A DNA stretch of 53,892 nt from assembly GCA_046303175.1 (NCBI GenBank), contig JBKCGW010000455.1:1-53892 (forward strand), in the 5' to 3' direction. The translations under genes and the position numbers were made by a program. Source of the stretch: Flavobacteriales bacterium (GTDB lineage: Bacteria; Bacteroidota; Bacteroidia; Flavobacteriales_D; Sanyastnellaceae). Shown here in pieces: positions 1 to 53,892 of the stretch; the first letter of the stretch is position 1, and each line of letters begins with the position of its first letter. A model generated the notes under the pieces. It had not been told where the DNA came from, ran no database searches, and worked only from the letters and a program-made list of their open reading frames with translations.

Positions 1-110
1 GTACTCTTTTCAAAATGGCCGAGGACGCAGCGCGCAAAGCGAAGTTCAATAGCAGCGCGAGTGGTAATGAGCAGAAGGGGAGTATTAAGATTACGTTCAA
101 GTTGAATTGA
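1..110 (+). CDS. 3' end of a coiled-coil/TonB-TolA-C-like paralog (5' end outside window)
   Basis: nt 1-110 read the same as nt 782-891 (last ~36 codons ...LFKMAEDAARKAKFNSSASGNEQKGSIKITFKLN, TGA at 108-110). A further upstream copy of the 127..891 gene therefore ends here. Confidence 0.7.
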   Translation, partial: TLFKMAEDAARKAKFNSSASGNEQKGSIKITFKLN

Positions 111-470
111 TTGCGTTGCCGATTCAATGAGTAATTCCACAGCATATAAATACCCCGTGCATTTTCAATTAGTCATTTGTTCTGTTTTCGTTTTTTTCAT
201 GGCGAACGCGGCCTTTGGCCAATCCAAGAAAATGCACATCGAACAACTCAACGGTATAGTCGACAGCCTCTATTCTGCAGTTGTAATGAAAGAGATGGAA
301 AACGCATCTTATTTGGCGCAGATATCCTCTTTGCGGCAAGAGATTTCTAACTTAAAGAATGACCTGGATAAAAGCCAAAAGGAGCGCGATAAACTCACAA
401 ATGAAAAGGAAAGTTGCAATCGATTGAACTCGGTTTTGAATCAGGAAGTTGCGAACCTTCGAGATTCATT
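1..470 (+). repeat. tandem duplication unit, copy 1 (period 781 nt)
   Basis: nt 1-125 match nt 782-906 with 1 visible mismatch in the intergenic spacer. nt 127-470 parallel nt 908-1251 at high identity by eye, including a ~120 nt stretch with only 2 differences. Confidence 0.85.
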
Positions 471-891
471 AAGCATTTGTAAGGGGAAGAACAGGGGTGG
501 AACATTGACAGGCACAGGTCAACAAGGCGACCCCAACGAAAGTATCAATGGCCATGGATTGTTGGGTGGAGGCGGCAGCGCAAATGGCACCAGTAATGGA
601 GTTGGTTCAGGCTCCGGTTCCGGCATGAGTTGGAGTTTAAGTGAGCGAACGTTGGTGAATACCCCCAAGGTAAACGGAACGGCTCCCGATGAAGGAACGG
701 TTACCGTCGACATTTGGGTAGATGCCAACGGAAATGTGACCAAGGCAATTGCCAATGCAGCCAAATCGAATACAACGAGTGGTACTCTTTTCAAAATGGC
801 CGAGGACGCAGCGCGCAAAGCGAAGTTCAATAGCAGCGCGAGTGGTAATGAGCAGAAGGGGAGTATTAAGATTACGTTCAAGTTGAATTGA
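127..891 (+). CDS. membrane-anchored coiled-coil protein with TonB_2/TolA-C-like C-terminal module
   Basis: 254 aa ORF. It has an N-terminal hydrophobic anchor/signal (FQLVICSVFVFFMANAAFGQ), a coiled-coil stretch (LKNDLDKSQKERDKLTNEKESCNRLNSVLNQEVANLRDSL), a Gly/Ser-rich linker, and a C-terminal ~80 aa segment (GTVTVDIWVDANGNVTKAI...KGSIKITFKLN) of the TonB/TolA C-terminal type. Only 16 nt separate it from the preceding stop. Confidence 0.75.
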   Translation: MSNSTAYKYPVHFQLVICSVFVFFMANAAFGQSKKMHIEQLNGIVDSLYSAVVMKEMENASYLAQISSLRQEISNLKNDLDKSQKERDKLTNEKESCNRLNSVLNQEVANLRDSLSICKGKNRGGTLTGTGQQGDPNESINGHGLLGGGGSANGTSNGVGSGSGSGMSWSLSERTLVNTPKVNGTAPDEGTVTVDIWVDANGNVTKAIANAAKSNTTSGTLFKMAEDAARKAKFNSSASGNEQKGSIKITFKLN

Positions 892-1251
892 TGGCGTTGC
901 CGATTCAATGAGCTATTCCACCACCTATAAATATCCCATGCGTTTTCAATTGTTCATATGTTCTGTTGTCGTTTCGTTAATTGCAAACGCAGCCTTTGGT
1001 CAATCCAAGAAAAAGCAAATTGAACATCTCAACGGCATAGTCGACAGCCTCTATTCTGAAGTTGTAATGAAAGAGATGGAAAATGTGGCTTATTTGTCGC
1101 AGATAGCCTCCTTGCAGCAAGAGAATTCTAACTTAAAGAATGACCTGGATAAAAGCCAAAAGGAGCACGATAAACTCACAAATGAAAAGGAAAGTTGCAA
1201 TCGATTGAACTCGGTTTTGAATCAGGAGGTTGCGAACCTTCGAGATTCATT
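782..1251 (+). repeat. tandem duplication unit, copy 2
   Basis: See copy 1. Similarity ends abruptly after ...cgagattcatt (470/1251), where the two genes switch to different C-terminal domains. Confidence 0.85.
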
Positions 1252-1702
1252 GCAACAATGCAAGGAACAGCTCAGCAGACTTGCCAATTATCATTACGGC
1301 CGCTTCGACTCCGAGGATGATAATGGCTCGGTGGGTGAGGTGGAGGTATGGCAGACCCAAGGAGGAGAAGAGAGGCTTGAAGAGCCGGTGTCATTCGCTC
1401 AGGAAATGCCTCAATACCCCGGTGGTGAACTTCAAATGCAAAAAGACATCATGGAAAACGCTCCTTATCCTGAAATGGAAAAGGAGGCTAATATTCAGGG
1501 GAAAGTGTATGTGCAATTTGTAGTGGAAAAGGATGGGAGCATCAGCAACGTGCGTGTTCAGCGAGGAGTACAGGGTGGCCCTAATCTTAGTAAAATTGCT
1601 GAAAACGCAGTTCGCAGACTCAAAAGGTTTGCTCCGGCAAAACAGAATGGTCGTCCGGTTCGCCTCGTGATGTCTATTCCGGTGAATTTTACATTGAAAT
1701 AG
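908..1702 (+). CDS. energy transducer TonB-family protein (coiled-coil spacer variant)
   Basis: 264 aa. The N-terminal ~115 aa are near-identical to the 127..891 product. The C-terminus (PQYPGGELQMQKDIMENAPYPEMEKEANIQGKVYVQFVVEKDGSISNVRVQRGV...NGRPVRLVMSIPVNFTLK) has the canonical TonB C-terminal domain pattern. Confidence 0.85.
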   Translation: MSYSTTYKYPMRFQLFICSVVVSLIANAAFGQSKKKQIEHLNGIVDSLYSEVVMKEMENVAYLSQIASLQQENSNLKNDLDKSQKEHDKLTNEKESCNRLNSVLNQEVANLRDSLQQCKEQLSRLANYHYGRFDSEDDNGSVGEVEVWQTQGGEERLEEPVSFAQEMPQYPGGELQMQKDIMENAPYPEMEKEANIQGKVYVQFVVEKDGSISNVRVQRGVQGGPNLSKIAENAVRRLKRFAPAKQNGRPVRLVMSIPVNFTLK

Positions 1703-1739
1703 AGTTTTTGCTTTAGCACGATGTTGCTATCCTTGCGCC

Positions 1740-2960
1740 GTGAACTACCCTCAAACCCTCGAATACCTCTACTCACAACTCCCCATGTTTCATCGCGTGG
1801 GGCCGGCGGCGTACAAGCCGGGGTTGGATAATACGTGGGCTTTACTAGAGCTGGTGGGAAATCCGCAAATCGGATTGAAGACTGTGCACATTGCCGGCAC
1901 CAATGGCAAGGGAAGCACCTCTCACATGATTGCTGCAGCCTTGCAAGTCGCGGGCTACAAAACAGGATTGTATACATCGCCACATCTCAAAGACTTTCGC
2001 GAACGCATCCGCATCAACGGCGTCATGATGCCCGAAGAGGAAGTGGTGGCATTTGTGAATGAATATCACGAAGCATGGCAAGCCATTCAACCTTCCTTTT
2101 TTGAGATAACCGTGGCAATGTGCTTCTGGTTTTTCAAGCGCGCGGGGATTGATATTGCTGTCATCGAAACCGGCTTGGGTGGCCGACTCGACAGCACCAA
2201 TGTGATTGAGCCCGAAGTTTCGGTAATCACCAACATCGGCTATGACCACATGAATTTGTTGGGCGACACCATCGAGAAGATTGCCGCAGAGAAAGCGGGA
2301 ATTATTAAGTCGAATAGGCCCGTTGTGCTAGGTGCGATGCGCGAAGAGGCTCGCCAAGTAATGTGCACCACGGCACAGCATCTTCTTGCTCCTCTCATCG
2401 ATTCAACGTGCATACCCGATTCCATGATACCCGGTGGCGAGTTGCAAGGAAATTATCAAACGGAAAACCGCGCTACAGCTTTTATGGCGTTGCGCACGTT
2501 GGCTGCATTGGGATGGACTGTTACTGAACAGCACATTTCAGCAGGGTTTCAGAAGGTTGTTGAACTCACCGGATTGTTGGGTCGATGGCAAAAGTTGAAT
2601 GAGAAACCCTTAGTGATAGCAGACGTTGCGCACAACGAAGATGGTGTTCAAGTAGTGTTGCGCCAGCTGCGCGAAACACCCCACAAGCAGTTGCATTTCG
2701 TGCTAGGCATGGTGGGCGATAAGGATGTGTCGCGCGTGTTGCGACTGCTGCCACGGGAGGCAGTTTATTATTTCTGCAAGGCCGATATCCCGCGCGGATT
2801 AGATGCGAACGCACTGAAGCAATTAGCATCAGAATTTCATTTGCAAGGTGAATCCTTTGCGTCGGTAAAACAGGCTTATGAAGCCGCCATCAAGAGTGCA
2901 GAAAATGACGATTTGGTTTTTATCGGCGGATCTGTATTCACCGTTGCAGAAGCCCTTTAG
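1740..2960 (+). CDS. folC: bifunctional folylpolyglutamate synthase/dihydrofolate synthase
   Basis: 406 aa with a GTG start. Mur-ligase P-loop HIAGTNGKGST. The N-terminus MNYPQTLEYLYSQLPMFHRVGPAAYKPGLDN is typical of FolC. Confidence 0.9.
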   Translation: MNYPQTLEYLYSQLPMFHRVGPAAYKPGLDNTWALLELVGNPQIGLKTVHIAGTNGKGSTSHMIAAALQVAGYKTGLYTSPHLKDFRERIRINGVMMPEEEVVAFVNEYHEAWQAIQPSFFEITVAMCFWFFKRAGIDIAVIETGLGGRLDSTNVIEPEVSVITNIGYDHMNLLGDTIEKIAAEKAGIIKSNRPVVLGAMREEARQVMCTTAQHLLAPLIDSTCIPDSMIPGGELQGNYQTENRATAFMALRTLAALGWTVTEQHISAGFQKVVELTGLLGRWQKLNEKPLVIADVAHNEDGVQVVLRQLRETPHKQLHFVLGMVGDKDVSRVLRLLPREAVYYFCKADIPRGLDANALKQLASEFHLQGESFASVKQAYEAAIKSAENDDLVFIGGSVFTVAEAL

Positions 2961-2966
2961 AAATTT

Positions 2967-3011
2967 CTCTGCGCCTCCGTGGTAAAAAAATTAACCGCAG
3001 AGGCGCAGAGA
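2967..3011. repeat. 12 bp-stem inverted repeat (CTCTGYG-hairpin element) between convergent folC and cyclase genes
   Basis: tctctgcgcctc (2967-2978) pairs with gaggcgcagaga (3000-3011) around an A-rich 21 nt loop. The left arm resembles the 48152/48265 repeats and 46866-46879. Confidence 0.75.
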
Positions 3012-3023
3012 TAAAATCCAAGA

Positions 3024-3794
3024 TTAATTATTTAGGAGTTTATAAAGAACAGGCCTTGAAGGTGCCGCATCGTTTCGAAATGCAGCTACTTGCAGATTGA
3101 GCATGTAGAGCCCATCTTCAATGGAATTATCGGCGTAAATCATTTCCGAAATAGTCGCGTGCATGCGTGGCTCGGCCGGGTAATTCCAGAAGGCGTGGTG
3201 CGCCAACAGTTTTCCTTGATCTTCTTCGCGGTCGATAGACGGCATATCAACCAACAGGTGCTGTACGCCTTGCGCGGCCAACCATGCAGCCGCTTCGGGG
3301 TGCATGTACGTGAAGTTGGTGTTGGAGTATTGATGCGAATTTTTTTCGTCGGAATTGGGCAGGGTGCGAATGATAAGTGCTTCGGTCACCCCACCGGAAA
3401 GTGCTTGCTGCAGTTGTTCTAGCGTGATGATGCTATCGCCGGTTTGAACGATGTCGTTACTTTCTGTGCAAAGGTGTGGTGTAATGGTAATCAGCGAGGC
3501 AATCCACCAATGGCGGGTTAGCGCGCGCTCAATCGATACCAATTCATGGCTGATGTGTCCGAGTGTTTCTGTGTGCGTGCCGTGCGCATGCGGATTGAAA
3601 AACACATCGTTGAAATTCACGTTTCCACCCAATGCAACACTGCCGGTAAAGTATCGGTTGATGACCGGTGCGATGCGCATCTTGTCGGCATACCAAGCTC
3701 GCGGACCTTGTGCATGCAACACAATGGAAAGGTCGAGCGGTTTCGATAAATCGATTGTCCACTGGCGGCCTTGGTGTTCAATGTGTGTTATCAT
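3024..3794 (-). CDS. cyclase family protein (arylformamidase-like)
   Basis: HAHGTHTETLGHIS matches the HxGTHxDxPxH-type cyclase motif, with LLVDMPSIDRE downstream. I placed the start at the internal ATG (MITHIEHQ...), which overlaps the hemW stop as ATGA (3791-3794). The upstream extension in the ORF track is His/Arg-rich and lies inside hemW. Confidence 0.6.
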   Translation of the reverse strand: MITHIEHQGRQWTIDLSKPLDLSIVLHAQGPRAWYADKMRIAPVINRYFTGSVALGGNVNFNDVFFNPHAHGTHTETLGHISHELVSIERALTRHWWIASLITITPHLCTESNDIVQTGDSIITLEQLQQALSGGVTEALIIRTLPNSDEKNSHQYSNTNFTYMHPEAAAWLAAQGVQHLLVDMPSIDREEDQGKLLAHHAFWNYPAEPRMHATISEMIYADNSIEDGLYMLNLQVAAFRNDAAPSRPVLYKLLNN

Positions 3795-4924
3795 GATTCG
3801 AGAATAAACAATTCGGATGCAATGCGGTCGGCGCGCAACAAACCTTGTGTTGTGAGGGTGATGATGTGGTTGTCTTTGTGCATGAGCCCATCGCCAATCA
3901 ATTCTTCGAAACGCGATTTTTCCAGTTGCCAAAGATCAATGCCATATGTGTTTTGCAAGAACTCCAAGTCCACGCCCCATGCGGTGCGTAGACGGGTCAT
4001 GAGGTATTCGTTGATACGTGTGCGGTTGTCGAGCATTTCCGTTTCGAGTTCGGGCACCCCCGTCATCCAACCCTTGGCATAGCGTGGGTTGTTGGATACA
4101 TTCCATTGCCTCGATGTTCCGTTGAAGGAATGTGCAGAGGGCCCGATGCCCAGGTATTTTTTCCCCAACCAATAGGCGCTGTTGTGTTTCGACTCCATGC
4201 CCGGTTTGCAAAAGTTGGAGACCTCGTATTGTTGAAATCCGCTTCTGGCGAGCTCTTGAACGAGTGTAATGAATTGCTTGCTACCGGTTTCGTCATCGAC
4301 CGGCTGCAGCTCCTGTTTTGCCAATTGATGACCGAATGCAGTTTGTGGTTCGATGGTGAGGCTGTACGCGCTGATATGTTGGATCTGCAAATCGACTGCT
4401 TTGCGAATGTTCTCCATCCAGTCGCGGTCGCTAAGTCCGGGTATGCTATAGATGAGGTCGATGGTGATGTTTTCGAATCCGCGGTCTTGCGCACACTTCA
4501 CCGAAAAGTCGGCCTGACTCGAGCTGTGCGCGCGGTTCATCCATTGTAAGTCTTGATCCCGAAAGCTTTGGACGCCAATGCTGAAGCGGTTTACAGGTGT
4601 GCGAGCTAGTTCAATGATTTTGTGATACGTAAGATCATCGGGGTTGGCCTCCAGGGTTATTTCGGCATTGGATGCAACGGGGAAATAACCGTGAATGGCA
4701 TCGAGCAAACGTTTTAGATCGTCGGTGGCCAGCAGCGATGGTGTGCCGCCACCGAAGTAGATGGTTTCCACGGTTTCACCTTCCAGATAGTTGCGGCGCG
4801 ATTGAAGTTCCCTGTGCATGGCTTGAAGCAGGTCGGGCATGGATTTCACTTGCGTTGAGAAATGAAAGTCGCAGTAGTGACACGCTTGTTTGCAAAAGGG
4901 AATATGGAGGTAGATGCCGGCCAT
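3791..4924 (-). CDS. hemW: radical SAM family heme chaperone HemW (HemN-like)
   Basis: 377 aa. The N-terminus MAGIYLHIPFCKQACHYCDFHF carries the CxxxCxxC radical-SAM cluster motif, and length and layout match HemW/HemN-like proteins. Confidence 0.9.
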   Translation of the reverse strand: MAGIYLHIPFCKQACHYCDFHFSTQVKSMPDLLQAMHRELQSRRNYLEGETVETIYFGGGTPSLLATDDLKRLLDAIHGYFPVASNAEITLEANPDDLTYHKIIELARTPVNRFSIGVQSFRDQDLQWMNRAHSSSQADFSVKCAQDRGFENITIDLIYSIPGLSDRDWMENIRKAVDLQIQHISAYSLTIEPQTAFGHQLAKQELQPVDDETGSKQFITLVQELARSGFQQYEVSNFCKPGMESKHNSAYWLGKKYLGIGPSAHSFNGTSRQWNVSNNPRYAKGWMTGVPELETEMLDNRTRINEYLMTRLRTAWGVDLEFLQNTYGIDLWQLEKSRFEELIGDGLMHKDNHIITLTTQGLLRADRIASELFILES

Positions 4925-4963
4925 AATGCGAAAGTACCTAGCTTCGTGTAATAAATTTGCACC

Positions 4964-5464
4964 ATGTTCAAAGCAACTGTAAACGCGAAGAAAAATCTCG
5001 AAATCGCATTTGAGGGCGAAGCTGTTCTAATTGATGGAAAGCCGGCTGAAGTGAGCCGTGTTGTCTTGAACACGATGCGTTCGCACGTATTGTTGGACGG
5101 TCGCTCAATGAATGCCGAGGTAGTAGAAGCCAATGCAGAAACGAAAGAGTTTGTGGTGAAGGTGAATAACCGCACCTATCAGATACAGTTGAAAGATCGT
5201 TTTGATGAACTGTTGAAGAGCCTGGGAATGGAAGCGGTAGGCCAAAAGAAAATGAGCGAAGTGAAGGCGCCTATGCCGGGAATGGTACTGAACATTTTGG
5301 TGCACGAAGGCGAAGAGGTTGAAAAGGATAAGCCGCTGCTTATTCTCGAAGCCATGAAAATGGAAAACGTCATCAAGAGCGCTGCATCGGGCAAGGTGAA
5401 AAAAGTGAAGGCGGTGAAAGGTGTGGCGGTGGAGAAGGGCGCGGTGTTGATAGAATTCGAATAG
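4964..5464 (+). CDS. biotin carboxyl carrier protein subunit (biotin/lipoyl attachment domain)
   Basis: 166 aa. The C-terminal biotinylation motif LILEAMKMENVI (E-A-M-K-M) sits within a lipoyl-like barrel segment. Confidence 0.85.
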   Translation: MFKATVNAKKNLEIAFEGEAVLIDGKPAEVSRVVLNTMRSHVLLDGRSMNAEVVEANAETKEFVVKVNNRTYQIQLKDRFDELLKSLGMEAVGQKKMSEVKAPMPGMVLNILVHEGEEVEKDKPLLILEAMKMENVIKSAASGKVKKVKAVKGVAVEKGAVLIEFE

Positions 5465-5583
5465 AAACTGCAACTTTTCCGTTTTGGAAAACGTTGTGTA
5501 TAAAAAGCGCAAATGGGCAAAAGGGCGATGATGTTTTCGCCTGTCGAAAATGTAAATTGCCCATTCGCAAGAGAGATTTCAGA

Positions 5584-6633
5584 ATGAACAGGCAACGGAT
5601 CGTATGGTTAGTGTTTTTTGCTGTTTCAGCAATCTCGGGTCCGCGTGCCTTAGCGCAGGCATGTGCCAATGCGCTGAGCAATTACATCTGTGCAGATGAG
5701 CAACAACAGGTCGACTCGTTGAATGCTGAGTCCTATTTTAATGCTTGTATTTTTAACGAGGTTGCGTCCAATCAACTCAGCTACACCCAGTGGTATTCAT
5801 TTCACACCAACACAATTGCCGGTGTGGGAAACGTGAATATTGCGGTTGATTTCGTGGACTGCGATTATTCCAATCCGGGAACGGAGGACGTCAACGATTT
5901 TATCTATGTCACAGCATTTCCGGTTCAACCCGGAGAAGATCCTTGCGATGCATTGGCGTCGATTGCTGCAGATTGTTTCGGTTCGAATGAATCGTTTGTG
6001 TATTCGTTGAACGCCGGTTTGCTGCCCGACACGGATTACTTGGTGGTGGTGGGGTCGAATCACGAGCCGCAAGGTGGAAATTTGGCCGATCCATGTGCGT
6101 TCGACGTAACTATCAGCGGCAGTGCTCTTGGAATTGTGGCCAGTGTAAATCCGCTTTCTGTCGCACTAGGCGAATCGGCCTATTTGCAAGTGGAGGGAGC
6201 CGACAACGATTACCCGGTTCAATGGACGCCCGGTCAATACCTCGACGATCCAACGAGCCTCAACCCGGAAGTATTTGCCGAGGAGACCACTTCATTCCAG
6301 GTGAGTGGCCAGGTGGGCAATTGTCCGGCGACCGATGTTGTTTCGCTCACGATTGGATCGCCGATTGAAATATTTACCGCGTTTTCACCGAATAGCGATG
6401 GGTTTAACGATATATGGAATATTGGTGAGATAGAACGATTCCCAACATGTCAGATTGAGGTTTTTGATCGTTGGGGTCAAAGTGTTTTTAAGTCCGTTGG
6501 TTATGAGCAGCCGTGGGACGGCACTTTCAAAGGAAAATACCTTCCAACAGGCGCTTATTATTACGTGATAGAATTGAATTCACTCGAGGTAACTATACCC
6601 CCTATGACCGGGGTGGTCAGTATTGTGCATTAA
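5584..6633 (+). CDS. T9SS type B sorting domain (gliding motility-associated C-terminal domain) protein
   Basis: Start chosen at MNRQRIVWLVFFAVSAISGPRALAQ (signal peptide). The C-terminus FSPNSDGFNDIWNIGEIERFPTCQIEVFDRWGQSVFKSVGYEQPWDGTFKGKYLPTGAYYYVIEL is the CHU_C/type B CTD signature. Confidence 0.85.
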   Translation: MNRQRIVWLVFFAVSAISGPRALAQACANALSNYICADEQQQVDSLNAESYFNACIFNEVASNQLSYTQWYSFHTNTIAGVGNVNIAVDFVDCDYSNPGTEDVNDFIYVTAFPVQPGEDPCDALASIAADCFGSNESFVYSLNAGLLPDTDYLVVVGSNHEPQGGNLADPCAFDVTISGSALGIVASVNPLSVALGESAYLQVEGADNDYPVQWTPGQYLDDPTSLNPEVFAEETTSFQVSGQVGNCPATDVVSLTIGSPIEIFTAFSPNSDGFNDIWNIGEIERFPTCQIEVFDRWGQSVFKSVGYEQPWDGTFKGKYLPTGAYYYVIELNSLEVTIPPMTGVVSIVH

Positions 6634-6635
6634 AA

Positions 6636-7565
6636 ATGAAGAGGTATAACTGGATATGTTTGTTGCTTTTGCTTGCGGTAATGCCCGCAATGGCTCAGCA
6701 ACTGCCCCAATTTACCTACTTCACCTATAACTACATGCAATACAATCCGGCAGTTGTAGGCACGGCCCCTTGTCTCGATTTGAAGTTTGGCTTGCGCAGA
6801 CAATGGAAGGGATTTGAAGGCGCACCTACAACGGGTTTTGCCAATATCCATGGCAAGATTGGCAAGAAATCGGAGTTTCATTTTCATGGATTGGGAGCAA
6901 CCGTGGAAAACGACGATTCAGGACCATTCAACTATACAACCGTTCATTTGAATTATGCCTATCACATGAAGTTGGCAAACAAGTATTTTTTGTCAACGGG
7001 ACTGGGGTTAGGTTTTGCGCAGTATAGCATTGATTACGGAGAAATGAAGTTCGAGGACCAGTTGGCTGAACAAGCGATATATGGGATTGTGAACGACTTT
7101 GTATTTCCCATGTTCAATGCAGGCTTGTGGCTCTATCGTTCCGATCGCTTTTACGGAGTTTCCGTTCGCAGCCTGAACAATAAGTCTATCGATGGCCTAA
7201 CAGATACACAAGTCCGCAGACATTATTCGTTTGCCAATGGTTATGCAACCCGAATATCACAAGAGCTCACCTTCAAGCCGGCTTTCTTGATTAATTATGT
7301 GGGCAAGAGCCGACCCTCCATTGACGGGCAGTTGATACTTTCTTTTAAAGACATGGTGGACGTAGGCGTTGGAGCCCGCTCAGGTCATGGCTTTTCAGCC
7401 CTCTTGAAATTATCTGCGATACGTTACGTCACGATTGGTTATGCATATGATGTGACCATGAACAAGATTCGATACGTATCAGGAAGTACCCACGAAATTG
7501 TGGTAGGAATTCGAGCATGCAAAGAGGGCAACAAAATGTACGTCCCTTGTGCGGCCTATGATTGA
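6636..7565 (+). CDS. PorP/SprF family type IX secretion system membrane protein
   Basis: Signal peptide MKRYNWICLLLLLAVMPAMAQ is followed by QLPQFTYFTYNYMQYNPAVVG, the PorP/SprF N-terminal signature. The size suits a beta-barrel. The gene starts 2 nt after the stop of the type B CTD gene. Confidence 0.8.
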   Translation: MKRYNWICLLLLLAVMPAMAQQLPQFTYFTYNYMQYNPAVVGTAPCLDLKFGLRRQWKGFEGAPTTGFANIHGKIGKKSEFHFHGLGATVENDDSGPFNYTTVHLNYAYHMKLANKYFLSTGLGLGFAQYSIDYGEMKFEDQLAEQAIYGIVNDFVFPMFNAGLWLYRSDRFYGVSVRSLNNKSIDGLTDTQVRRHYSFANGYATRISQELTFKPAFLINYVGKSRPSIDGQLILSFKDMVDVGVGARSGHGFSALLKLSAIRYVTIGYAYDVTMNKIRYVSGSTHEIVVGIRACKEGNKMYVPCAAYD

Positions 7566-7567
7566 TC

Positions 7568-7912
7568 ATGGATATTCAGACGTTCCGCGAGTATTGTCTT
7601 CAAAAATCGGGAGTTACCGAGCATTTGCCTTTTGATAATCGCACCTTGGCTTTCAAGGTTGGAGGAAAGATGTTCGCTCTGTGTGACCTAGAAGAGTTTG
7701 ATGGTGCAAATTTGAAATGCGACCCCGAATGGGCAGTAGAGTTGCGCGAGCAACACAATGGCATAACCGGTGGGTACCACATGAACAAGAAGCATTGGAA
7801 TACGGTGTCGGCATTGAGTGATGTGAACGATGGATTGTTCTTCAGGCTTATCGACCACAGTTATGATCTGGTAAAGTTGAGTTTGCCAAAAAGAGAGCGT
7901 GAAAAACTTTAG
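7568..7912 (+). CDS. MmcQ/YjbR family DNA-binding protein
   Basis: MDIQTFREYCLQKSGVTEHLPFDNRTLAFKVGGKMFAL...HMNKKHWNTV matches the YjbR-like pattern. The ORF track starts at TTG 7562, but ATG 7568 is more likely. Confidence 0.8.
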   Translation: MDIQTFREYCLQKSGVTEHLPFDNRTLAFKVGGKMFALCDLEEFDGANLKCDPEWAVELREQHNGITGGYHMNKKHWNTVSALSDVNDGLFFRLIDHSYDLVKLSLPKREREKL

Positions 7913-7944
7913 ATTTTTTCCAATTTTTCGCCTTGTCTGCGTTC

Positions 7945-7952
7945 TAGATTTG
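7945..7952 (+). promoter_or_regulatory. candidate -7 promoter box (TAGATTTG)
   Basis: Exact TAnnTTTG match, 21 nt upstream of ATG 7973. Confidence 0.4.
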
Positions 7953-7972
7953 ACAATAAACCCCTGAGTAGT

Positions 7973-8671
7973 ATGACCGACACTATGAAATACCCACGAT
8001 TACAGGAATTGGCCAACAACATTCAACTGCAAATGGAGCGATTAAAGGCCGGCGAACTTTCGGTTGAAGAGCTCGATATGGTTGCCGATCAAAGCCGCGA
8101 ATTATATGAGCGTTTGGTTGTGCTTCGTTTCAAAGCGTTCAACGAAACAGTGCATGGTGCATCAGCAATCGTTTCTGCAGAGCCAACCCCGGTATCTCAG
8201 GAGGAAATCAAAACAGAAACTACCAATCAAGTTTCCTTGATAGACGCTATAGCAGAAGTTACTCAATCGGAGGAAGTAGAAGTGGAACCCTTGTTTACCT
8301 TCGAAAGCAAGCCTGCAGAACCGGTAATATCCAATACGCTTTTTGATTTGGCCGCGTTGCCTGCAACACCCAGCGTGAACGAAATGTTGGCTCGCACCAT
8401 GGTGCAGCAGGAAACGGTAGCGCAGCACCATACACACACCCCAATTGCGGATTTGAAAATTGCTATCACATTGAACCAACGATTTCAGTTCTCTCGCGAA
8501 TTGTTCAAGGGCAATAACCAAGATTACGAGGTAGCGATTGATTTGCTCAATACATCGTCGAGAGAGGATTCTATGCAATACTTGAAGTCGTTGGAAACAA
8601 AGTATGAGTGGAGCAAAGGTTCTACAGTAGTCCGCGACTTTTGTACGTTGGTAGAACGTCGTCACCAATAA
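7973..8671 (+). CDS. hypothetical protein
   Basis: 232 aa ORF on the same strand as its neighbours, with a TAGATTTG box 21 nt upstream. It has a helical N-terminus, an acidic/Thr-rich middle, and a C-terminal ~70 aa that looks conserved. I do not recognise a family. Confidence 0.6.
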   Translation: MTDTMKYPRLQELANNIQLQMERLKAGELSVEELDMVADQSRELYERLVVLRFKAFNETVHGASAIVSAEPTPVSQEEIKTETTNQVSLIDAIAEVTQSEEVEVEPLFTFESKPAEPVISNTLFDLAALPATPSVNEMLARTMVQQETVAQHHTHTPIADLKIAITLNQRFQFSRELFKGNNQDYEVAIDLLNTSSREDSMQYLKSLETKYEWSKGSTVVRDFCTLVERRHQ

Positions 8672-8682
8672 TTTCTGTTGTC

Positions 8683-9351
8683 TTGAAGCTTTTCGTGGTG
8701 CCAACTCCCATTGGCAACTTGGAGGATATCACGCTGCGTGCATTGCGCGTGTTGAAGGAGTGTGACCACATCTATGCTGAAGACACACGCGAAACCAGGA
8801 AGCTACTCGTTCATTTCGGCATCGATAAACCGATGAGTTCCTTTCACCTCAACAACGAGCATGCGGTGGTGGCCAAAACCGTAGAATATATTCAGTCCAT
8901 GCAGCAGGCTGTGCTGGTGAGCGATGCAGGAACACCCGCCATCAGCGATCCGGGTTATTTGCTCGTGCGTGAGTGCATCAAAGCAGGAATCGAGGTTGAG
9001 TGTTTACCCGGAGCGACCGCTTTTGTTCCTGCACTCGTTGTGAGCGGCATACCCTGCGAGGAGTTTCATTACATCGGATTTTTACCACACAAAAAAGGAA
9101 GAGAAACTCGCTTCAAGGCTATAGCTGCAAGTGAGGTTACAACGGTGCTTTACGAAAGCCCACACCGCTTGTTGAAGACGCTGGAGCAACTGGTTCAGTT
9201 TTGCGGAACGGAGCGACAGGTATCTATCAGCCGCGAAATCAGCAAGAAGTTTGAAGAAACCGTGCGCGGTACAACCACCGAGGTGTTGGAGCACTTTCGC
9301 GCCCATGAGCCGCGTGGAGAGTTTGTAGTGGTGGTGGCGGGGATGCAGTGA
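8683..9351 (+). CDS. rsmI: 16S rRNA (cytidine1402-2'-O)-methyltransferase
   Basis: KLFVVPTPIGNLEDITLRALRVLKECDHIYAEDTR is the typical RsmI N-terminus. I prefer the TTG start at 8683. The ATG at 8608 would add 25 unrelated residues and overlap the upstream gene. Confidence 0.85.
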   Translation: MKLFVVPTPIGNLEDITLRALRVLKECDHIYAEDTRETRKLLVHFGIDKPMSSFHLNNEHAVVAKTVEYIQSMQQAVLVSDAGTPAISDPGYLLVRECIKAGIEVECLPGATAFVPALVVSGIPCEEFHYIGFLPHKKGRETRFKAIAASEVTTVLYESPHRLLKTLEQLVQFCGTERQVSISREISKKFEETVRGTTTEVLEHFRAHEPRGEFVVVVAGMQ

Positions 9352-9357
9352 AATTCC

Positions 9358-10719
9358 TCACCCAAAAATCCGACTGAATAAATCGCCCACCTTTTCTACT
9401 TGAATCACCTTGATTTTTTTGGAAAATCCTTCCAGTCCTTTGTTGTATTTCGATACGTAGATTTCTTCGAAGCCTAGTTTGGTGGCCTCCTGAATACGCG
9501 AGTCGATGCGAGTTACGGGACGTATTTCCCCACTCAATCCTACTTCACCGGCAAAGCATGTGAGTTTGGGAATGGCAATTTCGGCATTGCTCGAAAGGAT
9601 GGCGGTAATGACAGCTAGATCCATCGCAGGGTCTTCCAATCGCATGCCTCCTGCTATGTTGAGGAACACGTCTTTCATAGCCAGACGGAATCCGCATTTC
9701 TTTTCTAGTACGGCCAGCAGCATGTTCAGTCGTCGCACATCGAATCCGGTGGTGCTGCGTTGCGGTGTGCCATATACTGCTGTGCTTACGAGCGCTTGTA
9801 TTTCTACCAACAACGGTCGTGCGCCTTCGAGTGTGGCTGCAATGGCAGAGCCTGTTAGGTCTTCGGTTTGAGAGTGGATGAGTATTTCGGAAGGGTTCGC
9901 TACCTCGCGCAGACCGGCTCCTTGCATTTCGTAGATACCCAGCTCGTTGGTACTTCCGAAGCGATTCTTGGTGGTGCGCATGAGGCGGTAGATGTGGTGC
10001 CTGTCGCCTTCAAATTGCAGCACGGTATCTACCATATGTTCCAGCACCTTCGGACCCGCAAGCGTTCCTTCTTTGGTAATGTGCCCAATGAGAAATACCA
10101 CCGTATTGGTTTCTTTCGAAAACTTCATCATGCGTGTGGCACATTCGCGCACTTGCGAAACGCTTCCCGGGGAGCTCTCGATGTTTTGCGATGACAGTGT
10201 TTGGATGGAATCGATGATGAGTACGTCGGGTTTTATTTCTTGCGCATGCATGAGAATATTCTCAACCGATGTTTCCATAAGCACCAGGCAACGCGGATTC
10301 TCCAATCCCAGTCGTTCGGCCCTCATGCGTATTTGTTCTTCGCTTTCTTCACCGCTCACGTAGAGTACGGAAAGGTTGAGTTGCTTGAGTGCAAGCTGCA
10401 GCATGAGCGTGCTTTTGCCAATACCCGGTTCGCCGCCAAACAGGATAAGGCTACCCGGCACAAGACCTCCGCCCAGTACCCGGTTCAGTTCCTGATCGAC
10501 AATTGGAAAACGCGGAAGCTGCGCGGATTGAAGGTCGTTGATGGGTCGTGGTTTGCTGATTTTTTGCGCAGTGCGCAAACCGGGTGCAGCAGGCTCTTGC
10601 TTTTGCACAACTTCCTCCACATAGGTATTCCATTCGCCGCAAGCAGGACATTTCCCCAACCATTTGGGGGATTGATTGCCGCAGGTTTGGCAGAAAAAGG
10701 CAGTTTTTACTTTACTCAT
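9358..10719 (-). CDS. radA: DNA repair protein RadA/Sms
   Basis: 453 aa. It has an N-terminal zinc ribbon (CQTCGNQSPKWLGKCPACGEWNT), Walker A (GGEPGIGKST), the KNRFG motif, and a Lon-like C-terminal domain. Confidence 0.95.
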   Translation of the reverse strand: MSKVKTAFFCQTCGNQSPKWLGKCPACGEWNTYVEEVVQKQEPAAPGLRTAQKISKPRPINDLQSAQLPRFPIVDQELNRVLGGGLVPGSLILFGGEPGIGKSTLMLQLALKQLNLSVLYVSGEESEEQIRMRAERLGLENPRCLVLMETSVENILMHAQEIKPDVLIIDSIQTLSSQNIESSPGSVSQVRECATRMMKFSKETNTVVFLIGHITKEGTLAGPKVLEHMVDTVLQFEGDRHHIYRLMRTTKNRFGSTNELGIYEMQGAGLREVANPSEILIHSQTEDLTGSAIAATLEGARPLLVEIQALVSTAVYGTPQRSTTGFDVRRLNMLLAVLEKKCGFRLAMKDVFLNIAGGMRLEDPAMDLAVITAILSSNAEIAIPKLTCFAGEVGLSGEIRPVTRIDSRIQEATKLGFEEIYVSKYNKGLEGFSKKIKVIQVEKVGDLFSRIFG

Positions 10720-10735
10720 CGCAGCGAAGGTAGAA

Positions 10736-10770
10736 AAAGAAAAAGGCTGCGATTGCGCGCAGCCTTTTTT
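10736..10770 (-). terminator. rho-independent terminator (bidirectional shape)
   Basis: Hairpin ggctgcg-attgcg-cgcagcc at 10745-10764, flanked by an A-run on one side and a T-run on the other. On the minus strand it follows the adhesin stop at 10789. Confidence 0.7.
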
Positions 10771-10788
10771 ATAGGATTAAGGAATAAC

Positions 10789-13700
10789 TTATCTCAAAAT
10801 TTGTACGTTCCCTTTGTATTCGGTTTTGATACCATAGGGAAGTTTGAGGATGTACCAATAGGTTCCTTCGCTGAGGTCATTTGCACGCCAGTCGTTGCGG
10901 TAGTTGGTGCTTTCATACACCTTGTCGCCCCAGCGATTGAAAATTGTCAACTCAGCACCGTTGTATTTTTCAAGTCCGCCGATTTCGAAGGTATCGTTTC
11001 CTTGAGCGCCGTTTGGAGTAAACACGTTTGGAATAAGTACTTCGCATGCGTTGGATTGTATTTGCCATGATGCTTGCGCAGTGCCGCAGCCATTGGTAAT
11101 GTTGGCGGTGAGAACTACCACTTCTCCAAGGCAGCTCTGTGGAACATTGTCGGCACAGTAGTCGAGCGCTGCGCCTGAAGTGTTGATGGAGAAACCGGTG
11201 CAGCTGGTTGTCCAGGTCACTGACGCGTCTTCGGCATCCGAAATCACCTCCAGGTTTTTACACTCGCGTGGACACAAGGCTAACAAATCGCTGCTACCCG
11301 AAGTGGTATTGGGGGCTGCTGAAATATTTACGTTAATGCACGCAGTAGAAGCAGAATTACAACCAAAGTTATCAGTTACGGTATAGCAGTATTCACCGTC
11401 CTGATCGGCCACAACGGTTGCGTTTTGTGAGTCCACCGGACCTTGCCATGAAGCACTGTAGTTCGTTGCATCAGCATATTGTACAGTGAGGGTTACTTGA
11501 TCGTCGTCGCACTCCAAAATAGAAGCAGCAGGTGCAGATGTGATAGTAGCTGCCACAACTCCGCTCACGTTTGCTGAAACCGGATTAGACTCGTCGCAAT
11601 CATTGGAAACGATTACAGTGTAAACACCGGGTGTAGTTACGTTCAGCGTAGATCCGGAATTGTTGCCTGGGTTCCAGTCGTATTGTAATTCCGGATTATC
11701 AAGGTTAGCGGGAATTGGATCGAGTGTAACGCTACCATTTTGACAAAGTGGCAAGTCTTGCAATGACGGCTCAGGCACATCGGGCTGGTAGGATACATTG
11801 AAAGAGTCACTGTAGGTGCCGCATGCATTCGTAATGCTGGCGGTTACGCTTGCATTGGTGTAATTGGTGTAAGGTCCCATTACAGCCGAAAGTCCGTCGG
11901 CTGAAGGAGTAACACCCGGGCCGTTCCATGAAATGGTGCCGTTGCCCGAAGGGTCATTGACCACAACCGATTGCTCGGCTGTTTCCGCGTCACACAAAGC
12001 TACCGGAAGACCCGGAGTAATGTTAATGCTGGGTGCTTGTGCATATTCGATGTTGTAGCAATAGTCGAAGGCACAGTTGGCATTGCTAAAGCATAGTTCG
12101 TATACACCGTATTGTGTGGGTGTCCAAACAGTAGTCATTTGCGAAGGATCGGAGAATGCCCATCCACCGGGACCATCTACGCTCCAGGTTCCTTCCAAAT
12201 CGGTAGCAAAGCAAGAAGAAGCACCCGACCACACAAGACCTGTGGTGAGCGGTGCAGGAATGATGGTTGGAGAACTTTGTCCGCAATTGATTACCCACAA
12301 CGAGTTGCCTTGGAAGTTGTTTCCGTTGGCGAAATATTCAATAGACACGCTATCGCCCGCGCCAATCATAATGTCATCGTAAAGTGTAAGAGCGCCGAAC
12401 GAGGTGAGGAAGTACTCTTCAACCGGGCCGCCATCTGCAGGGTAAACGTAGATGTTGATGAACGAACCTTGCCAACCGTTTTGGTTAGTGCTCAACGCAT
12501 AGATCACGAGGTTATCTTCCGGAGGAACAGAGTATCCGCAGAAGTCGAGTTCTTGTAAGCCATCGCATCGAATGCCGTTGTTATCATCGTTAGTTGGGCA
12601 TGGAGTTGAAGGCGAGGTAGTAACCAACTTGATATTGAATCCTTGACAACCCGCATCATCGGTTACCAAGATTTCATAGTTACCATTTACGTTACCTGTA
12701 ACCTGAGCACACGCCTCATCGAGGGGAGAACCCGGCACGAATTCACCATCATAGCCCGGTGAAATTTGCCATTGGTAGCTGGCGTAGTCTCCCAATACAC
12801 AGATAACGGTGTCGATACCCGGACAAATTTCAATAGGAATATTTCCACCTTCGAGTTGCGGAATGAAGTAGGGTGTAACATCAATAAAGGCAGTGGCTAC
12901 TGAAGAGCAGAATCCGAAGCTTCCCACAACGGTGATATTACCCGGCTGTGAAACATCAGCAGAAGTTCCTGATGCGCCGTTGCTCCAGCTGTATGAATCA
13001 AATCCATCCGTTGCTGTGAGCGTTGTAACCTGACCTGCGCATATGTTCAGTACACCGGTAATTTCGATAGGCGGAGCTTCCACATCTTCTACCAAAAACG
13101 TGTAGGTAACTGTGGTTGATGCCGCGGGACTTCCGTTATCGGTTGCAGTGATGGTTACCGTGTTGGAACCGATGTTTGAAGCCGATGCTGTAAATGTTGC
13201 GTTGTTGAGCACTGCTGCGTTTCCTGTTGTAGAGGTTGCAGAGAAACCTGTTGAGCTTTGAGTGAATGCGATGGAGGTCGACTGATTCGATTCGGGGCTT
13301 GTAAAGGCCAAGTTGAAATCGAACGATTCACCTACGCACATGGTGATGGTATCGCACGCTTCACCAACTACCACGGGAGGTTGGTTGGCAACGAAGTTAG
13401 TCACACCTGTATTGAACTCAATTACACGCCCATCCAGCCAATCAACGCCATCTTGGTTGTTGGGTTGCACGCCATAAGGGCCATCCCATGCGGTTGAGTT
13501 GCACAAATTGAAACGACCGAATGCATAGTGCTGTGTGCCTGAAGATCTGTCTGCTCCTACTACAGCGAAGTTATTGTTGGCTTGACATCCGCCGGTTGCA
13601 CCGCTAATTTGACTATTCACCCATTGCATGTCGAGGTAAACGAACTGCACGTTATTGCCACCGCCAATGACATTGCTGCCATCTGGTGTAATAATCATCT

Positions 13701-14400
13701 GGAAGGAATTCGTTTTGTCGGAGAAGTTCGGCCAGTAACCTACGTCGATGTAGTTGATGTAAAGGGCTTCCGGGGTAAGGTTATAGTAGATTTCACCACT
13801 CGCCCCAAAATCGAAGTCGGTCCAGAAACCTGCAATGTGGTTGTATTGTTGATTGGTCTCGGTGCCCAGTGGGTCCGGAAACGCCGAAGGTGTAAAGTCG
13901 ATGTAGCCGGTGTTACCGAGTACAATAGTTCCTTTGGTAGTGATTACAATCTGGTTGTAGTTCGTTCCGAAGAAGTTGAAGTTCCAGCCCAGGTTTATAG
14001 GAGCACTGAAGTTATCGGTGCTGTTACCGGGACTTCCCGGCCATTGAATCGGGTTTGGGTGTGTGTACTCGCTCGTAGGTTCAATCCAATAGCAGTTCGA
14101 TTCGCCTGAGGTTTGGCTGGTTCGCATCTGCTTGCGTGCTTGCTGGCTTTCGCGTTTCCATTCTGTTTTCAGTTGGGCAACACGATCGGCGTTGAAGCGA
14201 GGGTCTTTGGTGAAGCGGACCCAATCTTGCTTCGACATTTTTTGAAGGAATGGTTTACTATACAACTCTTCCTCCGTCATCTTCGGAGAGTAACGTGCAT
14301 TGAATGGAGCCGTGTAGTAGTGCTCTTGTGTGCGCTCTTGAGCAACGCTGGTGGCACACATCATCCAAGTGAACAGACCAAAAAGTAAAAATTTCTTCAT
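10789..14400 (-). CDS. large T9SS type B sorting domain adhesin-like protein
   Basis: Start at MKKFLLFGLFTWMMCATSVAQ. The body is about 1200 aa of Ig-like/Cys-containing repeats. The C-terminus VFTPNGAQGNDTFEIGGLEKYNGAELTIFNRWGDKVYESTNYRNDWRANDLSEGTYWYILKL is a type B CTD. Confidence 0.85.
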   Translation of the reverse strand: MKKFLLFGLFTWMMCATSVAQERTQEHYYTAPFNARYSPKMTEEELYSKPFLQKMSKQDWVRFTKDPRFNADRVAQLKTEWKRESQQARKQMRTSQTSGESNCYWIEPTSEYTHPNPIQWPGSPGNSTDNFSAPINLGWNFNFFGTNYNQIVITTKGTIVLGNTGYIDFTPSAFPDPLGTETNQQYNHIAGFWTDFDFGASGEIYYNLTPEALYINYIDVGYWPNFSDKTNSFQMIITPDGSNVIGGGNNVQFVYLDMQWVNSQISGATGGCQANNNFAVVGADRSSGTQHYAFGRFNLCNSTAWDGPYGVQPNNQDGVDWLDGRVIEFNTGVTNFVANQPPVVVGEACDTITMCVGESFDFNLAFTSPESNQSTSIAFTQSSTGFSATSTTGNAAVLNNATFTASASNIGSNTVTITATDNGSPAASTTVTYTFLVEDVEAPPIEITGVLNICAGQVTTLTATDGFDSYSWSNGASGTSADVSQPGNITVVGSFGFCSSVATAFIDVTPYFIPQLEGGNIPIEICPGIDTVICVLGDYASYQWQISPGYDGEFVPGSPLDEACAQVTGNVNGNYEILVTDDAGCQGFNIKLVTTSPSTPCPTNDDNNGIRCDGLQELDFCGYSVPPEDNLVIYALSTNQNGWQGSFINIYVYPADGGPVEEYFLTSFGALTLYDDIMIGAGDSVSIEYFANGNNFQGNSLWVINCGQSSPTIIPAPLTTGLVWSGASSCFATDLEGTWSVDGPGGWAFSDPSQMTTVWTPTQYGVYELCFSNANCAFDYCYNIEYAQAPSINITPGLPVALCDAETAEQSVVVNDPSGNGTISWNGPGVTPSADGLSAVMGPYTNYTNASVTASITNACGTYSDSFNVSYQPDVPEPSLQDLPLCQNGSVTLDPIPANLDNPELQYDWNPGNNSGSTLNVTTPGVYTVIVSNDCDESNPVSANVSGVVAATITSAPAASILECDDDQVTLTVQYADATNYSASWQGPVDSQNATVVADQDGEYCYTVTDNFGCNSASTACINVNISAAPNTTSGSSDLLALCPRECKNLEVISDAEDASVTWTTSCTGFSINTSGAALDYCADNVPQSCLGEVVVLTANITNGCGTAQASWQIQSNACEVLIPNVFTPNGAQGNDTFEIGGLEKYNGAELTIFNRWGDKVYESTNYRNDWRANDLSEGTYWYILKLPYGIKTEYKGNVQILR

Positions 14401-14450
14401 AAGTTGGATTGGTAAGAACAAAGTGTTTTGCGGTCATTTACCGCGAGTTG

Positions 14451-14458
14451 CAAATATA
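14451..14458 (-). promoter_or_regulatory. candidate Bacteroidota -7 promoter box (TATATTTG)
   Basis: Exact TAnnTTTG match on the minus strand, 51 nt upstream of the adhesin ATG at 14400. Confidence 0.4.
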
Positions 14459-14467
14459 ATCGGTACA

Positions 14468-15490
14468 TTATCGCTGCAGGTAAATGTAGCCTCTCTTTTC
14501 CACTGCCTTTTGTCGAAGATCGAGACCTGTAATTTGATAGAGATAATTACCTGAAGGTAGTTTTTCGTTTGTTTCACTTGAGCCATCCCAGGCAATCCCT
14601 CGAAATACCCGGTTTCCGCCTTGGTCAAAAATCTGTAGTTCGGTCAGCTCGATAAATCGGGCACTTTCCATTGGATCGAACCGGTCGTTTTTGCCGTCGC
14701 CATTCGGGGTGAAGATGGTTGGAATTATCAGCACAGGAGTTGGGAAGCACTCAATGCGCTTTTCAACCAACTCATTTTTCCCATTAGCATTCACCGTAAG
14801 TGTTACGCGGTAAGCGCCGGGTTCGTCGAATGAATGCTGAGGGCTCATTTCGGTGGATGATTCTCCATCACCGAAGTTCCATGAATAGCTCGAGGCGTTG
14901 GTCACCGATGGGATGAAGAAATACAGCAGCGGTTGCGAAGTAGCTTCGATGGAACTGAAGGTGGGTCTTTCAACAGCTGTTTCGGGAGTTTCTGCTAATT
15001 GGGCATCGACGATCGGGCTGGCTTGCTGTGTAGGCGTCTTTGGCTGGTTCTGTTGAGTTTCGGGCAAATCGGTTTTTCCTTCAAGCAGAGGGTTCATGGT
15101 GTTCCGAATCTCTGAAGTGGTTGTAGTCTCTTCTGATTCGAGAACGAGCGTATTCGAAGTTGTTGATTCGGGTTCAGCAATTACCTGAGTTTTCTGCTTT
15201 GACGCGATTGTATCGGCGTTCGCTACTGAGTACGCAGTATCCGCAGTGTATGGCGCAACATCGGCCGATGGGTTGCTCTCGGGCTGATTCTGAACCGATA
15301 GCCAAATGAAGGCAGCAACGAGTGCAGCAACAGAACTTCCAATCACAAGCAGAGACTTGCCGGCAAACCACGATGTGGAGGTTGGAGCGCTTGCTATCTG
15401 ACCCGAAACATGTTTCCACACATGCTCAGGGGGAACACTGGAGTGTTCCTTCAGCTTCGATTGCAGAATATGTTTTAGTTGCTCATCCAT
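14468..15490 (-). CDS. anti-sigma-factor-like membrane protein with PKD domain and T9SS type B sorting domain
   Basis: 340 aa. The ATG overlaps the sigma factor stop by 8 nt (ATGGATGA). The short N-terminal cytoplasmic segment (...PPEHVWKHVSGQI) is followed by one TM helix (LLVIGSSVAALVAAFIWLSV) and a ~110 aa Thr/Ser/Pro/Glu/Gln-rich linker. Then come a PKD-like segment (YSWNFGDGESSTEMSPQHSFDEPGAYRVTLTV) and a type B CTD (IFTPNGDGKNDRFDP...LPSGNYLYQITG). Confidence 0.7.
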   Translation of the reverse strand: MDEQLKHILQSKLKEHSSVPPEHVWKHVSGQIASAPTSTSWFAGKSLLVIGSSVAALVAAFIWLSVQNQPESNPSADVAPYTADTAYSVANADTIASKQKTQVIAEPESTTSNTLVLESEETTTTSEIRNTMNPLLEGKTDLPETQQNQPKTPTQQASPIVDAQLAETPETAVERPTFSSIEATSQPLLYFFIPSVTNASSYSWNFGDGESSTEMSPQHSFDEPGAYRVTLTVNANGKNELVEKRIECFPTPVLIIPTIFTPNGDGKNDRFDPMESARFIELTELQIFDQGGNRVFRGIAWDGSSETNEKLPSGNYLYQITGLDLRQKAVEKRGYIYLQR

Positions 15491-16031
15491 TCGCTGTATG
15501 GTCGTCGGGCAATCCGTTTATGCGGGATTTTAGCCATCCCTTGGCTTTGTGGTATTGTGTTTTGGAAGTACTTTCGCTGATGTCTAGCATCGAGGCTATT
15601 TCCTGATGTGCATAGCCCTCAATTGCGAAAAGGTTGAACACGGTTCTGTATCCCTCGGGCATTCGCTGAATGAGTTGAACCAAATCGTCTTCATTCATTT
15701 TGCCCAATACATCCATCTCCGCACTCGACAAGTCCACCATTGAATCGGCAGGAATATGGGTCACTTTGCCGGCTTTGCTTTTCAGCATGTTCAGCGAAGT
15801 ATTGACCATTATCCTGCGAATCCACGCTCCCAATGGACCATCACCTTTCCAGGAATCGAGGTACCGAAAAACGCGGATAAACCCTTCTTGTAGGGCATCC
15901 TGCGCATCTTCGTCGCGAGCGAAATACCTTCGACAAACAGCATACATAACTCCCGAAAAACGCTTCCAAAGAAGTTGCTGAGCCGATTGATCCCCTTTCA
16001 AACAGCGTTCTGCCAGTTCACGGTCGGTCAT
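15483..16031 (-). CDS. RNA polymerase ECF-type sigma-70 family factor
   Basis: 182 aa. Region 2 (DAQDALQEGFIRVFRYLDSW) and region 4 HTH (EGYRTVFNLFAIEGYAHQEIASMLDISESTSKTQYHKAKGWL) are both present. Confidence 0.9.
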   Translation of the reverse strand: MTDRELAERCLKGDQSAQQLLWKRFSGVMYAVCRRYFARDEDAQDALQEGFIRVFRYLDSWKGDGPLGAWIRRIMVNTSLNMLKSKAGKVTHIPADSMVDLSSAEMDVLGKMNEDDLVQLIQRMPEGYRTVFNLFAIEGYAHQEIASMLDISESTSKTQYHKAKGWLKSRINGLPDDHTANG

Positions 16032-16105
16032 AGCACTCTTCGTGGTGGGTATGATAAGGGATGGTTGAAGAAAGTTGCCTGAGGGATCAAAAAAAGTGAA
16101 AGGTG

Positions 16106-19100
16106 TTATCGAACGATGAACACGTTGCCCTCGAAGCTTTTGGTCTTCCCGGTCTCGAGGTCATCTACGTCAATTTTCCAGAGGTAGTAACCATCTTGAA
16201 TGTAGTAGGTGCCACCATCGTATCCGCCGGTCCACGCCTTGCCAACTTCTTCCGTGTAAAACACCACATCACCCCATCGATTGAAAACCCAGAAGCGGTA
16301 GCTGCCTTCGAGTTCTCCATTCACAACGGGCATGAATACATCATTGAGACCATCTCCGTCGGGAGTGAACGTATTGGGCACAAATACCTGCAACACATTC
16401 TCAACGAATACATCCTGGCAAAGGGTGTCCAAACATCCATACTCATTGCCTGCGGTCAAACAAACCAGATAAGGTTCGGTCGATTCAATATCCGGGAAAG
16501 TCCAGGTTGGATTGGGGAGAGCGCTTTCACCGGCATTGTAGAAGTTCCAGTAAATGGTATCGGCACCTGCCGTTAAATTCTGGAACTGAACCTCGCGATT
16601 CAAAATATCGACGGGTTGTGGATCCCAGGTGAAATCGACTTCCGGATAAGGTCGAATCGTAATGGGTGTTGAAAGTGTATCGGATGCTGTGCAGCCAAAC
16701 TCGGAAGTAATTGTGATGGAGGGGAAGTACGTTCCCGGAGCTGTATAGACTACTGAAGTGTCTCCGCAATAAATCAATTGAGTACCATTGCCGAGTGACC
16801 ATATGCAGGTGCTCAAATCGTTGTAGTTGGTATCAAGAAGAGTGTAGTAGAAACCAATGGTGTCGGGGAAGCAATTGCCTCCCTCGTCGGCATCCATGAT
16901 AGGCTCGGGGGTGTCATGCACCGTAACCCAAAGTGTATCTGAAATGCTGGTAAGCGGACAGTTTTCATCCGTAACTCGAATTTCGAAAATCTCGCTAAAC
17001 AGGAAGCACTCTGTAATAGTGTCTTGTGATGCGATAAGAGTGGGTGTTAAGTCGACCACATCATTTAGCTCATACCACTCAATAAGTAGGTTTCCTGTAC
17101 CGCCTGTTGCCAATGCTGTTAATTCTTCGCAGTTGTATTGACACGTATGCAGGGTGTCAAGACCATTTTGCACAAATAAAGCGACATTGGATGAAATGGT
17201 TCCAACCGCTGTAATGGTGTCGGAAGAACAACCTATTGCATCAAGAGCGTAGAAGAATAGGGTTGTGTCTTGAGAAAGTAAAACAGTAAGCACTTGGTTT
17301 GCGCTTTCGTTCGTTGTTCCTACGAGGCATGTGCTGAGGTCTTCACAGCCGTACCAGTAGGTAGTGAAATTGCCTGCGCCCCCGCTAGCCTCCGCATCGA
17401 ATGTAATAGGGTAATTGGGACAACCCAGGATAGCCGGTGGATTGGCTGCAATGAATATTTCAGGAGAGTCTGGATCAATCGTGAAAGAGGTATCTGCCGA
17501 GCAAACCTGACCGCTGTTAAGGAGAATGTTGATCGTTAAATCGTAGGTGCCAATACCCAAGTTGGAGAAAACGAAAGGAGCATTTTCAGCAATGGAAACA
17601 ACGGTTCCGTTTTCGCTCAGGATGTATTGGGTTGCATCCGGATTATTCCCTTCTACCACACCTTCCGTTTCATTGAAGCAGAAAGGGTATGGTTGATCAG
17701 TATCGGCAATTACGTATTCCTGTTCGCGCACATTGATGGTGAAATCGGCTGAAGCTTCGCATCCTTGCGCATCAACCACCAACAGAGTGTGATTTTCCGG
17801 GTCGTCGAAGCAAATAGGATCAATGGCACTATTGCCATCGATGGTTGCCGTAAATGCATTGTTGAAGGCACCCAGAACATCGAAGTTAATATCCTGCGAT
17901 GTTTCGTTGATACAAAGTCCATTGCACATATCAGGCGGATAGACCAAGTTGATGATTTCAACGGGATCATTTACTTCAATCGCAATGGTTTCCTCGGTGC
18001 TACAGGAAATCGAACCGAAATCTTCAGAAGCGGTTACTTCAAAAACTTCGCTGGCTGCTGGATCAACATCTACAACCGCATTGTTGGTTGCACTTGTGAA
18101 AGATGATGAAGCTGTCCAAGTGTAGGTGTAAGTGCCTCCTGCAGTCGGAACAGCGGTAAGCGTTGCAACATTGTTAGGTGCATCGAAACACAGTATATCA
18201 TCTGAAGCCGTTACGTTGATGCTTGGGTTTGGATGAATCGTTACAATTACTTCATCGCTGTTGGAGCAAACACCATCGGTAACTGAAAGTGTATAAGTGT
18301 AGGGGCTGTTGAGTGAGTTGTTGATTGTGAGAGAAGGTTGGGCTTCGTCTGACTGGCCTGCTGCAATCCCGGCCGAGGGTGTCCACGCATAGGTAACACC
18401 ATTCACGGCAGGTGTTCCAAGCTGAACCGGCAATCCTGAGCACTGCGCAACGTCGGAACCGGCATCTGCCGTGGGCACGGGCAACTCGATGGCCTCAAAA
18501 ATGTCGGGGGTGTTGTTGACACAACCGTGCGTATCGGTTATACTAACCAGGGTATAGGTGCCCGGTGCGTCAATGGAAATTTCGTTGTTGCTGATTGTCG
18601 GTGGATTAGCAGGGTCGGGGCCTGTGAGTGCGACCGTAAATGGTCCATCACCGGTTGTGCTAAAGCTCGCATTAATTGCAGGCTCATTGGGACAGTAGCT
18701 TTCGCTGTTGCTGAGCCATGAAGCAGAAACCGCAGGAAAAACACTGAGGGTGGATGTTTCATTGACGTTGGCTACACAGCCGAAATTGTCTGTTACCTGA
18801 AGAATCTGATAGTCTCCGGGAACGTCGGTGCAATACTGATCATTCAGAAGCAGGTTGGCAACCGTTTCGTTCGCCGCAACATTCGGTACGTTCACCACCA
18901 TCGAAAACGGTTCTTCTCCCGTGAATTGAACGTCGAAGCAATGCGTCAGCCCACCGCAAACAGTGGCGTCGGTGCTGATGGTTACTGCGGGTAACGGGTG
19001 TATCACAACATCAACAGAACCTGATGCGGTACCTAAGCAGTTTTGAGCGCTGTTGGTGAGCGACTCAACAGCAAATGTTCCGCTTTGTGTAGCATTGAAG

Positions 19101-22100
19101 GTGTATGGGTTCAAAGCGGGTACAACAATCGATGGCTGATTCGCGCCGTCGATGCTGTAAACAAATGTCCACGGGCCATTGCCGGTGAAATCTACTTCCA
19201 ATGAAACCGTTTGGCCTGCGCAGGCGTCAACCCCCGAAGGTGCCGAAATAGTTGCGGTTCCTGCAACATACCAAACAACCGATTGGGTGTTGGAAGAGAA
19301 TTGGATATTCGGATTGGTTTCATTAACACAACCGGAACCATCGTTGTTTCCAACCACACACGAGATGTAATAAGTGGTTCCACTAACTACAACACCGGCG
19401 CCCGAAATCGCTCCGAACGAAAGTGGAGTATTAGCATCACCAAAAATCGCATCACCGCATGAGCGCGCTATTTCTGAACCTAGCGCATCAGCAGGGTTGG
19501 AATGCAACACAAACATGAAGGCGTCGTTGGCATCGGCTGTATAGGCTGTGCTTTGTGTGGCTGTAGCTTGTGCAGGCGATGCGGCGGGTGAACAGATGCT
19601 CAGCGCACTTGCGGTCATAACACCCCCATCGGTAGTGGTAGGACACGTGAAGCCGGCATCGGTCATGATGACACTATTGCAGTTGTAGAAATCATTGAAC
19701 GTCCACGATCCTCCGGTTCCGCCGGATGGCATCGATGCGGTGGTAAACACGTTGGAGGCGAAAGCACCACCCACTCCACCCGGAGCTTCTGTGTAAGGCG
19801 ATGATCCGCCGGTGATGGTATACTCAATGGTGTAGTTTTCACCTACGTTGTCGCACACCAAGTCGGTTTGTGCTACTTGAATATCTGCGCGAATGTTTAC
19901 GACAATTGTTTCATCAACTTGATCGAAACAGGCCGGTGCTGAGGTAAAATAGACTTGATCTAATTCGAGACTGAAGTTGTTCGTGGCCGTTATGGTTTCG
20001 ATAAATGAAGAGGACTCGTTATTGAACGTATTCACGCCAACATCAGGTGTGCCAATGAATTCATAGCTATAGTTGTTGCCTGCGGGTGTGACTTCTACTT
20101 CAATGTCGATGGGGTCGCCTGCGCACACATCCACCGGACTGGCAAGGGCATTTTCTCCGTTGATGGTGAATGAAACCAGTGTTGGCAGTGGGTTAATAAC
20201 CACATCTACGCATTCACCGGTTATAGAGCTGGTGCAGTTGACATCGCTTACGCTTGTGATGCAATATTCACCTGCGGCTGTCAAGTTCCAAACGAAGATG
20301 TAGTTGGGATTGGCGGGGTTATCAGCAATGTTGAGGTCGGCTTGGGCAACACCATCCAGCGTGTATTCTACCACCCAAGGACCATCGCCCGTAAGGGTAA
20401 GTTGTACAACCGCATTGTTACCAGCGCAGGCCGATGCAGTGAAGTTATCGGGAAGTGTTGCTGTTGGATTCGCGTTCGTGTTCACGTTCACAGAAGCATT
20501 GCTTGCATCGGTGCTCGGGCAGGCCGGAGCAGTTGTGTAGGCGACCGATTCTATATCGTAGGCAACCAATCCTGCTGTTGTTGGATCGGGCACATCGATA
20601 CTTCCGTTATCAGCAACCACCACCGGCGGTTGGTTCGTTCCGCCAATGGAATAGGTAATGGAGTAACTTCCCGGATCACTATGGCTTAAAAAAAGCTCGA
20701 GCGCCTCGCCCACACACAGCGGACTAACAGCGTCAAACGATGAGGTGACAAGTGCCCGCGAGTTAATAGTTACATCTTGGGGTACGGTTATAGGGTCGGA
20801 AACACAACCGTTTGCATCTCGCACTTGCAAAACAGACACGGTCGTATTACTGGCAATAAGTGTCGTATAGTCGTAAGGGTCGGTAACATCCACCAAGTCG
20901 GGAGCACCTGCAATGGGGTTTGCAATCCAAACATCGAAAGGCGCCAATCCTGCTGTAAAATCGATTTCAACGGTTGCGTTCTCGCCCTCGCAAACAATCG
21001 TGGGAGCACTAAGTGTAAATTCAGGTCCGGCTGTTTCACCAATGGTTGCGCTTCCCGTGGCATCGCAGCCTGATACCGGGTCGATAACCGTAACGGTATA
21101 AAGGGCACCGGCGAGTGTTCCTTGCAAGTTGTTTTGGTCTTCCTGACCATTAACGATTCCGGCTCCGCCCGCTCCGGCAACCCAGTTGTAGGTTAGGTTG
21201 GCAGAATTGGTTCCGAAAGCTGTAAGGTCAATAGAACCCGGAGTACCGCACGATTCGTCAATTGCGTCGAGTTGCAAGCGATGCAGCGATACGTCCACAG
21301 TAATGAAATCTTCACTGGCGCATGAGCCGGTATTTAAGGGCGTACTCACGCGATAGGTGGTAGTGCTGTCGGGAGAAACGTTTTGAGTGGCTACGTTTTG
21401 GGCAAGTGCAGGGGTAGCGTCACCGCCCGGCAAAACTTCCCATGTATACTGGTTTCCGGAACCCGCACCTTCTGCCGTGAGCGTGAAGGCGTCACCTTGG
21501 CAAATTACTGCCGGTGTAGAGGTTATATTGATGTTGGGGAGAATCGAAATCTGGATTTCGATATCGTCATCATCCGGTATAGGGCATGCATCATCCTCGG
21601 CGTGCAACTGCAGTGTATAGGGAGTAGCACTTGCCATTCCGGGTGTTGTTTGCAACTCAAAGGTGGCAACACCCGGTGCTAGGCTGCTTTGCGTCATGGT
21701 AATTGCAGAAAGCGCCGGAGCCGCGGGAGAAAATTGATAGGTAATGGTGATGTTGCGAGATAGATTGGGGTTCGATGCCTGAACCGTGAAGCTAAGAAGA
21801 TTGCCTGCGCAAACTGAAACCACATCGGGTGCCGCTCCTGGACTATCGGTGTAAGTAACATCTGTACCGGTCGATGTAACAGGAATGGGATCGAAAGCGG
21901 TGTCTGTGAGTGAGCAGTCGCGCACGGCGATGGGTAAGCAATATTGCAGAGTGCCGGCATAGGAGCCTCCTTCGGTGAGTTCGATGTCGATGGGAATGAT
22001 GTAAACAAGCGTTGGCGAGTTTGCGGGAAGCGCAGGTGGAGTCCAGCTTATTATACCTGTAGTCGAATTGATGCTGAGGCCGGCCGGTATGCTGAAACCG

Positions 22101-22786
22101 GGGATGGCAATAGAAGAATTGGGAGTTGCTCCGGTGGTAAGTGGCGTGCCCAAGGTGTAAGTAGCTGTCACACCCGCCGGCAATGCAAGTTCAACATCGT
22201 GCTGTTCTGCAAATGCAGAGCAGAAATACGATACGAAGTTTCCTGCTGATTGGGGTAGAATGTTATTTAAACCACAGACAGTTGAAGCGGTGTTGATTTC
22301 TGACTCGATATAAGCATCCTGAAGAAAAACCGCATCCGCATTTTCGAAATAAAAACTCCAATCCAGAGCATTGAAATGCGCCGACCAAATGCAGCCGGCC
22401 GCCAATGTTACTTGCGTTTCATACACAATTTTTTTAATACCAAGGTTTGCGCTAGCCGCATTGTTGCACGAGCTGTTGAGCAGTTCGGTTGGACACAAGT
22501 CGGACACTTCGGTTGTGCTGGTGCTAGCCGCTGAAGCGGAGAAAGAATTGAATGAAGGTCCTGCGCATGAGGCATCAGGAGCGAACACAATATCAACAAA
22601 ACCGGGGTATTGTGCTGTTGATCCTGCTCCGTAGCAGTCAACGTATAGATTTAATGAGACGTTGTATTGATCACCCCCTAAACAGTTCCAAGTGATACCG
22701 CCACCTAAAACGGACTGCGCCTGCATGCTTGCGGCTGCAATGAGGAAAATGAATATTGCTGCAATGCGTGATTGTTGCTTCAACAT
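16106..22786 (-). CDS. giant T9SS type B sorting domain adhesin-like protein (~2226 aa)
   Basis: The ORF runs to 22828. I prefer the start MLKQQSRIAAIFIFLIAAASMQAQ at 22786. The body is a long series of Ig-like repeats with a PKD-like segment near the C-terminus. The CTD is FVPNTFTPDGDGLNDVFMPVVNGELEGSYRFWVFNRWGDVVFYTEE...GYYLWKIDV. Confidence 0.85.
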   Translation of the reverse strand: MLKQQSRIAAIFIFLIAAASMQAQSVLGGGITWNCLGGDQYNVSLNLYVDCYGAGSTAQYPGFVDIVFAPDASCAGPSFNSFSASAASTSTTEVSDLCPTELLNSSCNNAASANLGIKKIVYETQVTLAAGCIWSAHFNALDWSFYFENADAVFLQDAYIESEINTASTVCGLNNILPQSAGNFVSYFCSAFAEQHDVELALPAGVTATYTLGTPLTTGATPNSSIAIPGFSIPAGLSINSTTGIISWTPPALPANSPTLVYIIPIDIELTEGGSYAGTLQYCLPIAVRDCSLTDTAFDPIPVTSTGTDVTYTDSPGAAPDVVSVCAGNLLSFTVQASNPNLSRNITITYQFSPAAPALSAITMTQSSLAPGVATFELQTTPGMASATPYTLQLHAEDDACPIPDDDDIEIQISILPNINITSTPAVICQGDAFTLTAEGAGSGNQYTWEVLPGGDATPALAQNVATQNVSPDSTTTYRVSTPLNTGSCASEDFITVDVSLHRLQLDAIDESCGTPGSIDLTAFGTNSANLTYNWVAGAGGAGIVNGQEDQNNLQGTLAGALYTVTVIDPVSGCDATGSATIGETAGPEFTLSAPTIVCEGENATVEIDFTAGLAPFDVWIANPIAGAPDLVDVTDPYDYTTLIASNTTVSVLQVRDANGCVSDPITVPQDVTINSRALVTSSFDAVSPLCVGEALELFLSHSDPGSYSITYSIGGTNQPPVVVADNGSIDVPDPTTAGLVAYDIESVAYTTAPACPSTDASNASVNVNTNANPTATLPDNFTASACAGNNAVVQLTLTGDGPWVVEYTLDGVAQADLNIADNPANPNYIFVWNLTAAGEYCITSVSDVNCTSSITGECVDVVINPLPTLVSFTINGENALASPVDVCAGDPIDIEVEVTPAGNNYSYEFIGTPDVGVNTFNNESSSFIETITATNNFSLELDQVYFTSAPACFDQVDETIVVNIRADIQVAQTDLVCDNVGENYTIEYTITGGSSPYTEAPGGVGGAFASNVFTTASMPSGGTGGSWTFNDFYNCNSVIMTDAGFTCPTTTDGGVMTASALSICSPAASPAQATATQSTAYTADANDAFMFVLHSNPADALGSEIARSCGDAIFGDANTPLSFGAISGAGVVVSGTTYYISCVVGNNDGSGCVNETNPNIQFSSNTQSVVWYVAGTATISAPSGVDACAGQTVSLEVDFTGNGPWTFVYSIDGANQPSIVVPALNPYTFNATQSGTFAVESLTNSAQNCLGTASGSVDVVIHPLPAVTISTDATVCGGLTHCFDVQFTGEEPFSMVVNVPNVAANETVANLLLNDQYCTDVPGDYQILQVTDNFGCVANVNETSTLSVFPAVSASWLSNSESYCPNEPAINASFSTTGDGPFTVALTGPDPANPPTISNNEISIDAPGTYTLVSITDTHGCVNNTPDIFEAIELPVPTADAGSDVAQCSGLPVQLGTPAVNGVTYAWTPSAGIAAGQSDEAQPSLTINNSLNSPYTYTLSVTDGVCSNSDEVIVTIHPNPSINVTASDDILCFDAPNNVATLTAVPTAGGTYTYTWTASSSFTSATNNAVVDVDPAASEVFEVTASEDFGSISCSTEETIAIEVNDPVEIINLVYPPDMCNGLCINETSQDINFDVLGAFNNAFTATIDGNSAIDPICFDDPENHTLLVVDAQGCEASADFTINVREQEYVIADTDQPYPFCFNETEGVVEGNNPDATQYILSENGTVVSIAENAPFVFSNLGIGTYDLTINILLNSGQVCSADTSFTIDPDSPEIFIAANPPAILGCPNYPITFDAEASGGAGNFTTYWYGCEDLSTCLVGTTNESANQVLTVLLSQDTTLFFYALDAIGCSSDTITAVGTISSNVALFVQNGLDTLHTCQYNCEELTALATGGTGNLLIEWYELNDVVDLTPTLIASQDTITECFLFSEIFEIRVTDENCPLTSISDTLWVTVHDTPEPIMDADEGGNCFPDTIGFYYTLLDTNYNDLSTCIWSLGNGTQLIYCGDTSVVYTAPGTYFPSITITSEFGCTASDTLSTPITIRPYPEVDFTWDPQPVDILNREVQFQNLTAGADTIYWNFYNAGESALPNPTWTFPDIESTEPYLVCLTAGNEYGCLDTLCQDVFVENVLQVFVPNTFTPDGDGLNDVFMPVVNGELEGSYRFWVFNRWGDVVFYTEEVGKAWTGGYDGGTYYIQDGYYLWKIDVDDLETGKTKSFEGNVFIVR

Positions 22787-23024
22787 GCGGTTCGTGGGTG
22801 ATTCCGGAATAGTGTTCGTGCTTACCATGTCAAGGTTAACTCAAAATCGCGGCGTTTCAATTGGTTTGGCAAAGCGTTATCAACAGAATTAAATGAATTA
22901 ATAGCTCATCAACACTGCTTAGTCGGGCCGTGAAAATAATCGGTTTAGCGATTCATCAAGGCAAAATCGAGCATTCTTTGCTAAATCCTAACATGAAGAC
23001 TACGAATTCAAGAAAAAGATTGCA

Positions 23025-23058
23025 TCAAAAAAACAAAAGCCGCCAATTGGCGGCTTTT
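23025..23058 (-). terminator. rho-independent terminator
   Basis: On the minus strand GCCGCCAATTGGCGGC is followed by TTTTGTTTTTTT, about 20 nt after the stop of the 23077..26331 gene. Confidence 0.8.
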
Positions 23059-23076
23059 GAGTGCATATCCGATACA

Positions 23077-26000
23077 TTAAAACTTAATGAAACGCTTGCT
23101 AATTGTTGTTGAGCCGAATTCCAATCGAATGGAATAAGATCCGGGTGCAAGTGAGTTGAGGGGCAATTGAATGTCGCCTGCAAAAGGTGTTTTGTTGGTA
23201 TGAATCATACGACCCGATGCATCCAGTATGCTCCAGCCACTGCCCGGAGAAGAAGTTCGAATAGTAAGCATGTCTCCTGCAGGATTTGGGAATACCTCGA
23301 AAGACACTTCCGGCTCATGAACGCCGAGCGTGTAAATCGCATCGACTGTTTGTGTCTGTGTGTCGGTGCAACCATCGATGGTTGTAGAGAGTGATACAGA
23401 AAGTTGCGGTGTAATCGAGAGGAAGTCGTATGTGTAGGTGTGTGAAGGAGATTGCTCGTTGCTAGTAGCGCCATCACCAAAATCCCATGCGTAGGTGCCG
23501 ATATTTCCTGTATTCGTGAATACGACCTCTTGTCCGCTGTTTCCAAACTCAACAGGATTCGGCATAGTGAATGATGCTATAACTTGTTCTGAAATATCGA
23601 GCAGGTAGCGTGGATAGAATTTATAACCCACGCTGAACGGCGATGTTTCGTCCATTTGAGCGCCTATACCCACAGCTGTGAAATGACCTTCGAGTGCCGG
23701 AATTGAGAACATGTCGCTATTGAAATCAATTCGCATCACATTTTCATTCGTTCCATCCGTTACTTCTACATCAAACCCACTGCCGAATTGACCCCACTGC
23801 GATGGATCGACCAGGGTAACGCACTCGAGTTTTACCATGCGGCTTTCGTGTTCTTCGCCGAGCGTGCTCACCGTTTGGGGAATATCGAGCGGATTGCCGT
23901 TGCTAATTACTTCAACAGAACTGGCTAGAAATTCGGCCATGCCAAAAAACTGACTCACTTGTCCTTCCACCAAAATGCTATCGCCTTCTACCGGAACGTA
24001 GCCTAAGTTGTCGCTAGCAGAGAAAATGCGAATACCATCGGTACCATCGATAAGCGTGAATTCCAAGCCGCTTGGATTGAAATTAACTCCGTGCACAATA
24101 CCGCCCAACGCGCAGAATGTGTTCAAACTATCGAGGGCGCCAAGCGAGTTTGTGGTGGTAATCTCGGCAATTGGATACAGTGGGAAACTTTGGTCGTTGT
24201 CTTGAATCGTAATGGTGATGAATTCATTGACGAAAATTGCATTTCCGGCAACATCCACGATAGTGAGTGTGATTGTCTCGAAAAGCTCCTGCGTAGCATC
24301 ATCAACAATTTCAAGCATGAACGATTCTTCTGTATTGTTTGAATCGAAAATGAATTGAATGGGGAATGTGGTGGTGTAGTCTGATCCTGCAGTAGCAGAG
24401 GCAGAAACAAGCTGGACCGTCACAGGCGTCGTGTTAATTACGTTGTATGCACTTACCACAATGTTGGCAAACCCGGCCGATTCATTCACCTGTATGGCTG
24501 TCTGATTGAATGTTAAATAGGGCTGTTGTGTGCAGGCTAGCGCTTCATGCATGCCAAGGTTGCTGTAATCGGTGTTCACATAATTCAACCACTGCCCCGC
24601 TGAAAGTTCCCAATTGGTGCTGGGTGCGTTTACTTCGAACTTCCTGCGCAAGGTTTGATTCATGGTAGAAGCAAGTCCGAAGGTCCATTCATTCACGGTA
24701 TCACCAACAACGCCGATAATGTCGATGGCCTCTAATTGATATGCTAACACGATGGCATCGTTACCGTTGAAATTATTCATGGATGCAGTTGTGTTATCGG
24801 CTAACGCTAAAAGTGCTCCGTCGGCTTGAGAGCTGCATACTACGTACGTTTCGCCTGGCTGCAGAGTATCCCCAGGGGTGTCGAGAACGATAAACGAAGT
24901 GTCACCGTTGTTGTAGGAAAACAAATCGTAGTCGTCCAGATCAACCGGAAAAGGAGTAGCGTTGTAAAGCTCAATCGCTTTGCTGGAGCCATTTCCTTCA
25001 ATATACTCCGAGATGATTACACGCGAACATCCATCGGCAGGAAAGCAGTCGATGTTGCGGATATCGATATAATTTTCAGATATAGCGACGCAGCCGCCAT
25101 CGGCCTGAATGTCGAAAACCAAATCGGTGGGTTGAACGGTATTCGGATTAAGGTTACCGAAATACGAAACGCCAAAAATGTGATATTCGCCGAAGCCAAG
25201 CGAGCTGAGATCATAGGATCCAACGCTTAATTCCTGGTAAATCTGATTGTCTGCATTGGTAAGGAAGTAGCGGTATTGGTCTGCAACTCCTTCCACGGTG
25301 TGCGTAAAATTGATTACTCCCGGATTGTTGATTTGACAAAAGCTGATGTAAGCCAAACCATTATCAAGGGTGACCACCCCTGCATCGCAACCGGTTAGAG
25401 CACAGTCTTCGCGCACCACTACCAGAAAGTTGCTCGAAAGGGCCAGGCAAAGGTCAGAACTCGCTCCTGAAACTGGCATACCTGCAGCCAACGTGCTCTC
25501 ATCGAGCAACCCGTTGTAAGAGATTCCGAAAATATGATAGGTGCCGGCGGCGTATAAATCCATGTCAATCAAACCCCAGTCGTTCCACTCAAGCACGAGG
25601 TCAGAACTATCGGTGAGTACAAAAATGTAATTGTCGCCAAACATGCTGGAAGAACTCAGCGAAAGCGGCATGTTGGTAGAATCAGTACATTGATTAAGGT
25701 TGCCGCTTTGAAGTAGAAGCTCAGCACCTGAGCAATCAGGTACATTGGTGTAACCGGGCGTGGGCAATTGAAGGATGTATGAAGTGTGGTCTGAAATCAA
25801 ACCGCCATCCGGTACGCGCGAGAATGACAAAGGTGAGTTTCCTTCTATGTCAAGGATTGTTTGTCCGGGGGTTAGCGCCGCACTCAATCCATCATCCGGT
25901 CCATCGCCTGAGGTATACACCAAGGCATCTACAATGTTGGAATTCGAAACGGGTGTTCCCGGAACCCATTCAATAGCATCGCCTACATAAAGAGCAATTC

Positions 26001-26331
26001 CATCTTGTCCGTTTTGAATAGATCCCTGTGCATTCGGATTGAGAATTGCGTCGACATTGGGTACAAGTTGCGATCCCAAAACGAAAAACCCGAGTTCGTC
26101 GGTAGTGTATCCGTCCAAGTCATAGACATCATATGAAACATCTCCTGAACCGTTGAAAAAAACAAGCACCAATCCATCGAGCGAAGTATTAGGCGCACCA
26201 TACAACTCAACGAATTCTGTGGTATCAGAGCCCGGTTGATCCTGGTCCAACTCATTGATGCGGATATCGGTGTTTTGGCCGAAAGCGAGGGTGCTCAAGC
26301 AAATGAGCGCTAGTAAGAAAAGGTTTTTCAT
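23077..26331 (-). CDS. T9SS type A sorting domain protein with lamin-tail-like (LTD), Calx-beta-like and PKD segments
   Basis: Start at MKNLFLLALICLSTLAFGQ. There are two LTD-like segments (RINELDQDQPGSDTTEFVELYG; VIISEYIEGNGSSKAIELYNATPFPVDL). A Calx-beta-like segment follows (TAGSDYTTTFPIQFIFDSNNTEESFMLEIVDDATQELFETITLTI), then PKD (YAWDFGDGATSNEQSPSHTYT). The C-terminal Por_Secre_tail is FEVFPNPAGDMLTIRT...SYSIRLEFGSTTISKRFIKF. Confidence 0.8.
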   Translation of the reverse strand: MKNLFLLALICLSTLAFGQNTDIRINELDQDQPGSDTTEFVELYGAPNTSLDGLVLVFFNGSGDVSYDVYDLDGYTTDELGFFVLGSQLVPNVDAILNPNAQGSIQNGQDGIALYVGDAIEWVPGTPVSNSNIVDALVYTSGDGPDDGLSAALTPGQTILDIEGNSPLSFSRVPDGGLISDHTSYILQLPTPGYTNVPDCSGAELLLQSGNLNQCTDSTNMPLSLSSSSMFGDNYIFVLTDSSDLVLEWNDWGLIDMDLYAAGTYHIFGISYNGLLDESTLAAGMPVSGASSDLCLALSSNFLVVVREDCALTGCDAGVVTLDNGLAYISFCQINNPGVINFTHTVEGVADQYRYFLTNADNQIYQELSVGSYDLSSLGFGEYHIFGVSYFGNLNPNTVQPTDLVFDIQADGGCVAISENYIDIRNIDCFPADGCSRVIISEYIEGNGSSKAIELYNATPFPVDLDDYDLFSYNNGDTSFIVLDTPGDTLQPGETYVVCSSQADGALLALADNTTASMNNFNGNDAIVLAYQLEAIDIIGVVGDTVNEWTFGLASTMNQTLRRKFEVNAPSTNWELSAGQWLNYVNTDYSNLGMHEALACTQQPYLTFNQTAIQVNESAGFANIVVSAYNVINTTPVTVQLVSASATAGSDYTTTFPIQFIFDSNNTEESFMLEIVDDATQELFETITLTIVDVAGNAIFVNEFITITIQDNDQSFPLYPIAEITTTNSLGALDSLNTFCALGGIVHGVNFNPSGLEFTLIDGTDGIRIFSASDNLGYVPVEGDSILVEGQVSQFFGMAEFLASSVEVISNGNPLDIPQTVSTLGEEHESRMVKLECVTLVDPSQWGQFGSGFDVEVTDGTNENVMRIDFNSDMFSIPALEGHFTAVGIGAQMDETSPFSVGYKFYPRYLLDISEQVIASFTMPNPVEFGNSGQEVVFTNTGNIGTYAWDFGDGATSNEQSPSHTYTYDFLSITPQLSVSLSTTIDGCTDTQTQTVDAIYTLGVHEPEVSFEVFPNPAGDMLTIRTSSPGSGWSILDASGRMIHTNKTPFAGDIQLPLNSLAPGSYSIRLEFGSTTISKRFIKF

Positions 26332-26508
26332 GGTCGTTACAAGCGATTTAAATCGGCTCGCAATTTCGATGATTTTTAAGAACAGCCCGTTGTTTTTATT
26401 CAACAACAGCTAGGTTATATCCTGTTGTCAGAATAAAAATGTTGAATGCCAAAAGAATCACTTGCACTGACCTTGAACTATCAGTACACAACCTTCAATC
26501 TTGAACTA

Positions 26509-29337
26509 TCAACTTTCAACCTCATACATCTCCATTGGTGGGCATGTACAAACGAGGTTTCTGTCGCCGAAAGCATTGTCTACGCGCCCAACCGAAGTCC
26601 AGAACTTGACATCGCGCAAGCTGCTTACAGGGTATGCTGCTTGGCTTCGTGTGTAGGAGTGATTCCAGTTATCGGCAGTAAGTTCTGCAGCAGTATGAGG
26701 AGCCATCTTAAGCACATTATCGGCTTTATCGGCAAGGCCTGCTTCAACTTGAGCAATCTCTTTGCGGATGCTGATCATCGCATCACAAAAACGATCAAGC
26801 TCGCTCAGCGGTTCGCTTTCTGTGGGTTCAATCATCACGGTTCCTGCAACCGGGAACGATACAGTGGGTGCGTGAAATCCGTAGTCCATCAGACGCTTGG
26901 CAATATCTTCTACTTCTATACCTGCTTTCTTGAATTCGCGGCAATCGAGAATCATTTCATGCGCTACACGATTGTTGTTGCCCGTGTAAAGAACAGGGTA
27001 GTGTCCTTGCAGAAGCTCTTTCATGTAGTTGGCATTGAGTATAGCATATCGCGTTGCATCGGTAACACCTTGTCCGCCGAGCATTTTGATATAGCCATAG
27101 GAGATAAGCAGGATCAGTGCGCTTCCGAACGGAGCACTTGAAACACCGTTGATGGCTTGAGGACCACCGGTTTTAATGTGCACATTGCCCGGCAAAAAAG
27201 GAACGAGCTTGTCGTTCACACCAATAGGGCCCATACCGGGGCCGCCGCCACCGTGTGGGATTGCGAAAGTTTTATGCAGGTTGAGGTGACACACATCGGC
27301 ACCGATATTTCCAGGGGAGGTCAATCCAACCTGAGCGTTCATGTTGGCACCATCCATATACACCAAGCCGCCGTTGTCGTGCACTATTCGTGTGATGTCT
27401 TTGATAGCTTCTTCAAACACGCCGTGCGTGCTTGGGTAAGTCACCATCAATGCAGCCAGGTTGTCTTTGTGTTGTTCTGCTTTTGAGGCGAGATCCACCA
27501 CATCCACGTTACCATTCTCGTCGCATTTTACCACTACAACCTGCAAACCGGCCATTACAGCCGAAGCCGGATTGGTTCCGTGTGCTGAACTTGGGATGAG
27601 GCAAATGTTGCGGTGATGATCGCCGCGGTTTTCATGGTATGCCATGATTACGAGCAGACCAGCAAGCTCTCCTTGGGCTCCGGAATTGGGTTGCAACGAC
27701 ATGCCGCTGAAGCCGGTGCATTTGCACAAGTCGTCGTGCAATTCGCTGATGATTTCGGCATAACCCGCAGCTTGTTCAGCCGGAGCGAAGGGGTGAATAT
27801 CAGAAAACTCAGGCCATGTGAGCGGCATCATTTCACTTGTAGCGTTGAGCTTCATAGTGCATGAGCCAAGCGCAATCATGGCATGTGCAAGCGACAAATC
27901 TTTGTTTTCGAGCTTTTTCAAATAACGAAGCATTTCGGTTTCGCTTCGGTGTGAATTGAATACCGGGTGCGTCATGAAATCGCTCGTGCGCTCAAATCCC
28001 TTCATTGCATCCGATGTTGCAGCAGCCGGAGTTGAACCCAGCAAGGAGATTACCTCGTGCACATCAGCAGCGCTCATGGCTTCATTCACTGAAACCCCTA
28101 CGTGACCATCGGCATAGTATCGGAAGTTTACACCTGCTGCTTCTGCTTTGCTGCGTACTTCAGCGGTGTTGTTTACTTTGATTTTGAGCGTATCGAAGAA
28201 ATGAGTGTTGACCTGATTCGATCCGAGAGCACCTGCGATTTGCAGTGCTTTGGAGTGAACGGCACGCGCTATGGTCTTCAAGCCATCGGGTCCATGGTAA
28301 ACACCGTAAGACGACGCCATTACGGCCAAAAGTGCTTGAGCTGTGCATATGTTGCTAGTGGCTTTCTCGCGGCGAATGTGTTGCTCGCGCGTTTGAAGCG
28401 ACATGCGCAACGCCATATTGCCGTGGCGATCTTTTGAAACGCCGATGATACGACCGGGCATGTTGCGCTTGAATTCATCCTTCGCACAGAAGAACGCGGC
28501 GTGCGGACCACCGAAACCCATGGGAACACCAAAGCGTTGCGAGTTACCGAAACAGATGTCGGCACCCCATTCACCGGGAGGTGTAATGAGCGTGAGCGAC
28601 ATGATATCGGCGGCGCATGCTACGTGGCCACCCACGGCGTGCATGCGATCTGCAAACGACTTATAATCGTTGATTTGACCGCTGTTGTTGGGGTATTGTA
28701 CCAATCCACCGATGTAGCTATTGTCGAATGAGGCAGTGGCGTAATCACCAAACACCAACTCTATCTTCAGGTGTTTCGCACGACCACGCAACACATCAAT
28801 CGTTTGCGGGAACACTTCGTTATCTACAAAGAAGCGATTGGCACCTGCTTGTTCTTTTTCTTTTGAAAGGCTGTGGAAGAAAAGAATCATTGCCTCAGCT
28901 GCAGCGGTACCTTCATCGAGCAACGATGCATTGGCAATGGGAAGTGCGGTAAGATCGGTAACCATCGTTTGGAAGTTGAGTAGCGCCTCTAATCTTCCTT
29001 GAGCTATTTCTGCTTGATAAGGTGTGTAGGCAGTATACCATCCCGGGTTTTCAAGCACATTACGCAATATGACGGTAGGCACCAGCGTGGGGTGATATCC
29101 TAATCCAATGTAGCTCTTGTTTACTTTATTTTTTGCTGCTTTGCTGCGCATCAATTGCAGAAACTCATGCTCTGCAAGACCTTCACCAATGGCGAGAGGT
29201 TGTGCGCTGCGAATGCCTGAAGGCACTGTTTCGTCGATGAGTTGTTCGAGGCTTGAAACACCGATGGTGTTGAGCATGTGTTTCATTTCGTGCGCACGTG
29301 GACCAATGTGGCGTGCAGCAAAGGATGTACTTGACAT
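26509..29337 (-). CDS. gcvP: glycine dehydrogenase (aminomethyl-transferring), glycine cleavage P protein
   Basis: 942 aa single-chain P protein. It shows FAARHIGP..., the [15 protein letters not shown] motif, and the PLP lysine region [19 protein letters not shown]. Confidence 0.95.
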
Positions 29338-29512
29338 AGTGTTTTCGTTGGTGGATGCTTATGCATCCGATTGAAATTATTATTGAATTTCGATCTGTTT
29401 TTTAGGTAAAAAACAATTCCTGCAGTTGCGGTTCAAATATAGATGTGTGAGCGCGCTACACACAACACACTTTTTTCAATTGAATTCAACGCTAACTCCT
29501 AATTTAGCACCC

Positions 29513-30004
29513 GTGGCCGAAGCGTTGCACATACCCGCCGGTGTTGATAGAGATGAAAAGTATCAACAGCTCACCGGACAATTGAAGAGTCTTCTTTCCG
29601 GAGAAAGTGACTTAGTTGCCAATGCCGCCAATTTCGCAGCGCTGGTTCACGAGGCGTTTGGCTTTCACTGGGTGGGCTTTTACTGGGTAAAGAGCGAAGA
29701 ATTGGTGTTGGGGCCGTTTCAAGGGCCCATTGCTTGTACCCGAATAGCCAAGGGAAAGGGAGTTTGCGGAACAGCTTGGATGCAACGCAAAACCATCGTT
29801 GTTCCCGATGTTGAAGCGTTTCCCGGACACATCGCCTGCAGTGCGTTATCGAAGTCTGAAATTGTGGTACCGGTTAAGAATAGTAAAGGTGAAGTGATGG
29901 GCGTTCTCGATATCGATAGTGACGTGCACAACGATTTCTCGGAGGTGGATGCCCGCTTTCTGGAAGAATGGGTAGTTATCCTGGCGGAGGCGTGCCATGT
30001 GTAA
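29513..30004 (+). CDS. GAF domain-containing protein (free methionine-R-sulfoxide reductase-like, YebR/MsrC type)
   Basis: ...NAANFAALVHEAFGFHWVGFYWVKSEELVLGPFQGPIACTRIAKGKGVCGTAW...VPDVEAFPGHIACSALSKSEIVVPV matches the small GAF/fRMsr pattern. The GTG start at 29513 gives the usual ~163 aa. The TTG at 29426 in the ORF track adds 29 unrelated residues. Confidence 0.75.
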   Translation: MAEALHIPAGVDRDEKYQQLTGQLKSLLSGESDLVANAANFAALVHEAFGFHWVGFYWVKSEELVLGPFQGPIACTRIAKGKGVCGTAWMQRKTIVVPDVEAFPGHIACSALSKSEIVVPVKNSKGEVMGVLDIDSDVHNDFSEVDARFLEEWVVILAEACHV

Positions 30005-31577
30005 AGTCAATACGAATGTTATTGCCGTGTTATGTACCCTGTTCGTCATGGGTTGCGCGCAGGTGCGCTCTATTTCGGGAGGAGAAAAAGACACGACACC
30101 TCCGGTAATAATAGGCACCGAACCGCCCACGAATACACTCTGTTTTTCTGAGAATGGATTTACACTGAGTTTTGATGAATACGTTCAGCTGCGCGATTTA
30201 CAGAAGGAGCTCCTCATATCGCCTCCGTTCGCTTCACCTCCTGAAGTGAAAGTGCGTCAGAGAAGTGTGGAGGTTTCCTGGAAAGATTCACTCAGACCCC
30301 AAACAACCTACATTTTCGGTTTTGGTAATGCCATAGCGGATGTGAATGAATCAAATATTCTCCGCGACGTTACCTATGTGTTCTCGACAGGCAATCAGCT
30401 GGACTCCCTGGAATGCGCGGGCACTGTGCGCGATGCGCTGTCAGATAAGATGATGTCCGGCACAAAGGTGTTGCTGTTCGACTCATTAAGTCATGTTTTT
30501 TCTTCTGAAGTACAGCCTGCCTACTTTGCCCGAACCGATGAAAAAGGGTTGTTCCGCTTTAAGTATTTACGCCAGGGTAGTTATGTGCTTTGCGCGTTAA
30601 GTGATGAGAATGGTAACAATCATTTTGAATTGGGTGAGTCGATAGATTGGATGGAGGGCGTGCAAGTGATGGAGGGCCAAGATTCTCTTTTTTATGCGTT
30701 GAATTTGAGCAGTCCAAACGACACGTTGGTAAGGGGTTTTGATTATAAGGTTGACTCAGCGGGAGTGGTGAAGTGGAAGGTTGAAAAATGGATGGCGGAT
30801 GTGCGCGTTCGCAGTTTGTCCGGTGACTCTATCGTGCAATGGAATACTGCAGATTCTGTTTTCGCTTCAGTTTACAAAGGCTGCTCAAAAAGGGCAGATA
30901 TCGAGGTTTCTTGCGGGGGTAGCGTGGTCGATACACTGAGGATTGAATCGTTGCGTTCGGACAATGAGCGATTTCGTTTAAAATATACTTCCTTACCGAA
31001 GTTGCGTGCGAACGATGCCATATCGGTTGAATCACCGCGTCCGATATCAGTTGTGGATTCAACGCAAATACGCTGTTATCTGGACAGCATGGAGGTTATG
31101 TGCACCGGCTTGCTTCACGATGTAGCGACTTGCAGGCTGTTGTTTGATAAGTCCCCAGGCTCGAATTGTAGGGTGTTGCTATTGCCGGGAGCTATTACCG
31201 ATGATTGTGGTGCAGTAAACGACACACTTAAGTTTTCGTTTGCAGTGCATGAGGCGAAAGAGTTGGGCTCACTTCGTTTTAAAGTTCCATCCGCGGTGAA
31301 GAATTCGCCGCATGTTTTTCAATTACTGGACCGCACGAAGCAGGTTGTTTATGAAAAGAAGCGGGTATCAGAAACGGAGTGGGAGATTGATCAGTTAGTG
31401 CCCGGTGACTACACAGCGGTTTTGCTGGAAGACAGCAACGGTAATGGTCATTTTGATCCTATGATAATTAACCCAATGCAGAGGACCGAGCGGAATCACC
31501 AGTATCAAGGTAACATTCAGGTGCGAGCAAATTGGGAGGTCGTAATCGACTGGCCGGCGTGGAATGAGTTCGATTAG
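29997..31577 (+). CDS. Ig-like domain-containing lipoprotein (function unknown)
   Basis: 526 aa. Lipoprotein signal MCKVNTNVIAVLCTLFVMGCAQ. The ATG overlaps the upstream stop by 8 nt. I see no catalytic motif. Confidence 0.65.
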   Translation: MCKVNTNVIAVLCTLFVMGCAQVRSISGGEKDTTPPVIIGTEPPTNTLCFSENGFTLSFDEYVQLRDLQKELLISPPFASPPEVKVRQRSVEVSWKDSLRPQTTYIFGFGNAIADVNESNILRDVTYVFSTGNQLDSLECAGTVRDALSDKMMSGTKVLLFDSLSHVFSSEVQPAYFARTDEKGLFRFKYLRQGSYVLCALSDENGNNHFELGESIDWMEGVQVMEGQDSLFYALNLSSPNDTLVRGFDYKVDSAGVVKWKVEKWMADVRVRSLSGDSIVQWNTADSVFASVYKGCSKRADIEVSCGGSVVDTLRIESLRSDNERFRLKYTSLPKLRANDAISVESPRPISVVDSTQIRCYLDSMEVMCTGLLHDVATCRLLFDKSPGSNCRVLLLPGAITDDCGAVNDTLKFSFAVHEAKELGSLRFKVPSAVKNSPHVFQLLDRTKQVVYEKKRVSETEWEIDQLVPGDYTAVLLEDSNGNGHFDPMIINPMQRTERNHQYQGNIQVRANWEVVIDWPAWNEFD

Positions 31578-32425
31578 AACTGGAAGTAGGTTCGCTTCTT
31601 GTTTTTGAGTTTGCCTTTGTCGGCACATACGCGTTTGTGGTTGTGCTGCGCATCGCGATCGCCGAGTTGCGAGCTTTCGTTCCAATCACTGCAGGCACCA
31701 TCCAAGTCGTGCATGTAGTAAAGTACTTCACCGCGGTAATAGAGTACCTCCGAAATGAAGTCGATGTTTTCGAGACGTAATTCTGAAAGTAATTCCAGGG
31801 CATGTTCATACTGACCCATGCCAATAAGCAACACAGCCATGTGAAATTTAGCACGCATCAAGCGGGGGTTGTATGCTAGTGCGCTTTGAAAATCTTCAAG
31901 CGCGAGATTGGTTTTGTTCAATTCGGCCATATTGGCGGCTCGCAAATAATACGCATCTGCATAGGCCGTGTCAATTGCAAGCGCTTCATCGAGGTAGCGC
32001 AGGCTCGATTTGTTTTCCATGTTCATGTACTCGATGGTAGCTAGCCAATAGTACGAGCGTGCATCATCGGAGTGATACTCGAGAAAGTGCATCAAATCGA
32101 TTCGCGCTGATTCATACATCATTAATGAGACCTTACAAATTCCGCGATGCAGATAGAGCTCATCGTTGCTGTATCCGTTAATGCGGGCGCGATCATAATC
32201 GTCGAGTGCTTCTGTGAAGTGTCCCAATTTGTGGTGGGCATTTGCGCGGCAGTAATAAGCACTTGGCGCATCGTCACCACCGATGGCTACGGCTGCTGCG
32301 GCAATTGCCTGGTCGTATCGACCCGATTCGTAGTGCTGTTCAGCAATCTGCAAAGGTGTTTGAGCGTAAGTTATTACGGAACACCACAAGCAGCAAGTGA
32401 GCATAATATGACGCAACGTGAGCAT
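31574..32425 (-). CDS. tetratricopeptide repeat protein (secreted)
   Basis: 283 aa. Signal peptide ...CCLWCSVITYAQ, followed by repeated A..Y/A..A 34-residue TPR-like units. Confidence 0.7.
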   Translation of the reverse strand: MLTLRHIMLTCCLWCSVITYAQTPLQIAEQHYESGRYDQAIAAAAVAIGGDDAPSAYYCRANAHHKLGHFTEALDDYDRARINGYSNDELYLHRGICKVSLMMYESARIDLMHFLEYHSDDARSYYWLATIEYMNMENKSSLRYLDEALAIDTAYADAYYLRAANMAELNKTNLALEDFQSALAYNPRLMRAKFHMAVLLIGMGQYEHALELLSELRLENIDFISEVLYYRGEVLYYMHDLDGACSDWNESSQLGDRDAQHNHKRVCADKGKLKNKKRTYFQF

Positions 32426-32464
32426 GAATGCGTGGGTATACGAGGAAACCTTGTGGAAGGGTTA

Positions 32465-32487
32465 CAAAAAAGCCGCCCGAGGGCGGC
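32465..32487 (-). terminator. rho-independent terminator
   Basis: On the minus strand GCCGCCCTCGGGCGGC is followed by TTTTTTG, just after the stop at 32494. Confidence 0.8.
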
Positions 32488-32493
32488 TTTCTG

Positions 32494-34113
32494 TTATATC
32501 TGCTTGATTTTTATTTTCTGTCCAACGGCGAGCTTGTTTTCTTTCAGCCCTTTGTTGAGGTGTTTGATGTCATTCACCGAAACACCTTTGGCGTTTGCTA
32601 TTTTCGTTAGTGTATCACCTTTTTGAATCGTGTAGTATTTGTATTTAGCGGGTTCTGCTTTCGCAGCAGTTGTTTTAGGGGTAGTTTCAGCTACCGCCTT
32701 TGTTGGCTGCTTCTCGGTCGATTGCTGATAGTTTTCCTCTTCCCCTGATTCGCTGTTGGTTGCAACAGGCTCATTGGGTTTGGCGGTGGCATCGGGAGAT
32801 GTCTTTTCTTCGTAAATCACCTTTTTTGTTTTGGTTTGAACCTTCAGGTTCTGACCCGGAACAATGCGAGAGTTCTTGATTTTATTCCACTTTCGGAGGT
32901 CGGCCAAGCTTACGTTGTATTTATCCGAGATAGACCCCAGCGACTCTCCTTTCTTCACCTTATGCGATTTCCAAGTGGTTTCCCAAACTACTTTACCCGC
33001 TTGTCCTTCCGGTGCGTTTTGTGTGCTCGCCACTAATTCCGGCTCAGCAATTTTTATTTCACTCTGGCCATAAACCAACTCTTCATTGGCCATGAATAAC
33101 CCTACTTTGGAAACCGGCAGAATCAGGTAATGTTTATGTCCGTTGGCCGGTACTTCTTTCAGCTTGTAGGTTCCGTTGAGGAAAGCGATGTTCTCAACAG
33201 GCATATCGATGATTTTCGACAGAGCCTGAAAATCAATGCGCTTGGAAACGCCGATAGTATCGGTTTCAAAGAAGGTAATCGGAGGCTTTGCCGGATAGAT
33301 ATTGTATTCAGCGGCGTAGCTCATCACATAGTTAACCGCTATGAATGCTGGAACGTAGCCTTGGGTTTCTTTTGGAAGGAATGATTTGATTGCCCAGAAG
33401 TCGCGCTTGCCGCCTGCTCTGCGAATGGCCTTATTTACATTGCCGGGACCGCTGTTGTAGGCTGCCAAGGCCAATTGCCAATCACCAAATGTTTTGTAAA
33501 GCGACTTCAGGTAGCGGCATGCTGCATCGGTGGACTTATACGGATCGAAACGCTCGTCTTGATAGCTGGTAACGTCCAATCCATACATTTTACCGGTTCC
33601 CACCATGAATTGCCACAAACCTCCGGCACCAGCTCGTGAAATAGCCACAGGATTCAGGGCGGATTCAACAATGGCCAGGTATTTCATTTCAAGCGGAATG
33701 TCGTATTTGGCTAAGTATTCTTCGAACATAGGGAAATACAACTCTGACATTCCAAGGACTTTTTTAGAGATGTCTCTTCGGCGGACGGCGTAGAGATCGA
33801 TAAAGCCCTGCACGGTGTTGTTGTACACCAAATTAAAAGGAGTGTTTCTGTCGAGAACGGCCATTCGGGCTGCCACTACATCAGGGGTGAAAGAAGGAAC
33901 GGCTTCGGGTGAATATCCGAAAGCATTCAAGAGGCATTCATCAGAACTGAAGCAATAATGATTGAGATATCCTGCTACCAGGATGTTGTCTATTTCAGCT
34001 AACTCGGGATTGTCGGGACGAATGGCAAGCGGCGGTATCGTATCGCTAACCGGCATTGCTGCGCCTGCAAGCGAAGCAGCAAAAAACAAAACAAAGAGTG
34101 CGTATTTATTCAT
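32494..34113 (-). CDS. lytic transglycosylase (SLT domain) with C-terminal LysM repeats, MltD-like
   Basis: 539 aa. SLT catalytic region YLAIVESALNPVAISRAGAGGLWQFM. There are two LysM-like units (HKVKKGESLGSISDKYNVSLADLRKWN; YYTIQKGDTLTKIANAKGVSVNDIKHLN). Confidence 0.85.
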   Translation of the reverse strand: MNKYALFVLFFAASLAGAAMPVSDTIPPLAIRPDNPELAEIDNILVAGYLNHYCFSSDECLLNAFGYSPEAVPSFTPDVVAARMAVLDRNTPFNLVYNNTVQGFIDLYAVRRRDISKKVLGMSELYFPMFEEYLAKYDIPLEMKYLAIVESALNPVAISRAGAGGLWQFMVGTGKMYGLDVTSYQDERFDPYKSTDAACRYLKSLYKTFGDWQLALAAYNSGPGNVNKAIRRAGGKRDFWAIKSFLPKETQGYVPAFIAVNYVMSYAAEYNIYPAKPPITFFETDTIGVSKRIDFQALSKIIDMPVENIAFLNGTYKLKEVPANGHKHYLILPVSKVGLFMANEELVYGQSEIKIAEPELVASTQNAPEGQAGKVVWETTWKSHKVKKGESLGSISDKYNVSLADLRKWNKIKNSRIVPGQNLKVQTKTKKVIYEEKTSPDATAKPNEPVATNSESGEEENYQQSTEKQPTKAVAETTPKTTAAKAEPAKYKYYTIQKGDTLTKIANAKGVSVNDIKHLNKGLKENKLAVGQKIKIKQI

Positions 34114-34177
34114 GATTTCCCGATTTATAGTTTTTCAGAAGAGACACTATTCCTTTTGGTGGAAGGTCCGCTTCATT

Positions 34178-34185
34178 CAAACATA
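34178..34185 (-). promoter_or_regulatory. candidate -7 promoter box (TATGTTTG)
   Basis: Exact TAnnTTTG match on the minus strand, 65 nt upstream of the ATG at 34113. Confidence 0.35.
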
Positions 34186-34298
34186 ATTAAAGAGCACAAA
34201 TTGTGGAGGATAATTGAAAATCCGACACTGACTGCTCTAGGTTATCAACAGCTCTCTGCGTATTGGAGAACTGCATCACGACTTCTACGCCGCTAACC

Positions 34299-34475
34299 TT
34301 ACTTGGTTTCGGTTTTTTCCGGAGTGGTCTCAGAGCCGTCGCCTTTGCTGGCGTCTTTGAACTCTTTCACTCCGCGTCCGAGTCCACGCATCAACTCCGG
34401 AATTTTTTTACCACCAAAAAACAGGAGCACAACAGCTAGTATTAGTACGATTTCAGTAACACCAAATTTTCCCAT
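34299..34475 (-). CDS. tatA: twin-arginine translocase TatA/TatE family subunit
   Basis: Hand translation of the minus strand gives [58 protein letters not shown] (58 aa, TAA stop). It has the TM helix, the FGxxKIPELxRxLGxGxxEFK hinge, and the amphipathic helix of TatA. It is absent from the ORF track because it is under 60 aa. Confidence 0.9.
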
Positions 34476-34506
34476 GTCGATTGATTTTTTTCCCTAGTTG
34501 GGGCGT

Positions 34507-34514
34507 CAAATATA
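34507..34514 (-). promoter_or_regulatory. candidate -7 promoter box (TATATTTG)
   Basis: Exact TAnnTTTG match on the minus strand, 32 nt upstream of the tatA ATG. Confidence 0.4.
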
Positions 34515-34537
34515 CACACGTGCTTGCTACTTCGCTG

Positions 34538-35389
34538 TTATTGTGAAACGATAACGTTATCGATGAGGCGAATTTCCCCTACAAAAGCAGCAACCAGCAA
34601 TACACAATCCTCCTCCGTCCAATGAGTAGGTATATCGAATCGGGCGGCATTCACCAGGGCGCAGTACTCCAAACGCAACCCTTCAACTGACTTCAGTTGG
34701 TTTGTTGCCCATTCTTCTAATTCTTTTGGATGCACAGAACGCCCCATGCCGGCTGCAGCGAGGAGTACGCGGCTGATATTCAGCGCGATATTGTGTTGTT
34801 GTGGTGTAAGTCGCGCATTTCGGCTACTCATAGCCAATCCGGAAGCTTCGCGTACGGTTGGACAAGCCACTACTTGAACGGGAAGCTTTTCTTCCAAGGT
34901 CATTTTCTGAATAAGTGCCAGCTGTTGGAAGTCCTTTTCCCCAAAGAATGCTTTGTCGGGAGCCACTGCGAGAAACAGCTTCTTGACGATGGTCAGAACC
35001 CCGTCGAAATGCCCGGGCCTGAAATGGCCCTCCAGACTTGTGCTCAGCAGCCCGAAATCCCAATGAGTTGTTTTTTCACTTTCGAGATACATTTCCGAAA
35101 TAGCCGGACAAAAAACAGCATGGCAGTCGGACTGTTTCAGTAATTCAATGTCGTTGGCCAGCGTGCGTGGGTATTTGAGCAGGTCATCGGCATTGTTGAA
35201 CTGAGTGGGGTTGACGAAAATCGAAACAACCACTCGGTCACAATCCAGCAATGCACGTTTGACTAAGGATTGATGACCGGCGTGCAACGCCCCCATCGTA
35301 GGTACAAAGCCAACGGTTAACCCGAGAGCCCGTTGAGAAATCACCCAACTGTGAATTTGGTTAATATGTTCGAATACAGCGAGTGACAC
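34538..35389 (-). CDS. panC: pantoate--beta-alanine ligase
   Basis: GFVPTMGALHAGHQSLV (HIGH-like motif) and overall PanC layout. The ORF extends to 35482, but a GTG at 35389 gives the usual ~29 residues before PTMG and leaves room for the divergent promoter boxes. Confidence 0.85.
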   Translation of the reverse strand: MSLAVFEHINQIHSWVISQRALGLTVGFVPTMGALHAGHQSLVKRALLDCDRVVVSIFVNPTQFNNADDLLKYPRTLANDIELLKQSDCHAVFCPAISEMYLESEKTTHWDFGLLSTSLEGHFRPGHFDGVLTIVKKLFLAVAPDKAFFGEKDFQQLALIQKMTLEEKLPVQVVACPTVREASGLAMSSRNARLTPQQHNIALNISRVLLAAAGMGRSVHPKELEEWATNQLKSVEGLRLEYCALVNAARFDIPTHWTEEDCVLLVAAFVGEIRLIDNVIVSQ

Positions 35390-35414
35390 GGTTTTATCAA
35401 AAAATGTGAGGTGC

Positions 35415-35422
35415 CAAATGTA
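35415..35422 (-). promoter_or_regulatory. candidate -7 promoter box (TACATTTG) for panC
   Basis: Exact TAnnTTTG match on the minus strand, 26 nt upstream of GTG 35389. Confidence 0.4.
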
Positions 35423-35454
35423 ATTCTTTGGAATATCTGAGGAAATTTTGTTAC

Positions 35455-35462
35455 TATCTTTG
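35455..35462 (+). promoter_or_regulatory. candidate -7 promoter box (TATCTTTG)
   Basis: Exact TAnnTTTG match, 30 nt upstream of ATG 35492. Confidence 0.4.
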
Positions 35463-35491
35463 CAAACGCTTACGGCAACCATAATTACAGC

Positions 35492-36322
35492 ATGAGTAAC
35501 AAAACAAAGATTTTATACGTCTCTCAGGAAATCCTTCCCTTTACACCGGAAACCCCTATAGCTCAGCAGAGTCGCTCACTTCCACAAGCCGTCCACGAGG
35601 GCGGAAAAGAAACCCGGATTTTTATGCCCCGGTATGGTAAAATCAACGAGCGCCGTCATCAATTGCATGAAGTGATTCGTTTGAGCGGGATGAATTTGAT
35701 TATTGACGATACAGACCACCCTTTGATTATCAAGGTGGCAAGTATCCCGCAAATCAGATTGCAGGTGTATTTCATTGACAACCAAGAGTTTTTTCATCGC
35801 AAGGCGTTTTTCCAAGACGAGGATAACAACATGTTTCCCGACAACGACATGCGCATGATTTTCTTTACGAAGGGAGTTCTTGAGACTGTTAAAAAACTAG
35901 GATGGGCTCCCGATGTCATCCACTGCCACGGTTGGTTCACATCTCTTATGCCGCTGTATGTTAAGCAATTGTACAAGCGCGACCCTCATTTTGCCGACAC
36001 CAAGGTAGTTACTTCGGTGTATGCAGATTCTTTTGACGGGAAGCTTGATAGTAAGATTGCTCAAAAGATTTCTTTCGACGGAATCGGGTTGGATCAGATG
36101 GAAAATTTGAAGAATCCGACTTACGAAAACCTCACAAAGTTGGCCCTTCAACATTCGGATGGTGCCATCATGGCTGAGCCGGGCACATTACCTTCGCTCG
36201 AGACGTATTGCAACAGCATCGATTTGCCGATGGTGAAGCCTTACAATGAATTGGATCAGCTAAGTGCTACCGATGAATTCTATGATTCTATTGTGTTGGG
36301 AAAGACAGAGCTCGTTGATTAA
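35492..36322 (+). CDS. glycogen/starch synthase-like protein (N-terminal GT5-type half only)
   Basis: 276 aa. KILYVSQEILPF...RIFMPRYG...DVIHCHGWFTSLMPLY resembles the N-terminal domain of GlgA-type synthases. No C-terminal GT1 half follows. Confidence 0.7.
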   Translation: MSNKTKILYVSQEILPFTPETPIAQQSRSLPQAVHEGGKETRIFMPRYGKINERRHQLHEVIRLSGMNLIIDDTDHPLIIKVASIPQIRLQVYFIDNQEFFHRKAFFQDEDNNMFPDNDMRMIFFTKGVLETVKKLGWAPDVIHCHGWFTSLMPLYVKQLYKRDPHFADTKVVTSVYADSFDGKLDSKIAQKISFDGIGLDQMENLKNPTYENLTKLALQHSDGAIMAEPGTLPSLETYCNSIDLPMVKPYNELDQLSATDEFYDSIVLGKTELVD

Positions 36323-36365
36323 GCAGAATTACCATCCCCTTTATAGTATTGAAAGCCTCAAGCAA

Positions 36366-37649
36366 TTGGGGCTTTTTCTCGTTTTCTCACTCTTTGTTTT
36401 TGCGGGTTGTACACGTCCCGATGAGAGTTTGGGGGAGAGCATACAGCCGGGGGACGATTTGTTGTTTGCGGCAGTCACCGACTCCTTTCAGCTTGAAATG
36501 GGGACTGAGCGCGTCGATTCCCTTCGTACCGATTTATTTGCCAATATACTGGTGGGCAACTACGTCGATGAACAGTTTGGTTCAGTGAAATGCAGAGGGG
36601 TGATGCAGTTTGCACCTGATGCATCGGCCGACACATTGCCGGCTAACCCGGAAGTATTTGCAGTTGATTTGAAACTTGCCTATCAGCCGGAGGCCTACGG
36701 CAACAATGCCCCGATGTATTTTCAGGTGCAGCGATTGATGGAGCCTATCTACCTGGATTCGGCGTATTACAACAACGACTTGCCCCAACGAGAATTGCAA
36801 AATCTGGTACTGAGCGGACAGGAAACACAACTAACGCGATCGGAATACGCTTCTGCCCTTTCAACAGGATCTATCGAATATTTAACCCTAAAGCTTGAGC
36901 CAACGCTTGGACAATATCTCTTGGCTCAAGATACGGCGCTCACCGACTTCGATTCGTTTGCCAATTACTTCCATGGTTTGGTAATTAGCGCCAGTACAAT
37001 GGACGGCAGAGTGGTGAGTTTCGCAACCATCAACTCCTCAATCACGGTGTATTATCGCTATCCGGGAGATAATCGAATGAACATTGGTTCTTACACTTTT
37101 AAATACACGTCGTCGTGTGAAGCATATTCGGTTGTTGAACATCAGTACTTCGGAAGCGAGTTGCAATCATTATCGGCTGCTGCACCATTGCAGAGCCAGC
37201 AGGTTGCTTATTTGCAAGGTGGTGGCGGCACCCGAGTGCGTGTGAATTTGGCCGATGTGCATTGGATGAGAGATTTGCCGGGGGCTGCAATTATCAACAA
37301 GGCAGAACTGGTGGTGCCTTATGATACAGAAACCCGCTTTGATGAATTGGATAGTGTGAACGTGGTGTACGAGAAATTACCTGATGTGTATGCCCTTACA
37401 GCTGATTATGGCCGCAATGCAGGGGGGAACTTTCGCAAGGAGCCGGGCTATTATCGATTTAACGTCACCACGCATGTGCAGAGCATTCTAGCCGGCGAAA
37501 TTGAAAGTACGGAATTACTAATGGTAGCAAGCCCGCGTGTGGCGGGGGCTTATAATTCGCTTGGAATACGGAGGTCGCTTTTGCGTGGGCCTTCGTACAA
37601 TGAGGATAAAACGCGAAATGCGCGACTTGTTATCACATACAGTTATTAG
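36366..37649 (+). CDS. DUF4270-like lipoprotein
   Basis: Lipoprotein signal ...LGLFLVFSLFVFAGC. The start is uncertain: TTG 36366, ATT 36348, or GTG 36264 as in the ORF track. The position between the glycogen-synthase-like gene and glmS is the arrangement I recall for DUF4270 genes in Bacteroidota. Confidence 0.6.
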   Translation: MGLFLVFSLFVFAGCTRPDESLGESIQPGDDLLFAAVTDSFQLEMGTERVDSLRTDLFANILVGNYVDEQFGSVKCRGVMQFAPDASADTLPANPEVFAVDLKLAYQPEAYGNNAPMYFQVQRLMEPIYLDSAYYNNDLPQRELQNLVLSGQETQLTRSEYASALSTGSIEYLTLKLEPTLGQYLLAQDTALTDFDSFANYFHGLVISASTMDGRVVSFATINSSITVYYRYPGDNRMNIGSYTFKYTSSCEAYSVVEHQYFGSELQSLSAAAPLQSQQVAYLQGGGGTRVRVNLADVHWMRDLPGAAIINKAELVVPYDTETRFDELDSVNVVYEKLPDVYALTADYGRNAGGNFRKEPGYYRFNVTTHVQSILAGEIESTELLMVASPRVAGAYNSLGIRRSLLRGPSYNEDKTRNARLVITYSY

Positions 37650-37661
37650 TAGTTAATTCAT

Positions 37662-37669
37662 CTACCTTT
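37662..37669 (+). promoter_or_regulatory. candidate -7 promoter box (TACCTTTG) for glmS
   Basis: Exact TAnnTTTG match, 25 nt upstream of ATG 37694. Confidence 0.4.
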
Positions 37670-37693
37670 GTTAGGACTTATACCTTATCAACC

Positions 37694-39538
37694 ATGTGTG
37701 GAATAGTAGGATTTATCGGGAGTCAGCAAGCATATCCCATTTTAATAAAAGGCCTAAAGCGTCTGGAATATCGCGGTTACGACAGTGCGGGAGTTGCAAT
37801 GATTGAGAACCAGGCGTTCAATCAATACAAGTGCAAGGGAAAAGTGGCCGACCTCGAGTTGCTCGTGAAAGAGAAGGATGTGGATGGCACCATTGGAATT
37901 GGTCATACACGCTGGGCTACACACGGGGTTCCCAATGATGTGAATGCGCACCCACACCTTTCGGGTGACGGCAATTTGGCTCTCATTCACAATGGAATCA
38001 TTGAAAATTATGCTACTCTCAAGGAAGCACTTATTGGACAGGGCCACATCTTCAAGAGCGATACCGATACTGAGGTTTTGGTACATTTTATTGAAGACAT
38101 CATGGCCAAAACAGGTCACGATTTGTTCGAAGCAGTGCGAGTGGCATTGTGCGAGGTAGTGGGTGCTTATGCAATCGTGGTTATGGACCGCAGATTCCCC
38201 GATCGGTTGGTGTGTGCCAAGAAATCAAGTCCACTGGTAATAGGCATTGGTGCCGAGGGTGATTACTTCATCGCCTCAGACGCTACTCCATTTATTGAGT
38301 ACACCAAGAATGTTGTGTATCTTGAAGACGAGGAAGTTGCTTCGATTGATCGTGGTGCCGGGCTGAAAATTGTAACTATCCAAAATCAACAAAAGGATCC
38401 ATATATACAAGAGCTTGAGATGAAGCTCGAAGCCATAGAGAAGGGCGGCTATGACTCCTTCATGTTGAAGGAAATTCATGAGCAACCACGATCGATTTAT
38501 GACTCTATTCGTGGTCGACTCAACTTGAATCATGGCATGCTCAAAATGAGTGGAATTGATCGCCACGAGGAAATATGGATGAATGCGAATAGGATTATCA
38601 TAGTCGCATGTGGTACTTCATGGCATGCCGGGTTGGTTGCTGAATATCTCTTTGAGGAGTTTGCGCGCATACCAACGGAGGTGGAGTATGCATCCGAGTT
38701 CAGATATCGTGATCCTATTATTCAACCGGGTGACATTGTGATTGCGATTTCGCAATCCGGAGAGACTGCGGATACGCTGGCCGCCATAGAATTGGCCAAG
38801 GAAAAGGGGGCTTTCATTTTTGGAGTTTGCAACGTGGTGGGTTCAACCATTTCCCGTGCAACTCATTCCGGCGCTTATACGCACGCAGGACCGGAAATTG
38901 GAGTGGCATCCACCAAAGCGTTTACAGCACAGGTTGCAGTGCTGTATTTGATAGCGTTATCGGTTGCTGATAAGCGAGGAACCATTAGCAAGGAGCGACT
39001 GCATCGATTGATGGCTGAACTCACTACCATTCCGGATAAAGTAGAAGAAGTACTCAAGACCAATGCACTGGTCGAGTCAATAGCCGATATATACAAAGAC
39101 CATCGAAACGCTTTGTATTTGGGCCGTGGTTATAGTTTCCCGGTAGCTCTCGAGGGAGCCTTGAAGTTGAAGGAAATCTCTTACATACACGCTGAAGGAT
39201 ATCCGGCTGCTGAAATGAAGCACGGGCCAATTGCTCTAATAGATGAGGAGATGCCGGTCTTTGTAATTGCGACTCAGGGCCACTCATACGAGAAGGTAGT
39301 GAGCAACATACAAGAAGTAAAAGCGCGTAAGGGGAAAATTATCGCGATTGTTACAGCGGGCGATAAGACAGTTAGTGAATTGGCTGACCATTCAATCGAA
39401 ATACCCAAAACGGATGATAGTTTGGTGCCGATTGTATCGGTTATACCCCTTCAGTTGCTCTCATACCACGTAGCCGTTATGCGAGGATGCAACGTAGACC
39501 AGCCTCGAAACCTCGCTAAGAGCGTTACTGTTGAGTGA
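37694..39538 (+). CDS. glmS: glutamine--fructose-6-phosphate transaminase (isomerizing)
   Basis: 614 aa. N-terminal nucleophile MCGIVGFIG, two SIS domains, and the C-terminal ...DQPRNLAKSVTVE typical of GlmS. Confidence 0.95.
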   Translation: MCGIVGFIGSQQAYPILIKGLKRLEYRGYDSAGVAMIENQAFNQYKCKGKVADLELLVKEKDVDGTIGIGHTRWATHGVPNDVNAHPHLSGDGNLALIHNGIIENYATLKEALIGQGHIFKSDTDTEVLVHFIEDIMAKTGHDLFEAVRVALCEVVGAYAIVVMDRRFPDRLVCAKKSSPLVIGIGAEGDYFIASDATPFIEYTKNVVYLEDEEVASIDRGAGLKIVTIQNQQKDPYIQELEMKLEAIEKGGYDSFMLKEIHEQPRSIYDSIRGRLNLNHGMLKMSGIDRHEEIWMNANRIIIVACGTSWHAGLVAEYLFEEFARIPTEVEYASEFRYRDPIIQPGDIVIAISQSGETADTLAAIELAKEKGAFIFGVCNVVGSTISRATHSGAYTHAGPEIGVASTKAFTAQVAVLYLIALSVADKRGTISKERLHRLMAELTTIPDKVEEVLKTNALVESIADIYKDHRNALYLGRGYSFPVALEGALKLKEISYIHAEGYPAAEMKHGPIALIDEEMPVFVIATQGHSYEKVVSNIQEVKARKGKIIAIVTAGDKTVSELADHSIEIPKTDDSLVPIVSVIPLQLLSYHVAVMRGCNVDQPRNLAKSVTVE

Positions 39539-39651
39539 TTTTGAGGTTATTAACAAATTCACAACCCGATTGTTGATAAACTCGAGTTTTTGTGTGTCCG
39601 AGTGAATCAATTCATCGGATGTTTGTCTGTACAAATCCAAAATTCAATTAT

Positions 39652-40497
39652 ATGAAAAAAGTAGTTTTGTTCATCGCACTGGTAGCCACCACTGTGGTAG
39701 GTGCACAAGCACAGAAGTTTCAAGGTGGCGAAAAGAACCTTGAAGTGGAGTTCAATCCATTCGGAGGTTCACCAATCGGCATGAACGGTGTTCGTTTCCG
39801 TATGTTCAACAGCGAAAGCAGCGCTATTCGCGTTGGTTTCAACATTGGCGGTACAAACCACAATGAGGTATACTCTCAGCAGTCTTCAGAAGAAGGTTCT
39901 GATGGTGCTGTAGTTATTCTTCCTGAGTTGAACCAAACTCATCAGTCGTTCAACTTCGCTATCCGTCCCGGATACGAAATGCACTTCCCTGGCACAGATC
40001 GTTTGTCACCCTACGTTGGTGCTGAGTTGATGTATGCCATGGAGAGTTCTACACTTACTCGCGAGTTCCACAACGCTAACAACGCCGACGACCAATCGAA
40101 GCCTGAAAACTGGCAGACATGGGACATGAGCGTGAAGAATGGTTCTAGCACTTTTGGCTTGAACGCTCTTGCGGGTGTTGACTTCTACTTCGCTGATAAT
40201 TTCTACCTCGGTGCTGAAATCAACCTCGGTTTCCACAACACTTCTTACAAGGATCGTGAAACTACTGCAAGCAACGAAGACGCATGGAAATACAGCGGTA
40301 TTCAGTACGATCCTTTGACAGGAGCAGGTGATATTGATTTCTACCAAGCTACTTGGAATGCTGAGAATACTGCAATTGAGTACCAGACCATCATCGGTCC
40401 TGGTGACCCAAATTCAGTTGATGGCACTAGCCCAACCAAGTCATCTGGATGGGGTCCAAACTTCCAGTCAACCCTTCGTTTGGGTTGGTTGTTCTAA
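39652..40497 (+). CDS. outer membrane beta-barrel protein
   Basis: Signal peptide MKKVVLFIALVATTVVGAQAQ, alternating hydrophobic beta-strand pattern, and the C-terminal ...LRLGWLF with terminal Phe typical of OM barrels. Confidence 0.7.
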   Translation: MKKVVLFIALVATTVVGAQAQKFQGGEKNLEVEFNPFGGSPIGMNGVRFRMFNSESSAIRVGFNIGGTNHNEVYSQQSSEEGSDGAVVILPELNQTHQSFNFAIRPGYEMHFPGTDRLSPYVGAELMYAMESSTLTREFHNANNADDQSKPENWQTWDMSVKNGSSTFGLNALAGVDFYFADNFYLGAEINLGFHNTSYKDRETTASNEDAWKYSGIQYDPLTGAGDIDFYQATWNAENTAIEYQTIIGPGDPNSVDGTSPTKSSGWGPNFQSTLRLGWLF

Positions 40498-40527
40498 TTG
40501 CAAACCTGCAAACATGAATATTCAAAG

Positions 40528-40553
40528 GGGCTGCCGCGAGGCGGCCCTTTTTG
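40528..40553 (+). terminator. rho-independent terminator
   Basis: gggctgcc-gcga-ggcggccc hairpin (one G-U pair) followed by TTTTTG, 30 nt after the stop at 40497. Confidence 0.75.
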
Positions 40554-40651
40554 ATTTCGGATTATTAATTACGAATGGTGAGGGTATCGTTGAAGCAAGA
40601 AGTAGTTGAATATAGATGGTCAATCGCTCAAATAGACCTTATTTTGCTGAT

Positions 40652-42652
40652 ATGAAAATTCAATCGATTCTTTTGGTGTTCTTGTTGTGTGCCTCAGCCG
40701 ATGCGATACATGCTCAGCATGCTGCAGCACTGGAAATGAATGATAGGGTCGAAACCGGAGAAGTGGGTTTGAGTGTTGCAATCGACCAGCCCAGCCCTGT
40801 GGTTGGCTGTGGTGAGCCGGTTACTCTTACTGCTACAATTATCGGTGCAAGCGAAATAAGTTGGTTGCGCAACGGCGAACCTATCAATGGCGCTACTACC
40901 AACACATTCGTAGCCAATCAGCCCGGTATATATTCGGTTGTAGGGGTTTCATTGCTCTGTCAGCTCGAATCGGCGCCCGTGGAAGTTATACTTGAATCGC
41001 CACTTAACGCGGAAATTTTGAGTCCGCAGGGCACGACCGCATGCGATGGAGATTCTGTATTGCTCCAGGCAACAGGAGGTAATGCACAATGGCAATGGTA
41101 TCGCAACGGTGAGCCAATGGATGGCGCGACTAATGCCACTTTAAACGCATCTCTTCCGGGTAGTTATGTCGTAATTGGCAACGAGACATCGGTTTGTGCT
41201 AGTTCATCTCTTCCTGTGCAGGTAACGTTTGATCCCATTCCCGAGGTGAGTTTAGTTTGGGAATCGAGCCCATTGATTTGCTCGGGTGACAGTCTGGCGA
41301 TATTGGCGGCATTGGAACCGGGTGAGGTATTGACCTGGTATTACAATGAAACTTTTGTCGAAACGGGTTCAAGTACTTATTATGCCAGTGGGGCAGGCGA
41401 GTATCATGCAGAGGTACTGAATACACTTACGGGATGTGGTTCGCTTACAAGCTCGCTCAACTTGGAAGTATTAACCGAGCAATCGATTGTTGTTGAGTCA
41501 GCGGGAAATACAGGTGTTTGCGAGGGTCAGTCGGTTACTTTGTTTGTTGCAACAGGTGTAGGAACCATACAATGGTTTAACAATGAGTCTGCTATGGAGG
41601 GCTCGAACTCCTCGGTATTAACCACCTTCACGGAAGGTCAGTATATAGCTCAGGTAACGGATGACAGCGGATGTCGCTCTAATTCGAACCCGCTTTTTGT
41701 AGAAGTATTTCCATTGCCATCTGTTGAGTTTCTTCTGGATGAAGGATCAGCGGTGTTGTGTGGTCAGGAGGATACCGTGAGGGTCGAGGTGGCAGGCGGT
41801 AACGCATATACCTGGTACAACGGGGAAACTGAACTGGCAGGTGAGGATAGCAATGTGCTTGAAATAACCGAGGTTGGCGAATTTTCAGTGCAAGTTGCGA
41901 ATCCGGAGGGTTGTGTGGCCATTTCACAACTCCTTAGTGTGCAGGCTTTCGATATTCCTACGCTTGATTTAATACCGAACGGTACCATTAACCTATGCGA
42001 TGGTCAGACCTTGTTGTTTGAGGCTATAGCTGAAGCAGATGTTCAATACACATGGTATTCTAGCGGTCAGCCAATCGAAGGAGAATTCGGCACCGCCATT
42101 GAGGTCGCAGAAGGTGGCGAGTATTCGATTGTGGTTTTGAATGACAATGGTTGTTCAAATTCAGCGATGGCCCAAGTTGAGTTGGTTTCTGTTTCTACGC
42201 CAATCATCGTGGATGGCGGTGTAACCTCAGATGGTCAGCTTCTTCTGACCGATGAAGCTTCAGGTCACCAATGGTATTTGAACGGCGAAGAAATCTCAGG
42301 CGCAACAGGTAATAGCTATGTCGCTACGGAAAATGGCATCTACACGTGCATTGCAATTGAAGATATTTGCGAATCGACATTATCGGCAGGCTTTGAGGTG
42401 GTGTTAGGAGGAGTGTTGGAAGGGTCCATTGCCTTGAAGCTATATCCCAATCCTGCCCAGGATTTCATTGTATTCGAGCGCACTTTGCTAACGGGGTCAA
42501 CGTTTTCAGTCTACGATGTTGCCGGGCGGGAGGTGTTGAGGGGTATAATCACAAACGCACGAACGACGGTTGGTGTCAGTAATTTGGGAGTTGGATTGTA
42601 TCGCTTAGTATTTGCCGAAGGAGAACAGATGTCGTTTTCAGTGGTGCGATAG
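40652..42652 (+). CDS. T9SS type A sorting domain protein with seven tandem Ig-like repeats
   Basis: Start MKIQSILLVFLLCASADAIHAQ. There are seven ~80 aa repeats, each containing W(Y/F/L)xNGExxxGA-type strands. The C-terminus LKLYPNPAQDFIVFERT...GLYRLVFAEGEQMSFSVVR is a Por_Secre_tail. Confidence 0.85.
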   Translation: MKIQSILLVFLLCASADAIHAQHAAALEMNDRVETGEVGLSVAIDQPSPVVGCGEPVTLTATIIGASEISWLRNGEPINGATTNTFVANQPGIYSVVGVSLLCQLESAPVEVILESPLNAEILSPQGTTACDGDSVLLQATGGNAQWQWYRNGEPMDGATNATLNASLPGSYVVIGNETSVCASSSLPVQVTFDPIPEVSLVWESSPLICSGDSLAILAALEPGEVLTWYYNETFVETGSSTYYASGAGEYHAEVLNTLTGCGSLTSSLNLEVLTEQSIVVESAGNTGVCEGQSVTLFVATGVGTIQWFNNESAMEGSNSSVLTTFTEGQYIAQVTDDSGCRSNSNPLFVEVFPLPSVEFLLDEGSAVLCGQEDTVRVEVAGGNAYTWYNGETELAGEDSNVLEITEVGEFSVQVANPEGCVAISQLLSVQAFDIPTLDLIPNGTINLCDGQTLLFEAIAEADVQYTWYSSGQPIEGEFGTAIEVAEGGEYSIVVLNDNGCSNSAMAQVELVSVSTPIIVDGGVTSDGQLLLTDEASGHQWYLNGEEISGATGNSYVATENGIYTCIAIEDICESTLSAGFEVVLGGVLEGSIALKLYPNPAQDFIVFERTLLTGSTFSVYDVAGREVLRGIITNARTTVGVSNLGVGLYRLVFAEGEQMSFSVVR

Positions 42653-42810
42653 CAATTCGACCTGTATTTGTGAATTTATTTTAGCTTTTAGGAGCTGAAG
42701 AAATCACGGTTTGCTGTTAACATTTATCTGTCGGAAATGGACTGCACAACGTAAGTATGCCTGGTTAGGACTGTAGGATATTGCAAATATCAATTTCAGA
42801 CACGTCCGTT

Positions 42811-45800
42811 ATGAAGCATATTACCATTCTCTTTTTTTGGTTGTTAACATCGTCAGCTATAACCGCGCAACTAGCGAACGGCTCAATTGGCGCTGATTTC
42901 ACCGTTACTGATCAATTCGGAACTAATCATAATCTCTATTCTTATTTAGATCAAGATTACACGGTTTTTTTGGTTTTTGACGCTACATGGAACGGCCCAG
43001 GGTGGTCCTATCATACGAGCGGTGCTATGGGCGATTTATATACAGAGCATGGTCCTTTTGGTGCGCCGGGGGTGCTCAGTTCAACAACGGATGATGCAAT
43101 GGTCATTTGGATTGAAACTGACGGAACCACCACAGAGCAAGACATGGTAGGCACGGGATCAAGCACTCAAGGAAATTGGTTGAATCCATCAGGAATACCC
43201 ATTCAATATCCAATGGCCAATCTTCTGACTGTTCAGGCAGATCAAATCAATCAGAATTACGAAATAGCCTATTTCCCAACGGTATATCGAGTATGTCCAA
43301 ATCGCTTCGTCACAGAGGTTGGACAAATTGATGCTGTGGACCTTTATGCAACTGTTTCTGATTGTCCTCCACCTGCCTTCACGAATGTTGACCCGGCAAT
43401 TGTAAATTATGAGGGTCTAAGCAGCGCTTGCGATGAATTGGAGGTGATTGTTTTGCTACAGAATAATGGATTGTTGCCACTTACATCGTGCACTTTTCAA
43501 ATTGAACTTGGCTCAGCTTCATCACAGTATACGTGGAATGGTAACCTTAGTACTTATCAAATTGCAAGTGTAAACCTGGGTGTTTTACCGATTAGTCAGT
43601 CTGAACTTCTGAATGTGACCATCATTTCTTCTGACGGCAATGCACAAAATAATTCAATAACGGAATCAATTGTATTTGCAGGCAATTCGACACAGAGTCT
43701 TCGATTAGACATTGAGTTTGACAATTGGCCGGAGGAGTTTTCTTGGGCGATATTCAATGAGCAAAATACAGCGGTTGCATCAGAGCAATACTCAAACGCT
43801 AATCCTGACGGATCGAGTATTACCGAATACATAGAATTACCGGCACTTGGCTGTTATCGCTTTGTTGCATACGACGCGTATGGCGATGGACTCAATGGGT
43901 CCATTTGGGGTGCTCAAGACGGTTCTGTTTTGTTGACGTCTTATTCATCAACCAATGCGTTATATAGTACTATTTGGAATTATGCGGGGGATTATGGGTT
44001 CTATGAAGAATATACCTTTTTCAGGGTGGTTGAAGAGACGGGGCAATTTGGCTGCACCAATGTGCAGGCATGCAATTATTGGCCATCGGCAACCATTGAT
44101 GATGGTAGTTGTTTTTTCGTTGGCTCTGCGTGCAATGATGGAAATAACAACACAGTTGGGGATGTCATACAATCGAATTGCAACTGTCAGGGATATACAG
44201 GAGGTTGCACGGATGTGAATGCGTGCAATTACGATCCGAATGCAGGAGCTGATGACGGAACCTGTTTCCATCCCGGCAGCCCTTGTAACGACGGCAATAG
44301 CAATACGTTCGGTGATGTGTATCAGGACAACTGTGTTTGTGCCGGATCGAATAATTGTAATCCATTTGGATACAACTTCACACAAGCGGGGGAATACATA
44401 TATCCCGCGCAAGGTGCTGCAATAAGCGATGGCTGTGTGGGTGAGCCCTATTTGCAATCGGTATACTTCTTAGTTCCGACGGATTTAGGAACACTGGCAC
44501 CTGAATATGCTGGCGTCCTTGTTCAGAGCTTTCAAATCGCAGGCTTAAGTATCGATGGTATTGCGGCGTCGGGCTATGGTTTTGATTGGGATTGTGATAT
44601 TACGGGCTGCTTATACAATGCAGGCGAGCAGCATTGCATTACTATTTATGGCGTGCCTAATCAGAGCGGCAGTTATGTTCTCAATGTAGATATTGTTGTC
44701 AATGCAATCTTTGTTGGTGTTCCGCTGGAGTTGCCCTATTCAACAGGAAGCTATACACTAGAGGTATCAGCTATTTGTGGCAATGTTTTTTCCGGTTGTA
44801 CAAACCCGATTGCATGTAATTATAATCCGCAGGCTCAATTTAATGATGGTACTTGTATCATTCCGGGGAATCCTTGCAACGATAATAATTCGTCTACAAT
44901 AAATGATGTTTTCCAAACAGACTGTGGGTGTGAGGGAGAATCCATTGACCCGGGCTGTTCGGGCTTTACGGTTAGCAATAATGTTGTTTCACCCACATGC
45001 ACAGGTGACTCTGATGGTTCGATTTCATTGATGGTTACAGGCAATACAGGGCCGTTTTCAGTTGAATGGGGTATAGGAGAAACAGGAATGCAGCGTAGTG
45101 GGCTAGTTGCGGGTGCATATAGTGTATCTATTATGGATGCGGTTGGATGTACAGAGACTCTTTCGTTCGCCCTTTCAGATCCTGATGAATTAGTAATTGC
45201 TGCCGCCACCTCAAGCCCCGCATGCGAAGGGGGTGATGATGGCAGCGCAACCGTGCAGGTTTCCGGGGGAACAGGCCCTTATTCGTATGCGTGGAATACC
45301 ACGCCTATAAATACGTCTTCATCCGTTACTAATTTATCCGCAGGAACATACATTGTCCAAGTTATGGACGCCTCCGGATGTGTGGCGCTGGAATTAGTAG
45401 AGATTGAAGAATCAACCAATGCATTCAGTATAACGGCCAATACTTCTCAAGCCTCATGCTTACAGAATAACGGTTCTGCAATTGTTGTGGTTAGCGATGC
45501 TACGGAACCAGTAAGCTATTTATGGAACACTGGTCAAACCACACAACAGATTACCGGTTTATCGGCAGGTATCTATTCTGTGGTAGTTTCCTCGGGAGGT
45601 TGCACCGAAGAAACCGTTGCAATAGTGAATAATCAAAATGCTCCGGCGGTATTATTATTAGGAACTTCACCGGCTTGTTTTGCACAGAATACGGGTTTGA
45701 TAACATCAGTAGTAAACGGAGGTGCTCTGCCCTATACTTATGTTTGGAGTAATGGAGGTTCAGGCACGCAGCTGACAAACCTAATTGCCGGAACATATAC

Positions 45801-46824
45801 GCTTGTGATTGTGGATGCGCAAGGGTGTCAGGCATCTCAGCAATACACACTGACTCAACCCAATCCGCTTGTTGTGGAGCTATCCGTTACAAACACCTCA
45901 TGCCTCACCGAAACCGGCTCCATCGAAGCAGTTGTGCTTGGGGGCACATCTCCCTACAGTTATGAATGGAGCAACGGATCTTCTTCTCAAAGCGTAGGAA
46001 ATTTATCGGCAGGGAACTACTCGTTGGCGATTCAGGACGCGCAAGGTTGCACGGCCAATTCTGTTGCTGAAGTAATTGAGCCCCTTGGGGTAGAATTGGC
46101 AACGATAATCATCAATCCATCCTGCGGCAGCAGCCCCGATGGAAGTGCAGAGGTGGTTGTTATACAAGGCACTCCGCCATTTAACATTGAGTGGAGCAAT
46201 GGGTTGATGGACCAAACATTATTACCGAATCTTGTAGCAGGCACATATGGCGTGACCGTCACGGATGCGCTAGGTTGCAGTGACTTTGCAGAGGCTGAAT
46301 TGGTTGCGGACGCTAGTTATGATCCTGAAATTCTGGGTCCTGTAGTTGCAGATCCGTTTGCGGTAAGTGTTTATTCTTTGCCGAGTATAACAGGCGCTAT
46401 CTACAATTGGGAGGTGTCAGGGGGTAATGTTCTTACCGGTCAGAACTCGAATTATATCGAAGTGCAGTGGGGCACTGACTTCAATTCATCGGTTCAGGTA
46501 ACCGTGCAACTGGCAGATGGCTGCATCTATACTGATGTATTAGTGGTAGAGGTTGGTTTGTATTCCCATGAAATTCGACTTAATGAACAGGATATTGAGA
46601 TTTATCCCAATCCGTTCAACGATAAAATTGTTATGCGATTAATTCATGATTCGGATAAGCTAATTTCTTACAAGCTTTATGAGCCGCGGGGTATGCTGGT
46701 TGCGCAGGGAATGTTGACCGGAGAGCAGTATCAATTGGATACAGAAATGTTACCCGCCTCTACCTACATACTGGAAGTGAATTACGGGGATAAAATGGGT
46801 CGCGTTCGTATCGTGAAAAACTGA
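42811..46824 (+). CDS. large T9SS type A sorting domain protein with SprB-type repeats and Cys-rich modules
   Basis: Start MKHITILFFWLLTSSAITAQ. There are six SprB-like repeats (e.g. CEGGDDGSATVQVSGGTGPYSYAWNT...AGTYIVQVMDASGC) and three Cys-rich ACNY-type modules. The C-terminus IEIYPNPFNDKIVMRL...STYILEVNYGDKMGRVRIVKN is a Por_Secre_tail. Confidence 0.85.
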   Translation: MKHITILFFWLLTSSAITAQLANGSIGADFTVTDQFGTNHNLYSYLDQDYTVFLVFDATWNGPGWSYHTSGAMGDLYTEHGPFGAPGVLSSTTDDAMVIWIETDGTTTEQDMVGTGSSTQGNWLNPSGIPIQYPMANLLTVQADQINQNYEIAYFPTVYRVCPNRFVTEVGQIDAVDLYATVSDCPPPAFTNVDPAIVNYEGLSSACDELEVIVLLQNNGLLPLTSCTFQIELGSASSQYTWNGNLSTYQIASVNLGVLPISQSELLNVTIISSDGNAQNNSITESIVFAGNSTQSLRLDIEFDNWPEEFSWAIFNEQNTAVASEQYSNANPDGSSITEYIELPALGCYRFVAYDAYGDGLNGSIWGAQDGSVLLTSYSSTNALYSTIWNYAGDYGFYEEYTFFRVVEETGQFGCTNVQACNYWPSATIDDGSCFFVGSACNDGNNNTVGDVIQSNCNCQGYTGGCTDVNACNYDPNAGADDGTCFHPGSPCNDGNSNTFGDVYQDNCVCAGSNNCNPFGYNFTQAGEYIYPAQGAAISDGCVGEPYLQSVYFLVPTDLGTLAPEYAGVLVQSFQIAGLSIDGIAASGYGFDWDCDITGCLYNAGEQHCITIYGVPNQSGSYVLNVDIVVNAIFVGVPLELPYSTGSYTLEVSAICGNVFSGCTNPIACNYNPQAQFNDGTCIIPGNPCNDNNSSTINDVFQTDCGCEGESIDPGCSGFTVSNNVVSPTCTGDSDGSISLMVTGNTGPFSVEWGIGETGMQRSGLVAGAYSVSIMDAVGCTETLSFALSDPDELVIAAATSSPACEGGDDGSATVQVSGGTGPYSYAWNTTPINTSSSVTNLSAGTYIVQVMDASGCVALELVEIEESTNAFSITANTSQASCLQNNGSAIVVVSDATEPVSYLWNTGQTTQQITGLSAGIYSVVVSSGGCTEETVAIVNNQNAPAVLLLGTSPACFAQNTGLITSVVNGGALPYTYVWSNGGSGTQLTNLIAGTYTLVIVDAQGCQASQQYTLTQPNPLVVELSVTNTSCLTETGSIEAVVLGGTSPYSYEWSNGSSSQSVGNLSAGNYSLAIQDAQGCTANSVAEVIEPLGVELATIIINPSCGSSPDGSAEVVVIQGTPPFNIEWSNGLMDQTLLPNLVAGTYGVTVTDALGCSDFAEAELVADASYDPEILGPVVADPFAVSVYSLPSITGAIYNWEVSGGNVLTGQNSNYIEVQWGTDFNSSVQVTVQLADGCIYTDVLVVEVGLYSHEIRLNEQDIEIYPNPFNDKIVMRLIHDSDKLISYKLYEPRGMLVAQGMLTGEQYQLDTEMLPASTYILEVNYGDKMGRVRIVKN

Positions 46825-46842
46825 TTGTTTCGAAGATATTTT

Positions 46843-46879
46843 GAGGCGCGGACAAATAGAACAGCATTCTCTGCGCCTC
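46843..46879. repeat. partial CTCTGYG-hairpin element between convergent genes
   Basis: gaggcgc (46843-46849) pairs with gcgcctc (46873-46879). The right arm ttctctgcgcctc is the same string as at 2965-2978. Confidence 0.55.
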
Positions 46880-46889
46880 TGCAAAAAAC

Positions 46890-47816
46890 CTACACCAACT
46901 CGATTTCAAACTCGGTGAGCTGAACGAACTGTTCAATGCGTTCGTGAATCTCTTCCTTGGTGATTTCGAGCAGACGATCAGGACCAAATTTTTCGCATGT
47001 GAAGGAAGCCATGGCAGAGCCAACGATGATGGCGCGCTTCATGTTTTCGAACGAGATGTTTTCTGTTTGTGCGAGGTAACCGATAAAGCCACCTGCGAAC
47101 GTATCGCCTGCACCTGGTGGGTCAACTACTTCCTCGAGCGGCAACGCCGGCGCGAAGAACACGTTGTTTTTGTCGAACAGCAATGCACCGTGTTCGCCTT
47201 TTTTGATGATGAGGTATTTCGGACCTAGTTCTAGGATTTTCTTAGCGGCTTTTACCAATGAGTGTTCCTTGGCCAATTGACGCGCCTCTTCGTCATTGAT
47301 AGTAAGCACATCTACTTTAGCAATCACCTGCATGAGGTCGTCCCAAGCGATGTCCATCCAGAAGTTCATGGTGTCCATGACCACGAGTTTCGGGCGTTCG
47401 TTCAATTGCTCTATTACGCGCATTTGAACGGCAGGGGCCAAGTTTCCGAGCATCAGGAAGTCGCAGTTTTTGTAGGCCTCGGGAACCACTGGGTCGAAGG
47501 ATGCCAGCACGTTGAGATCAGTGACTAGTGTGTCGCGCGAGTTCATGTCGTAGTGGTATTTGCCCGACCAGTAGAACGACTTTTCGCCCTGCTTGATTTG
47601 CAGTCCGCCTTGATCGATACCGCGCTTGGTCATTTCATCGAGCATGGATTGCGGGAAGTCGTCGCCCACCACCGACACCAGGCCGGAAGCATTCACGAAG
47701 TGCGATGCGCACAAGGTGATGTAAGTAGCTGCACCACCAATAACGCGATCTTGCTTCGCGAAAGGGGTTTCAATAGAATCGAAGGCAACGGTGCCTACTG
47801 CAACAAGACTGGCCAT
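46890..47816 (-). CDS. PfkB family carbohydrate/nucleoside kinase
   Basis: 308 aa. The C-terminal PfkB signature is VVDPPGAGDTFAGGFIGYL. The N-terminal GG dipeptide region is VIGGAATY. Confidence 0.85.
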   Translation of the reverse strand: MASLVAVGTVAFDSIETPFAKQDRVIGGAATYITLCASHFVNASGLVSVVGDDFPQSMLDEMTKRGIDQGGLQIKQGEKSFYWSGKYHYDMNSRDTLVTDLNVLASFDPVVPEAYKNCDFLMLGNLAPAVQMRVIEQLNERPKLVVMDTMNFWMDIAWDDLMQVIAKVDVLTINDEEARQLAKEHSLVKAAKKILELGPKYLIIKKGEHGALLFDKNNVFFAPALPLEEVVDPPGAGDTFAGGFIGYLAQTENISFENMKRAIIVGSAMASFTCEKFGPDRLLEITKEEIHERIEQFVQLTEFEIELV

Positions 47817-47987
47817 AGAAAAAAAATTTGCGCGAAGATATTGTGGTTTGAGGGATAAGTTGTAATATTGCAGCCCTTTTCAGAAAGACCCTTTTGAAAT
47901 CGGTGTTTTAGTCTCGGTTTATCCGGGATAGCTAAAGCGAGGGAGGTAGTTTCTTTTGAGTTCCGAAAGCGGCGTTCAATGGAAGAT

Positions 47988-48061
47988 TCCTCAGTAGCTC
48001 AGCTGGTTAGAGCACATGACTGTTAATCATGTGGTCCCTGGTTCGAGCCCAGGCTGAGGAG
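47988..48061 (+). tRNA. tRNA-Asn (anticodon GTT)
   Basis: Hand-folded cloverleaf: acceptor TCCTCAG/CTGAGGA, D arm GCTC..GAGC, anticodon stem CATGA/TCATG with loop CTGTTAA, T arm CCTGG-TTCGAGC-CCAGG, discriminator G. No CCA is encoded. Confidence 0.9.
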
Positions 48062-48070
48062 CGGTGAAAA

Positions 48071-48106
48071 CCCTGTAAACGTTCAGTTTGCGGGGTTTTT
48101 TGTTTT
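48071..48106 (+). terminator. rho-independent terminator after tRNA-Asn
   Basis: 10 bp stem ccctgtaaac/gtttgcgggg (two G-U pairs), loop gttca, followed by TTTTTTGTTTT. Confidence 0.7.
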
Positions 48107-48151
48107 GGTACGAGCGGCAAATAACACCCCGAACGCGTTGGTAAGAGAATT

Positions 48152-48201
48152 TTTCTCTGTGCCCTCCGTGTCCTCTGTGGTTAAAAACATCAACACAGAG
48201 A
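48152..48201. repeat. 50 bp direct repeat, copy 1 (CTCTGYG-hairpin element)
   Basis: tttctctgtgccctccgtgtcctctgtggttaaaaacatcaacacagaga reads the same as 48265-48314. It contains the ctctgtg/cacagag inverted repeat. In this copy an outer arm ctccgtgt (48164-48171) also pairs with acacggag (48211-48218). Confidence 0.85.
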
Positions 48202-48264
48202 GGATGGAGAACACGGAGTAGAAGCATGCACCATTTAGGTTTTAATATTTCATACAACCACAAG

Positions 48265-48314
48265 TTTCTCTGTGCCCTCCGTGTCCTCTGTGGTTAAAAA
48301 CATCAACACAGAGA
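48265..48314. repeat. 50 bp direct repeat, copy 2
   Basis: Same 50 nt as 48152-48201. It ends 1 nt before the TetR-family gene stop codon (48316-48318). Confidence 0.85.
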
Positions 48315-48315
48315 C

Positions 48316-48939
48316 TCATTTCAACATATACAACACCCACTCATACACCTTCTGTCTGCGGACTTGAAGCATGCGGGTATATTCTTCATCCGTTAATCCA
48401 CCCATGATTTGCATAGCGGGCGCAGCTATGATTGGAAAAATGTTTAAGCCGATAACGTTGATGATGACCTCCGAGAATGAAACGTTTCTGTATTTACCTG
48501 CTTTGATGGCTTTATGCAGTTGATCTGCCATCTCTGAGCGGTGAAGCATGTTGCGCTGCTTTTTGATTTGATTCTTGAGACCGGAATGTCCTTTAAACAT
48601 TTCATTCAGAATGAACATGGGCAGGTGTGGCCCTTGGTCTGCCATTGCAAAGTAGCGCTCTACCAACAACTCAATCTTTCTTTCAAGCAACGTCGTGCGG
48701 TCAGACACAATCGGCACAATGGTTTGTAAAAACCGTCCCAATTCCTCGAGCATTACTATCTGAAAGAGCTTGTCTTTGTTGCGGAAATAGTAATTGATAA
48801 GCGCCGGGTTGAGCCCTGCCGCATTGGCAATTTCCCACGTTCGCGCATTGTGAGGGCCTTGAGATAAGAATACCTCACGCGCTGCTTGTTTGATGCGATT
48901 CGCAGTATCGAGCGATTGAGGGTCGTTGCTTTTATTCAT
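48316..48939 (-). CDS. TetR/AcrR family transcriptional regulator
   Basis: 207 aa. N-terminal HTH region IKQAAREVFLSQGPHNARTWEIANAAGLNPALINYYFRNKDKLF. Confidence 0.85.
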   Translation of the reverse strand: MNKSNDPQSLDTANRIKQAAREVFLSQGPHNARTWEIANAAGLNPALINYYFRNKDKLFQIVMLEELGRFLQTIVPIVSDRTTLLERKIELLVERYFAMADQGPHLPMFILNEMFKGHSGLKNQIKKQRNMLHRSEMADQLHKAIKAGKYRNVSFSEVIINVIGLNIFPIIAAPAMQIMGGLTDEEYTRMLQVRRQKVYEWVLYMLK

Positions 48940-48946
48940 ATTGCAA

Positions 48947-48954
48947 CAAAAATA
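48947..48954 (-). promoter_or_regulatory. candidate -7 promoter box (TATTTTTG); would imply a near-leaderless TetR mRNA
   Basis: Exact TAnnTTTG match on the minus strand, only 7 nt upstream of the ATG at 48939. Confidence 0.3.
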
Positions 48955-49149
48955 AACGAGTCACCTTATGTATTTGGCGGTGAATGTCATGAGAAGTTCA
49001 ACTTCCGATTTTTTGGGAATGTGTTCCTTTATTCTAGATTGGGTTTAGCAAATCCTGTGACACCGGAAAGTAAAAATCCACCGGTGTTTTAATGCATTTT
49101 GTAATCGAACCAAATCCGATTGTCCTACACTCCTGCTATCCTACATCCC

Positions 49150-49157
49150 TACATTTG
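49150..49157 (+). promoter_or_regulatory. candidate -7 promoter box (TACATTTG)
   Basis: Exact TAnnTTTG match, 20 nt upstream of ATG 49177. Confidence 0.4.
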
Positions 49158-49176
49158 CTTAAAATAGAACAACCAC

Positions 49177-49971
49177 ATGAGAACCAATCACGAAATAGAC
49201 TACCGCATTTTCGGCGAGGAGATGCAATGTGTAGAAATAGAATTAGATCCACAAGAAACCGTGGTGGCAGAATCAGGCGCTTTCATGTACATGGATGACG
49301 GTGTGCAAATGGAAACTGTCTTCGGCGATGGAAGCCAGCAAGCAGGTGGATTTTTCAGCAAGTTGATGGGAGCAGGTAAGCGCTTGCTCACCGGTGAGAG
49401 TTTATTCATGACCACCTTCACGCATCAAGGCATTGGCAAGGCGAAAGTGGCGTTTGCTTCACCTTATCCCGGGAAAATAATTGCACTGGATCTTCAGCAA
49501 TTGAATGGCAAAATTGTTTGTCAGAAAGACTCCTTTTTATGCGCAGCAAAGGGAGTGTCGATTGGCATTGAGTTTCAGCGAAAGCTCGGAACCGGTTTAT
49601 TCGGTGGTGAAGGATTCATCATGCAAAAAATTGAAGGTGATGGAATGGCATTCTGCCACGCCGGTGGTCATATCATGAAGAGAGATCGGCGGCCCGGTGA
49701 AGTATTAAAGATAGATACCGGTTGTGTCGTTGCTTACACGCAAACGATTGACTAAGATATTCAGTTTGTGGGCGGAGTGAAGAACACGTTGTTTGGCGGT
49801 GAAGGATTTTTCTTCGCTACGTTGCGCGGACCCGGTACCGTGTGGTTGCAGACCTTACCTATTTCGCGCTTAGCATCGCGTATCAGCTCATATGCAGCGC
49901 CGGGAGGAAGGAAGGAAGAGGGCGGTATTCTCGGCGGCCTTGGAAATTTACTCGATGGTGATGGTATGTAA
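49177..49971 (+). pseudogene. TIGR00266/AIM24-like family gene interrupted by one in-frame TAA
   Basis: ORFs 49177..49755 and 49768..49971 are in the same frame. Together they read ...[51 protein letters not shown], which is continuous with the family layout as I recall it. The only break is the TAA at 49756-49758. Confidence 0.7.
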
Positions 49972-49974
49972 CAC

Positions 49975-51000
49975 ATGATCAACACTACAACCATAGAATC
50001 TTTCATAGAAGAAGTCAAACGCGGCACTCCTGTATTTGATGCGCGAAGCCCGAAGGAGTTTCTTGATGGTCACATTCCGGGTGCCTTCAATTTGCCTTTG
50101 CTCAACGATGAAGAGCGTCACGAAGTGGGAATCACCTACAAGAACGAAGGCCACGAGGCTGCTGTTCGTTTGGGGTATCGACTGGTAGGACATAAGTTTA
50201 TTGATTACATCGAAGCAGCGCGTTCGATGGCCAAAGACAATACAGTTTGCTTGTACTGCTGGCGCGGCGGAATGCGAAGCAATACGATGGCATGGCTTCT
50301 CAATTCGGTTGGATTAAAAGTCTATTTACTCGAAGGAGGCTACAAGCAATTTCGCAGGTGGTGCCTCAATCAATTTGAGCATCCATGGCCGTTGATGGTT
50401 CTTTCGGGGAAGACAGGTGCGGGTAAGACGGAAATTCTGCATGAACTCCGGAAATACAAAGAGTCAATCATTGACTTGGAGGCGCTGGTAAATCATCGCG
50501 GCTCTGCGTTTGGAGGACTTGGTTTGCCTAATCAACCAACACAAGAGTTTTTTGAGAATACGCTTGCGTGGGAACTAAGTAATTGCAAAGGCGCAAAAAG
50601 AATTTGGATGGAGAATGAGAGTCGGTTCATTGGCCGACTTCGTATACCGGATCCTTTTTTTGATCAGGCAAGTAAGGCCGGATTGATATCAATTGATCGT
50701 TCATTGGAAGGAAGAGCGCGGCGCATATTGAAAGAATATGGTGCCTTCGATAAGGAGCTGCTCATAGAAAAAACTAAGAGCATCACCAAGCGCATGGGAG
50801 GCGATCGTGTGAAAGCGAGTGTGGATGCGTTGGAGGCGGGCGATAGCATGGGTTGGGTTCTGCCACTCTTGGATTATTACGACCGCAACTACGAGCATTC
50901 GATAAATGAGAGAAAGGGAAGATACGAGAGGATTTTACAAGTGAAAAACGAAACAGCGGCAGAAATTGCGCGTGAACTATTGCTTTTGCAACCGCACTGA
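49975..51000 (+). CDS. mnmH: tRNA 2-selenouridine(34) synthase
   Basis: 341 aa. N-terminal rhodanese domain with active-site CWRGGMRS, followed by P-loop GKTGAGKT. This is the SelU/YbbB architecture. Confidence 0.85.
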   Translation: MINTTTIESFIEEVKRGTPVFDARSPKEFLDGHIPGAFNLPLLNDEERHEVGITYKNEGHEAAVRLGYRLVGHKFIDYIEAARSMAKDNTVCLYCWRGGMRSNTMAWLLNSVGLKVYLLEGGYKQFRRWCLNQFEHPWPLMVLSGKTGAGKTEILHELRKYKESIIDLEALVNHRGSAFGGLGLPNQPTQEFFENTLAWELSNCKGAKRIWMENESRFIGRLRIPDPFFDQASKAGLISIDRSLEGRARRILKEYGAFDKELLIEKTKSITKRMGGDRVKASVDALEAGDSMGWVLPLLDYYDRNYEHSINERKGRYERILQVKNETAAEIARELLLLQPH

Positions 51001-51006
51001 TACCAA

Positions 51007-52047
51007 ATGACAGAGCCCATAAAACTTACTCAACACAGCAAAGGTTCCGGTTGCGGATGTAAAATTTCGCCTTCGGTGCTGAAGGACATTCTGGAATGCA
51101 GCGATGTGCTACCGACCGATGAGCGGTTGTGGGTAGGAAATGAAACCGCCGATGATGCGGCCGTTATGCAATGGAGTGGCGCTGAAGGCTTGATTGCAAC
51201 CACCGATTTTTTTATGCCCATGGTGGACGATGCATACTCGTTCGGAAAAATTGCTGCTGCGAATGCATTGAGTGATGTGTATGCAATGGGTGGTTCGCCG
51301 ATGATGGCGCTTGCCATATTGGGATGGCCCATTGAGAAGTTGCCTGCTTCAAAGGCACGTGAAGTGCTGGAAGGAGCGCGCTTCATTTGTCGTATGGCAG
51401 GTATTCCCTTGGCCGGTGGTCATAGCATTGAAAGCGCTGAACCCATATTCGGTTTGGCAGTAAATGGCAGGGTAACGAAGTCGAATTTGGTGCGTAATAG
51501 CAGTGCACGCGTTGGCGATGTGTTGTACCTCACGAAACCGCTGGGCAATGGCATTGTGACCGCGGCCATGAAGCGAGGTCAACTTCAAGACGACGCTCAC
51601 CTGGAGGCATGTGTTAGTTACATGAGCACACTCAACAAGCTCGGCGAAAAGTTGGCTGAAACTGTGGAAGTGCATGCGATGACGGATGTAACCGGTTTCG
51701 GTTTGGCAGGGCATTTACTCGAAATGTGCGAGGGCAGTGGATTGAGCGCGCAAATTGATTTTGCATCAGTACCGGTGTATCCCTTCTTGGATTCGTATGT
51801 CGCAGCGCATATCTATCCGGATATGACAATGAAGAACTATGCTCATTACGCCTCTAACATAAATCAGCTTACGCTCCCGCAGTTACTTGTTATGTGTGAT
51901 CCGCAGACGAGTGGAGGTTTATTGATAGCCGTTCCGGAGGAAGCTGCTTCATCACTCGAGCAGCGTATGCACGAATTCGGTTTGGGTGCTTTCGCGCGAC
52001 CGATAGGGGTTATGAAGGAGAGAGGTGAGAAAATGTTGAGTGTGTGA
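51007..52047 (+). CDS. selD: selenide, water dikinase (Cys form)
   Basis: 346 aa. The N-terminus KLTQHSKGSGCGCKISP is the SelD glycine-rich loop with Cys at the Sec/Cys position. AIR-synthase-like fold motifs follow (DDAAV..., TDVTGFGLAGH). Confidence 0.9.
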   Translation: MTEPIKLTQHSKGSGCGCKISPSVLKDILECSDVLPTDERLWVGNETADDAAVMQWSGAEGLIATTDFFMPMVDDAYSFGKIAAANALSDVYAMGGSPMMALAILGWPIEKLPASKAREVLEGARFICRMAGIPLAGGHSIESAEPIFGLAVNGRVTKSNLVRNSSARVGDVLYLTKPLGNGIVTAAMKRGQLQDDAHLEACVSYMSTLNKLGEKLAETVEVHAMTDVTGFGLAGHLLEMCEGSGLSAQIDFASVPVYPFLDSYVAAHIYPDMTMKNYAHYASNINQLTLPQLLVMCDPQTSGGLLIAVPEEAASSLEQRMHEFGLGAFARPIGVMKERGEKMLSV

Positions 52048-52082
52048 GTGCTGCCTCCGAGCTTCGCTCGGATGAAATAAGA

Positions 52083-52249
52083 GTGAAGCCCTTCGGGCTT
52101 CGGCTTTTAGTCGAGGGCTCGTGTGGTAAGTTGGAGGGCTCAACCCCTAGCTGCGCTAGGGGTAACTTATAGTGAAGCCCTTCGGGCTTCGGAAGTTATC
52201 ACCGCTGCTCTGCCAAGTGGAATACACAGTGAAGCCCTTCGGGCTTCGG
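52083..52249 (+). repeat. REP cluster, left of RAYT (three copies of GTGAAGCCCTTCGGGCTTCGG)
   Basis: Copies lie at 52083-52103, 52172-52192 and 52229-52249, each a gaagccc-ttc-gggcttc hairpin. A second hairpin, cccctag-ctgcg-ctagggg, lies at 52144-52162. Confidence 0.9.
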
Positions 52250-52301
52250 GGTATAGCGCCGTGGAATACGGGATTTATTTCCGGAGTTGAACGTAATGTG
52301 T

Positions 52302-52763
52302 TCAGTTGTTTTCTCCCTCAAACAAGTACTTCTCATCGAACTGAACCTTCTGCTGTCTTAGCATTTGAGTGTACTCCTTTTCAAAATTCTTGCGAGCGTG
52401 ATGAGCCTCCTGATTCTTGACGTATCGAATGAGATTTTTCCTTGATTCTACTGAATAAGTAAAGGCGCCGTATCCAATTTGCCAGGAGGTGAATTTTGGA
52501 AACAACCCCTTTTGCTTGATGTATTTCGAGCTGGCTACCTTGATATCTTGTACTAGCTGAGCCAGGGCGACGGACTGATGTAAAGAAAAGACGATGTGTA
52601 TATGATCTTCCACCGCATTGATGCGATGCAAGTGACATCGTCTATCCGACAGTATTCCCCATATGTACTGAAACAGTTCTTCACGGCCCGGCTTAGTAAG
52701 TGTCTTCTCACGATACTTTGTGCTGAAGACTACCTGATAGAGTATCTGCGTGTACGTGCTCAT
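52302..52763 (-). CDS. REP-associated tyrosine transposase (IS200/IS605 TnpA-like, Y1 HUH family)
   Basis: MSTYTQILYQVVFSTKYREKTL... with HUH motif EDHIHIVFS and a conserved Tyr region (QIGYGAFTYS...YVKNQEAHH). It is about 153 aa from ATG 52763 and is flanked by inverted REP clusters. Confidence 0.85.
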   Translation of the reverse strand: MSTYTQILYQVVFSTKYREKTLTKPGREELFQYIWGILSDRRCHLHRINAVEDHIHIVFSLHQSVALAQLVQDIKVASSKYIKQKGLFPKFTSWQIGYGAFTYSVESRKNLIRYVKNQEAHHARKNFEKEYTQMLRQQKVQFDEKYLFEGENN

Positions 52764-52943
52764 ACAGCAAATGAAACATGCTCTGCTTAAGTTCATTTTC
52801 CATTGCGATTGGCATATATGCCCAAGCGGAATATTTCAATCATGTAAAAAAGGAAGTACGCGCGGACAAAACGCGCTGTTCACATCGCAATAGCACTTCA
52901 ATAAACTATTCCTTCAACGAATAAAAAACCTTCATCAGTGCCC

Positions 52944-53059
52944 CCGAAGCCCGAAAGGGCTTCACTCTTATTTACCCCTAGTGCAACTAGGGGTGTAAGC
53001 CTCCAACACTTTACGCCGGCCTTATACTAAAAGCAACTCCGAAGCCCGAAGGGCTTCAC
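52944..53059 (-). repeat. REP cluster, right of RAYT (two inverted copies)
   Basis: CCGAAGCCCGAAAGGGCTTCAC at 52944-52965 and CCGAAGCCCGAAGGGCTTCAC at 53039-53059 are reverse complements of the left-hand REP. The hairpin cccctag-tgcaa-ctagggg at 52975-52993 mirrors the one at 52144-52162. Confidence 0.9.
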
Positions 53060-53060
53060 T

Positions 53061-53085
53061 GAAAAAGCCCCGCAATAGCGAGGCC
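53061..53085 (-). terminator. rho-independent terminator after tRNA(CAT)
   Basis: The minus-strand RNA is GGCCUCGC-UAUU-GCGGGGC followed by UUUUU. Confidence 0.7.
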
Positions 53086-53097
53086 TTTCATGCTTAG

Positions 53098-53171
53098 TGC
53101 ACCCACCTGGGATCGAACCAGGGACCCACTGATTATGAGTCAGTTGCTCTAACCGTCTGAGCTATGGGTGC
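53098..53171 (-). tRNA. tRNA with CAT anticodon (elongator Met, or Ile2 if lysidinylated)
   Basis: Hand-folded on the minus strand: acceptor GCACCCA/TGGGTGC, D arm GCTC..GAGC, anticodon stem ACTGA/TCAGT with loop CTCATAA, T arm CCTGG-TTCGATC-CCAGG, discriminator A. It lacks the three G-C pairs at the base of the anticodon stem, so it is not an initiator. Confidence 0.85.
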
Positions 53172-53201
53172 AAAAATTTCGGGTGCGAATATACGCAGGC
53201 A

Positions 53202-53892
53202 TCAATGCGCTTCCAACCAATTGTCGCCCGTATTCATGTCGACAACCAGCGGCACGCGCATCGCAACGGCACCGCTCATTTTCTCGCGAACCAACTCCTT
53301 TAACTCTTCCACTTCCGATCGATGTGCGTCGAAGACTAATTCATCGTGCACTTGCAATAGCATGCGCGATTTCAGGTTGCGTTTTTTCATTTCCTTATCC
53401 AGATTGACCATGGCGACTTTGATGATGTCGGCAGCAGAGCCTTGAATGGGCGCGTTGATGGCGTTGCGTTCTGCAAAGCCGCGTACCACGGCGTTCGCTG
53501 AATTGATATCGGCCAAATAGCGACGACGACCCAAGAGGGTTTCGATGTATCCGTTCTTCCTTGCAAATTCTATTGTTTCGTGCTGGAAGTTTTTTAACTG
53601 AGCAAACTGAGTGAAGTACGCGTCGATAATCGCTTTGGCTTCCCCGCGTGGAATACCCAAGTTCTGAGCAAGTCCGAAGGCACCTTGTCCGTAGATAATT
53701 CCAAAGTTCACGGCCTTTGCTTTCGAACGCATGTCTTTGTTCACTTCTTCGAGAGGCACTTCAAAAACCTTCGCAGCGGTGGCTCTGTGAATGTCTTCAC
53801 CATGCAGAAACGCCTCACACATGTTTTCATCGTTGCTGAGGGCCGCAATGATGCGCAGTTCAACTTGCGAATAGTCGGCAGAGAGCAGCGTG
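53202..53892 (-). CDS. polA: DNA polymerase I, C-terminal polymerase domain (5' end outside window)
   Basis: The frame is open to the window edge. Translation from the edge reads TLLSADYSQVELRIIAALSNDENM... (motif A), then KAVNFGIIYGQGAFGL (motif B) and LLQVHDELVF (motif C). It ends ...GDNWLEAH. Confidence 0.95.
   Translation of the reverse strand, partial: TLLSADYSQVELRIIAALSNDENMCEAFLHGEDIHRATAAKVFEVPLEEVNKDMRSKAKAVNFGIIYGQGAFGLAQNLGIPRGEAKAIIDAYFTQFAQLKNFQHETIEFARKNGYIETLLGRRRYLADINSANAVVRGFAERNAINAPIQGSAADIIKVAMVNLDKEMKKRNLKSRMLLQVHDELVFDAHRSEVEELKELVREKMSGAVAMRVPLVVDMNTGDNWLEAH

Follow-up and report, generated by a model that had tools for sequence, protein, structure and literature searches.

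An ECF sigma factor and a membrane protein ending in a type B T9SS sorting domain: a recurrent gene pair that may link secretion to transcription in Bacteroidota

INTRODUCTION

Why should a protein encoded as the companion of a sigma factor carry the sorting domain of a secretion system? The question is raised by two genes in a 53,892-nt stretch of DNA from a Flavobacteriales bacterium (contig JBKCGW010000455.1; the whole stretch is called the window below), where an ECF sigma factor is followed by a single-pass membrane protein, hereafter the partner, whose outer part is a PKD domain and a type B T9SS C-terminal domain (CTD). To our knowledge, it is largely unknown how Bacteroidota match the expression of very large T9SS cargo, gliding adhesins and enzymes among them, to secretion capacity, and PorXY-SigP/PorA of Porphyromonas gingivalis is the sole route for such matching that we know to have been studied. 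An earlier reading of the locus, made from its sequence only, knew of no described sigma/anti-sigma pair with this architecture, and our literature search likewise found no published description of one.

RESULTS

The gene pair

Both open reading frames of the pair marked by the sequence-only reading are present on the minus strand (Table 1), as is the 8-nt overlap between sigma stop and partner start (ATGGATGA). The sigma factor matched Sigma70_r2 (50.1 bits, E = 2.4e-13), Sigma70_r4_2 (52.8 bits, E = 3e-14) and TIGR02937 (93.7 bits, cut-off 42.9); it is small and has sigma-2 and sigma-4 domains only, which places it among the ECF (group IV) factors, and its best matches to group-specific NCBIfam models all fell below cut-off.

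Table 1. Features of the sigma/partner locus and its surroundings in the window (aa numbering is that of the partner)
Feature	Position	Strand	Description
Nearest CHU_C cargo gene and PorP/SprF-like shuttle gene	5494..7565	+	5494-6633 and 6513-7565
Downstream NIDO-like surface protein	10789..14400	-	Type B CTD cargo; probable start ATG 14400
Primary-sigma -7 box-like element	14451..14458	-	TATATTTG, fits the Bacteroidota primary-sigma -7 box; between partner stop codon and NIDO cargo gene
Partner, anti-sigma-like single-pass membrane protein	14468..15490	-	340 aa; ends in PKD domain and type B T9SS CTD
Type B T9SS CTD, RWG-less subclass	14471..14743	-	aa 250-340; FDQGG replaces F[ND]RWG
PKD domain	14744..14965	-	aa 176-249; PKD_4 and PKD above cut-offs
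Disordered periplasmic linker	14966..15292	-	aa 67-175; 109 aa, AF2 pLDDT ~30
Single TM helix, N-in/C-out signal anchor	15293..15358	-	aa 45-66; hydropathy scan and positive-inside polarity
Cytoplasmic N-module	15389..15490	-	aa 1-34; two short helices, motif L..HE..VP..W..V
ECF (group IV) sigma-70 factor	15483..16031	-	182 aa; Sigma70_r2, Sigma70_r4_2 and TIGR02937 above cut-offs
Candidate ECF-type promoter of sigma gene	16051..16079	-	GGCAACTTT-N-TTATCAT
Upstream Ig-repeat surface protein	16106..22828	-	2240 aa; type B cargo, CHU_C CTD
Candidate ECF-type promoter of 2240-aa cargo gene	22996..23024	-	TGCAATCTTT-N-GTAGTCT

Cytoplasmic module, membrane segment and linker of the partner

In the AF2 model of the partner, two helices at the N-terminus are followed by a TM helix and a disordered linker, and both PKD domain and CTD are confidently folded. 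The short cytoplasmic N-terminus and single TM helix claimed for it hold: 44 residues, conserved in the family, precede one hydrophobic segment. Class I anti-sigma domains (ASDs) are four-helix domains of ~80-90 aa, often with HxxxCxxC (Pfam zf-HC2, RskA and similar). The 44-aa cytoplasmic part of the partner has two predicted helices (residues 2-14 and 23-32 in AF2) and no Cys, and no class I ASD or zinc-binding ZAS domain was matched in the partner in Pfam or NCBIfam at E ≤ 0.1. Its N-module, with P21, W25 and V28 invariant across the family, had no curated anti-sigma model above threshold in the same two collections and matched no solved structure in a PDB sequence search. We propose this module as the sigma-binding element.

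The hydrophobic segment behaves as a signal anchor and not as a typical signal peptide, being preceded by 44-200 conserved residues in the family and following the positive-inside rule (charge +1 before it and -2 after it in the partner), with N-in polarity common to 17 of 17 family members. By our heuristic, which takes in the conserved 44 aa, the ~20-aa helix and the polarity, the partner lacks a cleavable Sec signal peptide, unlike the cargo proteins encoded beside the pair, which have short classical ones. The linker, described earlier as ~110 aa long and rich in Thr/Ser/Pro/Glu/Gln, indeed draws 54% of its residues from these five and has close to that length; it is hypervariable between orthologues, and we propose that it is long enough to span the periplasm.

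A divergent subclass of type B CTD

The PKD-like domain was borne out by HMM scores (PKD_4, 49.7 bits against a cut-off of 27; PKD, 37.1 bits) and by a beta-sandwich fold in AF2 (pLDDT >90), for which Foldseek matched PKD1 domains (TM-score 0.74 relative to target, E ~1e-4); Foldseek against the PDB gave generic PKD/Ig matches only and no T9SS-specific one.

The C-terminus (AF2 pLDDT >90) passed both type B CTD models above their curated cut-offs, CHU_C with 54.8 bits (cut-off 27; profile positions 2-86 of 86) and TIGR04131 with 39.3 bits (cut-off 35; positions 3-85 of 85). It had been called a complete type B CTD, which is right for HMM coverage but not for the RWG motif, from which the cargo-typical Arg-Trp is missing. 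This absence is general in the family, as seen by comparing columns between 138 unique sigma-linked (N-module) CTDs and 88 cargo CTDs: cargo CTDs had R in 89%, W in 84% and G in 99% at the RWG columns, whereas Arg and Trp were near zero in the sigma-linked CTDs and outside their top residues; the last-strand Gly was present in 94% of cargo CTDs vs. 22% of sigma-linked ones. Kept in the sigma-linked CTDs are PNxF[TS]PNGDGxND, W[DN]G (100%), G.Y.Y and L.R. They are a distinct, divergent subclass of type B CTD, and TIGR04131 scores lie near or below cut-off in several members (39.3 bits in the window partner, 24.7 in P0089, 28 in L061). Such CTDs may bind T9SS parts without translocation, or may have a different partner. 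We also considered the partner CTD as a mimic of the cargo CTDs of its own operon, and set this aside when comparison revealed no special similarity.

PKD domain and CTD together (~165 aa) form the whole folded periplasmic part, a size that fits the 150-235 aa spanned by a functional type B signal (PMC12618676). Type B CTDs are uncleaved and stay bound to PorP-like outer-membrane barrels (PMC9143113), and a Sec signal peptide stands at the N-terminus of every known T9SS substrate (PMC12618676).

Neighbouring cargo genes

According to the sequence-only reading, the pair sits between two giant type B adhesin genes on the same strand. Strand and CHU_C matches agree for both neighbours, but the TIGR04131 cut-off of 35 was passed by the downstream 1210-aa protein (CHU_C 79 bits, TIGR04131 49.1 bits) and not by the upstream 2240-aa protein (47 and 30.1 bits). 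The start of the downstream gene given in Table 1 is the most likely one because a canonical signal peptide results (MKKFLLFGLFTWMMCATSVAQ), and TTG 14421 was set aside for the same reason. The NIDO-PKD-CHU_C cargo encoded in the distant L093 operon is a homologue of its product, with 34% identity across 400 aa (E = 8e-45).

Type B cargo genes flank the pair on both sides in related loci too. Where orthologues are 31-40% identical, the block that consists of giant CHU_C gene, sigma, partner, NIDO/CHU_C gene and radA is preserved; the 2240-aa gene holds its position in L001, L004 and L007; and a NIDO/CHU_C cargo gene downstream of the pair is usual, recurring in distant operons. The adhesin genes that follow are probably controlled by the sigma factor.

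Non-orphan type B substrates commonly have a cognate porP/sprF-like gene directly downstream. None adjoins the sigma/partner pair, and the nearest, whose product scored 209.8 bits against PorP_SprF, follows a different CHU_C gene (85 bits), so that the partner is an orphan by genetic criteria. L001 and L004 have this cargo/shuttle gene pair at the corresponding place, and the PorP/SprF-like protein it encodes is a candidate for the outer-membrane partner. Pfam gave no match to a FecR domain (PF04773) in the partner, and there is no TonB-dependent receptor gene among the neighbours.

Recurrence of the pairing

A word-indexed search with the N-terminal profile yielded six short fragments of a second family only; exhaustive search of representatives with the profile of the 70-aa N-terminal module yielded 667 cluster representatives. 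The module occurs in 1-4 copies before the TM segment, and exactly one TM was found in 111 of 121 module-bearing representatives. Among 123 scanned representatives, 89 end in CHU_C and eight have an outer-membrane beta-barrel; sigma domains are absent from all 123.

In every inspected locus, comprising seven CTD-bearing clades and 11 CTD-less loci, a same-clade ECF sigma gene lies directly upstream, with translational coupling or overlap in almost all; all N-module matches among 1840 locus ORFs immediately followed a sigma gene, and the sigma factor of the window is 35-72% identical to those upstream of all examined N-module proteins. The same arrangement was found in none of ~75 generic PKD-CHU_C cargo loci that served as a control, among the matches listed. 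A full-length-alignment scan of genomes gave no orthologues among the matches listed, which were mostly generic PKD-CHU_C proteins; at least five further independent sigma-linked loci with the same layout come from named genomes by full-length-alignment scan, and three loci of a two-copy subfamily are laid out as in the window.

Adjacency to sigma persists where the rest of the protein differs. In a second family without PKD (313 aa) the partner overlaps its own sigma gene by 11 nt in quite a different neighbourhood. The CTD-less sister architecture C, whose loci were found with a 4-sequence alignment as query, is sigma-adjacent in 11 of 11 loci and has weak similarity to the NCBIfam 'anti-sigma factor' model NF052375 (E = 6e-9, below cut-off). 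The module thus adjoins sigma even when joined to quite a different C-terminal domain with no cargo nearby, and among the inspected loci no other regulator is conserved beside sigma. The sister architecture with an outer-membrane beta-barrel is weakly similar to PorT/SprT; a metagenome scan with P0058, a relative of this barrel type, returned nothing.

The pair is thus not a one-off but belongs to a large, unannotated Bacteroidota family. Both its reading as a sigma/anti-sigma-like unit and the expectation that the co-occurrence would extend across lineages have held, since N-module and TM directly follow a same-clade sigma gene in all examined loci. A putative anti-sigma role of the partner is well supported by this gene context. 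The relatives are mostly from Flavobacteriales MAGs. Public annotation calls family members only 'gliding motility-associated C-terminal domain-containing protein'.

Promoter candidates

The element (T/G)GCAAC(C/T)-N16-18-(G/A)TC is present ~40 nt ahead of the start of sigma in each of the 10 lineages compared. The candidate at the sigma gene is the sole exact match to this pattern in the window and its top weight-matrix match, the site itself being in the training set. An AAC-containing -35 and a CGT/GTC-type -10 upstream of a sigma gene are the sequence mark of ECF autoregulation, and the candidate therefore suggests that this sigma gene is transcribed under its own control.

The candidate at the 2240-aa gene lies directly past a terminator, ~195 nt upstream of the ATG, and is kept in L001, L004 and L007. 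It ranks fourth among ~108,000 window positions by weight matrix and is the best untrained intergenic match, with a score of 15.7 that falls among shuffle maxima of 13.8-21.3 and is so not significant alone; as an ECF-type promoter of the giant cargo gene it is suggestive only. On the conserved leader of the cargo gene, no Rfam model came near its gathering score. Past the partner stop codon, the window shares TTATATTTGCA with L001, L004 and L007; the consensus of the Bacteroidota primary-sigma -7 box is TAnnTTTG (PMC9723704).

DISCUSSION

A proposed mechanism

We propose, at about even odds (a probability of roughly 0.5), that the locus encodes an autoregulated ECF sigma factor and an anti-sigma-like partner whose CTD senses the type B secretion route and thereby gates sigma release. 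The sigma factor would be held at the inner membrane by the two-helix cytoplasmic module of the partner, which is predicted to cross the membrane once and whose linker would project a passenger-less type B sorting unit (PKD domain plus CTD) toward the outer membrane. There the CTD would act as the sensory element, engaging a PorP/SprF-like shuttle or the SprA translocon; were that engagement to change, the partner would be removed by proteolysis and sigma set free, and free sigma would transcribe its own operon, including the downstream NIDO/CHU_C cargo gene, and probably the giant upstream cargo gene as well. The data show the architecture, the conserved pairing with sigma and its ECF-type promoter element, the linkage to cargo and the distinctness of the CTD subclass, whereas sigma binding, T9SS engagement, release by proteolysis and the direction of the signal belong to the proposal. 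The sequence-only reading had suggested a secretion-status sensor. We reasonably infer such a role, and it stays an inference because the CTD is divergent and without the Arg-Trp and the last-strand Gly.

A more specific version is possible, though we hold it only tentatively: the partner could be a tethered pseudo-cargo, its RWG-less CTD captured by T9SS or its PorP/SprF-like shuttle but unreleasable from the inner-membrane anchor, such that engagement or pulling by the proton-driven GldLM motor would expose the linker to proteolysis, and intramembrane cleavage would free sigma.

Alternative explanations

Least probable among the alternatives is that the partner is an ordinary secreted type B cargo whose long N-terminal region is a cleavable signal peptide with an extension like the ESPR of autotransporters. 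Small residues within the hydrophobic segment (VAA, GLA) offer a possible signal-peptidase site, and a Sec signal peptide is the rule for T9SS substrates (PMC12618676); yet 44 to ~200 conserved residues in 1-4 repeated modules come before the segment, which is ~20 residues long and leads into an acidic region with no polar c-region, the neighbouring cargo proteins show what classical short signal peptides look like here, and the strict adjacency to sigma, extending to CTD-less relatives, would go unexplained. We also think it improbable that the partner is no anti-sigma factor at all, but a T9SS-related envelope protein (a tether or adhesin accessory) that is the first member of the regulon of a sigma factor controlled otherwise. 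The missing ASD/ZAS matches and the co-transcription with cargo genes would suit such a protein; its coupling to or overlap with the sigma gene in almost all loci, an adjacency outlasting exchange of the C-terminal domain and loss of nearby cargo, the want of another candidate regulator conserved beside sigma, and the weak similarity to an NCBIfam anti-sigma model all speak for a regulator.

A more serious competitor, which we nevertheless consider rather unlikely, accepts a genuine sigma/anti-sigma pair and takes the PKD-CTD unit as a recycled beta-sandwich sensor for a periplasmic ligand or protein unrelated to T9SS, for instance a component of the cell wall, or cargo that is misfolded or builds up, with the likeness to a sorting signal being historical. 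It would account for the loss of Arg-Trp and last-strand Gly in the 138 sigma-linked CTDs, for the marginal TIGR04131 scores of several members, for the lack of an adjoining porP/sprF gene, and for the joining of the N-module to other C-terminal domains in sister architectures, as exchangeable sensors would be. Against it, the remaining type B hallmarks are strictly kept, type B cargo genes are nearly always in the operons, the beta-barrel sister with its weak PorT/SprT likeness makes outer-membrane targeting a shared theme, and the long disordered linker fits a reach to the outer membrane.

Comparison with known systems

Several known systems resemble the proposed CTD-sensing pair in part. 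FecI/FecR/FecA combines an ECF sigma with a single-pass regulator that reaches an outer-membrane beta-barrel, the signal crossing the envelope and acting through regulated proteolysis. Here, too, an ECF sigma gene is co-transcribed with that of a single-pass inner-membrane regulator; unlike in the Fec system, the partner has a different N-terminal module, no FecR domain and no TonB-dependent transducer, its presumed outer-membrane counterpart being a PorP/SprF-like shuttle or SprA and its sensor domain a secretion signal. FlgM inhibits sigma-28 and bears the export signal of the machine whose late substrates sigma-28 controls. The logic proposed here is alike, with a sigma inhibitor that bears the signal of the secretion machine serving the regulon of sigma, but FlgM, a soluble protein, is exported whole through a type III system, whereas the partner is membrane-anchored, would be tied to T9SS, and with its RWG-less CTD is perhaps impossible to export.

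RseA/sigma-E and other single-pass anti-sigma factors controlled by RIP are N-in: a small part in the cytoplasm binds sigma, another in the periplasm senses, and the ECF sigma is autoregulated. The partner resembles them in being single-pass, N-in and co-transcribed with a sigma factor that has an ECF-type promoter candidate, and its ~34-aa two-helix module (AF2) resembles the class II short anti-sigma domains of the CnrY type in size only; it differs from RseA and CnrY types in that no sequence similarity was detected, the module is repeated 1-4 times and the periplasmic domain is unrelated. With type B cargo such as SprB/SprF and PG1035/PorP it shares a C-terminal TIGR04131/CHU_C domain after an Ig-like domain (PMC9143113, PMC12618676); unlike SprB and PG1035 it has no cleavable signal peptide, no passenger domain and no adjacent porP/sprF gene, and unlike type B cargo in general its CTD is without the RWG Arg-Trp and the last-strand Gly. 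In PorA-PorXY-SigP of P. gingivalis, a small CTD protein relays T9SS or surface state to an ECF sigma controlling T9SS-related genes (PMC7712824), again linking a CTD-bearing protein with an ECF sigma. PorA, however, is soluble cargo that has a signal peptide and a type A CTD, acts through the two-component system PorY/PorX and not through the sigma binding proposed for the partner, is not encoded beside sigP, and regulates machinery genes rather than cargo (PMC7712824).

Significance

In hundreds of clusters, one protein physically combines a sigma-regulating module and a T9SS sorting domain and is encoded with cargo genes, a recurring pairing that hints at an undescribed link from secretion to gene control. 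If the CTD truly reports to sigma, secretion and transcription would be linked directly and in a genetically tractable way, with a new anti-sigma module in the form of a 35-aa repeat with an invariant Trp. It would also provide a natural, non-cargo subclass of type B CTD that could help to separate the determinants of recognition from those of translocation, and would put right how a large protein family is annotated. Should the tethered pseudo-cargo version be true, how the secretion machine is working would directly gate the transcription of type B adhesin genes, in a membrane-anchored analogue of the FlgM checkpoint that is widespread in environmental Bacteroidota, and the sister proteins that themselves end in an outer-membrane barrel would span the envelope by the same design.

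Sigma gene and membrane-anchored partner

The 182-aa protein is by its sequence clearly an ECF sigma factor (TIGR02937 at 93.7 bits, cut-off 42.9; Sigma70_r2 and Sigma70_r4_2 also matched), and its ORF shares 8 nt (ATGGATGA) with that of the 340-aa anti-sigma-like protein, termed here the partner. A sequence-only reading had described both ORFs and their overlap, which are confirmed, and had given the partner a PKD domain and a full type B C-terminal T9SS sorting domain (CTD); in agreement, PKD_4 (49.7 bits) and CHU_C (54.8 bits, full profile covered) passed curated cut-offs, as did TIGR04131, the type B sorting domain model (39.3 bits vs. 35, positions 3–85 of 85). Its placement of the pair between two type B genes of the same strand also holds, with CHU_C found in both neighbors (2240-aa and ~1200-aa products). 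For the downstream gene (10789–14421, minus strand, by mechanical ORF call) the start TTG 14421 is probably wrong; we take ATG 14400 as most likely because the resulting N-terminus, MKKFLLFGLFTWMMCATSVAQ, is a canonical signal peptide.

Coordinates of genes and candidate promoters in the window
Feature	Position	Strand	Remarks
Tandem paralogous TonB_C genes	127–891; 908–1702	+
CHU_C cargo gene	5494–6633	+	379 aa; overlaps PorP/SprF-like gene
PorP/SprF-like shuttle gene	6513–7565	+	overlaps 379-aa CHU_C gene
Partner gene	14468–15490	-	340 aa; PKD_4, CHU_C, TIGR04131 above curated cut-offs
ECF sigma gene	15483–16031	-	182 aa; Sigma70_r2, Sigma70_r4_2, TIGR02937 matches
ECF-type promoter candidate, sigma gene	16051–16079	-	sole exact pattern match in window
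ECF-type candidate, giant cargo gene	22996–23024	-	TGCAATCTTT-N-GTAGTCT; just past terminator, ~195 nt upstream of gene
Type A CTD (Por_Secre_tail) cargo gene	23077–26406	-
GAF-domain gene	29426–30004	+	8-nt overlap with next
Big_5/DUF2141 gene	29997–31577	+	526 aa
Type A CTD (Por_Secre_tail) cargo gene	40616–42652	+
Type A CTD (Por_Secre_tail) cargo gene	42781–46824	+

Alignment of 17 full-length partner relatives (31–99% identity) gave four zones: a conserved N-terminal ~30 aa (MDEKLRHILKEKL..HES.VP.HLWE.VS, in which P21, W25 and V28 never vary), a segment of which only the hydrophobic character is conserved, a hypervariable linker (109 aa in the partner, 54% T/S/P/E/Q), and a strongly conserved PKD-CTD. 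With this alignment AlphaFold2 placed helices at partner residues 2–14 and 23–32 followed by the TM helix, left residues ~66–172 without structure (pLDDT ~30), and modeled the PKD and CTD as confident beta-sandwiches (pLDDT >90). In all 17 members the 15 residues preceding the hydrophobic segment are net positive and the 15 following it zero or negative, a polarity that implies N-in/C-out topology and fits the proposed single-pass protein with a short cytoplasmic N-terminus. Foldseek with the partner model returned only generic PKD/Ig folds, its N-terminal stretch matched no solved structure by sequence, and HMM scans found no FecR, ZAS or RskA domain in the partner.

Conservation of the pairing and the N-module family

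Co-occurrence with an ECF sigma, on which the sequence-only reading had staked its proposal, is kept in three orthologous sub-lineages, a second family and five further loci. The three sub-lineages (partner 31–40% identical to the window protein) retain, as one block, the giant CHU_C gene, the ECF sigma, the partner, the ~1200-aa NIDO/CHU_C gene and radA. The second family (313 aa) lacks PKD; N-motif, TM, an acidic linker and CHU_C are present. Its gene shares 11 nt with its own ECF sigma gene (40% protein identity to the window sigma) in a neighborhood unrelated to that of the window. The control set comprised 80 named-genome loci with generic PKD-CHU_C matches, among the matches listed; five of them (a Bacteroidota MAG, Flavobacteriales NORP67, palsa_971, Vicingus and BATAC.274) have a sigma of the same clade directly upstream, as shown by tblastn with that of the window. 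The ORF that follows each such sigma combines the N-motif and a single TM with a linker of low complexity, one or two PKD domains and a CTD of the FTPNGDG type. The arrangement was not found in the remaining ~75 cargo loci among the matches listed, and when 1840 ORFs were searched with an HMM for the N-module (the short cytoplasmic two-helix N-terminal element, proposed to bind sigma), every match was an ORF downstream of sigma.

A 70-position profile of the N-module and TM alone, run exhaustively with HMMER against 1.84 billion cluster representatives, matched 667 proteins at E ≤ 1e–3. Domain scans of 123 top matches found CHU_C in 89, PKD in 11, an outer-membrane beta-barrel in 8 and a sigma domain in none; 111 of 121 top proteins had exactly one predicted TM, preceded by one to four N-module copies, most commonly two. 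Such counts carry a bias toward relatives of the query proteins. Pfam and NCBIfam hold no model for the N-module.

Inspection distinguished three architectures by C-terminus: type B CTD (A), outer-membrane beta-barrel (B) or conserved tail (C). Within A, a two-copy subfamily (53 clusters or more, CHU_C in each) is labeled at NCBI only 'gliding motility-associated C-terminal domain-containing protein'; its three members on long contigs follow sigma (gaps of +4, +1 and –17 nt) and precede two NIDO-PKD-CHU_C genes, to whose products the window downstream protein is homologous (34% identity over 400 aa, E = 8e–45). Architecture B (cluster representatives P0056, P0058, P0062, P0065, P0069, P0130, P0142, P0177 and P0191) begins with 2–4 cytoplasmic N-modules and a single TM and ends in an OMP_b-brl_2 barrel that is weakly PorT/SprT-like; it would be unusual for one polypeptide to combine an inner-membrane anchor with an outer-membrane barrel. 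Architecture C lacks the CTD; in 11 of 11 loci its gene lies ~30 nt past the end of a same-clade sigma (39–47% identity to that of the window), and the N-module/TM has a sub-threshold match to NCBIfam NF052375 'anti-sigma factor' (E = 6e–9, 36 bits, cut-off 100). Loci L096–L106 of this architecture (e.g., L105:3001–3978) encode the conserved tail W.K.F..WR.K...NF.DI.E. It is thus the N-module plus TM that forms the sigma-coupled element, the C-terminal domain being exchangeable.

A sigma-linked CTD subclass

We aligned 138 unique CTDs of N-module proteins against 88 unique ones of cargo. Common to the two classes are PNxF[TS]PNGDGxND, W[DN]G (100% each), G.Y.Y and a terminal L.R. The cargo hairpin carries R-W-G (R 89%, W 84%, G 99%; n = 88), whereas sigma-linked CTDs have K/Q/E, then T/S/K, then G/N at these positions (n = 138), and the last-strand Gly is present in 94% of cargo vs. 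22% of sigma-linked CTDs. In the window partner FDQGG occupies the position of cargo F[ND]RWG, and its CTD is no closer to the cargo CTDs of its own operon than to others. By this comparison the CTDs of N-module proteins are a distinct subclass. Published mutagenesis of the SprB type B CTD showed that secretion requires all five of its conserved motifs (PMC12618676).

Promoters and surrounding genes

In 10 of 10 lineages compared the sigma start is preceded, at a distance of ~40 nt, by (T/G)GCAAC(C/T)-N16–18-(G/A)TC, a predicted classical ECF-type promoter; the window instance has the best weight-matrix score in the window, although it was among the training sites. The candidate upstream of the giant cargo gene ranks fourth and is kept in three orthologous loci; because its score falls within the range of shuffle maxima, we hold it as only suggestive of a promoter. 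A comparable site at locus L063 falls after the partner stop codon and before the gene of the next surface protein. Cargo genes of the two-copy subfamily start 6–37 nt after the partner, implying co-transcription. Directly after the window partner stop codon is a box, TATATTTG (14451–14458, minus strand), conserved in the window clade; it fits TAnnTTTG, the Bacteroidota primary-sigma –7 consensus (PMC9723704), so the downstream NIDO cargo gene may have its own housekeeping promoter beside sigma-operon read-through.

The 248-nt leader of the 2240-aa cargo gene (22829–23076, minus strand; orthologous loci L001:420–668, L004:401–649 and L007:431–773) is ~70% identical between loci where the proteins are only 31–40% identical, with invariant blocks GATGCAATCTTT, GTAGTC, TTATTTTCAC, CTGTTGATAA and CCTTGACATG. 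No Rfam score for it came near gathering thresholds; its role may be that of an extended regulatory leader containing two or more promoters.

The window is chromosomal and dense in T9SS cargo: CTD proteins number three of type A and four of type B, beside one PorP/SprF gene. The 379-aa CHU_C gene and the PorP/SprF-like gene form a classic type B cargo/shuttle pair, at equal relative position in L001:15935–17017 and L004:15957–17026, and in this PorP/SprF-like protein the orphan type B CTDs of the sigma block have their obvious candidate partner. The type A products are an LTD/Calx-beta/PKD protein, an Ig-repeat protein and a SprB-repeat protein; no ECF-type site scored over background at their three genes. 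Both TonB_C genes contain the identical 29-nt stretch TGCAACTTTCCTTTTCATTTGTGAGTTTA (minus strand, at 418 and 1199), which argues for recent tandem duplication. The overlapping GAF and Big_5/DUF2141 genes, considered as a second regulator/sensor pair, are not a sigma pair.

Proposed mechanism and alternatives

A Sec signal peptide is present on every known T9SS substrate, and type B signals span 150–235 aa and depend on cognate PorP/SprF-like shuttles (PMC12618676); type B CTDs are uncleaved and remain bound to PorP-like outer-membrane barrels (PMC9143113). The partner has no passenger domain. Its predicted folded periplasmic part of ~165 aa is in essence a type B signal by itself, joined to an inner-membrane anchor by a flexible tether of ~110 aa. 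That it is instead ordinary secreted cargo with a long, cleaved signal peptide, the refuting case foreseen in the sequence-only reading, we judge unlikely given the one to four N-modules before the TM and the positive-inside polarity.

The best-supported reading, which we infer, takes the two proteins as sigma and anti-sigma, with a sensory domain that engages the type B secretion route. The partner would bind the ECF sigma as its anti-sigma and contact that route through its PKD-CTD; changed engagement would lead to proteolysis, with sigma presumably freed (the sign of the response being likewise presumed), and freed sigma would act on the genes of its own operon, type B cargo included. The main rival is a CTD re-purposed away from T9SS: the RWG-less signature fits this equally well as it fits a docking domain that is not translocated.

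The regulatory logic of a sigma/anti-sigma pair sensing the type B route resembles that of FecR-type trans-envelope signalling, the FlgM/sigma-28 secretion checkpoint and the PorA-PorXY-SigP route of P. gingivalis (PMC7712824), and the partner falls by sequence outside all three families. The sequence-only reading knew of no described pair of this architecture, and our full-text literature search likewise turned up no account of an anti-sigma factor bearing a T9SS CTD. The N-module family occurs widely among uncultured Bacteroidota, chiefly Flavobacteriales; we rate its cytoplasmic module and unprecedented sensor domain as new, within the known frame of ECF sigma/anti-sigma signalling.
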